Below are positions 1-64,000 of a stretch of 64,000 nucleotides of DNA, piece after piece. Position 1 is the stretch's first letter, and the number at the start of each line of letters is the position of its first letter. Source of the DNA: Marsupella aquatica (taxonomy: Eukaryota; Plantae; Marchantiophyta); contig OZ316896.1 of assembly GCA_973895155.1 (NCBI GenBank), positions 16,347,752-16,411,751 on the forward strand, read 5' to 3'. The position numbers and the translations under genes were made by a program. The notes under the pieces were generated by a model, which ran no database searches, had not been told where the DNA came from, and saw nothing but the letters and a program-made list of their open reading frames with translations.

Positions 1-39
1 TATATACGAGTCCGTCTCTACACAATTAAGATCAATAGT

Positions 40-191
40 GACGTTTGGAATTGATGTTAGCACTAGTACTTCGAACACCAAAGTACTGGACGGTGTTACC
101 ATTCAAATTCCTTGAGACGTTTGGAATTGATGTTCGCACTAGTACTTCGAACACCAAAGTACTGGACGGTGTTACCATTCAAATTCCTTGA
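40..191. repeat. 76-bp tandem duplication (40-115, 116-191) upstream of BTB gene 1
   Basis: GACGTTTGGAATTGATGTT(A/C)GCACTAG...CAAATTCCTTGA occurs twice with one mismatch. The paralogous region near 5835 has a single copy. Confidence 0.95.
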
Positions 192-649
192 GGATCATTA
201 CGGTCTACTAACGAGTTACGTGACCCAGATTCGATCGACTCCTCTACGTTCGAGTACACAGTACTCCAACTGAATTTACGATCGACCTGACTTCTTCCCG
301 CTCAACTGCTCAACTGTGAGAAGGTGTCCAAGTGTATATATATATTCGAGGATAATAAATTCTGGGCAACTGCAATGTGTGACGTGCGCACTACTGCGAT
401 TCATATTCGTAAAACGAATGCAATTTCATGAGTTGAGTGCCTTTGATATCAAGAGACTGGCGTGCTCACTTACATGTAGTTTGTCGGTAACATCTTCGTG
501 CTAGGAAACTTACTACGCTCAGCGGGCAAATCAAGCAGCTGCATCCATCTCATTTTTTGAGCTTTATATGTAGAGTAGGAATACATACGCAGAGCATCCT
601 GTTCCTGAAATCCAAATTGGAAAACATTCATCTTTTATATTCGGGATTC

Positions 650-1793
650 ATGGGGAAGAAGGAATGTTGTACTCGCTGTTTAAAGTTGTATAGGAATTCT
701 AATTCTCCCAATTGGGGAAGCAGCACTGTTGTGCAAATCCCGAGCTGCCCCAGGTGTCTCGTGCGTCATGAGAATGAAGTCTACAAGATCAATAGTGACT
801 TTGAAACGAAGAAAGAATCTTACGAAAATGAGTTGTCAAAGAGTGCGCAAGAGTTGCTCGTACAGAAAACGATGTACGAGGAATTGATTTCGGTCCTGAG
901 GCTCGAGGTGAACCAGCTTAAGGCTGATAACAAGGAGGAGCGAAGTAAAGTGAAATTTTTGCAAGTTTTCCGCAGTTCTTCTCAACATGATGTAGTACTC
1001 GAAGTTCCTGGCCTCCAAGTCAGTGCACACCGCGCCATCCTGGTGAGAAATCCATATTTTTCTTATAATTTCTGCTGATGAATGAAGTAACATACAGTCT
1101 AGCGCCAGATTAACTTTTCTTCAAAATGCTCGTTTTGACGTGGAGCGAAAACCTCGTTCGATTGTCCAGATCGAGCATCATTCTGGGGCTTTCTTCCGAA
1201 GTGACCTTTTGGGGCAGTGCTTAGGGATGTCATCGTTTTACTTGGAAACGTACATTAATTTGGTGTCAAAGAATCATTCTCGGAATCATTCAGCTATCAG
1301 AGCATTCGTTTGAGACTACTGGACATGCTGATGGCAAATGGTAGATGAGAGCATATCCTTTGTGTGCATTTTCCTGTTTGTTTGCGTTGACAGTGTGTTT
1401 CTACATGATGTACAGGCTGCGAGGTCACCGATCTTCCAGATGATGGTCCACAGTGGAACTGCAGAAAACCTGCCCAAGGTGATTTTAGTAGAGGATATAT
1501 CTCCTCCAGTCCTTGAAGCGATAGTAGATTTCTGCTACTCTGGGGAATTCTCATTTACGGAACTTGTGCCTCCTGAAGAGGTTCTCAAAATTGCACACAC
1601 GATGGAGCTTGCTCGTCTGAAGGAGCTTTGTGACATTGAGCTTTGCAGTGGGGTAACTGTAGAAAACGTACCACAGATGCTCAAGCTCTCGAGAAGGTTT
1701 TCAGCAATCAAACTTGAAGCAGCAGTAGGGAAGGTCTTCCAGGATCATTTCGAAATGCTGAAAGATAAAGTTTATGGTGCTTTGGAAGGCTAG
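650..1793 (+). CDS. BTB/POZ-domain protein (At4g08455/At3g56230-type: CxxC..CxxC + coiled coil + BTB), 256 aa; probable CUL3 adaptor
   Basis: Exons 650-1042 and 1416-1793 (GTGAGA..TACAG intron) join AHRAIL|AARSPIF. Also DVVLEV, VEDISPPVLEAIVDFCYSG, LKELC and N-terminal CTRC...CPRC. Confidence 0.9.
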
Positions 1794-2028
1794 GACCTGA
1801 TACGGTCACAAATTTCAATTTTATGGCTGAGGAACGGGCTGAGGGGACTCTGGATTTTGAGGACTTTAAACTCGCCTAGATTCATCCGTGAGGTTCCACA
1901 GATAGCACTAGTTTTCGTATAACTCCGGGATTCCCGATCGATGAATATGACAGAATTTCATGTGTAAGTAGCTAATTAAATTCCAAAACAAAGTGGATTG
2001 TTTTGTATTCATACTACTTAATTGGGCG

Positions 2029-2186
2029 AATTCTCCTGTTACAAATGGGCAGCATATATGTATTCCTCAAAAATCAAGAACTTACTACGCTGCTATTCTC
2101 TCAGCCTATTTTGATGGTGAATTCTCCTGTTACAAATGGGCAGCATATATGGATTCCACAAACATCAAGAAAGCCTATTTTGATGT
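2029..2186. repeat. Imperfect ~91-bp tandem duplication downstream of BTB gene 1
   Basis: AATTCTCCTGTTACAAATGGGCAGCATATATG occurs at 2029 and 2120. The paralog (~7843) has a single copy. Confidence 0.85.
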
Positions 2187-5100
2187 TATGAATGCTTGTT
2201 TGGTCACCTCCTACCAGAATCTGTTATTTGGAGAGTTTTCACACGAAGCGTGCTTCGTTTGATTGTATCCCTGTTCTCTGGTAGAAGCGTCTCTGAAATG
2301 AGCAGTTTTCCAACAAAAGAATCAAGTCAACAAGTTTCAAGAGTTGTAGACCACTTGCAAATCCAATTCAAGTCAACAAATTTCAAGAGTTGTAGCCCAC
2401 TGGCAAATCCATACCGGCTTCAAATGAAACTCGTTTCCGGCCCTCGATTAATTATGTTACAACTCTCACTTGGAAGAAGTGGTACCGAAATGTGCTTCCT
2501 TTGATTACGTTTTCTCACACTGCCCGAAGAGGTGGTGATGATGCGGATTTCATGATAGACAGCCCTCCTACTTACTGCTTCCATGATTCCCGATCTGCAG
2601 GTAGAATTTGTTGAATAGTTTTTATCTCGCACTGAGTGTGAATTTTCCGTTTCCCAATTCAAAAGAAGCTGTATTCCATCTGCCCTCAAGAGCTTAATTT
2701 TAATCTCCAAGAATCTTGCGCAAGATTAAGATTGAGTCTTTGTTATTTCAGGGCAATCCTCAAGTTTCTAGTCGAGAGTGGATGGGTAGTAGAGGTTAGC
2801 CCTTTAATCTCCAAAGAATCTTGGGCAAGATCTGAGTCATTTGTTACTTCTACCCTCTAGTTTCTAATGGAGAGGAGCAATTAGAATCCAGGAAGCAAGA
2901 GCTGCAGACCCTAGTAATTAAGTTGCAAGTCTGCTGAGCTCATGAGAAACTAGCTTAGTGAGACTTATCTAGTAGGAAGCACCTTGGACTGATTGTGGAG
3001 TCATTTCCAGGCTACCTATTTGTGACTTATCTAGTAGGAAGCTCTTGGACTGATTTTGGAGTTCCATATATGAATCATGGATGACCGACGGACGTGATGA
3101 CTGTAATTACACATATCACGAGTCGCAATACTTAAAGATTTTAACATATGAATTAATAATTGATGACTCGCTTCCCATCTTCCCCATGGTGTGGGTGAGT
3201 GCTTAAATTGTCTGTTGTGAATTGAAAAATACCGAAGTCTCAGTCGTTGATTGGAGGCCTGCCATTCATCCAATCGATCCAATGCATGTGGATGCAAATC
3301 TCAGTGACAGGGTACCGCAGTTATTATCTCAACGAAGTAGATTCAGTCGTGGAAATGTTACGGTACCTCGTGATCATGGTCTGGCTTCATCATTATCTCA
3401 GTAAGCTTCTTGTACGTCTGGAGGGCATTGACACTCCTAAAAGCTATGGGAGCAGTCACACCAGTCCTGGAAGGTATTGGAACATTGCTCTCAGTCACAC
3501 CATGCCTGAAAGGTATGGGAGGAGCCAGGGTTTAACCAGAAGACGGCCTCATTCAGTCCATGTACGCGGTACCTTTCAACAATCATGATATGGGGCTGCT
3601 GGTGATCCGGTTCAGAATGTGATTGGAGACTGAGACGTTCAATCTTTCAGGTACTACTTCTGCCACTTAGCCCTAAGTAGTTAATTAAGCGACATCCCTG
3701 TACTGAAATTGGAGTGTAACAGACTCTTTGTGGAGTTGGCGATTCTTTGGACAAGCTAACTTAGCACTGATCGCCATCAAAGCTTGAAATTGTAAAGGTG
3801 AGTCAATCGGCAGGTTTACTGAGCCGGTGCCAAGCACTTATGCGCAATCGTTTTTGACATGCAATTCAGTGCGGGCGACCCATTTTGAGTATGGCCACGT
3901 TAAATTTTTTTGCCTGAACTTGTTTTCTGGCGGGGGCCCAAAATGGCTCCAAAACATTTTGGCCACAAAATTAGAAACAGATTCTAAGACATACATGTAT
4001 TCTCCATAAAAATTCTGACAAACATACCTATTGTATACAGATTCTGATAAATATATCTTAGAAGGTGGAGTATTAAGGGTGTTTTAACAGGATGGACACA
4101 AGAGGACTCAGGAGGGGGGACATTATGCCTTTTGAAGCTTTTCTTCCTTTTTCTAAAGAGAAGGGGCCATACACTGATTAAGAGCATCTTTTAATGATGA
4201 TTTTATGGTGTGTCTTTTAAGAAACTGAAAGGATGATCCTTTCCCTACCAAATCCTGTGAACAGCACCAAAAAGGCAATGGTTCATTTCATTGTCGGGTT
4301 TGAGTCTCAAGATTGTTTTGGTAAGCAAATGACCCTTGCAACTACAAATTTGTCCAACATTGTCGAGCAAAAGTATTATTAGCTACTCTTCTTCTTAACA
4401 CAACCAGGTGTGTAACTAGTACAGTCATTAGGTTGGCCAAGACTGATCTCCTAAGTCAAGGTTGGGGTACATTGGCAAGAATGCTTCTAAATGAAATTAT
4501 TCCTAATTACTCAAACCCAAATTATATGGAGTTATGGTACATTGGTGAAATCAATGTCAAATCCTAAGCAGCGCTCTTTGGCTCATCCACACTAAATTCC
4601 ACATCTTTGCCCAGTATATATTGGAGTGCATAAGCATTAGATGTTGCTACACAATGGCGCATCATTCTCCACAACAATTAGTCAGCCTTGATTGCCGTTG
4701 CAGAAATTAACTTGTTAACAGGAACCTGACTCAAAGCCTGCCACTAAGGTTCATGAGGGGGAACTAAACATCCCAAGTACATCATTTGAGTCATGCCCCC
4801 AGCCATATCTTGTTGGTCAAAACTACCAGCTGGGAAACAAAACTACCAACTGGGAACCGAGAGGTCTAGGCCAGGGTCTAGGGTTCAATTGTAACTTCTA
4901 ACTACTGCAATTATACAAGAAAATTAATAGTAATCCTTTTGAGGGTAGGAAATCATGAGAGAACCTGGGTTCCTTCTCAAGGTTTCAAATGCAGAGGCTG
5001 CTCATATTAATTGTGCTCATATTAATTGTTTGACGGTGGTCAAAATCATCTGCATAACCATGGATGTATCAGTTCTGCATAGTCATGGGCAGGCTAGTTG

Positions 5101-5762
5101 GTACAATACCTTCAAAAAGGTAATCCTCTTTAACATCCTCTTTGACATCCTATGCTGCTAAAAAATTGCTTACATGGTTGTGAAAAAAATTAGTCAGGTG
5201 CTTGCCGAGTGTCTCAAAGTCCTCATACAACTTAAAGATTAAAAAAAGATACTACAGTGGGGGAAAAACTTTATCTTTTTTGGTGTGAGGTTCACCCTGG
5301 TGTTACTCAGTCTCTAATTAGTGAATTTGACCAGACTGCTTGGTGGACCAGAAACAGGTTGTCAGCCAGTGACTTGACAAATGTAGTAAAGCAAGGAACC
5401 AGTCTGTCCTCTGAGACACAATCATGGATTCTGCTTCTATGATGCACCACTCTCTTCAACTCATTCTAGGTAGCTCTAGGTTTTTCAGGGATTAATTTTT
5501 AAATTATATGGGGCATGTCTAAAACATGATTTTTGTACTACGAGTAATACAATATCTTCTTAACATAGCCTTGTAGTTTAGTTACTGAGCCTTTGTCACC
5601 CAATTCAACGGGCCTGGTCAATTAAGCCCTCGAAGCAAATAAGTTGCTCGAATAAGAATTGAACGATTGAAATACATGGACATACCGCAGTTGACGGATC
5701 CCTTTCTATGCACTAACTTCATGAAAATCGGCTTGGACCAAGTTTCGGAAACCCTCCAGTTA

Positions 5763-8548
5763 CATACATGAGAGTCCGTCTCCACTCTCTAGCCCTGAAC
5801 ATGGCCGACGGTTTACACAATTAGGATCAATAGTGACGTTGGAATTGATGTTAACACTAGTACCTCGAACATTAAAGCACTAGTGCTAACATTCATTCAG
5901 GATTATTACGGTGTACTAACACTTCCGTGACCCACATCGATCCAGTCCTCTACGTTCGAGTACGCTTACTAGTCGAAACTGAATTTCCGATCGACTTGAC
6001 TTCTTCCCGCTCAACTGATCAAACTGTGAGATCGAGGGTGTCCAACTGTATATATATTCGAGGACAAAAATTGTAGGGCAAGTTCTGCAATATGTGACTA
6101 GCGCACTACTGAGATTCAAGTTCGTAGAAGGTATGCGATTTCATCAGCTGAGTGCCTTTTGTTTCTAGATAATCGATATCAAACACTGGCGTGCTCACTT
6201 ACATCTGGTTGTTCGTCAGCGTCTTCTTGTTAGGAAAATTCCTTACTAAGCAGCTGCATTCCATCTCATTTTTGAGCTGTATATCTAGAATAGTAAATAC
6301 GAATTCAGTTCCTAAGTCCAAATTGGAGAACTTTCATCTTCTATACTAACCATATCTGGGCTTCATGGGGAAGTCGGAACATTGTACTTACTGTATAGAG
6401 TTCTATAGGAGCTCTATTTCTCGCACTTGGGGAACCAGCAATCGTGTTGTGGAAATCCCGGGCTGCACCAAGTGTCACACTCGTCATGAGAATGAAGTCT
6501 CCCAGCTCAAGGCTGCCTTTGAAAGGCAGAAAGAAGATCACGAAACTGAATTGTCGAACAGTGTGCAAGACTGTCGCACTCGTCATGAGAAAGAAGTCTC
6601 CAAGCTCAAGGCTGACTTGGATAAGCAGAAAGAATATTACGAAACTGAATTGTCGAACAGTGTGCAAGCCTTGATAATACAAGAAACGAGTTACGAGGAA
6701 TCCGTTTCGGTGTTGAGGCTGAACTCGAGCATCGACGTGAACCAGCTTAACGCTGATAACAAAGAGCAGCGAAGTAAAGTGAAATTTCTTCAAGTTTTCC
6801 GCGATTTTTCTGAACCGGATGTAGTACTCGAAGTTCCTGGCCTCCAAATCAGTGCACACCGCGCCATCTTGGTGAGAAACTCATATTGTTCTTATTTTTG
6901 CTGATGAGTGAAATAGCATACAGCCTGACACCAACTCTTCTTTACTTTTCTTCAGAATGCTAGTTTAGACGTGGAGCGAAAACGTCGTTCGATCGTCCAG
7001 ATCGAGGTCATTGTGGCCTCTCTTACGAAGACGTGACCTTTTGGCGCAGTGATTAGGAATGTCATCGTTTATCCATTCTTGGAAACGTATCTTAATTTGG
7101 TGTCAAAAAATCTTTCAGCTGTCATCTGAGCATTATTTTAAAGGTGCTGGACATTCCGAAGGCAAATGGTGGTGATGTATCTTCCGGTTGTTTGCGTTGA
7201 CAGTGTGTTTCTACATGATGTACAGGCTGCGAGGTCACCGGTCTTCCGGCAGATGGTCTACACTGGAATTGTAGAAAACCCGCCCAGCGTGATTAAAGTT
7301 GAGGATATATCGTCTCCAGTCCTTGAAGCGATAGTAGATTTCTGCTACTCTGGGGAATTCACCTTTACCGAACTTGTGCCTCCTGATGAGGTTCTCAAAG
7401 TAGCACACACGTTTGGGCTTGCTCGTCTGAAGGAGCTATGTGACATTCAGCTTTGCCGAATAGTCACTGTAGACAATGTGCCACAGATGCTCAAACTCTC
7501 GAGAAGGTTTTCAGCAATCAAACTTGAAGCAGTATCAGGGAAGGTCTTCAAGGATCATTTCGACATGCTGAAAGATAAAGTTTATGGTGCTTTGGAAAGC
7601 TAGGACCTGCTACGGTCCCCAATTTCAATTTGAGATTGTGGCTGAGGGGCTGGGAGACTCCAGATTTTGAGGATTTTAAACTAGCTTAAATTCATCCGTA
7701 AAGTTCAATTCCACAGATAGCACTAGTTTGCGGAGGTCTGGGATTCCCGATCATAGACTCTGACATAGTTTGATACGTCTAAGTAGCGAATTAAATTCCA
7801 AAGCAAAGTGGATTGTTGTGCGTTCATATTGCTTAACTGAGAAAATTCTCATGTTACAAATGGGCAACATATATGTATTACACAAACATCAAGAAGTTAC
7901 TAAGCTGCGATTCTCTCAACCTATTTTGATGTCATGAAATGCTTGTTTGATCAACAAACTTATTAAAATCTGTTATCTAGAGAGTTTCACACGAAGCGTG
8001 CTTGGTTTGATTGTGTCCCTTGGTTTGATTGTGCCCCTTTTCTCGGTAGAAGCGTATGCGAACTGAGTGGTTAATTTTAGAGTTTTTTCAAGTTTATAAA
8101 TTTCAAAGTCCTAGACCACTTGCATATTGCCTTCAATTGAAACTCGGTTCCCTCTATTATGTTACAACTCTCACTTGTGAGAGGGGGTACCGAAATGTGC
8201 TTCCCATTCGCATTATCCCCGGCAGAGTGAGAAAATTTCAATCTGCTTCCCATGATTACGTTTTCTCACTCGGCCGGTGGTGATAATGCGAATTTCATGA
8301 CGGACAGCCCTTGTCCTATTGCTGGTTCCCTGATTCCGGATCTGCAAGTAGAATCTGTTGAACAGTTTTTATGTCGACACTCAGTGTGAACTTACCGTTT
8401 CCAGTTCAAAGTGCAGTGTTCGATCTGCCCTTCAAGAGGTTAGAGCTTTTAGTCTCCAAGAATCTTGCGCACAATTTGAGTACTCGTTTGTTATCTCAGG
8501 GCGATCCTTGAGTCATAGTCGAGAGTGCATGGGCAGTAGAGAGGTTTG
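5763..8548 (+). repeat. Segmental duplication copy 2
   Basis: Colinear with 1-2800. Confidence 0.9.
6365..7603 (+). CDS. BTB/POZ-domain protein paralog 2, 294 aa, with an internal 33-aa duplication
   Basis: Exons 6365-6871 and 7226-7603, with the same intron position and phase as paralog 1. AHRAIL|AARSPVF; CTYC...CTKC. Confidence 0.9.
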
Positions 8549-9251
8549 AGGAGATAGGATTGGGTGTTGGTGGTGTCCAAAACATCAATATTTTTCACTA
8601 GGTAGTCTGAATGTCAGGGATCACACCAAACAGTTCAATTAGAAGTCATTTAGTCAATGTTGGGGTTTATCAGAGTTAACATTTTGTAGGTTTTGTGGCG
8701 CCCCAAGTCAAATAGTGGTGCCCTGTGCAGCCCAGGTAAACCCAACTGCAACTACTGCAGAATTACAGTATTTTTGGATTACTATGGAGTGACTGTATTT
8801 TTTGGATTTTGGATGGCCGGCCTACCATCCAAGGGGCCTGATCAAGTACTCAATCCATCTTTGTCGTCAATCAAGTCCACAAGATGTGTCGTCAATCAAG
8901 TCCACAAGATGCTAGAGGAGCCCGGTTATGTCTTTCCTCCTTTAATCTCCAATAATTCAATTGCCAAAAATTTTGGACAACATGAGTGTCTTGTCAATCA
9001 ACCTTAAGTTTCTAATGGAGAATTTAATCTTGGGCAAGATCTGAGCCATTTGTTACTTTGGCACTCAAGTATCTAACGGGGAGTGCATGGGCAGCAGAGC
9101 CTTCCACTGCGTGCCATAAGTGATAGTCTAAGCCCACAATCTGAATCCCACAATCTGAATCAAATACTACCTTAGTGTCCAGCTCAAAACCAGCTGTTGC
9201 AGGTCACTCCAAGGTGTCACAGGGAAACCTTTGGTTGACATATATATGTCA

Positions 9252-9659
9252 CTAGCCCCGACTGTTCGTTCTTTGAACGTGAATAGCGGAGAGGACAATA
9301 AAAGTATTATCAAAATATATTCTCTATTCATATTCTTTGAAGGTTAATGAAATGATAAAAAAACTCATCATTTTAATAGTCATATATAATATAACATTCT
9401 CCTTTATGCGCACATCAGTCTTTTTGTATGCACATTCATCTTCTATGCACTATGTTGTGGTGGGGCCATAGTGCCATATTTTTAGAATGTAAATACTTAA
9501 AAATTATCACAAAATTTTTGCATGTATCAGTTGACATACATCATAGTCATGTCACCAATTTTTCCCATGCACATGATGGCCATAGAGTTACGATCTAGAG
9601 GCTTCACTCTAGACCTAGGCTCTTAAAAGTAGACCTGAGTTGACGCTTTTATAGTAAGA
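9252..9659 (-). mobile_element. Non-autonomous Helitron-like element, family A copy 1
   Basis: On the minus strand it starts A|TCTTACTATA and ends CTAG|T, with a subterminal hairpin (CGTTC-TTT-GAACG). Homologous to 10558-10782. Confidence 0.6.
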
Positions 9660-10089
9660 TGAACAGGAAATAGCAATTTGTACCCACCCTCTGCCCAAGT
9701 TACCATGTTTTGTTCAAAGGTCAACTGATAGTGATAATATTATAGCCCCTTCCCATGGAGTATGGGCCCAAATTTGGAGTAGGGGGCATCAAAGAAGGTG
9801 TTGTTTGACACATATTAAACAGAAACTTTACCATCTGAAAGTCAGATATTTCAATTATGTGAATTAAAGTTAGGAGTTGGGAAGCAATGGAAATTCCACT
9901 AGACCCTCCCTACCAAATTGTCAAGTAGGCAACTATATATCTACCTCATTATTTAGGGGGTGTCAAGACTGGGCCCATGGGGTCGGGTCCAACTGATTTC
10001 CCATTGACATCCTTCACAGAGTATCTGTCCTCCCTAACATGGAACTCAATTTTGCATTTCCAGCACAGAATTGTCTGTAAGAATAGTTA

Positions 10090-10240
10090 TCTTAATATAA
10101 ATCACAATGAGAAGCTAGAGTAAGGGTCTAGGCTTCTAGAGTGAAGCCTCTAGAGAGTGACTCTAGTGCCCCACCACAATTTCTGTGGATGGAAAGAACC
10201 ATGGGATGTCATGTATGATGAAATAAAATGATGGCCAAGC
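10090..10240 (+). mobile_element. Helitron-like family A, 5' part in opposite orientation (3' end not resolved)
   Basis: A|TCTTAATATAAA start followed by the family motif CTAGAGTGAAGCCTCTAG, the reverse complement of 9596-9613. Confidence 0.45.
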
Positions 10241-10782
10241 ATGATGCTATATTAACATTCAAATAACAGGCATTTAGGCTCGTCATTCAGTTTCCTGTGG
10301 CTGAGTTGTAAATAGGATTTCTTTGAGAATATTCAACTTTAACAATGCACCATAGCTCATAGAAGTTGAATGAAAGGAGCTTTCTGACTAGCCCCCCATA
10401 GCTTGATCTCAAAGTTATTAGCTAGACAATCAACAGGGGTTGAAGTCAGTAATTTTCAATGTGTGTGATTTAGGGTTAAACTAGGATTGTCCACTCACTA
10501 AATATTTGTGAAAGGGTTCACTCAAGCTTTTTAGTTCCCCATTATTTGTAATAGAAACTAGCCCCGACTACCTGTTCTTTGAACATGAATAGAGGAGAGG
10601 ACAATAAAAATGTCAACAAAATATATGTACTATTCCCATTCTTTGAAGGTGAATGAAATGATAAAAGAAACCATCATGTCTAGGCCCCATCATTTTAAAT
10701 CATCATACATATATCATAACATCCTCCTTTCTATGCACATATATTATTATGGTGGGGCCCTAGAGTCATGCTCTAGATTCTT

Positions 10783-11077
10783 TGTTAGGAATTGACTCTA
10801 GTTCCCGACATAGTTAGCTTGGCCTTACTAGGGTTAGTTTTAACCCTAGATTACATTAGGATAAGATCCGCTTAGTTTAGGCCCACTCATCTTGGCCCCC
10901 TTGGGGGGTATAGGCTGGAGGGAGAGCACTCTCTCCCTCATTCTTCACATGTATTCTCATTTGCTATGGAGCCTTCAAGAGTTTCTCCACTCGGGGTGTC
11001 TCGTCGGTGTAGCGTCTGATTGAGTGTCTCTCATGTTTCCGCATTGTTGTCTAGTCCAGAGCCGACGGTTTCTTACA
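10783..11077 (+). repeat. 5' LTR, 295 bp
   Basis: TGTTAGGAA...TTCTTACA; 3 substitutions relative to the 3' LTR by manual comparison. Confidence 0.97.
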
Positions 11078-11079
11078 AG

Positions 11080-11091
11080 TGGTATCAGAGC
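11080..11091 (+). promoter_or_regulatory. Primer-binding site complementary to the tRNA-iMet 3' end
   Basis: TGGTATCAGAGC, 2 nt after the 5' LTR. Confidence 0.95.
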
Positions 11092-12726
11092 TTCGTGTTC
11101 GTGGTTTGGTGGCTTGGGCAGTGGTGAGAGCGTTCGTTGTGTTGGATCGTGGTGGAAGATTGAATCATCGTCGATGATTGTGTGATTGTTTCATTGGTCG
11201 TTTCGTGTTGAAGGTTTCGTGAATACAGTGACGGTTTCCCGATTGAAACTTCAGCCTGGAGTGTCGGATGTGTCTCTGTTCTTTGAACTACTGTCAAGAG
11301 GACAGTCTAGCGATCTCTTATGCGCGTCGGTGGGCACTACGTTTTGGTGAAGGTTTCACTGCTTTTCATCATTGGTGTGCCGAGTAATCTTGTAGATTGA
11401 GGTTGCTGTTTAGAGCTTGATGCTCTAGGTTATGGCTTGTATATGTTTCGACTTAATCTTGTGTGGGGCCAAAAAAAGTTGTTTTCTTTGTAAAAAGGTT
11501 GTGCGTTGAGGGACCGGTGTTGCAATTTTTTTCTTTTCGTATACTTTTGTTTGTGCCGTCTCGCAACAGAATACGGTGGTGCGGACGGGTTTCTTTGCGT
11601 ATGTGCGGAGAGAGGGCGAAAGGGAAATTTTATTGCCCGGGCACGTTGTTCTATGCGCGCGAGTGAGCCAGGAGGGCTCAGAATACAAAGGACTAAAGGA
11701 GGATCGAGCTTTGAAGAAGTTGGTACGCTTGTACCTGGCTTGAGGAGGACTGTACTAGCATAGTACAGGCAAGCAGGTACGAGGCCTGGTGGAGCACAAG
11801 GTACAATGTGGTACATAAGTCTTTAAAGGAGCATAAAGTACATGTTTGGTACCTTGTACTTGACTGCATTAAAGGAGAGGAAAAGAGCATATGTGCTCAC
11901 ATCCTTTTGGGAACTATGGTGAGGGGCATATAAGGGCTTTGGAAGGTACGGTGGGGCATTAAACAAGCCCGGTACAGCAGCTACTTAGTGGAGTGGAGGC
12001 ATGGGGGAGTTAAATGATTCCTTTTCTTTGGAAACCTTTTACTAAGGCTTGAGGCATTGAGGAGAGCCAAGTATTTTGGTTTTTTAATTAGATTGCACCT
12101 CGTTCAAGATCCGAGTTGAGGGCTGGCACGTGGCCCTATGCACAAGGGGGGCGTATTTTTGCGAAAGAATTTGGAGGCCTGGAGGGGCGAGCTGTCGCCC
12201 TTGGTTCTTTTGTCACTTATTTAAATACAAGGGGTTTTCTTTCGCTGTTCTTCTTTTCTTTCCGCAATCAGACAGGTGTCAGTTCCATGTTCCTTCTGCT
12301 ATAGAATTCGACTGTATTTTTATTCTCTCCAAAAGATACTTTTCCAGAGAGCTGTTTTTTGGCCGAAAATTCCAATTTCGGCAATCGTCGAGGAAGAATT
12401 TTTCCGTAAGACTTAGCAAGGGGATGCTCAAGGGAGTTGAGCACGGGCCTGTGAAATTGATTTGCAGTTAACTATTGCGGAATTTTTTCGGGACCTAAGA
12501 TACCCAACGGGGGTCAAAACGGCCATTTTGACCCCCCTCCGGTCCGGGTTGAATAAGTTTTTGCTGAACAAGTTTTTCGCCGAATCATTTTCAGATCAGG
12601 GCAGTGTACCTTGCAGGCTACGCGGCGGTTCATTCTATTTCCAATTTCACCAACTTTCATTTCTTGGTGAATTTTTGGTTGGAAATATTTTGGTTGTGTA
12701 TTTCCTGTGTGTTTGTGGCAACATCA

Positions 12727-15230
12727 ATGACTTCAAGAAAGCTTGCAGCGCCGAAGTTTGAGGTGGAGAAGTTTGACGGGAAGGTCAGCTTCAGCCTCTG
12801 GACTCGAAAGGTGACCAATATGTTGATCCAGCAAGGTCTTGAGAAGACCCTCACTGGAGTGAAACCCTCGAATCTAACAGATGAGAAGTGGGAGGACATT
12901 CAGTGCAGGCATGTAGCACAATTGAGTTGTTCTTGGCAAACAACATTCTCAAGAACGTGTTGGGGATGGATCGGAATGCCAAGAAGATCTGGGATATGCT
13001 TACTCAGCTATACCAGAGTACTTCGTTGACTACTCGCATTTATCACTTGGAGCGGCTGTTCAGGTTGAAGTTGAAGGATGGTGGCAACATGCGTGATCAC
13101 CTCAGTCTCTTCGATGAGATTGTGCACGAGGTGACCACGGTAGGAGACAAGTTGACCGATGAGTATCTTGCAATGCATTTGTTGATGTTGCTTCCTCAGA
13201 CCTATTCAACATTGGTGACGGTCATCACACATGACAAGTCTACGTTGAAATTGGATGAGGTGAAGGCTACCGTTCTTGCAGAATGGGGCAAGCGACAACT
13301 TTCTGGCCGTGACAATGAGTCTGCTGCCTTAGTGGTTAGAGGCAGATCGACGGAGCGTACTACGGATCAGTCTAGATCTAAATCACATAGTAGATCTAAA
13401 TCTAAGTCCCGTAGTAAGAAAGTTCAGTGTTGGCATTGCCATGAGAAGGGCCACACCAAGTGGAATTGTCCTTCTCTATCGAAGCAGAAGCGTCCTGCTT
13501 CCAATGGTGCGTCCTCATCGTCGGCTGGTATTGTGATTGCTGATAATGAGGATGCTGCTGAAGTGCTATGTATTGGTGCAGTGAATTCTGTGTATGACAA
13601 TAAATGGATGTTGGATTCGGGTTCCTCTTATCACGTGTGTCCAACGCAATCGTATTTCTCCACTTACCAACCTTGTACCGGTACTGTGGAAATCGGAAAT
13701 GGAGTCCGATGTGCGATTGTTGGCATGGGGACTATCAAATTCCGGATGTTTGATGGTGTTGTGCGAGCACTGACGCAAGTCAGACACATACCAGACATCT
13801 CTAAGAATTTGATTTCTCTTGGTGCTTTGCAAGCCGGTGGATCTCATTTCACTGCATGTGATGGTGCGCTCTTTGTCGTCAAAGATGATGTATCTTTGAT
13901 TAAGGCGCTACGTCAGAATAATTTGTACATCTTGGAAGGAGATGTCATTGCTCCTAGAGTGGAGCATGTGGATTTTGTGGTGGAACATTCGGATGCAGCG
14001 GCAACATCTGCTATAGAGTCATCTATGGCTGCTTCAATTGAAGCACCCTCAACATCTAGTCGCACACAAGCCATAGATTTGTGGCATGCACGGTTGGGGC
14101 ACTTGAGTGGTAAAGGATTGGCAGCCTTGGCAAACAGAGATTTGTTGCAAGGCGCTCAATCTGGTAAACTCTCTTTCTATGAAGATTGCATCTTCGGCAA
14201 GCAGAGGAGAGTGAGTTTCAGTTCTAGTTCATACCATTCTCATGAAATTCTTGAGTATGTACATTCGGATGTTTGGGGTCCAGCTCCGGAGCCGTCGTTG
14301 GGTGGAGCCAAATATTTTGTGACGTTTGTAGATGATTACTCTCGAATGTGTTGGTTGTACTACATGAAGGAGAAGTCTCAAGTCTTTGAGATTTTCAAGG
14401 AGTGGAAAGCCATAGTAGAGCTACAAACTGGGAAGGAGTTGAAGTGTGTTCGGTCCGATAACGGTGGCGAGTATAAGTCCAATGAGTTTGATCAATTTGG
14501 TCGGGACCTTGGCCTCAAGCGTCATTACACTGTACCGGAGACCCCGCAACAGAATGGAGTTGCAGAACGGTTGAATCGGACATTATTGGAGAAAGCACGC
14601 AGCATGCTATGTAAGTCCAAATTGCCCAACAACTTTTGGGCTGAAGCTGTCAACCAAGCTGCATACGTCTACAATCTGTCACCGCATAGTAGTAAATTGA
14701 TGCAGACTCCATTTGAGTTGTGGTATAAGAGACCTATTGATTACTCTAGACTCCGAGTTTTTGGTTGTGCTGCCTATGTTCACATTGAGCAGACACACAG
14801 GTCTAAGTTGGATCCCAAGTCTAGGAAATGTATTTTTCTAGGCTTTAGTCCTGGGCAGAAGGGCTATAAATTGTGGGATCCTGTCGATTGCAAGGCAGTT
14901 GTGAGCAGAAATGTTGTTTTTGACGAAGAATGGTTGTCAAGACCCCGGGATATTCAGGAGGAACAGGTGGAGGAACCCACTACGGTGGAGCTTGGTGGTG
15001 ATGAGGAAGCTGCTGGTCCCTCTGGTAGAGGAGCAATTCCTCAACCAAGGCGCTCCACCAAGGCCAATTTTGGCCAACCCCCTGATAGATTTGGTTTTGC
15101 AGATCCTCGTGTTCATGTTGTTGAACATGACGATGATCCCGGTGTTGTTTTGCTTACTGAAGATGGAGACCTTAAAACTAACCCTAGTAAGGCCAAGCTA
15201 ACTATGTCGGGAACTAGAGTCAATTCCTAA
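12727..15230 (+). pseudogene. Copia gag-protease-integrase polyprotein with a frameshift near 12908, truncated before RT
   Basis: KFEVEKFDGKVSFSLW; zinc knuckle CWHCHEKGHTKWNC; protease WMLDSGSSYHVC; LWHARLGH (CxxC changed to YEDC); integrase HSDVWGP, RSDNGGEY, QQNGVAER, QKGYKLWDP. The last ~18 codons derive from inverted LTR sequence. Confidence 0.93.
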
Positions 15231-15430
15231 CAATCTCCACCTTGACTCAAGTTCACACAATGAGTCAGGTGATATACAATATGTAACTAAGTAACATATT
15301 TACATAGTCACTGGTTTGGCCCTAACATTAATAATATCCACACAATGACTAAAGCTACTGGTAGGTAAAACTTTGGTAAGCATGTCTGCCGCATTCTCCT
15401 CTGAAGCCACCTTCTCCAGAAACATCTGCT
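15172..15430 (-). repeat. 259-bp inverted copy of 16025-16283 (RNaseH end, 3' UTR, PPT, first 61 bp of LTR)
   Basis: Base-by-base reverse complement with a single mismatch (15411 C vs 16044 T). Confidence 0.97.
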
Positions 15431-16155
15431 ATGAGAGTGATAGTGAGAGTGATAGACTGGCGATGAAACATGATCCCTATGATAGTGTTATGGGTAGTTT
15501 GATGTATGCAATGACATACACTAGACCTGACATTGCCCATGATGTTAGCATTTTGAGCAGATTTATGGCAAATCCTGGTAAGCTTCACTAGGAAGCAGTG
15601 AAGTGGGTTTTGTGGTATCTGAAAGGTACCTTAGATTGTGAGATCTTATTTGACGGTAAAGCAGACTCTACATTAGAGTTGGAAGGTTTTGTAGATTCAG
15701 ATTATGCTGGTAACTTGGATAACAGAAAGTCTACTACAGGCTATGTGTTTATGTTGGGTGGAGGTTGTATCAGTTGGAAGTCGGCAACTCAATCTTGTGT
15801 TGCGTTGTCTACTACTGAGGCTGAGTACATGGCTGCATGTGAGGCAACCAAGGAGCTGATCTGGCTACGGAGATTGGTGAGTGATCTGGGTCTTTCACCT
15901 GAAAGACCGATGCTGGTGTGCGACAGTCAAAGTGCTTTGCATCTGGCTAAGAACCCTGTGTTTCATGCCAGGACAAAGCACATTGATATTCGTTATCACT
16001 TCATCCGTGAGGTGATTGAGACGAAGCAGATGTTTCTGGAGAATGTGGCTTCAGAGGAGAATGCGGCAGACATGCTTACCAAAGTTTTACCTACCAGTAG
16101 CTTTAGTCATTGTGTGGATATTATTAATGTTAGGGCCAAACCAGTGACTATGTAA
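15431..16155 (+). pseudogene. Copia RT C-terminal remnant + RNase H, with an in-frame TAG at 15589
   Basis: PYDSVMGSLMYAM..TRPDIA..NPGKLH*EAVKW; GFVDSDYAG, STTEAEY, CDSQSA, FHARTKHIDIRYHF, NAADMLTK. Confidence 0.92.
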
Positions 16156-16211
16156 ATATGTTACTTAGTTACATATTGTATATCACCTGACTCATTGTGT
16201 GAACTTGAGTC

Positions 16212-16221
16212 AAGGTGGAGA
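16212..16221 (+). promoter_or_regulatory. Polypurine tract
   Basis: AAGGTGGAGA immediately before the 3' LTR. Confidence 0.85.
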
Positions 16222-16222
16222 T

Positions 16223-16517
16223 TGTTAGGAATTGACTCTAGTTCCCGACATAGTTAGCTTGGCCTTACTAGGGTTAGTTTTAACCCTAGATTACATTAGG
16301 ATAAGATCCGCTTAGTTTAGGCTCACTCATCTTGGCCCCCTTGGGGGGTATAGGCTGGAGGGAGAGCACTCTCTCCCTCATTCTTCACATGTATTCTCAT
16401 TTGCTATGGAGCCTTCAAGAGTTTCTCCACTCGGGGTGTCTCGTCGGTGTAGCGTCTGATTGAGTGTCTCTCATGTTTCCGCATTGCTGTCTAGTCCGGA
16501 GCCGACGGTTTCTTACA
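16223..16517 (+). repeat. 3' LTR, 295 bp
   Basis: Direct repeat of 10783-11077, followed by TSD TTCTT. Confidence 0.97.
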
Positions 16518-17123
16518 TTCTTTACTCTAGAAGCCTAGACCTCAACTTTGGCTTCCCCTTGGCACTTTATAAGTAAGATTTTTTTTTGACACACCCTATT
16601 GTCTTTGGCAATGGGCACGCTGGGGCAATGGGCAGTACTGAGCTATAGCCATATCTCAAGTCTTGTCAAACCAAGATGTATGTTTGGGTGTATGTTGGAC
16701 CATTGGAACATCCCAATGGGATACTTGTCCATAAAATAGGCAGTTGACAAGCTACCCATCATCCATGGCCACAGCTTGTGGTTGTGAAAGTCTCCCATAC
16801 TACCAAGAGTAGTTTTTTTATGACCATTGACACATCTAGGAGGCCAGGGCCCTAATTAGAACCCTCTAAAGTATCCAGGATGTACCACAGGATCTTGTGC
16901 TATTGACCAAGATAAGTCACTTAAACAGTGACAACAAAGTGGCATTGTAGTAATTTAAACAAGATAATGTGTAATCCCACTTTTTCTTTCTCCTGGTCCA
17001 TTTACAAAATGTGGGGAAGACTCTCTGGTGGTTTGATTATATAAGTTTTTTCCTAACCATGACATGGGCCTAAATGTACCACTATTCACCTTGTCCATGC
17101 CCAGCCTGTCACTCTTGCCATTT

Positions 17124-17761
17124 GGCCTCATTCACAATTGGGTGTACCTTGCAGGAACCACTTTCAGGACTCAAAAACATGCTTTTTTAGTGAAAAATGA
17201 CTTTCGTAACATGGAAAAAGGTTCATCATGATTTTATCTCAAGACATTTAAGTCTAATTTTTTCACAAGACTATTTTGCATGGTGTAACCTACCTCACCG
17301 TGTAGATACATCAAAGTTTCAACTGTTTTAAGGGATCCTGTTATTGATGGCCCTAAATAAGCCAAAATTACTGATTATTTTTGTCCTGTATATAAAGGTT
17401 TATTGTGTGTCACTATTTAAGTTTTGAAATATAAGATTATGCTATTAGTATGCATGCTTTGGTAAAATTTCATTATCTAAAATGCATTTTTTAGAGTCCT
17501 TTTGAGTCCTGAAATGATGTGACCCGTTGCGTGACAAGTCCTTTTATCAATCTTTGAAAGACATATAAGGAAAGCTTCAAAGTCTCAAATGCTAGATAGT
17601 TTAATGAATGATACCAACCTATAGGATGTTTATTAAGTATAGTACATCAAATTTTCTATATCATCTCATTACACCCTAAAAATGATATCCTAAAGCATAA
17701 TAAACTATGGTCACTTTTGAGTGTGACGTTCCTTTTGGGTCCTCCAATTGTGAATGAGGCC
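17124..17761. mobile_element. MITE with 18-bp perfect TIRs and 4-bp ATTT TSD (Sola1-like signature; superfamily uncertain)
   Basis: ATTT|GGCCTCATTCACAATTGG ... CCAATTGTGAATGAGGCC|ATTT. Confidence 0.8.
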
Positions 17762-19440
17762 ATTTGCACACTCCTTGGAATCCACTTGTTAGACCAACTC
17801 ACGGACTACCTGGCCATCCCACTTATGCTCAGATACACTACCACTTAGCATCACTTACTGTTGACAATATTGTGCAATGCACCAACATTGCTCTAGTTAA
17901 TCTAACATAGATGGCAAGTCATGCACAACAAATGAATGTGGTTGTGATAGTCTCCCATTGTGACACTATAGGAATTAAAGCCCAGCCAAAAAAATTGACA
18001 AGGCTTAAACAAAAAGATTTTAACAGGTAATAGTAAAACCCAGCTAAAAAACAAGGTTGCCAAGGTGCAGGGGCTTGATGGTGCTGCCAGACTAGTCCAT
18101 GGGAACATAGTACACAAGCACAGCCAGGTTATTTGTTCTTTATCAGGCTGTATGGAGGTTGTAGTTAGGCAGTAATGAACATATGTTTCAACCTGGTCGT
18201 TGTCTGACTTCTGACTTGGGTTCTGTGCTCTCAGAGGTGGCAAACCACCTACTGGCTGTTGGACATCGCATGCCGTTTGGGCTGAATCATACGCATCTGC
18301 TCGATCAGGCTAAGGGATGTATTGATGTCCAGCGTAGGTTCTGGCTGTCACGTGGTTGCAAACAAGATTACTTAAGGCAGGGTCTGAATGGGCTTTGAGG
18401 GTTTAGTCTCGCTGTGGGCTTGTCATGCCCTGCCCCGGTGTGAGCCGGCCGGGGGTGATGGTGCCTGCCCTTGTTACCTGCTATCATGGTTGGTCAAATT
18501 CTTTTTTTTTAATTCTTTTTATTTTTTTTGGGGGGGGGTGACATGTTTCCCCTCCTTTTTTTTTTGTCTTGAAAATCTAAAGCAGACCCATCCAACAGAG
18601 TATAGAGGATAGGCGTCCTGCTGTGGAGCATGCAATTCTATGAAGGGTTGCTTCCCCTCTTTTGCCCATGATGGTTTTCTAGCTCCAGTGTTGGGTTGTG
18701 TCTGTTGTTCCCTTTTATTGAGCGGCTTGTTTGCCCCTATCCACGGCTGATTTACATAAAAGAAAATATATTCCATGGAAAACACGCCTACAAATTATTC
18801 TCTGGGGAAAAAAAAAAAATTCATTCTAAGAGGTAAGAAAGAATGGTAAAAACTAAAAAGTACTGAAGTGAAAAGGGCAGAGGCGGAGGGAGGAAGAAGC
18901 TTCGCAGTCTCCGTATGATTTGTCTGCGCTCCTCGGTCCAATCTAAAGGCAAAGATCGTGCGAAGGGAATTTGCGCACAGACTAAATTCGTCCACAGTGA
19001 CGAACGGAACGACACTCCACTTTGCTGGAAGCGCAAACTTCAAGTTTGGGCTGATAGTAATGGCGGAAGTGAGGCGAGGAGACAGAGCTCACTGCTGTTC
19101 TGCCCGGTAACGCCTCTCACAAGCCAGAGAGCGGAGAGAGCCACACACGTTGCCTTGCTTTTGAGAGAAAGCCGATCGGTACCTCCTTGGATTGGAATTG
19201 AACTTCGGATTGTGTGAGAGAAGCAGGAGCGCTCCTACGGCGCAGGATTGATTTCGTCGCAGAGCAGAGCAGAGGAGAGCAGAGGAGAGGAGAGGAGAGT
19301 ATGCTACAGTTAGAATGAGAAGCTCGATTTTGTGGGTTGATGCGCAGGGAGGTGGAATCTTCCGCTTGTGACGCTCTGATCTAGTCGTATCAACGACGGG
19401 CCGAATTGAATCCCCACCCCGCACCTCAAAGATTGCATGA

Positions 19441-22400
19441 ATGCGGGTGCGCAGAGGAGAGGAGAGCTTGGTCAACTCGACGACGCTCAGTCCGGACATA
19501 ACGGAGAGCGCTGCGAAGAGAAGGTGTCTGGATACGGAGGCTACGCCTGGCGTTAAGGCCATGGCGCAGCGCAACAAAAAATATGACCGTCAACTGCGGT
19601 ACCGACCTCCCTCGCTCGTCTCGTACAATCCTTCGCCCACTGTGCGTTGCTTGAAAAATTAGGGCAATGTGTCGAATCTCTTAGCCACTTGTTCCAATTT
19701 CCTTTCTTTGCAGAATATGGGGAGAGCAGGGGCAGGAAGCATTGGAGCAAGCCAACATCTGCGTTCTGAACGTTGGGCCGACGGGATCCGAAGCCCTGAA
19801 AAATCTTGTCCTGGGCGGAATTGGCTCTTTCACGATTGTGGATGGCTCTACCGTTGAGGAAGCCGATTTGGGAAACAACTTTTTGGGCAAGTTCGACGCT
19901 CCTCTCCAAATTCTCTTGTCTGTTTGTGAAAATGAAATGAGCTTGTGAGTGTTTATTGTGAGAATTGTATGCGAAGGAAAATGATTGTGGATGTTTGGCA
20001 TATTCATTACAGTTGAGTTGGAGAGTCTGGGTTGTCGGAAAGCGTCGACAGTTTCCGCGCTCATGCACGAACTAAATGAGACTGTTACTGCCAAATTCGT
20101 GGAGGAATCACCGGAGACTATTATCAAGTCCAATCCGGCCTTTTTTGCCCAGTTTACAATGGTCATTGCAACCCAGGTGATTTGGCCCGCCTTCACTAGT
20201 CAGGCAATTGGTTAGGGTTTAGCTGAGATTTGGCTGGATAGTTCAGTTGAGTACATTGCTGGCTTTTGCTCATCTGCTGATTTTCGGGTCTACACACTAG
20301 AACAGTTTTGTTATGAAGTCCTGATTTAAGACGGTGCTCCTACTGATTGCTTATTTCTCTGAAGACTCTTTCTTAATGACACGCTGCTAAGCTTGTAGGG
20401 TTGATGTGTGTGACTCGAAGTCGACTGCAGATGCCAGAGAGTACCTTAGTTAAGTTGGATGAAATATGCAGGCAGCACAATGTGATATTGCTCATTGCGC
20501 GGTCATATGGATTAGTGGGACATGTGCGGATCAGTATGAAGGTAGGTGCTCGTCTTTGTTTGGTTGTATAATGAATGGAAGTTGTGTGTAGGGAAAGACA
20601 GCATTACTAGCAACCTGACTCTACGCTAAGGTGAATAAAAAGTGAGCTAGAAATCTATTGCAGTTGGAGAATGAAATCAGGGAATCATCTCATCATACCT
20701 TTCAAATCATCCATCGCCCTACACAATTCTTGTGAATGTATTCACGGGTGTTTCGTTTTGGCGTGCAGGAGCACGATGTGATTGAATCCAAACCAGATAG
20801 CAGAGTGGAAGATCTTAGGTTGCATAAGCCATGGCCAGAATTGAAGAGGTACCTTTTATTATTCAACTCGTTTTGAATTGAAAACATACCTGACGTTGGT
20901 GATTGTGTGTATCAGAAACTAAGGAAGTCTCTGAGTACTGCATTTATTGCCTTATTGAGAATACATGTATGTATAGAAGATCAGGTTTTAACTGGCTGGG
21001 AAAGACATGAGTCTGTCACTCTAGCTGGAGGGTACCATTTCTGCATAGATTCACTGATGCTCTTTGTGCATTGTAGGTTGGTTGATGAATTTGATGTGGA
21101 TACCAAAGATCCACATGTTCACCAACACATCCCATTTGGCATCATCTTGATCAAGATAGCTGAGGATTGGAAAGCTGCACATGGTGGTCAGCTACCATCC
21201 AGATTGAGGGAGTTGAAGGTATGTGAATTTAAAATTTTTTTAATAGCTTATCCGGAAATTGCCACAGTGGAGTAGGTACGGAGAAGGTTAGGTGTGGGTG
21301 CCACTCTGATGCGCGAAATTTAGAGTCCACCCAGAGGACCAGTGTAATGAAATATCGGATCACTTTCTCGTAGTAACTTACTTGCCCTGGCGATCAGGAT
21401 GCAGTCAATGCAAGAAAGAAGACAGAAGAGGAGGACAACTATAAGGAAGCTCTGAAGGCCTCGTATCTGGTTACATCTCCCCCGGCTATTAGTATGTACT
21501 TCCAACCCCAAAAGGAAGTAGATTTCCTAGTTGGTAAAATAGATGTGGCTTTTAAAGAGGGCGTACGAGAGAGTTATGTTTTATACTTTTTGAGGAGCAA
21601 ATTTTGATGCAAATTGTTTTACATAGTGTGGATACACTTACGAAGATCTTAATGGGGTAGTCTCATAGTCGCTCTGTCCTCGAGTGAACAGCATCAGTAG
21701 TGTTAGGGTTTCTCAGACAAAAAATGAGGTGCAGCCTAGCAAGTCCGTCACTTGTCAGCATCTCAATTTCATATTTGGTGATTGTAGGCTCTGGCTGGTT
21801 GTCACTTACTCGGATAGTCACGGTAGTTCCAGTGTTGTATATAATTCTGTGATTCGAGTTGCCATCAAAAACTCTATTGCAATGATAGGTTACTTTAAGT
21901 TCTGACATGCATGCACTGGATAATGACCTTCGCAGAACCTGAACTGTTGTCGGTCTTAAATGATAAGTCTGCTGAAGTGGATTCAACTTCATCCAATTTT
22001 TGGGTGATGGTTGCTGCTTTAAAGGTCAGGGATTGTCCCGACTGGCAAAAAGTTTTTATCTAATTTCCACAGTCTTGATTGTAGAAGCAATTGACTTCCA
22101 GAATTTGGAATTAGCAGCAACGACAGTGATGGAATCCGTCAATCTTAGTGATCTCAATCACTATTTAGAGCATGTATCATCATACCTGTCAATACAATTT
22201 TCTTATCTCACCTTTGGGTCTGTTTTGGATTTTCAGCTTTTTATGGAGAATGAAGGCCAAGGAGCGCCCCCCCTTGATGGATCTCTTCCTGATATGCACT
22301 CATTTACAGAGTGAGTTGTTTTCTGGCATTTAATTAGCACTCTGACTGGGCATCGAAATCTTCTGTATAGAAGTTGACCTCTCAAATTCGCTGATGGTAA

Positions 22401-23766
22401 GAAAGTGAGTGTATCTGCAGCTACTATATTCGCTTGCAAAGAGTGTACCAGGCTCGTGCAGAAGCGGATGCATCTGCAGTGGAGGCAAGAATTAGAAGCA
22501 TCCTGAAGGAGATTGGCAGGGCCCCAGATTCCATCTCAAAGTTGGCAATCAAACATTTTTGCAAGAACGCTAGAAATTTGCGTGTAGGTTACGATTCCAA
22601 GTCCACGATCTTGTCAAGTTGACGCTCTTCAAGGCTACGTGTATTTTTAGTGTCCAGGTTTCGTCGCAGGTTAGCTCACTTGATTTACATTTCCTGAATT
22701 ATGATGTTTTAACTAACTTGGTTGATAGACAACAAGATAAATGCGGCGTTTTTCTCTTTTCAGGTTTTACGGTATTCAACCCTTGCGGATGAATTTAGCT
22801 CCCAAAGTAGTCCTGGGCTTCAAAAGCTGGCAGCTGAAGAAGATAGCGGGTATCTTGACTGTCAAGCCCTTACAACTTGACGGTTGTCGAGTCAATCAAC
22901 TTGAAGAATGTTCTGTTTATTTTCTTAAAATGAGGCAAAATCAGACTCGCTTCTGATGTAAGATCATAATATCTCATATGAGAACTTTTCTGCATCAAGG
23001 GTAACTCGAATGGTTTGTCTAATGTTGTTCCCTTGATGGACTTTATTGCAGCAATGTTGCGCTATATTTTCTTCTCCGGGCTGTGGATCATTTTGCTGCA
23101 TCCTACAATAGATATCCTGGCATTCTAGACAGGTATTTCCAAACGTGTGTTTGAAAGTTACGTAATTATTTTTTACTTCGGAGTGCCAAGATGTAGGATG
23201 CGTTTATATGTATAATCAAGGAAAAACCTAATTTTCTGGACAACTTGAGGTATGATACATTGTCCGAATGAATCCGTCAAAACTTAGTTATATAAGTGAG
23301 CCGAAGTTCTAAATTGTATGCAGCGTAGTGGCTGTACATATGTGAGTTCCACTTTTCTGATAGAATCGGATCGTCAAGTGTTGCAGGGAACTTGAGGAGG
23401 ATGTTTCCAGACTGAAGAATGTGGCAGTGAGGTTACTGAGTGACATGAGCATTTCCGGGGTCAGCCTTCCTGAAGATCTAATTTACGAGTTGTGCAGATT
23501 TGGGGCAGCTGAGCTGCATTGTGTGGCAGCAGTAATCGGGGGCATTGCTGCACAGGAGGCCATCAAGGTACACATACTGTAAGCATTAGATGTCTTTGAT
23601 TCTATAATTTCCGTGAGGTCCGACGGATGGCGGTTCATGAGTCACCATTAGTCTGACTTTCAAAATGTCTTGTTTGTGACAGATTTTGACAAGACAATTC
23701 CTACCGATCAGTGGACCATTAATCTATAATGCACTAAGTGCGACTTCCCTAGTCTTAAATTTGTAG
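19441..23766 (+). CDS. AXR1: NEDD8/RUB-activating enzyme E1 regulatory subunit (AXR1/NAE1/APP-BP1), 14 exons
   Basis: Exons: 19441(or 19561)-19598, 19714-19886, 20013-20176, 20431-20541, 20769-20848, 21077-21218, 21398-21491, 21936-22024, 22237-22310, 22421-22583, 22764-22849, 23052-23132, 23387-23567, 23683-23766. Motifs [77 protein letters not shown]. Confidence 0.95.
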
Positions 23767-26700
23767 TCCAGCTTAGAACCTCTTGGATGAGCTGTCGGTC
23801 AGCCCTGTATCACTCGTGATACATGAAATGTACATCTATGGACCTCCCTTCTCCAAATAAGAAATCAACAGAAGCTTGACTGCGAGCGATTCGTTTCATA
23901 AACATTGTCAGTGCTCCTCTTATGAATATGCAGTGCTTTGTATCTTGGTGTTGGTTGTATTATCCATTACAGACAGCATCGTAACAGTCAGATCACTAAC
24001 CAAATTTGTCTCTTTCAAAGTCCTCTTGTCACATTTCTCCCTACTGGTGAAGCAGACGAATAAATTTTTCGAGGGAACTCTTGGGCCGACAATTCAGACA
24101 TAGTGAGGTCCAGTGAGGTCCAATGGCATATGGGACCTCATATTGACCATATTGACCATATTGACCCGTGCCTCTTTATCTTGCCACTACTTTGCCTCAA
24201 TTCTCCAGTGTCACCGTTCTAAATTTATAATAATTTTATAATAATTTTTATTACTTTATATCAAAATATTCTTTTAATTATAGTAAAGAAGATATGATAA
24301 CATAACCTTTATATACTTTTCCATAAATCTAAAACAAAGGAAGTCATTAGAAAGAACTTGCTATAGCGCAACGACTTTGACTTGGGAACTGGTTGTTTTA
24401 TTTTATTTTGCTTAGGGAGCTCCCTGAAAAGTGTTTTGCAAAATACCTAATTAATTTCTGTTGCAATCACGAATGAAGATGTTTGCTTGTTGCGCGTTGT
24501 TAATGCATGAATGAAGATTTTGCAATCACAAATAAAAACAACAAAATAACGAACAAACATTGGAAAACATAACAATTAATTTGCCAATCCACAAAGATCA
24601 GGGGCATAAAATTTAACCAATTAAAACCTTTTTTTCACTTTACAAATTATAGTAAACAATTTCTCTATATTTATCTGATGTACTTTAAAATGACTAGTAA
24701 CTCTAGTTGCTAGATCTGATTGATCAATAATTGACTAACAAACCGTACCATAGACTATGGTGCACAGCAGTCACAAGAAAATGTGCATGTCAGATTTCTT
24801 AGATGGCGGGTGAGTTCAAATGTTGATAATTAATAGTGACCCTGTGCACTTTAAACGGACAATACTTTTAACTTACATTCACTGGGGTATGTCGCCAGTC
24901 TACCATGTATCAGAGGATTTTCATAGTCATAAATTTTTTAATTTTTTAATTTATTTTTTTTTAATTTTTTTAAGGGAAATCTGTGAAACCCCACAGAAAG
25001 GGAAGAATAAGCCACAATAGTAGGGAAGAGCCAGCCCACAATAGTTGAACCCAAGACTTATCAGTCTCTACTCATTCAAGTGAGCTACCACAAAGTCATG
25101 CCTCTCTGGGCCTAGTCATAATTTTTAGGTCTCAAGTTTGGGCTTAATTATTATATCCTGCGAGCTTGGGGACCTACTTACTAAAAAAATTGGAAGAAAA
25201 ATAGATTTCCCAAATTTTTCTGATGCTACTCATCAACCCAATCAGATAAAAAGATTCAAGGGAAATTAAAAACAAAAAGTGAGCTGAGATTGGGAGATGA
25301 AAAAGAAACAGGTGGGAGGTCGGGGTGGGCAAGAGGGGCAGAGAAATTTGAGGTTGCAAGAGTAGGTTAGTTGCACCTTAGTCACTAATTAGTTTTCACT
25401 TTTAGTGAGAGTTTGTTGAGTTTAAGTTTAGTATTAGCCACTTACTAACTTATTGAAGACTGGCATGTTTATTGACTCAATAAACTGAAGCGTATGAGTA
25501 GGATGTTGTGGTAGTGTTTTTTGCATGAATTTTATAGAAAATCCAGCAAGAAGGACAGCCAGGAGAAAACACAAATATGGAATTATGGAAAGCCAAAGAT
25601 CTTTCCTGATCTTACAGACAATTGTCAGATCTTCAAAGATCTGCCAAATCCAGCTACAACTAAAGGCAAATTTTGGCAGATTTTGCTTGATATTTGTTTC
25701 CTTGACTTTTGTTTGTATCATTTGCCCCTGATTTTGCCACAAGTTGGAGAGAGAAAGATTTTGGAGGTATATTGCCAATTAAAAAATCACTGCCAATGAC
25801 AATTACTTCTATAGTGCTATCCTGACTTGTGCAAAAAATTAAAAGATATTAAAGTTTTGTACCTAACTATCAAAATATTTCAGAGTACTTGTGAAACTTT
25901 GAAATGATTTTGTGATGCCAAAATTTAGAATGTTATGTAAACACTGACTTCGCAGTGTAGGGAAGGTTTTTTAAGTTAAGAAGTAATGGAAGCACAATAA
26001 GTTGTATTAGCTTCCTTACAACCATTAGAGCATACATACTGAAGGTTCCTCCAACCAGGTTATTTTTAAGGTTTCTACTTTTCTCACCAGAGTGGTGAAT
26101 GTCCAGTGTGTGAAGGAGAATATGCTCAAAAAATCTTGTCTGATTATTTTCCTGATCGTCAGAGCTCCCTAGATTTAAGGATGACTGTTAGATTCTGGCT
26201 AATGGGATTGTGATTAGGTGCGACCAGCCATTTTTTGTGGGCCAAAATTTGCCCAAAACTTACCTAGAAAAGGGGCTAGCTAATGACACTCGGGTCAAGT
26301 TCTTGAAAAACTGACAGCCATTTGCCACATTAGGATCAAGGGCTGGCATCATTTGCCAGCAAGCCCGGGGCAAGATAAGGGTTGTTTGCCTGCTGCTCAT
26401 TGTACATAGCAGCCAGTCTTTGACAAGGAGCTAGCAGAGCCAAAGAGTTTCCCAAGAATGAGCTAGCTGAGCTCTTCAAGTTACCATTAATTCACCACAT
26501 GAGTGCACTACTAAGCTTTGGGATTAGCCAATGATTGAGTCAACTTACTCTCAACCAGAGACTATTAGCCAGTTGGCTACAACCCAAAGCTATGTTGTAG
26601 CCAACTTTCATTACTCCATAGGCCAAGTAAGAAGCCACCTTGGCAAAAAACAATTAATACAAAAAAATGGTTGGGGTGGGACACTGGCTAATCAGACACA

Positions 26701-26901
26701 AAAATACTAGCAAATTTTTGCCAAAAATGGCAAAAGCATTTTGGGAAGGTGGAATTTGGCAAAATTTTGCCACTAAAAAAAATGCTGCCTCCAACCAAAG
26801 GTGCATGCCAGGTTTACAAGAATCAATGTTCCCCATTAAGTTACAAGCTCAAACACACAATGATTGGCTACATCCATCTTTTGAGATAATTATATCCCTC
26901 A

Positions 26902-27371
26902 CGAGCCCTATGCCAGTGCGTTGCACTGTGCAAGGAGGGCCGGTCCCATAGGGAGAATCTGATGTATGCCTCGAAAGAAAGTTTTCTTCTCACTTCTCGA
27001 GCAATCAATCGCATGTTATGGGGGGGCGAGCGAGGCAGGAGGGCGCGAAGCCCTATGGAGGGGGGCGAGCGAGGCTGGAGGGCACGAAGCCCTATGGAGG
27101 GGGGCAATCGAGGCTCGTGCCTCCTTCATTCGCCACGGACGGGGAGCAGGGGTGTCGGGGCCAGGAGGGGCGCGAAGCCCTATGGAGGGGGCTGCGCGTG
27201 CCTGAGTGCCTCATTCAATCTGGTGCATGCCTCGTTTCACGATCGGACGGCTACGAAAAATGAGATGCTTGTATCTGACGGTTAAGATTGATTCCCGCTG
27301 AAATTTGAATTCATAATGGGACGACGGACGAAAGTGGCCAAATGGGCGGGATTGCGTATTATAGTGTTAGA
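26902..27371 (-). mobile_element. Non-autonomous Helitron (470 bp) with internal 39-bp GC-rich repeats
   Basis: On the minus strand: A|TCTAACACTATAATA start, subterminal hairpin CAGTGC-AAC-GCACTG, end CTCG|T. Internal unit GGGGGGCGAGCGAGGC(A/T)GGAGGGC(G/A)CGAAGCCCTATGGA at 27021 and 27060, with partial copies at 27099 and ~27165. Confidence 0.75.
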
Positions 27372-28099
27372 TTCCATGAGTACGAAATACACTACCAAAA
27401 CAAAAAGCCCTGCAGGTAATCACACATCAAAATATGGTAATATATGACGTGCACATCATCGATTTAAAGAAAATAACAAGGTTTGTCATGGTATGGAGGG
27501 ATGTCAACTTCAAGCCGGGAAACTAGTTGGGAGACTTTGAGCCCCCCATATGGCGTAGGAAATACGTTGTCATCATAATTAGTCTTACTCACACTGATTT
27601 AAGAGCGTCAATTTTCAGGGTCTACTTGTGAATTAGTTTTAGTCACACTATTTTTCATAACACTACTTTTGTACCCATGAATTAGTGTTATTGAAGTCTC
27701 GGGAGTGGAAAAATAGAGAGAACTATTTTGAAAATCCACAAGAATTAGGATTACTTTGGACTCAAGATTACCCATGTTTTACTAGCAATTTAAACAAAAC
27801 AAAAATTAAAAGCAGCCTGAAAACCTGCCAAAATTAGTTTTACTTGGACTCAAAATTACTTTTACCAAAATTATTGTTAGTGTAACACTAATTTTGTAGT
27901 AAGGCTAATTCTTGCATAACACTAATTACAATGAAGAGACTTGTAATTAACTATTGACCAGTAACTGGTAAAGTTCCCTACTAGTAATCCTGAGAGGAGG
28001 GTTGGATGCAATCATAATATACTCCCAAATCAAGTACAGTCAAACAAGACACGTTGTCATCCAACTAAAGTACAGTATATGATTGGCATCACAAAAGGG

Positions 28100-29097
28100 G
28101 AGATATATGCTTGATGGGCCCCCTATGAACCTTTCTTACCTGATGGGCCCCTAGGTAACGTTTTTTACCAAGTAGGACCCCTCTTAATGACCAGTACACC
28201 TGTTCTTGTGTGGTGCCTACACCTGTCCTTGTGTGGTGCCTACTATGTACAGTGACTCCAAGAAAACTGCACAGTTGAACCGTGCGGTTGACTTTACATG
28301 GTCGACCAAGAAACCACAAAGATTATTCGAGAGAAACCGCGAAAAGCGACTGCCACTGTCGAAATTGCAATTTGAAGACAATATGCATTATGTCTTCGGA
28401 TTCACTGGGTTAATGCCCGAAGACACAATGGATTATGTCTTCGAGTTCAAATTTTTACCGCATCGTGGGGTAGTTATTAGGTATGTTTTTCACGTTGCGC
28501 ACATGGGTTTTTCACAATGTTTTCATGCACGACTGTCAACGTCAGTGTGGGGTACCTCCAAATGTCCACAAAAAATATTCAAGTTCAATGTTCAGAATTT
28601 GCCTACTGCCGCCACAACAAAAATTGGCAAATGATTGACAATTGCGCTCAAAAAATGGTAATACTCCCCTGTGCAATGCATACAAACAATTTCAAAAGAA
28701 GACAGACCCAAAGGTGTCGGGGTACACCCTAAACCCTAAACCTTGAAACACAAGAAGACATAATCCATTGAGTCTTCAGGCATTAACCCATTGAATCCGA
28801 AGACATAATGCATATTGTCTTCAAATCATAGTTTCGACAGCGGCAGTCGCTTTTCACGGTTTCTCCCGAATCATCTCCGTGGTTTCTCGGTCGACCATGC
28901 AAGGTTGACCGCACGGTTCAACTGTGCAGTTTGCTTGGAGTCACCATACATAGTAGGCACCACACAAGGACAGGTGTAGGCACCACACAAGAACAGGTGT
29001 ACTGGTCATTAAGAGGGGTCCTACTTGGTTAAAAAAGTTACCTAGGGGCCCATCAGGTAAGAAAGGTTCACCAGGGGGCCCATCAAGCATATATCTC
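28100..29097. mobile_element. Non-autonomous Mutator-like (MULE) fold-back element with ~340-bp TIRs
   Basis: GAGATATATGCTTGATGG... vs ...CCATCAAGCATATATCTC. 28100-28441 is the reverse complement of ~28755-29097. TSD CACAAAAGGG (10 bp, or 8 bp if the TIR starts GGAG). Confidence 0.92.
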
Positions 29098-29585
29098 CAC
29101 AAAAGGGAGACCAAAGAAAGAACATTCTTTGAACTAATCTTGCGATGTGAACCTTACACCAACAGTCCCCAAAGCAAAACGTGTATCCAATCCAAGTAGC
29201 TATAATTAGTCAAAACAAACTATAAGAAAGGTTAGGAAAAAGTGTGTTATTTTGTGCTCCTACAACTCCAAGGACAGTCACGGCTTGAGAGGGGTTATTG
29301 ACTTATTAGACAAAATATCAAATTTTGACACTGCTATATATGGTGAATCCAATTTTCATGTTTTGTCTTATTCAGATTTTGTGTCCAGTATTTTGAACCT
29401 TGTGCCTTAACAAGGTGAATCATTTGTATCAAGTTGATTTTGAATTAACTTTGGACCCCTTTTAATCTTAGTTAACTTAGAGTAATTTGAATTTATTTTG
29501 GCTCCCCTCATAAACTTTTAATCTTTCCTTTCCCAAACACTCCTTAGCTCATAGGAGTGAGATATTTTGAACAATGTGCACATCT

Positions 29586-30426
29586 GAGGTATAATTATGT
29601 TTGATGGGACCCCTGCCAAAAGAAATTTATGTGATAGACCCTTATGAAACTTTTGTTACAAACTAGGCCCCCTTTGACACTTTTTGGGTCAGATGTACGT
29701 TCTTGTAAAGTTCCTATAAGGAGTTTTAGCTTTATATTATCACCAATAAGATCAAGTGTAAAGTTTGGAGTCAAACCATGCTAATGACAAACTACACCAT
29801 TGGGGGCACCACGGAGTAATGGCGGCCATAGCTTGATTGCAAGTTCATAAGTGAAGACAATATGGTTTATGTGTTCAGGTTTGAATTTCTACCATGCCAT
29901 CTGTCTTTAGGTTGCTTTTGACATTTCTTTTTGTTCTTTTGTCTAAGTTTGGAATGAATCCTCTACGTTTGGCCATTAGTCCCTACTGCAATGTTCAGAA
30001 ATTGTCAAAGTGTGGAACAAACACAACATAGTTGTTGTCTTCTCACATCTAGACCCCAAATTTGTCTAAGCATGGAAGAAACCAAGGATTTTTTGCTCTT
30101 GGCTGTTCCTGTGTTGCAGCTTTAAAAAATTGTTTGTGTGAAACAAAACCACCATGGAGGCAATCATAACGGGAAAAATTTGCTAAGTTCCACTCCTGGT
30201 TCAAGCCAAGAGTCCATTATGTCTTCAAGCATACATGTACACGCGGTGGACTATGACATGGAGTGCAACGGATTGTGATGGGAAACATACGGCTGACCTG
30301 CAGTTAGGCATCGCATAAGAACCATGTGTAAGGAACCTATGTAGGGGGCCTAGTTTGTAACAAAAGTTTAGTATGGGCCTGTCATGTAAATTTGTTTTGA
30401 CAAGGGTCTCATCAAACATATGCCTC
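29586..30426. mobile_element. Older, degenerate MULE-like element related to 28100-29097
   Basis: TIRs GAGG..ATGTTTGATGGGACCC..TTTTGTTACAAACTAGGCCCCCT / AGGGGGCCTAGTTTGTAACAAAA..CATCAAACATATGCCTC. Flanks TGCACATCT/TGCACAATT. Shares the internal motif GAAGACAATATG. Confidence 0.7.
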
Positions 30427-32339
30427 TGCACAATTTGGTGTACTAAGTTCCCCTCAGACATGGTTCCCTTTACAAAATTTATGGTTTTAATTGAGTTGAT
30501 TCTCATTACCTAGAAGCAAGTGAAAATATGTACCTTATGTGCACAACTCTTCAAGACCTTGTACTTTCCTGGTCATTAAATGTGTTTTTCTTTGCATGTG
30601 TGCTTATGGTTTTGTGTATTATCTCACTCACTCGTAATTAGAAGATTATTTTCTTGGCATGTACTTTATATCTACTCTCTTCTTTTATCATAAATAAATT
30701 AGATAAATTACACATTACTACAAGACATAAATAGGAAAATGAAGCCCGGATGGACCAAGCACTTTGTCAAAAAGTCCTGATAGACTTTGACAACCCCTAT
30801 GGACCAAACCCCACATCATTCTTCACTTACATAATACCAATTACACTTCTGTTGGAATTATGACCTGTAAGACCGTACAGACCGATTGCACTAAGTAGTC
30901 TGCAAAGTCCACTATAGCCACTTTTGAGTCCGTCACAGCCAGTTGTACACTGTGAAGTATTGTCCCAAACTTATAAAGCTTTTGCCCCTGTACCACTTAT
31001 ATTTTGCATTGTTGTAGCTATATTTCTAAGTAAGTTTCTCAATCTCAATGTCAGTTTGTCTATTGAAGCTCTGGCATTTCAATGTCAATGTCAATTGAAC
31101 AAATGTTGAGGAAATTCAGCCTTTCCTTTTCATATGGTCTCAAGGGAGGACTTTAAGCTCACATTGGTAAGCAAAATGGCTCCAAACACAACTTCATATA
31201 TCAGACACGTTCAGCAGGCTACCAGGTGGGCCTCATGCTCACAACACATAAGCACAATTCAATCAATCTCTTGTGCGTGCGCCTGCTTGGGGAGGAATTT
31301 GGTATGAAGAATGCTTTTAAAGATTAGTGCTGCTCACCTGAAAGTGTCCTGCTCCTGTTTTGGGAAACAATTTGAGAAAAATTTGACTAAACATAAGAGG
31401 GGGGTGGCTGAGCAGTTCTCTGTGGTTGATTGAGCAGCTCTTGATTTGTCATAGAAGTCAGCTCCTGGAATGAGAAACAATTACATTTGTGAGAGTTTGG
31501 TTGTTAAAATTTTTACTTTTTCTTTGTCAAGCTCAAACAACATCCATGATGAATGTACTCATCCACAAGCCCGTTGTTAGCTAGCAATACCCCCCCCCCC
31601 ACCCATACGCCATTTGAGCCAGTGTGGTTGGTGCAGTTCAAACAGGTTCCAACTACCGCATTGGCCAGGAAAAACTCCATGTGGACACACATTCAAGCTC
31701 CTAGTGAATTGAGCTGATCGAATCAGTAGCAGTGTTGGAAGTCATCCGTCAGCTTTAGCTAAACATCATTTCAGCCTAGCCTGAGGAAATTGCCAACATT
31801 GGGCCCCAATTCACATTTGCCAATTGGCCGGGCAGTTGCATCTACAACGTTGTTTTTTCCTTTAATTTTAATGTCACTTTGTTGGGCAGCTGATCATTGT
31901 TTTTGGCTTTGCGTTGCATCAGGCAGCAGGCAAAGACTGCCTAAAGAGATTTATCTTCCCCTACAAACTTCTTTCCCCTTCAACTCAGTCTTGCATGGCA
32001 AGGACAATGTACATATTTGTTAACACTGGTCAATTCTCTAGAGATTCTAGCCCTGATGCTATGCATGCACTTGCCTATGCAACAAGATATACACTATTCT
32101 GGGGGAATTTGTTATGGATAATTATGATAGGAGCAAAACAAGATTTCCTTGGATATTTCTTTTAATATAAGTAATAAACCATGAAAACCCTACGGGAAGG
32201 GGAAGCAAACACCACAAAGAACAATATCCAGAAGACACAACTCCCAGACGGGAGGCCAGAAGGGGCCAAAGGAGGACAAAAGCCCCCACACTGTCTCAAA
32301 AGGCCTCAAATAAAACAAAGCACCGAATCAAAAGGATGC

Positions 32340-32640
32340 TTAAGCAAGCCATAATATAAACTAAAATTCTCCTTGAGATCATGCCAAAGTATAGCCCAAA
32401 GTAGTGGAGAGTTGGGTGCATAAATACTTCCGATTCCAAAATTTTCCTCCTCCTTTTTGAGTATAACCCAAATGGCTCTTCCAAGATCCAAAGAACCAGA
32501 ATCCAGGACCTTGAAAGAGAGGTGCACCAGTAAGGCCGAGCCTCTGCATTCCTCATCAGGAGGGGATACAAAATGCTGAAATTTTGGTAAAATTGAGCGC
32601 ATTGCAACCTCAAGGCGGAATTGATCTGCTGTGACCTCTT
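32340..32640 (-). mobile_element. Degenerate LINE (L1-type) AP-endonuclease fragment
   Basis: RGSALLVH...GRAIWVIL..FGIGSIYAPNSP..WAILW resembles the L1 EN 'G.a.l..GR.i....vYAPN' region. Confidence 0.6.
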
Positions 32641-35600
32641 GTACGTAGAGCTAATATATCTAATGGGACTGATAAGGATTCTATCCAATTATTAACAACA
32701 AGTTTCAGATTGGGCTCGCAAAGCCCCCAAACACTCCAACTGAAGCTGCAATTCTAATTGTATGCACCATACTTCCATATATGCTAGCTTGGCTTCCGAC
32801 CTCTAATGATGTAATATAATTGTGAGGGCGACTGCCTGGTGAGACCCCAATACCTTCACGTTGTAATGGAGTTACGCCCACTAGAGTGGGGTCCCTCCCG
32901 ATGCCCAATCCTGATCCAATCCCAATGATTTGAGGATGTTCTGTGATCTCCCACTGTCTCACCTTCCCTTTCAGACCGGAATTGTGCTAAATATGAACTG
33001 AAATTGCTCCATAAATTTTTCCAAATTTCAGGATGCTTACCATTTTCATGCTCGACACTCCTCCAAATCATGGTCCCATCCCCGCCAACAACTATATCTA
33101 TTCTTGGGTGTCAGCTACAAAAATCTGTAGGAACCAGTACTTGCAAGTAAAAACAGATATACTTGGGTGATATTTGTAAACTTTTTTAAGCCCTAGAAAG
33201 TAAAAGATGGTACTAGATACACCCATATGTTAAGAACATTCTCTAACTTATATTTAGAGACCCCTTCAAAAGCTCCTTCCAAAATCCCTGGAAGCACCTG
33301 AGACACATCAGCAGTATTGGTCACAAACAAAAACGGATAGTTATACAAGAAATCTCAAACATGACTATTTATGTTTGAGGCATGGCAATGGAAAACAGGA
33401 TAATTCAAATTAATGGACCCAATAATTGGATAAACAATGGAAAATTTTGAAAATTTAAATTAAACAAAGAAATGGGTAAAAGGGGTGATAGAGATAACCT
33501 TTGGATAGGTTGCAAGTAGTATATCAGTGTTTCCCAGTAAATTGTTTGAATAATCTATTTGATTTTATTTATTTTTGAAAATTCATGGGTAGAAGGAAAC
33601 TCTTCAGCTATTGTAACATAAGGCTAGTATGGAAGGAGTAACAAGACAATGTAAGAAACCCTTCAATGGACAGAGGAACAAGGGAACATAGAACCCTTTG
33701 GGTACTATGGACAGAGGAATACCAAGGGAACATTAGACACCCTTGGGTTACTATGAACAAAGGAAGATTTTGCATGGACTCTATGGACATATAAGTATCA
33801 AGGGAATGTTTTGCAGGGGCTTACCATGAATAATCTCCTCGTTGTCTTTAATGACATTGAACAGTTTCCTAACTACCTTAATACCCACTTGATCCAAAAT
33901 TCTCCATTTACTCTATCCTCTCATCTCCATCATCAAACCTATTCCAATGTCAAACTCTTCATCACTCCAACTAGTTGAATAATATCCTCGACTAGTTTTT
34001 CTAAACCAAAGTAGGTACTTTAAGTGAAAAAAAGAATATCACTAGAGTATTTTCTTTGTAAATAGGAGTATTTAAACAAGCTACCGCACGTGCTATCTCA
34101 AAACATCTCAAAACATAGTTAGTGAAACCCCCAATATACACAATTACAAACAAATAACCAGACAACTAAATCTTCTCAAAAAAGACTGCTCCAAGATTCC
34201 TTGGAGTAGTTTCAAACAACATTGATTGAAACAAAACTCTGACTCATGCTAGAATCTGAATGGAAACTACAGTACACACAAAAAACCATCAGAGTTTGTG
34301 AAGGGTCCCACAAGCTTCCCCAAGTGTCCCAACTTTCACCACAAGAAATTAGCTGAAATGCCACAGCACAAACTTTCGATCAAAACTAAGCACATGACTC
34401 CCAGCTTAGGGAGGGAAAAGTGCCGAGTTGTACAGACCAGGGCATTGTGGGGGTCCCAAAGCTGGGCCCACAGTGGGTGTCCCAAAGCTGGGCCTGCTAT
34501 ATACGCACCTGATGGGGCCCTGATAGCGGACGGATGGGAATGCTCTTAGGCTTTCCAAGGTTTAGAGGAATTAGAGCACTTGTCACTCCACGGACTCTTG
34601 GCATGCAAGGGAAGGGGAGAATAAAAAATAAAACATGAAAGGAACACATCAATTGAGAATGTGGAGGCTCTAGAAAAGCAACAATCAGATAAAGCCTCTT
34701 TTCTTACTCTGGTATATATCTGGTGGTCCCACACACGAAAGAAAGGTCATGCCTTTTTCTCTCGCTTTGGTGGGCCCATAAAAAAGGAAAGAAACAAATC
34801 CCTCGTTTCTTGGTAATTGAGTGGGTGAGGGAATATGCTTGTTGGGCCTCAAATCAACCAAGTTCACAATCTGGTGGAGATCTTCTTGCTCCTGGCGTAT
34901 GTATTTTATGGACCACAGCTCACGTCACACTACCAGTTTTGGGTGTCATCCTTGGCAGTAAGTTGGGTCCATGTGGGCAGATTTGTTGGCTTCTAATTAA
35001 TATTTCAAGTATACGTTTTCATGTTTGAGATTTTTCTCTATTGTGACATTGACACCACTTATACGAAAAACTGGAAAAAGTACCAATTTACTATAAAAGG
35101 CCAAACAAACTGTCATTGAGTAAAAGTAAAAGAGGTCCAGATAGAGCAAAGTCAGAACCCTAAAGTACCTATAAGAGAAGAAAATCTGATGTGTCTTTCA
35201 AATCTCTATTTGGACTCCACTTACGCATATCACATCATGCCATGTCATAGCCTCCAGTTTTATTTTGTTTTATGAGTGGTCCGTTTTGTTTGAAAAGTTT
35301 AAATTCATCCTCCTTACTATTCTATTATCGTCATCATTTGAACCCAGGTCCACCATTGAAGTGGGAGCAATGAACTCCTGCATAAAATTGTTCTGGGCAC
35401 CTGGGAAAAAGTCCAGGGCTCTTGAAGTACTATGGGGGTGGGACTCAGTTTGATGTTTGGGACAATGTTGGATTGTATTTCAATGTAACAGACCAATTTG
35501 CAGTCACTTTGTCACTTGCTCATTTTGATCACTTGGTACTCCATCCAATATTGCTCCAAAACTGAACAAAGTGAGGTTTGCAGCCTCCCACCCACAAACT

Positions 35601-38309
35601 AAGGTGTTCATTTGTCAGGCTATTAACACATTGGTGATCTTGTTTTAGAAGCAGCTCCAAAACTAATTGAAGTGGATTTCTCACACAAACAGTGGCCAAA
35701 CCCGGGATACCCACCATTGGTTTGATATGCATTGGGTTGCATGCATACACGTTCTCAAATGATGCCACTCGCAATTGAAACTGCTTTGCACTACACTTAG
35801 CAGGAGATGCAACTCCATTATATTTATATCAGATCAGATGAAACAGACCAAGTTCCCTGGCTTGCATTAAATAATGCACATTGATGCAAAACTATGTGCA
35901 TGAAAGATACGCATAGAATGCATGTTAAAATTCTTAGGAGTAATGTCTCATGCCTTGAGTGTCTTGGAGATTAGTGTGGCACTCCCCTATAAGCCTGTAT
36001 AGTTTTCAACATGGAAACTCACGGTAAGACTTATAACCATGTCTGAACCAAGTTACCATAGGGGGACTATTATAAGCCTGTTCTAACATTGAAATGGCTA
36101 TTCCTAAACTGAACTCAAAGGAATGTGGATTTGCTGTGAGATAGTTGCCAGACGCCTATATTTCCAGCCCTCTTATGATGGAGAGGAGGAAGTGCAAAAA
36201 ACAATGAACCTCAGATGCACGGGAAGCTGGTGCTCATGCTCATGATGGTGATTAAGACTCTGGGGCAAACTTTATTGTTGTTATTAGTTATTAAGGTAAG
36301 GAACATGACCAATCCACCAAAAAGGACCAAACAAAGTAGGATGGAGTACAATGGAAAGAGGTCCAAAGAGGTCATAGGCCAAACTCAAAGGAAAAGGGCA
36401 AACGCAGGTCCTTCGTGTCAGGGTTTGTCATTGCTAGGAGATTCTCTTCTTCTGCCCACCATCCATTGTGTATCACGTTTGCAACTAGGCACTTCAAAGA
36501 GAGACTACTCTACGAGAGCAAGCTTACCACCTACAAAAGAGTGTATCTATTAAACTTACTCAAAACTCAGTTTGTGATGTCAGTTGGTTCTCATTAACTG
36601 TCTCAAAAACAGCGCAAAGCCCCTTTGTGGGGCCAACATGCCCAAAAGCGTCAAGATGCTCATGTTTCCTTCTCCAAGAACCCCAAGCTAGAGCCCTCCA
36701 TTGGCAAGTGCCTGTTTTGGACATAAATAGAGGTGAGTACTTTCAAGCTCGCTGCACACTTTTTGGAGACTCACCCTACCCCAACTCCTTTCTCCACTCA
36801 CACCCCTACCTTCAGTTATGCCCCCAGAGTCAATCTAAAGGCTTCACTTTAGACCATAAGTGAAGAGTAGCAATGATAGCAATTATGGTCAGATGAAGAC
36901 AAGGATGGAGACTGAGGGCTTTTGCTTTTCTAGTGAATGTAGCATGGACGCTGTACTTAACTTTCGGTAGGGATTTGGTGAGACTAAAGTTCATCACCAG
37001 TGTTTCCCTTGTTTTCTCCCCTAGTTGGGTCTGCCTTTGTGAGCTTGTCTCCCAGTTTGGCACATTTTGCTTATTGATAATGTGATAGATAAAGAGAGAT
37101 TTTTGAAACTGTGCAACAACGAAACTATCCCATGTGATGTAGGTCTCAAACCCCTGATCTTATGCACTGTGCTGCACTTATGGTGAGCCTGATTGGAGCC
37201 TCATTACAACCTTGGCACTGTGGTCTGGTGGGCAGGAAATTTCAAAATGCTTGTAACCAGTAATGTGGGTGCACATTCCCAGCCCAAGGTCTAGCCCTTG
37301 GTTCAATGGGGTCTCCTTGACCTGCAAGCCACACTGCAGTGCCCAGACATCTTTTCCTCTGGCGTCTTTGGTTTGTTTTCATTTCTCCCTGTGGATAAGC
37401 TTTCACAAAGCAAGCACTGATAATGTTCCGCCCACCGTTGCCTGGAGATCACCATTGCCCATTTTCACCCAAGCTCAAATCCAAAGTCAAGAGCTGCCTC
37501 CACACCTCCTCACTCCCCTCCTGCTCTTGCTCCTCCACAAACCCTTCTTACAACCAGAATTTCCTTGTGGACCAAATTAAACTGATCCAAGGCATATCTT
37601 TATCTTTCAATCTCCTATAGTAAGCTTTTCATTAGTTCTCCAAAGCCAAAGTACAGGGTTCTAATGACAGGGTTGAAATGAAGTACAGGTTCATTTCAAT
37701 TTTTTTTAGAAAACCAGGAACTCTATACCACCTTTATGTTGCCCAATGGAATTCTGCTGAAGGAACCATGAATCAATGCTTCACGAGGGGTGGTGATTGT
37801 CTTCTGGAGAATCAACCCAAGGAACAATTCAGAATAATTACTGTAGGAACAAAACATCCACAGAAAGACATCCACAACAAAACGAGCATCTAAAACCAAT
37901 TTACCCTAGACGGGTTTCTACTTTTTAAATAATATTATAAAACAAGAACCCTCTACAACCAAGAAAACAAAGTAGTCTAGCACCTTTGCTTGGGTGGTCT
38001 TCGCCCCTTGCTTGCTATAGACAGGGCTTTGGCCCCCTTTGCAATTTGTTTTTGAGCAATGGATTTCTTGTGAAGGAACATGCTTCATAAGAATGAGTAA
38101 TCAAGCCCAAAGAATATGCATTCCAAAGAAATTAATATAGGACATCAAGCACCCTGCATGTACAACCATTATTTTGATGGCGAATGGAATTCTGCTAAAG
38201 AAACATGATTGCATGCTTCACGAAAGGCATGATTGTAGTTTGGAGCATCAATGCAAAGAACAATTAAACACAAATTAATACCTATATTTATCCATCTATT
38301 CCTACTATC

Positions 38310-39130
38310 TAGACTGTAGTCTCTAGACGGTGACTCTAACTGACTCTAACTAACTAAGGGCATAACTGACGATGCAGACAAGAAAACAAGAATGGGGCAA
38401 AGTTGAATGGGAAATTGCGGTGAATCAGTTCTTTTGCAAATTCCCTTTTTGTCTTGACCTCTGTATATGTTCATGGAACCGGTAACCAGGCTGGTAAGTA
38501 TGTAGTCCTAATCAAAAGCTACTCAGGTCTACCATCTAGAGTGGAACCTCTAGACCCTGACTTCCAAGGGGATAACTGAAATTGCATACACAAAGCAGGG
38601 ATGGTGGCAAAGATGAACAGAAATGACAAGGAATTTCTTTTTGGAGGGTCTTTCCTTGTCTCATCTCCAGTTACTTTTAAGGAATGGGTAATCAGTCCTA
38701 GTAAGTATCTCCTCTCAATCAAAAACCATTTCCAGGGCCTACCTTCTAGAGTGAAGCCTCTAGTCCATGACTATGTGCATAACTGGAAGTGGGGGTGCTA
38801 AGAATGGGGGAAAATCATAAATGAGAGCAATAATGAGGAATCTTTTCTGGCAAAGTTTTTTTTAATACTCACTCATATTTATGCCCAAAAGAATTGGTAG
38901 TCAGGCTAGTAAATATAGTATAGCAATTTGCAGCTTTTGGGCCTCTTGTCTAGAGTGAAGACTCTAGAATGTGACTAGTGAACATAACTGAAATGAGGGT
39001 GCAGGGAGTAAATAAAAATGAGGCAAGATAATAAGGATTGTATTTGCAAGATTTTTTGTCCTCTCCCTATTTATGTTCAAGGAATGGACAGTGACGTTAG
39101 AAACTATGTAAAGGCAATCTAAAGCTACTC
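38310..39130 (+). repeat. Degenerate tandem array of four ~210-bp units of Helitron-like family A
   Basis: Units start CTAGA(G/C)TG..CTCTAG at 38310, 38536, 38746 and 38950. Each has ATAACTG and a TATGTTCA..GAA..GGTAG..GCTAG-like end that matches the reverse complement of 10558-10610. Confidence 0.7.
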
Positions 39131-40440
39131 TCAACGTTTATTTTCCAAAGTGAAAGTCTAAAGCACAACAAAAAGAGCATTGAAAAAGCAATTGAGGGAA
39201 CAGAGCAGTGAGTTCTCCACCATCCACGTTTATGTCATGCACGCAAAGCACAAAGCCAGATGGGAAGCCACGTAGTTTGGTAAGGGACCAACTTTACCTT
39301 TCCAACTGGAGATTGTGTTGGCCTCGAATAATTATGTGGTGTATCTGAAAAGCCATTGGGGATTTTCATAAATTTTCCAGAGCACCATGAGACACGGATT
39401 ACTGTGCAATCTTGTCTAGCACTGTTTACTCATGTAGACTGAGTGGCATTTTAGTTAATGATAAGGGGTCCAGGAGATGAGATAACATTAGGCATTGAGT
39501 TTACCAAATTATTCCCAAAATCTTGTCTCCTCCATAGACTGACGAATGATACAAGGAGACAATTCTAGAAATGAGCCATATTGTCTAAAATTTGCCTCAA
39601 GTTGCAGCTCCATTGACCACATCTTTGAAGGTCTATAAGGACAGTTATCAAGACTAAGAAGGATTTCGTTATCCATAATTTGAGTACAGTTTATGGATAA
39701 ATATTGAATGGCCCCCATCTATTTTCCCTCACATATTTAGAGGCTTCAGGCAGTCAGCTTCCATACAAAATGTGCTGAATCTACACAAATCAATCACTGA
39801 TATTGTCTTCGTAATAATTACTGTACAATAATCTCAAGTAATGCAGTCCCTACGTTACTGACATATTTTTTCCTCGAGCGATTGTTTTCCAAGCCTAGTG
39901 TACTGTCGCGCAGTCTTTTCGTAATACTTTGTATACTCAGCAGAGTCTCGTCATTTCAAGCATATTTAACTCGTGGAATCTCCTTCGACACACTTGCCCA
40001 CGTCATTAACCCCTTCATTCCAATTACTTTTTTTTGGGCAGAAAAGTCAATATAGTGATGTTGCGCCAATGGGATGGGACCCATGATTTGTCAAAAGTAC
40101 TTGGACATATTCTTGTCTAGGCAAGACAAAAATTGGCTTGGTACATTAGCACCCAGTGAGGAGATTTGATATTCCATCATGCCTTTGCTAAAGAGCTTTC
40201 CCTCCTGTTTGAAGAAAATTAAAATAAATTTCTCACTGTTCAAAAGGTTCGTATACCACAATGCCCTTGCTCAAGAACTTCATCTTATTATTACTCCTTA
40301 ATGCCCTTCATTCAGCGCTTTATCTTTCAGGTCTTAAAGTGTATTAACGCCATCTTACAAGGGCATAAAGGACTAAGCTAAGGCCTTCATTCTTTGGGGC
40401 CTTATGGCCCACAACGCAATGCCCGTTTACCAGGGCCCTT

Positions 40441-40700
40441 TGTGATTTTCAGGGCATTATTGAAGAAAAATGGACATTCAAGAATTTGTATCAGCTGATT
40501 AAGAACATTGGTTTCCTTTTAGTAAAACTAGCCCCTCAAAAAAGTAAGTCTATTAGGAACATAATGGGCTTGTGATTTTCAGGGCATTATTGAAGAAAAA
40601 TGGGCATTCAAGAATTTGTATCAGCTGATTAAGAACGTTGGTTTCCTTTTAGTAAAACTAGCCCCTCAAAAAAGTAAGTCTATTATGAACATAATGGGCT
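40441..40700. repeat. 130-bp tandem duplication (40441-40570, 40571-40700)
   Basis: Near-identical copies, about 3 mismatches. Confidence 0.95.
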
Positions 40701-41931
40701 ATAATAGCCGCTCAAAAACTCAAGCTCCAGCTCTCATTTTTAGTGGCATTATATCTCACAATACCTTCTAAACTGGACTTTACTATATAAACAATGCCCT
40801 TCGTGATTATGGCCCACACTGCACAGGACTTCACTATATTCAGCAATCCACTCATCCTTCCCATTCATTACAACAGAGCATGCTTCAGTACCAATTTTAG
40901 CTATGGGTGGTGAGTGTGGACAATGCATATGTTACTGCCCTTTGTAATTATGGTCCACAATGCACAGTCTGTTACTATAATAGGGAGTCACAAAGCTTGG
41001 AAATTACAGATGATGAAATTTGGTCATAAAGAACAGGTCATGACTTTTTAGCAAGACTATGTAAAAGACTTTTTTGTTTTTTCTTCCACCCGTCTCTGTG
41101 ACCAATCCTGACTAATCCTTCTCTATAGTGACCAATTCTGGCTAATCCTTATGGCAAAAGTGACGAACTATGAATTCTGTAATCCATAACTTTTTGTGTC
41201 AGCTAAGGTACATGTAGGGAGCTAAGGTACCTCAAATTGCCAGCTTTGAGAAGGTAAGCTTTGAAGACAATAAGGACTCATTCATCCTTCCACTTTATTA
41301 CAGCATCAATACCAATGTCAGTTATGGGTGCTGAGTGTGGACAACGGAGATGCAGGTCGTGGTCGAAGGAAGGTCCGTTGAGTCCGTTGGCTCCTCATGA
41401 TATGGAAAAGAGAGTCGTATCTCAACTCCTGGTTTTCCTCTATATCCTGAAGGAGGAAATTCCAATGTGCACAAGGATACCCTAATCTTTCTCTCTCTCT
41501 CTCTCTCTGTTGCAACCTCAAGAGTGACGAGGGGAGAGAGTATTGTATTCGAGGCGTCACCACAATTCTGCAGGAGATTCGCATCCTGGGGAATCGTGCA
41601 ACAGAGCCTTGCAGCATCAATCAATTGACTGATTCTGCAGCTGAAAATGCCTGCGTGAAAAACGGAACCCAGAGAGAGAGAGGGTGTGAGAAGAAAAAGA
41701 AACAAACAGAGCATCTTCTTGGACCAGCTCAGAGGCTCCTGCCGAAATAGTCAACAGCATTGTTTCCTCGGTTCGATTCCTTGCTTGCCCGTTCGCTCCC
41801 CACCTCCGTCCCGTTCCGTTCAGTTCAGCCCCGGCACCATAGATTCGGACCCCACCTCATTGACGTTGTTGTTTTATATACACACAATTTCCACACTCAC
41901 GAAAAGAGACGGGGACAGAGAGAGAGAGAGC

Positions 41932-44900
41932 ATGAAGAGGATGTGCTCAAAGCTCCCCATCAGCTGTGACATTATTTCTTCTCAACTGTTAGCAACAGCC
42001 GCCGGGAGACCTGTGAAGTTCAGAAGAAGCATCGCTGGTCCCATCACCATCAGCACTGTCGTCGTCCCCTTTGCAATTATCATAGTCCGGTCTCCCAGTT
42101 CCTCCAGCTCATGTTTAGAACCTGTTGTTGCCACTCACGAGCGCGTTGCTGCTGCTGAGAGAGGAGGCACTCGCCTTTTGTCATCCTCAGCTTTAAATCA
42201 AGACCTTCGTCCTTTTAGAGATCAGGAGCTCAAACTCTCTGGAAGCGAAGTTGCTGATAGAAGAAGTAGGAGTACTTTCGATAGAGTTACTGTGAGCAAA
42301 ACCAATAGTAGTATTTGTGGGTTCTCATCATTAAGTTCATCCTGTTTATGGAATAATTATCGTTACCATTGCAAATCCCAGAGGTTGTTGGGCTCTCGAG
42401 ATCAGAGTAGACTACCTTCTGTTGTTCCTCGTGCTTTCCGGAGGAGACGAACCAGGGTCTGTCGCTGGGTCTTGCCAGCATTGAGCTACAGGCGTCGTGT
42501 GTGTGTAGTAGAAGGTAAAAGTTCCTCATCAAGGGCGTCTTGTGAGAAGGCTCTCTGTTTGAGCAGAGTGAGTGGTTTGTCTGGGAAGAGAGCGTCTGGA
42601 TTTTTTTTTGAGAGGATGGAGTTATTTAAGCCGCAGCTGATGGACACTATGCCGTTTCGGTTTATGTCCGAGTATCACACCGCCCCACCGAGGGCGGTGA
42701 AGGATGCCGTCAGTCCAATCTTTTTTTTTGGGTTTGGGCAATCGAAGCCAGTGGTGGAACTGGTTCAGGCCGGGGATCCAGTGTTGCACGAGCCTGCAGC
42801 GGAAGTGAGGCCGGAGGAGATAGGGACTGCTCGCGTTGAAAAGATTATCAATGACATGGTCGCTACTATGCGGAATGCTCCCGGTGTGGGCCTCGCTGCC
42901 CCCCAAATCGGTGTTAATTTGCAGGTCTGGTTCTTGCTCCTCGCTGTCTTCTCATCTGTTTGCTTGGAGTACGTTTGTAGTACGTCTATGTCCTTTAAGA
43001 AGTCTGGCAACTTGCCTCTCAGCTTTGTTCTCCATCAGTCAGGACCAGCGAACTCCGACGCTACTCACTCGCTCCCAGGGCAAGGCAGTGGCCAGAAGAC
43101 GATGGGCGAGGACCAGAATAATGTGCCTTAGTCAATCAATTGTAGCCCCGAGTTGGATTTGTGTGGTCAGTGTTATGGACTGAAATGTGTCTCCCGTGTC
43201 CAGTTATTCTGCCTTTCTCAACTTTCGGGGTCCTCGTAGTATTTAGGTCCCATTCATTCATGACGGTCTACCTTCATTTTGTCTCGGTTCCATTTTCTAA
43301 TCCATTTTGAGTTCCCCGAATCTGAAGTACTCTGGACGGTTTAGGAGAGAGAGAGCCAGAGAGGTCCTGAAATGGCAGTTGTCAGTTTTCCGCGTGGTTG
43401 TCCGAGTCCATCAATTTCTGCCTCTTGCTGGGGAAAAGGAGGGATGCAGGAGCAGTTAGTTAGAGTCCGCTCCTTGGCAGGTTTCGGGACGTCGACAATC
43501 CCGCCTCGCATAATCCCTGCCATGTCGGGTCGATTTGGAACGCTTTCGGCCGCCTCTAATTTCTGGGCGGCGGTTTCCGTCTTCCAAATCGTGCTTAGAA
43601 GGAGGCTAGATCAGAACCATGCTTTGTTGAGTCGCAAGCCAATTCTTTTGTTAGTTCCCTAATTTGGAGTTTTGCTGATTTGATTGTATGGCTCTCGGAA
43701 ATTCTTGTGTAATACTGGTCTCAGAGCTTGGTGAGTTTCCTGTGGACTGTCGATCAAGTCCATTCAATTATAATATCTGACTCTCATGGGTTAGCTCATT
43801 TCACTAGATCGATTTTGAATGCCTATTCTGTCAGTACTCGGAGTATTTTTACACGTCAGTAGCCGTCTCGTTTTTAAGCGGCAGATTCGAATCTCATGCG
43901 ATGAATGACCAAATGAAATCGTACTGATCTGGTTCCCTAATGAGCTGCGGGATAGATCGTTGTCGTCGCCGTTCTGGCAGTGTGTCGTTCTTTTCCGACC
44001 AACGACAGTTGAAGACTAAAGTTCTCCTTACTCAGGGCTAATAAATGTGATGAGAGAATTACGGGAAACATAGAGGTTGTCCAATTGTGGAGACTGGTGT
44101 TGTTTTCTTAACTGGATCGTGTTGTGCTGTTGCAGATCATTGTTTTGGAGGATACCAAGGAGCTCATGAGCTATTCCTCACCAGAGGAGTGTGAATCTCA
44201 GCAACGCTTTCCTTTCGACTTGCTGGTATGCTCTCTCCGGTCCTATTTTTTCATTCAGTCACTTTTGGAACCCTTTTCTCTGATCTTATATCTAAGGCGA
44301 CGAAAATATGAGAACGGCGTAAGGAGTATGGTCTGGTCGGCGGCTATCCGAAGCTATGCTATGAGTTTGGCGTCTTCCTGTGTTTGTTGGCAATTTAATC
44401 CTGTCTCGTTTTGGATATTGAAGGTGATCTTGTGAGATGTGCTTTGCCTGGAGTGATTCTTTTTAAAGTTGAATTCCCAGAGTGTGCATAAACTATGGCT
44501 CAACGTCACGCAACTTTTGCAAGTTTGTCTTTCTTTAATAGTTTGAATCCTACTTTGTGCTCTGCAGGTTATCATCAATCCGAAATTGACGTCTAAGAGT
44601 GGTTCTGGTAGTGCTGTTTTCTTTGAAGGTTGCCTAAGGTACGAACACCTGTCTCCCTGCTGAATTTTACAGAGTACCATAGTAGAAGCCAGTGTGCACT
44701 CCAAAGCCTGTGCGATTTGAGTAGATATATATGTCAAAACTTTGAGAGTGTGATCAACTACAGTACTGTCCGCACCACCCTGTTCATTGTTAGACGACTT
44801 CTCTTTCAGTTAATTGCTCGGCAGATGAATGGCCTTACAAGTAGGAAGTTGTGTATGGCTCACATTTTGGCTGATTGTTTGTCAACCAACAGTGTTGAGG

Positions 44901-45160
44901 GATATCGGGCACTGGTGGAGAGGGACTTGGAGGTCGAAGTCACTGGGCTTGGTCGCGACGGTCGTCCAATTTGTGTAGAAGCAAGTGGTTGGAAAGCTCG
45001 GATTCTTCAGCATGAGTGCGACCACCTTGCCGGGACCCTCTATGTTGATAAGATGGTACCTAGGACCTTTCGAACAAAGGACAATTTGAGACTGCCTTTA
45101 CCTGCCGGGTGCCCAAAGCAAGGTGTTTGCAAACATTCTAGCAAAAGCCTCAAAGTTTAG
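41932..45160 (+). CDS. PDF1A: Peptide deformylase 1A (organellar), 4 exons; start codon uncertain (41932 or 42616)
   Basis: Exons to 42924, 44136-44225, 44568-44638, 44893-45160. Motifs [39 protein letters not shown] and the C-terminal LPLPAGCPK typical of type 1A. Confidence 0.93.
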
Positions 45161-48100
45161 GGGTGTGTACACTTATCATGCTGGTGGTCAAAAACCTTGT
45201 ACAGAAGAATTTCCGTTGTCTGAAAACATCATTAACAGTTCAAAGCTCATTGCACACCTTAGCTTCTGCAACGGACCATTTGTTAGCAATCAAGGAAGGA
45301 CGGGAGTTGCAATAAGCGGCTTGACTGAGGTACCAATGATATCATCGAGTATAGCTGAATGCAGGCATTGTAAGATATTGTAAACAAGTTTAGGCTCTCC
45401 TTAGCACCCAGCCTAGTAGCTATGGACGAGCAATGGAACCCTTTGCCAGAGGTTGTACTTAGGAGCTCACTGCCATCTACCAATAAAAATTGTAGGCAGA
45501 GGTGGATGGGTTTACTCTCAGGAGGTTAGGACATCCATCCATTTACACGTGCTCATTCAAAAGACATAGTTAGTGCGGTAACACCATCTGTCAGGCAAGG
45601 GGAAGATCTGTGACTGTTTCCTTCCCGCCCTGGAGTGCTACATGTAGGCTAGCTCCGACTGCACTTCTGTAGGTAAAGGAGATTGTCAACAGTCTAATGT
45701 CTAATACGTTATTGGAGGTCCCACGGAACAGCTGTGAATCTGTCGGTGAAGTCTTTGTGTTTTCACAGGACCTAGGTTGCAATTAAACTGATCTCCTCTT
45801 ATGCTTGATAAGTGATAGATTTGAAGAAAGGACAATCTAGCAGCTACATGTGGAGAAAATAGTTTAAAGACTACGCAATTCATTGACAGGACACAAACTG
45901 TACGAAGTCATCTGTTTTTATTGATGAGAAACTAGAGAATCTTACTCATGGACACACTCGAATCGTTAAGAGTTTGAGTCCATGCTAACTCAGTTCATTC
46001 CGACAGATGAAGTAGTTTGATTCTCTCAATTTCAAAGGTACGGAGACTTTGAAACTCGAAGCACAAGTACGTCGTACGAGGGGAATAATCACTGTATATG
46101 TAAAGTGGGTAGAAACGCTAACGAATTAAGCCACTACAAATTCTGAAACCGTATCATACTATCACGTCAATATTTCCCAGTACGAAAACTAAATGCTTTG
46201 TATGATATTCCTACTGTACAACTCCTAAACAAACGGTGCCAATCAAGGAGGTCCACAGATAACATGTCTAATTGCAATCCACTAAATGTCCTGTACCATG
46301 GAATATCTAAACATTTTATACTGGTGAACAAAGAGCACAATATGTATAACTGAAATACTTCCAAATGAAAGTCACATGGGCATAGCGTTTGTTTTGCCCA
46401 ACCCTATGGACTCTGTAACACGATGACTCACTTTATAGCCAAAACTCACACTGCTGGGCTCCTTTTGGAAGGGCCTTTCACTTTTGAGAAGGATGCCCTC
46501 AGTAGTTTTTCCAGTTGCCCCAATCACCTCTTAAATGTTGGTTTTGGCAGATTTGTGCATCTGGTTTTTGGTGGCCTTGTGCATCTGTTTGTTCTACTTT
46601 GGATCTTTGTTTAAGCTCAAGTGTTTTTTGAACATGTTCTCTGATACCCAATCTATTACTTGACAGACTTTGAAATTTTCTGAGATCATTTGCTCTATTG
46701 CCAATGAGTGCTAAATGGTCAAACACTATAAACCAAAAAAGTTTCTGCATGACTAGCGACTGACCAGTTTGGGGAAGGACTCTTCCTTTTTCTAAAGTAT
46801 GCCAGAGTAGTGTGGGTATGAGTATCACTTTGCGGAAGGAAGTTTAATTTTTGTGAAGGACACCTTGAGTAGTTTGAACAAGGACTTACCACAGCGTAGA
46901 CTAATGGAAACTGGCTGCAAATGGCCAGGAGTCCATTTACAGGTCATATTTCAGTCAAGATTGTAAAAATTGCTATTTGAACATTTTTTGATGTTATGAA
47001 TCTGTCCCATCCTAGCTTTGGAAATCCATGGGGACTTTCATAGCAAACTGATAGGAGTACAATTAGTGGGAACCCTGTTGCAAAATCTTGTTTTTCAAAC
47101 AGTGTAGCTCATGTTACGCAAAGTGGTTTGATTAATTTTGCCACTGTGGAGATACCAGCAATTTTAATTTGTGGGAGCGTTGGAGCAGAATCCTATTTTT
47201 CAGTGAACATTGCTCTTGTTTAAAGGGAGGGCTTTGACTAATATTTTGTTGTGGAGCTCCGGAAGATTTTAATTTGTGAGTGTTGTTCTCTCATAACTAC
47301 TGTAGGTGAGTGATTAGTTTCCCTATCACACTCTATGGGATGGCCAAAGACAAAGTATTGGTCCAACCGGGCTTTAAACTTCCAATTTGGAAAGCCAGTA
47401 CCAAAACATTTTAACTTGTCGGAAAACTTGTGGTTCAAAACCAAACACCCCATTCATTTCTTGTTTGGTAGGTGAAAAATGACCAATTTATTAAACAGCA
47501 TAATGGAGAAAAAAAGCAACAGACGTCCACCGAGGAAAAACACGATCAGCAAAAGAGAAAAAGGGCCAAATAAAGTGCAACAAAGCAAAGGAGTAAAAGC
47601 AAAAGAGATCCAAAAGAGGACAGCACGAAACTCAAACTAAGAGGGCAAATGCAAACCCCTAGTTATATAGTTGTCCACCCTGCTGACCGTCTTGGCGTTG
47701 GATGGGGAAAGCCCTTTACAAGTTATATCAAACAACCCAAGTTTTTTTTCTCCTACTAGGGGTATCCTTTCTGGTTTTGTTGGCTCATGGACCACAAGAA
47801 CCTGCTACTGTGCTGCCGTCATGTGGCAATCAGATCAGCAAAATTTGGTTCCAGCAAAATTTGGTTCCAGCAAAATCATGTGGCCATAAATCAAAGTTTG
47901 GTGTCAGCAATATACAAGAATTGAATCCCATCCTTTAGTTCCTCATGATCTCGAAGTCAGACAGCAAGATCCCCAGGGTATATATCCTGCCAAAGTGAGA
48001 ATACTATAATCACGGGATCGATTCCCGAGACCATTTACCACCACCTCCACTACAGCACGAGGACCGTTGAAAAGGGGTGATTCATTCATAAAGGTTGGTC

Positions 48101-49387
48101 ATGGAAAGCAAGTTCTGGAAGCAAACACGAGAGGAAGGGAAAAAAGCTGCAACAGCACTCCACATCCTTCCTTCCACAGTAGTTCTCCATGCCTGAGCTG
48201 GATGCTGGATGAGGTCAAGTGAGATCAGATGCCCTGAGCTACGCTGAGCAAAGGACCCACTCATAGGAGCTTCACCCAATAATAGGCTCATCATTCTGCC
48301 TCGACCTGTCCGCTCCAGAATCGTGGTGCAGGAACTCCCCCTTGTGTGAAACAACTCTAAATTGTACTAACGTACCATCTGCTTGCACATGGAGGATTCT
48401 CGTGGCCATGGATGCTTTGCGAGTATTGTTCATGTTCAACCAAGGGCTGAGAGAAAAATTGGATTTAAATGTTATGGGCTATGAGTAGGCATAGGATTCC
48501 TTTGCGTGTCTCTGTTTGAAGAAAAAGTGCTCCCTGCTTGTTGGGCCCCCCTTGGCCCTTTCGTCGTGTACAGTAAACGATTTTCGAGTCGCAGGTTCAC
48601 AGTCTGCTCCTCTGTCGGCGCGTGGATTCCATTCGTTTGTTCCCCAGATCCACTCAACATCAGGAGGCTTTAGAGGAACTCGAAGGCTGGCCTGTCTTTT
48701 TTCTTTTCTTTTCTGTTTTTACTTCTGTGTCTCAGATGCAGTTGTAACAGGCGAAATTTCCATCCTAAAGATTGGGCCATTTTTTCCCTATGTTTAAGAT
48801 GCAATCGTAATTGGCGAGATTTCCTTCATTGGGAACCCATTTTCTCATTCAACGTTGCCGAGTCTCTTCGCTTCTGACTCTTGTCCAGGTGCGTGCACTT
48901 CGTTTTGTCTGTTGGCGCTGATCTCGGTTGGTTCCGGACCAGAGGGTGAAGTATTGGGGATTGATTGCTCTGGTCTGGTCTGGTCTGGTTGGTCGCTCCT
49001 CTGGAAAGTCTGCCTGTGACGAACGTGTTGTCGATGTCCTTTTGGCACATGGCAAGCCAACACGAGATTATTCTTTCCTGGTGCGTTTGTGGGGATGATA
49101 CGTAATGCTTTACACTGCTGATTGCCTCCATCTCCAGGGTAGTTGTTGCCTTGCCTCGCCGGAGAACCGATGGATGTATGATCCGTCAAAGCAATTTTGG
49201 TCACTCGTCGGTTACTTTCTCCGTTTGGTTGATCTCAATTCCCTCTAAGCGATTTTGGTAGATTGATTGGTTAAATTGGCAGTAGGAAGGGAAAGAAGGA
49301 AGGATTGGACCATCGTCAGAACTGGAGTCATTTGTCTGTAACTTCACAGGAGTGTGTGAAAATTAGGGGATTGCCAATCTGTTCCCA

Positions 49388-50587
49388 ATGAAGGAGGAGG
49401 CTGGATTGCCGTTTGTCATTGAGGCCGAAGAAGTCACTCGCCTGCACAAAGCGTCTGGTTTGAGCCTCGAGGCCTTTCTGGCCACGCTAGTGGAACCCAC
49501 ACGGTCACTGGCGAGGACGCCCGTTTCGAAATTCCACGTGGGAGCGGTGGGCTTGGGATCCAGTGGGAGAGTGTTTCGGGGCGTCAATGTGGAGTTCTCA
49601 GGCCTTCCTCTCAACTTCTCGATTCACGCGGAACAGTTTTTGGTGGCGAATGCAGCTCGAAATGGCGAGCACAGGATTCAGTTCCTGGCAGTGTCTGCTG
49701 CCCCTTGTGGTCATTGTCGGCAGTTTCTTCAGGAGTTGAGAGGGGCAGGGGATATCAGGATTCTGATTGCTGATGAGAAGGCCGAGACAGAGCCTCTCTC
49801 TCATTTTCTACCCCACAGGTTTGGTCCCCAAGATCTCTTGGAGGATGATTTTCCCCTCCTTTTAGAAATCCAATCCAACAATTTGCATTTTCCTCCTCTT
49901 AACGCGCTTCCTTTGTCCAAACCTGGTGCTGTACATTCTAACTCTAGTAACACCTGGCCATCTCCTACGGATGAAGAATTGACCAGAGTATTGCAAGGGA
50001 GGTCTCTGGATACTTCGATTGAAGCGGTCAATGGCCCAGTTTCAGCGGATGCATCGAAGCATGACCTAGATCTGAAATCTGCTGACAGGATTCACGCAAC
50101 CCTCCCGAATTTCGTGGCTATGCATTTGATGAATTCCCCTGCAGCGTTTTCTGACAAATTTCCAGCAGAAGTTCCATCTGGTGATCAATCATTGTCTCCA
50201 CAACAACTGGGTCAACTTCAGCAAGCAGCTCTTGAAGCTCAGGATCTCATTTCGCTTCGGAATGCTGCTCTGGAAGCTGCCAATTCTTCCTACTCACCAT
50301 ACACCAATAGTCCTTCTGGGCTGGCCTTTATGACGACTAAGGGTGCTGTTTATTGGGGCCCTTACTTTGAGTCTGCTGCTTACAATCCTTCGCTGCCCCC
50401 TTTGCAAACGGCCGTTGTTGCTTTCGTAGCTGAAGGTGGAGGGTCTTTTGAGGAGATCTCAAAAGTGGTCCTCGTGGAGAGGGAAGGAACGGCGGTCCGA
50501 CAGGCTGGAGTAGTTCGACTTGGTTTGGAACAAATTTCTCCAAGGGCGTCGTTGCACGTGTTTGAAGCACAATCCCGAAGTTGTTGA
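49388..50587 (+). CDS. CDA: Cytidine deaminase (homodimeric two-domain plant/E. coli type), 399 aa, intronless CDS
   Basis: SKFHVGAVGLG, GVNVEF, HAEQF, APCGHCRQFLQE; second domain AALEAANSSYSPY..PSGLA, ESAAYNPSLPPLQ. Confidence 0.95.
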   Translation: MKEEAGLPFVIEAEEVTRLHKASGLSLEAFLATLVEPTRSLARTPVSKFHVGAVGLGSSGRVFRGVNVEFSGLPLNFSIHAEQFLVANAARNGEHRIQFLAVSAAPCGHCRQFLQELRGAGDIRILIADEKAETEPLSHFLPHRFGPQDLLEDDFPLLLEIQSNNLHFPPLNALPLSKPGAVHSNSSNTWPSPTDEELTRVLQGRSLDTSIEAVNGPVSADASKHDLDLKSADRIHATLPNFVAMHLMNSPAAFSDKFPAEVPSGDQSLSPQQLGQLQQAALEAQDLISLRNAALEAANSSYSPYTNSPSGLAFMTTKGAVYWGPYFESAAYNPSLPPLQTAVVAFVAEGGGSFEEISKVVLVEREGTAVRQAGVVRLGLEQISPRASLHVFEAQSRSC

Positions 50588-53521
50588 ATACATGCCCAGC
50601 AGAGACACCGCGTTGTGTTTATGTCAATTACGTGTGCCTCTCGATGTACATATGTGGGATGTAAATAGCTTGTCTATTAATATAAACAATTCTTTGCTCT
50701 GTGCTTCCCCCAAATTGATTGAATAGCGTGAAAGTCCTCTCCTGCCTTGAAATTACTTGCACCGCTGGTCAGAGTGTTTTGCTTTTAATTGTTCATGAAG
50801 ATGATGAACTACCTCCAGGGCTGCAGCACCGTGTCTCTATATGCAGTATTCGTTTGTAAATTATCGTTTATGTGCAGATAGCTCATTGTGTCTCACTACT
50901 TACCAGAGGCTGACATACATACGGGATACGAATACCAGAACTGGGACCCTCATGTTGGTCATGGCCACTTCAAACGGAAGATTTAGCATGGCAGAAGTGC
51001 GGAGTGGCAATCAATTGAAAGATGTTGCTGTGAACCACTGACGTAGCTGTGATATTTAAGCTTTGTTTAGTTTTTTAAGTCCACCTAGGTAGCAGCAATT
51101 GTAACTGTTGCAATCCTCTTTGATGCCCCCTCTTTATCAAGGCTATTTGTCTCTCTGTTGTTGAGGCAGTCATGCCAACCAGTATCTCTCTTCTTTTTAA
51201 AGTTTAACACACCAACTGGTTGTATCTAGTCGTCCATTTATCTCCTTGGATAGGACCCACCAGACTCGCTGGAATAGTTCTTCTGTGAGAGTTCGTGACT
51301 CCTTTCCACCTCGAGAAGCAAGGTTTCTCCTAAAAATATATCTGGTACCCAGCCCAGCAACTTCCCTTACGCTTCCGTTCTGTACCTTCTTTCCCTCCTC
51401 ACACACGTTGTATGCCTCACACTCAAACATAAGATTTTGACTTAGGATTCATGTTTGTTTTATCTGCTCTTTTACAGTTCCTTTGTATCACTCTCAGTCA
51501 ACACTTTCTCTGTTCTTTCAACTGGACCAAACAGGCCTCTTTCATTTTCCCAAGGTCCCACCGACTCCTTTAGACTGGAGGGCCTTCCCTTTTCTATTGT
51601 GTGTCTGAAGAAGTCAGGTTGTTTCTATCAGATCTTCCAGCTAATCCTTTCCACACGATAGATGATTCTGAAACTTGTTGGACCTTTCTTTGATGAGTCT
51701 GTTCCTCTGTGCTGAACTCTACCCTTTCCAAATATTCTTCCTTCCTCTTAGTACCGTATTGTATTCCTTCAGTTCAGCATTGTATCTCCCCCCCTTTTCC
51801 TCGACCTCAATCAGACCTCAATTTCCAGCAGCATTACCGGAATTGGGGATCAGTATCTGCTTGGAAAAGAAGAGAATAATTGTTGGGACCCAAAAGATGT
51901 TGCTTCAGAAGAGAAGATTGTTTTATACATTGCTTTCGATAGGCTCCTTTGTTTCAACCACAAAACCTGTGAAATGTAGGAAATAGATGGGAGGTCGCAT
52001 GATGTGCATATGGAGGAGATGAAACGAAAGGGTAGAGGAAATCAGAGGCAAAGAGTCCATGCTTACTCCCGAGTCTATTTTGTGTTTTGTGCCAACAAAA
52101 ATAAACAGTCCATCAATTATTGGTTAATGAAAAATGCTCATTTAAGTCAAAGCAAAACCAAAAAAAGTGTCCATGAAAAGGTGATTGGAGAAACTTGTAT
52201 GCCTTCTCAAGGACAACATGGTCTCTGTACAATTGACTGAGCAGTACACTTTACCAACCTGCGTCACTAGTATTTACCGTGCCAATCATTTTCTTGCCAA
52301 CCATCTTCCACAAAAACCTGTGCACTTCACAAACCACCAGATTAGCTTCCCTTCCCAACTCATCTCACTCCCCTCCCCTTACACCTACGGTACCACCTTC
52401 AATAACAATCGCCTTCTATGTTGACCATATCTTGCACAACAATGTGTTGTGCATTCTGTATTTTACCAACCATTCGATTGGTTGCCCACCTTGCCTTGCC
52501 ATGCCTGTCCAACCGCCCCACTCCCTCCTCACTCCCTCCTTAGTCCCTCCACCACCAGAAAAGATTCAAGATTGAAAATGTTTAGGATGGGCTGAGTGAG
52601 TTCACATGTTAATAGCTGGAATGAACCAGTCTGCAGAGTCACTCCTCAGTAGTCCTCAACCCCCTTCCCCACTTCCTCACCCCAATTCCCTGCTGTAAGA
52701 GGCTTCAATCTAGACCCACCAGCATAGCTCAATTCCCCACCCCAGAGTCATGGCCTAGAGGTTTCACTGTGACAGTGGGTGTGAGGACTAGCTTAGATTC
52801 TGGCTTTTATTAGTTAAATTGCATCTTGTTTATTTTCTTGAACTTATGAGCCTGTCTGTATTTTTGTGTATATCTATGAGATACCTTGGTTATATACTAG
52901 CCCAAACACCTTTGCTTATCCACAGGAATGGTTCCCTAGACTCTCCATGCCTGTCCCCACTCGCAGGTGTGTTCTAAATATCAAAATTTTCTGTTACTAG
53001 ATAAACTGCTTCAGTATGCTGAGTAGGTCACGAATGACATACTTGAATCAGGAATTATAGTTTAGATTTAGACTAGCCCAATGCCCTTGTGTTTGAGAGT
53101 AAGCCATGTTGAGAGGAAAAGTTGTCTTGCATAAGTGACATAACCAGGAAATTGGGACTGAGGTAAGACCTAAGCTATGCATCATGGGGTGGGTCAATGC
53201 TGTCTCCCCCCCCCCAATTTTTAAATCCACACTTGGTCCCATAAGCTGAGTCATGGGTCTAACCCTGAAGCCGCAACTCAGGCCAGTGGCTGGGGTCAGA
53301 GACACCCTAATAAAGTGGAAAAGAAAGCTAGGATAAGAAGTGAAGCCTCTACATAGTGACTGTAGGGGCAAAGATATGTTGGGGTAGCACCAGCACTAGA
53401 AACAAGTATGATGATAAGAGTATTGCAACCTTGTCAGTCGCTCCCATCAGTCATTTGCATGTATGCATGTAGAACTTTCCTACTCAACAAGGCTGCCGAG
53501 TTGAAAAAGTGATTCAACAGA

Positions 53522-53775
53522 GTGAAAATTTCCAACTAGGCGTGGCCACCAAGAGAAGAGTAGCTGACCACTAAATTCATGTTCAAGTTACTGCAGGTGA
53601 GGCCTCCAAGTGAAAATCTTCCAATTCAGCATGGCCGCCAAGAGGAAACACCTGACCACTGCAATGATGTTCAAGTTCGGCAAGGCCTCGACGTGAAATT
53701 TCTCCAATTTGGCATGGCCACCGAGAGAAAGCAGCTGACCATTGAATTGATGTTCAAGTTAAATGAGGTCACCTA
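53522..53775. repeat. Three diverged ~85-bp tandem units
   Basis: GTGAAA..TCCAA..GC(G/A)TGGCC..CTGACCA..ATGTTCAAGTT at 53522, 53610 and 53693. Confidence 0.85.
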
Positions 53776-54647
53776 GCTTTAGTGATAATTGATGGGGTTA
53801 ACAACTTGTGATGATAATCCCCATGTATCCAATAGGTCTCTCAAAGCTTCAAATTTGATGGACCTCAACTTAGTAGTTAAGGTGACACACAGAAAAAGTT
53901 ACACACTACCAAATAGTTATGGGCTAGCAAATTGGTAGTCCATAACTTTTTGCTATAAACATTAATCTTATGCCATGACCATTAGCCGCTCTAGAGGCTA
54001 ATTGAAAAAATTGAAAAAACAAAACTACTTTTTACACTAACCCTCTTAAAAAGTGATGACCAGTTGTTTATGGCCAAAAGCCATCGTCCCTACTTTTGAA
54101 GCTTTGATACCCCCCTATTTATTCAGGCGAGTAATATAACATTCGCCACAAAGGCGTTCTCATTCTTTCGTGGAAAACTTGAAACAAAACGTAAGCCTGA
54201 GGATTGACCTCTTCGTTGACGAGAGTGAAGGTGGTGGGACGGTCTGTCAGGAGTCTGTCCCGGAAGAGAAGAAGCATGCTTATCAAGTCCTCCGCCTGGA
54301 GAAAGTGGTGGAGAAGGGTGGGCTGAATCTCTTTTTAACCTACAAAACTGAGAAAGATTCGTAGAGAAGGAAAGGAAATTGAGTCCTGGGAAACTGATGT
54401 GTCCTTGGAGAGAAGAATCCTCCGCATGCAGTGTGGGCTATGAAAACCAGACGAGCAAGATAGCACGAGACGAGACGAGACGAGAGGGGAAGGGAAGGGA
54501 ACTTCAGTTGGGCGCAATTGCATTCTGTGTTGGTCGTTTCGCTTGTAGAGTGTAGAATAACGAGACGAGAGGACGAAGAGGAAGCAAAGAAGCAACAACT
54601 TCGGGTCATTTGGATGCGCCCAGGTCTCCTGGAATGCTCGAAGAATT

Positions 54648-57600
54648 ATGAGCGTAGAGCCGTTCCGTCGGTGTGTGCACACCTCTGCCTCTGGCGCTCT
54701 TGTTTGAAAGTTGGATGGATTCTGGAAGCCACTATAAAATTCACTGTCTCCCTGGCTCGGAATTTGGTTCTTAGAAAATTCATTATCTGCTTGGGGGGCC
54801 TCTTTGTGGTTCAGACCCTACTGTGTTTGTTATTGTGGCGCATGACCTTTGGAGTCGCTGTGTACCAGCCTAGACAGTCCATTCTCATTGCCTTTGCAGG
54901 GTGAGTAAGTTGATTTCTTCATCTTGGTGGTTAGCCATGACATTAGGGTGGTAAAGATGTCCAGTAAGTAAATTGATGGGATGATTGTGGATGCAGGTTT
55001 GTGAAGCTTGTAGCGAGGGCCTTCTACGACGAGGAGATCCCACCCAAGGGAGCCAATCGGAGCAAGTCGGACAAGTCTGATAATCGAGGAATTGCAGTGG
55101 TCGTGCTGGACGCTCTCACTAGAAGGCAATGGGTCAAAGAGGAGGATTTGGCAAGGGACTTAAGGTTACATCCAAAGCAGCTCCGAAGGACGCTGCGTGT
55201 TTTGGAAGAAGAACTTCTGATATTAAGAGAGCACCGCCGTGAGGTATTGATCTACCTCGCTGGCTGTCGGAATTCGAGAACAAAGTTTTGCTTCTGTCGG
55301 TTTGGGTCAAGCTCTCATTTTTACTTCTTGTCACGGTGTAGACTGTAAAAGGCGCAAAAGTATACAATGCTGCTATTGCTGCCGTAAGCGAGCAGCCCAC
55401 AGAAAGAGAGGGTGAGGAGAAGCTGAAAGTTCATACGCATTCTTATTGCTGCTTGGATTACGCTCAGGTACCAATTTTATCTTGCTCGTGGGCCATGGGT
55501 AGGTACAAGATTTCTCTTGCTGCTTCGACTATGCTCAGGCGTAGGACTTCTCTTGCGTTTTTTAGAGCCTTCGGAAAAGTTTAATTGTATGGCAATTCTT
55601 TTTGCATGATCAACTTTCCCACCGAAATTTGCAAGTGATATGAAGTACACCTGTAAAAATCAAAATGATGTTTGTGGGTCACTCTTAGACAAAGTCCACT
55701 AGACCTGTTTTTTTTAGCTCATTAGTTCCTCGGAGCACCAGGCGAAAACCTAAGGTATTGGTTATATTTTAAGTTGAGAAGGTTTACTTTGTGAAATCCA
55801 CGGGACCTACATCGATCGCCCAGTGATAGGTACGCTGTGGGACTCGCTCAACGCGCTGGCCGTATCTAAAACTAGGCAGGTTGTTCTTTAAACCTCTGAA
55901 TAATCAATTTGGGTACTGCGCAGGTCTATGATGTGGTGCGGTATCGAATACACCGCTCCAAAAAGAAAATTAAGGACGAACTGGAAGATAGGAACACCAT
56001 TCAGGAATACCTTTGCCCAAGTGCTACATGTGGGCGCAGGTTGATTCTTCGTCCAGAACTGCTGTCGAAGAGCAGTCTTCTTTTGCAGAGTCTATCCATA
56101 TGAGCTGATATTCATTCCACTACTACCACCACCCCAGCCAGTTTTGAGACTTTCTCTTCTTTCTGAAGCTGAATTCCGAGGGCTTGGCTTTGCAGATACT
56201 CAGCATTGGACGCCTCGAGATTAATCAACCTGTATGATGGAAATTTCCACTGCGAGGTTTGTGATCAAGAACTTGTGGCCGAAAGTGACAAGCTGGCAGC
56301 TGTAGAGCTGGGTGATGGAGATGGAGAGGACAACGCTCGGCGACGAAGGAGGGAGAAACTTAAGGAACTTTACGAGAAGCTGGAGGTGGGAAATGCTAAG
56401 TTTTAGAGAAGTGGGAATGAAGCATCATTGTCTGCATCCTGTTCTAGTCATAACGGCTTTTCTTTAGAGGGTTCATTGTTTCTCCATCCGTTCTGTATTC
56501 AGGTTTTTTCCTGAAAATTTGCTTAGTAAATCTGCTCCTGCTGCAAAGGGAACAGAAGCAGTTGAAGCCTCTATCGGATCAGTTGACTCGGGTCAAAGAT
56601 TTGACTCCACCAGATTTTGGGAGTTTGGAGGCTTGGGAGAAGCGGGCCATTGCAGCTGGCCGTATTCTTAATGGTGACGCTTCCACTAGTGAGATTTCCA
56701 CAGCAAGTCATGGCCAAGGGTCGTCAGGAACTCCCATGCCATTTATGGGAGAAACGAAGGTAATAAATGACTGAGTTGTGCTATTAATCATAATGTAGTG
56801 TGGACTAGTTTCATGATTGATGTTCCTCCATCAGGGTAACTCTCAAATAAATTCTGAAGTCGAAATTAATGCTTTGCTGCTCTTGAATCACAGGTGGAGG
56901 TTGCTCTTGCTGGTGGAGAAACGATAAAGGAGGAAGATAAAGAAGAAGCTGCACAATTGAAGGTGCTACCTCCTTGGATGATACGGCAGGGCATGCAACT
57001 CACAGCGTCTCAACGCGGTGAAACTAGGACAAATGTTAAGGCAGAAAATGGTGAATCGCTCAATGGGGTAGAGGCAACGGATAATAAACCTGCTGAGGAA
57101 GACAAGGAGGCGACTCAGCGCAAAATCCAAGAGGAGTACTTGAAGGCATATTATGCTGCCATTTTGGCTCTTCATCAGGAAGCTGAACAAGCAACAACTA
57201 TTCCAGTGCAAGACTTAGTCGTAACACCGGATGAAGATGTGACAGAAGAAGTCAGGGAGGTTGGCGTGAAGGCCAAAAGAGAAGATGAGGAGGACGAAGA
57301 AGATGTTGAATGGGAGGAGGCTATTCCTACAGGTATTACAACCGAAACAGTCCTGACAGCGATTTGTCACCGTACTACTATGAAATTTGTGCTCTGGTTG
57401 TGCGATGGGAAATGCTCTTATGTTTTGGGGATGCGTATCCTGATTTTTAATATCGGAGTTCAAGAACTGCTTTTAAACATAGAAAGGATGAAGGTACTTC
57501 TCTCTACGAACAGAATACCTAGCAGTAAATCAGGTTATCACTGAGGAATTTCTGATAAGTCCCATATTTCACGGATAATCACAGATTAAAATTGTCACAA

Positions 57601-57997
57601 TGTATCAGCATTCTTAGAAGGTTCACTCTGGTCCAGGTAGCACCGAGGGTCATGTTAAGCGGGTTGTGAAAGCTTACCACCAATCATCTTCTTTTACTTA
57701 TTTAATAATTTTCTTGATCTTTCTGGGAAGCCATACTTTTAAGTATTGACGGCTGATCCCAATCTAAGCAAAAGATATGCGTCCTAGAAGGTTAATGCAT
57801 CCGAAAAGAAGACTCCAAGCTAATTTATAGGAGTAAATTGTTCTCAATTTGCTGACACGAATATTTTGTGTGGCTTTGCAGACGACAATGGGCCCCCAGT
57901 TTTGTCGCAGGATTTACATTTGAATAGCGGAAGTAGTATTGATTCTGGAACAGGTGGGGATATGGAAGAAGATGAGGAAGACTGGGAAGAAGGCTAA
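54648..57997 (+). CDS. General transcription factor TFIIE alpha subunit (GTF2E1/TFA1 homolog), 8 exons
   Basis: Exons 54648-54670, 54997-55243, 55342-55467, 55924-56039, 56196-56385, 56556-56759, 56894-57332, 57882-57997. MSVEPFRRFVKLVARAFY, winged helix LDALTRRQWVKEEDLA, zinc ribbon CPSATC..FHCEVC, KVLPPWMI, acidic EDWEEG C-terminus. Confidence 0.93.
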
Positions 57998-60900
57998 TGT
58001 ACCTCAAATCTTTTGGTACATATTGATAGCACGTTGTAGAACAGAACAATGATTCCTGAAGGGATTTTGGATCATTCTTACCATACTCCCAACTGAGACC
58101 ATTGGAATGATGGCATCCATGTTCATTACTATGGAGACAAGGTGTTGCAGATTTGGTGGCCAGTTTCGCTTCCTCACTTATTTGAGATAATCACTTATGC
58201 GACCGTTGTAAATCCAAAATATGATGATGGGAAGGATGATAGCACATTTATTCAGGGCATGGGATTTTGTGGACTTGCAGTTTTTATAATTGATCTGCAA
58301 GTACTGGATCAGTTGGCACGAGGAGTGCTATTTCCCGTCAATAGATTTATTTGATCTCCCCTCTTTGGGAATTTGTTTCTAGGGCATTTCCAAACGAAAG
58401 CGAGCACTTTCTGGAAACTGGATATTGGGCAGGATGTTAGTGGCACGGCACTAATGTCTGAGGTGATTCTCAATATTTGGACAAGAGGGGTGAAGTCAGA
58501 AACGACTAGTTTGAGAAAAGCAGTACGAAATATTCAATTGTGATTCCTTCAGAATCTATCTCTTCGGCAGTGCTAGCTGGTGGGATAATTGGTGGGAGTG
58601 CCCTTTTTCCGGATCAGCTGTAGATAATACATCGTGCAGTGTCCAGCCTCAGTGGAAGTGGGGTAACTGGTCATGTAGAATCACTCGACGCGTACCCTCT
58701 AGCTTCTCCGGCACGATGCTTATGCAGCCCGTACGAGTCAGGCTGCTCCTTACATAGTCACGACATATCATTGAAATAACCAAGGTTGCACACTGAACTT
58801 GCTCTCCAAACGACCTTGACTTTAATCATTCAGATCATTACTTGCTGTGTTGTCGAAGATTGATACCACCTCCATTGTTGAAAAACTCGCTGTCCCGACC
58901 AGTCTTGACACTTGCACCGGAGCTAGCTCATAAACAGCGATTGGAAAAGTTACTAAGAGGGCAGTTGACCTGAGACAGTCGTGTGGGTGTTTGTTGTTCG
59001 AGCTGAGCTGTGGAATAATGCTCTCAATGAGAAACAGCATGTTTTTTCTTGACGAATGTTGCAGTCATGCACTTGTGATCCGTGCCTGGAACACAGTTGG
59101 CGTTTTTCCGCGCCTGGACCCACTTTCCTAAAGAAGAGAAACCCCGCTGCTCCGCATCTTTACCCATGTTCTCCGCTTGAGGTGTGCGGTCCATATTACT
59201 TTGGTTCCTTATTACAAACAGATATCCTAAACCTGACCTACATTGAGTTGGGTTGTTCACTCACATATCACATAGGAACCGTAGAAAATGAATTGCTTGC
59301 CAAGTTTGCTATCTGATAGCAATCCAGTACGAGATTGTTCGTCTCAATGATGCACATCTCCATCACCTTAGTGGACTTGCGATCACTACCATTCCAGCAA
59401 AAGATGGGGCACACAAACTAATGTGGAATCTTATCATTTCTCAAGAGATGCGTGAAAGAAGAAGCATCACAGACATGCCTCAAACTAACTTTCCGACGTA
59501 CAGTGCAATAGTTTTTTGAAAGAGACTTAATCGTTCCAGAATTTGAAGAGTGGCACCTGACAGCCCATTTTAGAATGTGCGTTTGGAGGGTCTTGGCCGG
59601 AGGTGGGGATGGGGCCAGGGGGCTGTTGCTGGGCAAGGGTTGTTTTTGTCAGAGTAAGTAGTGCAGCATTACAGTTGCCAATTTATCGTCCGAACTCAGA
59701 ACAAACTAGCTAAGCTACGAAAACATTATTGTTCTGGTAGACCCTTCATGTCAAGTTTCCAAATTATGTGGAGAAAACTCCAGATGACGCTAACAGGATA
59801 GAGTAAAATACTTTATTACAGAGTTTAGCAGTACATATCAAACTTTTCTGAAACGTTATTGTTCTGGTAGACTCTGGATAGAAATGTCAGGGTGTTTAGC
59901 AGTTTCAGCTTTGTAGATATAGGCCCCACAGGTGAGTCCTTTTACCAAAATTGTACTCTTCTGCAGTGCTCGTGACAACTAGCGATAGCATGTGAGACTG
60001 CAGTGGATGTCATTTACCATCAAATTTTACAATATTCTTCTTCTCGTCTTTGAAGTCAAATGACGGCAATCTGAAGTTCAGGGTGTGTGAGAAATTTCTG
60101 AACAGGCTTTGATAGGACTAGAATTGCTTTTGCGTAGAATCTCAACTATTTTGCTCTGGTGATCAGCGGTTTTGGTGCAAGCAGAGGTGTGGGCATACAC
60201 CTGGAACAAATTCTGAAGGAGCAGAAAAGTACGAATCACTTCCCACGCAACGCATCCGATGTACATGTATATTCATTAGATCATGTCCACTTAGACGGAT
60301 GGAATTATCTGTCGTTCTGGTCATTCGTATGACAGACTTTGTGAGGACCCCACCTGCAAACCGTTTGTTCTTCCCGCTGTCGATACATTCTTCTTCGTCT
60401 GAAAATTGGATGAGCTCAACGAATCGACAAACATTGTCTTGCCTGTGGTATGTCCAAACCTTTTCCCGTTTCGTGAATGGATCCAACTTCTTGGAAGGAG
60501 GGAATCATGATGACCAGCCAGTCTGATTAGAGGGTGAGGTCATCAACAAGCATACTGTGCAATAACACAAGCGGATCATTCATAATATCTCAGGCAAATC
60601 TCCAATGAACCTCCCCTCCCCCATTCGTGTGCTTGTGCATGCACCTGAAGGAAAAACGGAAGTGGCCTCGGAATTGAGAAATCATTTCTATTGTTTTCCG
60701 CTCCGTCAATTATGTACATATAGCGGAAGGAAGGAGAGTAAAAGTTCTAGTAAAAGTAGGGGAGAACTTTTATAATTAGGTGACCCAAATCTTGACTCTG
60801 CATTTTCTCCAGTAATAAATGCCGTGAAAAGTACCAAGAAAAAATTCACTGAGGGCATTAAGTTAGTGAAGTCTTGGCAATCCGGTTGTTTGGGGCTTAA

Positions 60901-63225
60901 CTCACTTTTAAAATCTTTTGTGTGCTGTCTGAATGTTTCTGCTGCGAATCAACCAATCTGTGTCCTGATCAACAAATTTCCTGCCATTGTCGATTTCAAT
61001 ATCCAATTCAGGCTTCTTCATAGGTCATTCAATCACCGTCGCTTCTTGTGTGTCAGCCCACTCCATCAGAGTCTTAACGCCAGTCCAGCCAAGATCGTAA
61101 TAGTTTCGATGAAATTGAACTCGTTGTAACGAATCTCACAGGATGAGCCACAACTAATAGATACTTGTCACCAAACGTGTCTAGCGTCACGATACCCTTC
61201 GCCTCCTTTTACAAACACTCAAAAAGGAAGAGGTCAGCCGGCATTGCTCACAGACATGAAACTTGTAAGGTTCATCTGGTTAAGTGTAGATTATTCGGAA
61301 TGTAGATCCCCCCACACAGAGTATCACTACCCAAGGCATGACATGAAATTTTGCTGTGCAATCCATAAATGAAGGCAAATCGACAGACAAAGTAATTTAA
61401 TTGTCTGTGAAATTGAATGGAGTGCTGATAACGGTGCCCAGAATTTCAGTACAAGTGTCACCGACATTTCTTTGTGTGGGAAACCTGTTGGGCAAAAACG
61501 TACTATGACGAGAAACAATGACCTTAATTCGTCCGCCTCACCCGCTCGAAGATTTGGAATTGCTTTCCACTTGATAAATCACTCCAGGGATACAAGGTGA
61601 ACGCCTCCCCGCATCTCGTCGTCGTGGGTCTGAAAGAAAAAGCAAAACGGATGTATGTGGTTGAACTCCACCACCAAATCGACGACGACAAGGATGTCGA
61701 CTCTGGGCAGATCTTCTCCGGGTAGATACGTACCTCTGAGTTGGGCGACTGAGCTAGCCGCAAACAGGGTTTTGCAATCACGGTTCATGTGGCTTGATCT
61801 GAGTCATACAATTATCTCGGTTCTAACTTTGCGGTTACTAGTCATGACCCAGGGGAGTGAAAACCATTTATGTCGGTCAGCTGATGATATGTTATTTCGA
61901 GGTTCCCCGACAGACTACTTCACTCAAATCGTAGGATCGGACTGATACTTCATGCAATTTTCTTGTCCCAGGAAGAGCTCCCAATGTCCTCGTTCACGGC
62001 GTCAGAGTCTGAATCTCTGGCTGAATACAGTCTTGCAAAGAGAATCGGATAGAACCTGATCATCGTTCCCCTCGAACTCTGGCTTTTAAATGACTTCGAT
62101 GAGATATATACTCGGTGGCTTATTGATGCCATCATTCATGTCGCCAGTCTCTCAGATGTTTGTTCTTTCTCCGAACAATCTGCCGCGTATTGACAATCGC
62201 AACAGGACATGCTAATTTACTGATTTGGCAGACTTGTTGAATCCAACATGGACAGGCTAATTTACTGATTTGTCAGCTGGTGGCCATGATTTGAGCATTG
62301 ACTTTCGGTATCATCCCCGGCCCCTGACGCTATAAGGTTTCCGAGTTAAGGTTTCCGAGTTATTCGGACTTGTGTGATTTGAGAAGTTGGAGAGTTGCTT
62401 TACTACAGTACCGTAGTGGTGGGACTACCGGTAGGCCAGGATCCCCTTTACGTCTGTACAAGAACGAGACGGTGTATTGAAACTCGCATTCTTCGACCAT
62501 TTATATGGCTCCTTTGGTTTACTATGTCATGAGTTTTGTCTTCCACTGTCGGACGATCCATATGACGTACACTGTAACGAGGTTCTTCAATCCGAGCGTC
62601 AATCGCGCTTGTTTCGTTTGCTCGCGGTCCTTTGATCGGTCAATTCCATGGAAGATGTTCACGTTGTCTCACGTAATTCACCTGGCTGTCGGGACAGTTC
62701 TAATACCTCCCGGACACAGTATGCAGAGGACGCTTGGGAAGGCAGAAGCCAGCTATTTATTCAAGCGAAAGCTCTGTTGAGATTTCCGGATAACGAGATT
62801 GCCCGTCTCGGCTGGGGATTTGGACGGAGGAATGTACGAAGCGGCGTTGGAAATGTCGAGGAATTTGGTTTGTTCCGCCTCGATCGTGTGCCAGGTGATC
62901 ATCGCTACATGGTGCCGCTCTCAGCCGCTCAACACAGATCAAGGGCAGCATCAATTCAACGGATAAATCTACGAGTATACTTGACTGGCGAGGCCGGCAA
63001 TCACGCTCAGCTGCTACAGCCTGAAACTCGAACGCCATCGATCGAAAGCATATTAATTAACACTTCCTCGGATTTTCCAGGAATTGAGCTTGCTTGGCTC
63101 TCAAATACGACGGTCAGCTTTTCAGCTTGAGGTTGAATAAATCGCCACTCCACCTGCAATTCTCTTCGCTTCCAGACGTCCAATCGCCTCCCTTCCTCAT
63201 CATCAGTCAGCCTAATGAGTTCAAC

Positions 63226-63400
63226 TCAGTGCCTTGGGAATTCCGTGGACGGTTCGCGTCAATCCTTTCGAGCTTGAATAAAACTCACCGCGAGAGCCGC
63301 TGTAGCTGCTGTCACCTCAGTGCCTGAATTCTGTGGATCGTTCGCTTCAATCCTCTACAGCTTGAACTTCCATCACCGCGGGAACTGTTGTAACAGTCCG
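63226..63400. repeat. Imperfect ~91-bp tandem duplication upstream of the AWPM-19-like gene
   Basis: CTCAGTGCCT..GAATTC.GTGGA..GTTCGC.TCAATCCT..AGCTTGAA..TCACCGCG at 63226 and 63317. Confidence 0.8.
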
Positions 63401-63588
63401 ACTGTTACGAAAGTGAGTGCTGCTGCTTTTATTAACAGTCCGGCTGCCTTCAGAGGAAATAGAAGCTCCGGACCTCTGTTCAAGCATACTCTCGGGGGGC
63501 GAGTGAATTGAACATCCTTACAAGTCGATCATACACATAAAATCACTTTCACAAGCTGGGGGCTTATTGTCCCCTAGTGTCTAAGACG

Positions 63589-64000
63589 ATGGCGTTACCA
63601 CCAAGGCGTGGTTTCGGAAAACTTCTCTTGGCTCCGCTTCTGGTATTCAATTTCGCGGCTACCATCGTCTTCTTAGGCCTGGCAGCGTGGTTGGCGAACC
63701 TCATAATTGATAACCTGAACTTATTGTTACAAGGTTTATACGACACGCAGGCGAACACGCAGGATTTGTTCGACGTCTTCGAGGGCTCTGCCGCGAACCC
63801 TTTGATCCTCTTAGCCGCACTGATCGCTGGAGTGGTTACCGTGACGTCGTACATCGTCGGTCTGCATCACGTGAGGGTGTGGACAACACCGAGCGCAACT
63901 GCAGCACAGTCAGCCGCCTGGATCGCCTTCGGACTCCTGATGCTCCCCTTTGCTCTGGTGTGGAGGGAGATCGCACTCGGCGCTCAACCCAGCGACAAAG
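63589..64000 (+). CDS. AWPM-19-like (PM19L) membrane protein, 3'-truncated by the window edge
   Basis: Manual translation (absent from the ORF track): MALPPRRGFGKLLLAPLLVFNFAATIVFLGLAAWLAN...AALIAGVV...GLHHVRVWTTPSATAAQSAAWIAFGL...LVWREIALG. It matches the AWPM-19 pattern APLL.LN, ASW.LN, G..H.R.W, A.aw. Confidence 0.85.
   Translation, partial: MALPPRRGFGKLLLAPLLVFNFAATIVFLGLAAWLANLIIDNLNLLLQGLYDTQANTQDLFDVFEGSAANPLILLAALIAGVVTVTSYIVGLHHVRVWTTPSATAAQSAAWIAFGLLMLPFALVWREIALGAQPSDK

What the first reader, a model, noticed from the sequence alone, without database searches (positions are those of the whole stretch)
15172..16283. Copia element whose RT is replaced by an inverted copy of its own 3' end: candidate hairpin-RNA 'killer' retrotransposon
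Seen: right after the integrase-RT boundary (VLLTEDGD) the RT core, including YVDD, is absent. In its place is 15172-15430, the reverse complement of 16025-16283 (258/259). LTRs, PBS, PPT and TSD are intact. Inference: a transcript from the 5' LTR that ends in the 3' LTR would fold into a 259-bp stem with a 594-nt loop, covering the RNaseH end, PPT and U3 promoter start. Established: long inverted-repeat transcripts are diced by DCL enzymes, and maize Mu killer is an inverted-duplication derivative that silences MuDR in trans. This copy could silence its family in trans while keeping the cis signals needed to be mobilised by autonomous copies.
Basis: partly seen in the sequence, partly recalled or inferred. 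Interest (0 to 1): 0.88.

Follow-up and report, generated by a model that had tools for sequence, protein, structure and literature searches.

The report
Fold-back scar in dead liverwort Copia
A broken retrotransposon copy, likely from a liverwort, has lost its reverse-transcriptase core and carries in its place a backwards 259-base copy of its own tail, likely a one-off copying or repair accident that would fold into double-stranded RNA if transcribed, though no silencing role is shown.

Summary
A 5.7-kb Copia element has 295-bp LTRs (3 differences), a TSD, PBS and PPT. It lacks about 870 nt including the whole RT core; in the gap is a 258/259 inverted copy of its RNase H end, PPT and first 61 nt of U3. 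The host is likely a leafy liverwort. New details: the right joint holds a 10-nt filler duplicating adjacent sequence, the left joint is blunt, and the donor ends inside a 9-bp U3 stem-loop. This fits one snap-back template switch, during DNA repair or reverse transcription. The copy also has a gag frameshift, an integrase zinc-site change and a stop. The arms pair fully in folding. Nothing here shows transcription, siRNAs or silencing. The family is high-copy, and this copy's own leader sits at single-copy depth, so no daughter copies are evident. The two joints were not confirmed in independent reads. The idea is known (Mu killer, Ac killer, a nested EVD copy), and this scan has found similar fold-back Copia scars in other genomes. 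Verdict: a real scar with hairpin potential; a working 'killer' has about 10% probability.

The parts
10778..10782 (+). left target-site duplication (TTCTT)
10783..11077 (+). 5' LTR, 295 bp, TG...CA
   Evidence: 3 differences from the 3' LTR
11080..11091 (+). primer-binding site (initiator-Met tRNA type, identity recalled)
11092..12726 (+). 1.6-kb 5' leader; its middle (about 11640-12320) is shared by few family copies
   Evidence: depth table and pieces
12727..15171 (+). gag-protease-integrase region; frameshift near 12899; Tyr in place of the first Cys of the integrase zinc site (14178-14180)
   Evidence: family contigs differ at these places
15172..15430 (-). arm 1: inverted copy of 16025-16283 (131 nt RNase H end, 67 nt with PPT, 61 nt U3), replacing about 870 nt including the RT core
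15431..15440 (+). 10-nt filler; with its neighbours it forms a 12-nt tandem duplication (15432-15443 = 15444-15455)
   Evidence: family contigs resume at 15441
15441..16155 (+). RT C-terminus and RNase H, with a premature stop at 15589-15591
16025..16283 (+). arm 2: native RNase H end, PPT and U3 start (donor of arm 1)
16212..16221 (+). polypurine tract
16268..16289 (.). 9-bp stem-loop in U3; the donor breakpoint 16283 lies in its 3' arm
16223..16517 (+). 3' LTR, 295 bp; TATA-like word at 16349
16518..16522 (+). right target-site duplication (TTCTT)
   Evidence: LTR-flank contigs in X1, X3, X4

Best explanation
This is a non-coding Copia copy whose reverse-transcriptase core is replaced by a backwards copy of its own 3' end, likely through one snap-back template switch, and it is likely a single-copy scar that would give at most a minor hairpin-siRNA contribution. 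Inferred steps, following the minus strand leftwards: (1) synthesis or a broken end stops at 15441; (2) the 3' end slips back and recopies about 10 nt (the filler); (3) it folds back on its own single-stranded minus strand at 16025 and copies through the RNase H end, PPT and 61 nt of U3, stopping in a U3 stem-loop; (4) it rejoins at 15171, skipping about 870 nt. The geometry is the same for chromosomal break repair (loop-out plus snap-back synthesis) and for reverse transcription; I favour repair slightly, about 55:45. If the 5' LTR fires, the RNA would fold into a 259-bp stem and likely be cut by DCL3/DCL4 into siRNAs matching hundreds of family copies, which likely already carry host silencing.
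For: Shown: deletion plus inverted insertion, with LTRs and TSD intact. Shown: a filler that duplicates adjacent sequence and a blunt left joint; loop-out synthesis gives direct repeats and snap-back gives inverted repeats at repair joints (PMC2943611, passages). Shown: both arms share letters at 16143/16145 and at 16278 where most family contig depth differs, pointing to this copy or a near-identical parent as donor. Shown: at the one arm mismatch, high-depth family contigs match arm 1 with no difference (X3 record 14, X4 record 22, X5 record 30), so arm 2 changed after the duplication. This argues for a historical event, not a read chimera. Shown: independent decay (frameshift, zinc-site change, stop). 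Leader pieces identical to this copy have the depth of the unique flank: X3 17.9/18/16.8 against 18.8, X4 11.6/10.9 against 12; reading this as single-copy is an inference. Internally truncated EVD insertions with two LTRs arise in Arabidopsis mutants (PMC10462705, passages).
Against: No positive functional test was possible, so 'minor role' is an inference from copy number and priors. A 259-nt templated patch from 600-850 nt away is much longer than the +/-20-bp events studied in PMC2943611. Microhomology is at most 2 nt at the right joint and absent at the left. The stem-loop at the donor end is weak support: two 9-bp stem-loops cover 44 of 1077 nt, about 8% chance for one of two ends. Arm divergence (1/259) and LTR divergence (3/295) do not differ (Fisher p=0.63), so repair and reverse transcription cannot be told apart. 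X2 leader pieces (46.5, 55.8) are below its flank piece (76.6), so depth ratios are noisy.
Confidence: 0.7

Rival explanations
1. Working 'killer' allele. The 5' LTR transcribes the hairpin, and DCL3/DCL4 siRNAs cut family RNAs in the RNase H/PPT region and direct methylation of U3 in trans, measurably lowering family activity.
For: Stem predicted fully paired. The 5' LTR looks intact. The arms match many family contigs at 97% or more. Muk and Ack show that TE inverted duplications can start heritable silencing. Marchantia has DCL3 and DCL4. LTR siRNAs act in trans on EVD (PMC11624286).
Against: The family is high-copy (summed contig depth in the coding part far above the flank in all four runs). 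The copy has decayed about 1% between LTRs. The stem covers only 61 nt of U3, upstream of the TATA-like word. Marchantia lacks DCL2. For EVD, hairpins were 'previously deemed unlikely' triggers in RDR6 wild-type plants, and the one antisense nested copy found was not tested.
Confidence: 0.1
2. Assembly or read-chimera artefact inside a high-copy repeat.
For: The element belongs to a high-copy family, where misjoins are more likely. Perfect fold-backs are a known chimera type (own knowledge).
Against: Arm 1 carries the family letter where arm 2 has a derived one, which a fold-back read would not give. The filler is a templated duplication. The window has no N. The flanks, the LTR-flank joint and the leader are present in independent runs.
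Confidence: 0.08
3. Arm 1 is the remnant of a second family copy that inserted or recombined in antisense into RT and was later trimmed on both sides.
For: [quoted passage not shown] Template switches between two element RNAs are proposed for Triticeae elements (PMC1950507, abstract).
Against: Arm 1 starts at U3 position 61, not at an LTR end. It shares this copy's rare letters. The model needs an insertion and two further deletions.
Confidence: 0.07
4. An amplifying non-autonomous hairpin subfamily mobilised in trans by intact copies.
For: LTRs, PBS, PPT and leader are retained.
Against: Leader pieces identical to this copy have flank-level depth in X3 and X4. The PPT lies inside the stem, and a long duplex would likely be diced or hinder reverse transcription (inference).
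Confidence: 0.03

Closest known systems
Mu killer (Muk), maize; 10.1101/2020.01.09.900282 (passages seen)
   Same: A natural rearranged derivative of a TE with a deletion and an inverted duplication that gives a long hairpin.
   Different: Muk derives from a DNA transposon, includes the 5' TIR, yields mainly 22-nt siRNAs and is shown to silence active MuDR heritably. Here it is an LTR retrotransposon, the arms are 3' sequences, the lineage likely lacks DCL2, and function is untested.
Ac killer alleles p1-ww-id1/id4, maize; 10.1101/2020.01.07.897926 (abstract and outline)
   Same: Inverted duplications of element fragments that can be transcribed from the element's own promoter.
   Different: Made by alternative transposition; dsRNA, siRNAs and repression were shown. 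Here a template switch inside a Copia is inferred and nothing is shown at the RNA level.
Antisense nested and truncated EVD (ATCOPIA93) copies; PMC11624286 and PMC10462705 (passages)
   Same: Copia copies with two LTRs and internal rearrangements, one proposed as a hairpin trigger of silencing.
   Different: EVD's case is a whole nested copy in a newly active family. Here the inverted part is a 259-nt piece of the element's own 3' end in an old, high-copy family.
Snap-back / loop-out SD-MMEJ repair joints; PMC2943611 (passages)
   Same: A deletion whose joints carry a direct-repeat filler and an inverted templated insertion.
   Different: Those Drosophila events are short and close to the break; this patch is 259 nt and comes from 600-850 nt away.
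Rearranged endogenous pararetrovirus loci in tomato; PMC9868043 (passages)
   Same: Inverted-repeat rearrangements of retroelement-like DNA proposed as heritable hairpin-siRNA sources.
   Different: There siRNA peaks were mapped and the elements are pararetroviruses.

Membership tests
Ty1/Copia LTR retrotransposon | Two direct TG...CA LTRs with a 5-bp TSD, PBS and PPT | tested here: met
Ty1/Copia LTR retrotransposon | gag-protease-integrase before RT-RNase H, Copia-type domains | tested here: met
   Pfam Retrotran_gag_2, Pol_BBD, gag_pre-integrs, rve; RT C-terminus/RNase H 53-57% identical to Copia homologues
Autonomous Copia element | Intact polyprotein with RT core | tested here: not met
   RVT_2 interval missing; frameshift, zinc-site change and stop
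Tork/Tnt1 lineage | Placement by RT phylogeny against reference lineages | not tested
   The resemblance is recalled only; the RT core is absent and no lineage database was at hand
TE 'killer' alleles (Muk, Ack) | Inverted duplication of the element's own sequence | tested here: met
TE 'killer' alleles (Muk, Ack) | Transcribed into hairpin dsRNA | not testable with these tools
   Needs RNA data for this organism; the fold is only predicted
TE 'killer' alleles (Muk, Ack) | Locus-specific 21-24-nt siRNAs | not testable with these tools
   Needs small-RNA libraries
TE 'killer' alleles (Muk, Ack) | Heritable trans-silencing of active family members | not testable with these tools
   Needs genotypes with and without the allele
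Amplified non-autonomous LTR derivative | Several copies sharing the same rearrangement | tested here: inconclusive
   Leader at flank-level depth in X3 and X4 suggests one copy; no genome was held for a direct search

The most novel reading that the evidence does not exclude
A natural, self-promoted 'killer' LTR retrotransposon in a liverwort. One fold-back event turns a Copia copy into a hairpin gene aimed at the RNase H end, PPT and U3 of its whole family, and it silences the family through a DCL2-free route. It would be a Muk-like trigger for an LTR family; I found none in print in the searches.
Probability: 0.1. Interest if true: 0.65.

Novelty: new member of a known kind. Interest (0 to 1): 0.27.

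Why it matters
How plants first recognise and silence a retrotransposon family is open, and hairpins from rearranged copies are a proposed but little-tested trigger for LTR elements. This locus has unique joints that make the test simple: joint-spanning siRNAs and plants with or without the allele. If it is inert, it is still a clean record of a snap-back template switch in a bryophyte Copia, one of several such scars this scan has met.

Tried and rejected
1) Whole-genome search for the joints: no genome is held. 2) Expression: no RNA holder listed among 13 runs; this is no evidence either way. 3) Joint confirmation in Logan contigs (5 of 13 runs laid): none of the 32 pieces shown, of 339, bridges either joint. 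In the bin holding the filler, depth equals exactly the share from contigs that start at 15441 in X3, X4 and X5 (277.6, 98.4, 18.1); X1 cannot be resolved. I do not count this for or against. Logan contigs are simplified and lossy (10.1101/2024.07.30.605881, passages). As an internal control, X4 holds this locus's flank joint and leader yet shows none of the window's own letters at 12684, 13830, 14179, 14737, 14824 or 15490. X4 has no differences from the window in the flank pieces shown and may not be independent. 4) Intact close sibling: the protein search gave 37 hits, at best 41-42% over most of the length; metagenome contigs gave 71 loci, at best 54% (57% on one 51-residue piece); none is this family. 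5) Dating the inversion against the insertion: not resolvable. 6) Rfam: 0 matches in 10500-17000. 7) A recalled 'kakusei' inverted repeat of ONSEN was wrong; the name is an Spm copy. 8) Searches for a paper on RT self-priming inversions returned nothing relevant, so that route rests on my own knowledge. 9) An apparent excess of G-to-A changes in the 40 rows shown of 517 was dropped, because the totals per run are balanced. 10) Lineage search in the literature gave nothing useful. 11) No look-alike stretch or note for this genome in the scan's index.

Full report
Observation. The repeat search finds two 295-bp direct repeats (10783-11077, 16223-16517) and an inverted pair, 15172-15430 against 16025-16283, with 594 nt between the arms. 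Direct comparison gives 258/259 for the arms and 3 differences between the LTRs, with TSD TTCTT. Twenty shuffles of the internal region gave no inverted match above 45 bits. The long ORF carries Copia gag, protease and integrase domains. Full-length Copia homologues align up to the integrase-RT linker and again from about 15442. In P0122 the gap is about 289 residues (1 of 6 homologues gave both landmarks) and contains the whole RVT_2 domain. No RT core motif is left in any frame.

Host and family. A neighbouring cytidine deaminase has Calypogeia fissa as best named hit (76%), ahead of Marchantia (61%), so the host is likely a leafy liverwort. Thirteen runs hold parts of the stretch. Four were laid on the element: summed contig depth over the coding part is in the thousands to tens of thousands against 12-77 on the unique flank, which I read only as 'high-copy'. 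The 3' LTR-flank joint is present in X1, X3 and X4. X1 and X3 differ from the window at three flank positions, so the insertion is shared between genotypes. Pieces of the 5' leader identical to this copy have the depth of the unique flank in X3 and X4, which suggests that this copy has no near-identical daughters.

Joints. Loose ends of family contigs show that normal sequence leaves at 15171 and resumes at 15441. The ten bases 15431-15440 are thus filler, and they form a 12-nt tandem duplication with the adjacent sequence. The left joint is blunt. The donor ends at 16283, inside a 9-bp stem-loop in U3; that coincidence has about 8% chance and is weak support. Both arms share letters at 16143/16145 and 16278 where most family depth differs, so the donor was this copy or a very close parent. 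At the single mismatch, family contigs agree with arm 1, so arm 2 changed after the duplication. That argues against a fold-back read chimera. The joints themselves were not confirmed in independent data (see Tried and rejected).

Mechanism (inferred). Following the minus strand leftwards, one event explains everything: a stop at 15441, a short slip that makes the filler, a fold-back onto the strand's own earlier part at 16025, copying to U3 position 61, and a rejoin at 15171. Loop-out and snap-back synthesis give such direct and inverted repeats at repair joints (PMC2943611, passages), though at a much smaller scale. The same geometry is possible during reverse transcription, when RNase H leaves the minus strand single-stranded; this rests on my own knowledge, as two searches found no paper on it. 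Arm and LTR divergence do not differ (p=0.63), so the timing is open. The copy also has a gag frameshift, a Tyr at an integrase zinc ligand and a stop after the right joint, consistent with ordinary decay.

Function. Any RNA from the 5' LTR to the 3' R region would pair 258 of 259 arm bases (whole fold). The stem holds 131 nt of RNase H, 67 nt including the PPT, and 61 nt of U3, ending 66 nt before the TATA-like word. Marchantia has DCL3 and DCL4 but no DCL2 (PMC11799827, passages), so dicing is plausible but not by the 22-nt route prominent for Muk (10.1101/2020.01.09.900282, passages). Whether the locus is transcribed could not be tested. Muk and Ack were recognised because they silenced active elements; in a high-copy family that likely already draws host silencing, one aged hairpin copy would likely add little. 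I put a measurable killer role at 0.1.

Comparison and novelty. It would work like Muk or Ack if transcribed, but only the structural criterion of that class is met here. Hairpins from rearranged Copia copies have been proposed for EVD and not tested (PMC11624286, passages). Truncated two-LTR copies are reported (PMC10462705, passages), and LTR palindromes are discussed as hairpin-siRNA sources in maize Sireviruses (PMC4728375, abstract). Three searches listed no paper describing this exact layout or a proven LTR-retrotransposon killer; subscription journals are mostly outside the library, and I saw no supplements. The scan's own notes describe similar fold-back Copia scars in other genomes; these are unchecked and are not support. 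Verdict: new member of a known kind, interest 0.27.

Noticed in passing
window 10557-10782 and 16518-16580: The Copia sits inside another high-copy repeat: depth jumps at 10557 with many loose ends, and contigs join about 10770 to 16520 across the element. Partial copies lie at 9251-9415 and, inverted, at 10089-10246.
   Followed up: partly
window 28099-29098: Inverted repeat with 345-nt arms at 93% and about 311 nt between them; MITE- or Mutator-like.
   Followed up: no
window 29596-30420: A second, older inverted pair (78 nt, 86%) weakly related to the 28099-29098 arms.
   Followed up: no
window 1-2900 and 5800-9100: Tandem duplication with about 5.8-kb spacing, each unit carrying a BTB/POZ gene.
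   Followed up: partly
window 11640-12320: The middle of the element's long 5' leader is shared by only a few family copies, while the rest is high-copy: a fast-evolving or sub-lineage leader.
   Followed up: partly
window 16358-16379: A second 9-bp stem-loop in the LTR, just after the TATA-like word.
   Followed up: no
window 41659-45160 and 49367-50587: Host genes: a split peptide deformylase and an intronless cytidine deaminase.
   Followed up: partly
window 15584-15727 (family contigs in X1, X2): Other family copies carry a 142-nt deletion with a 7-nt filler here, and further internal deletions, so deletion-with-filler events recur in this family.
   Followed up: no
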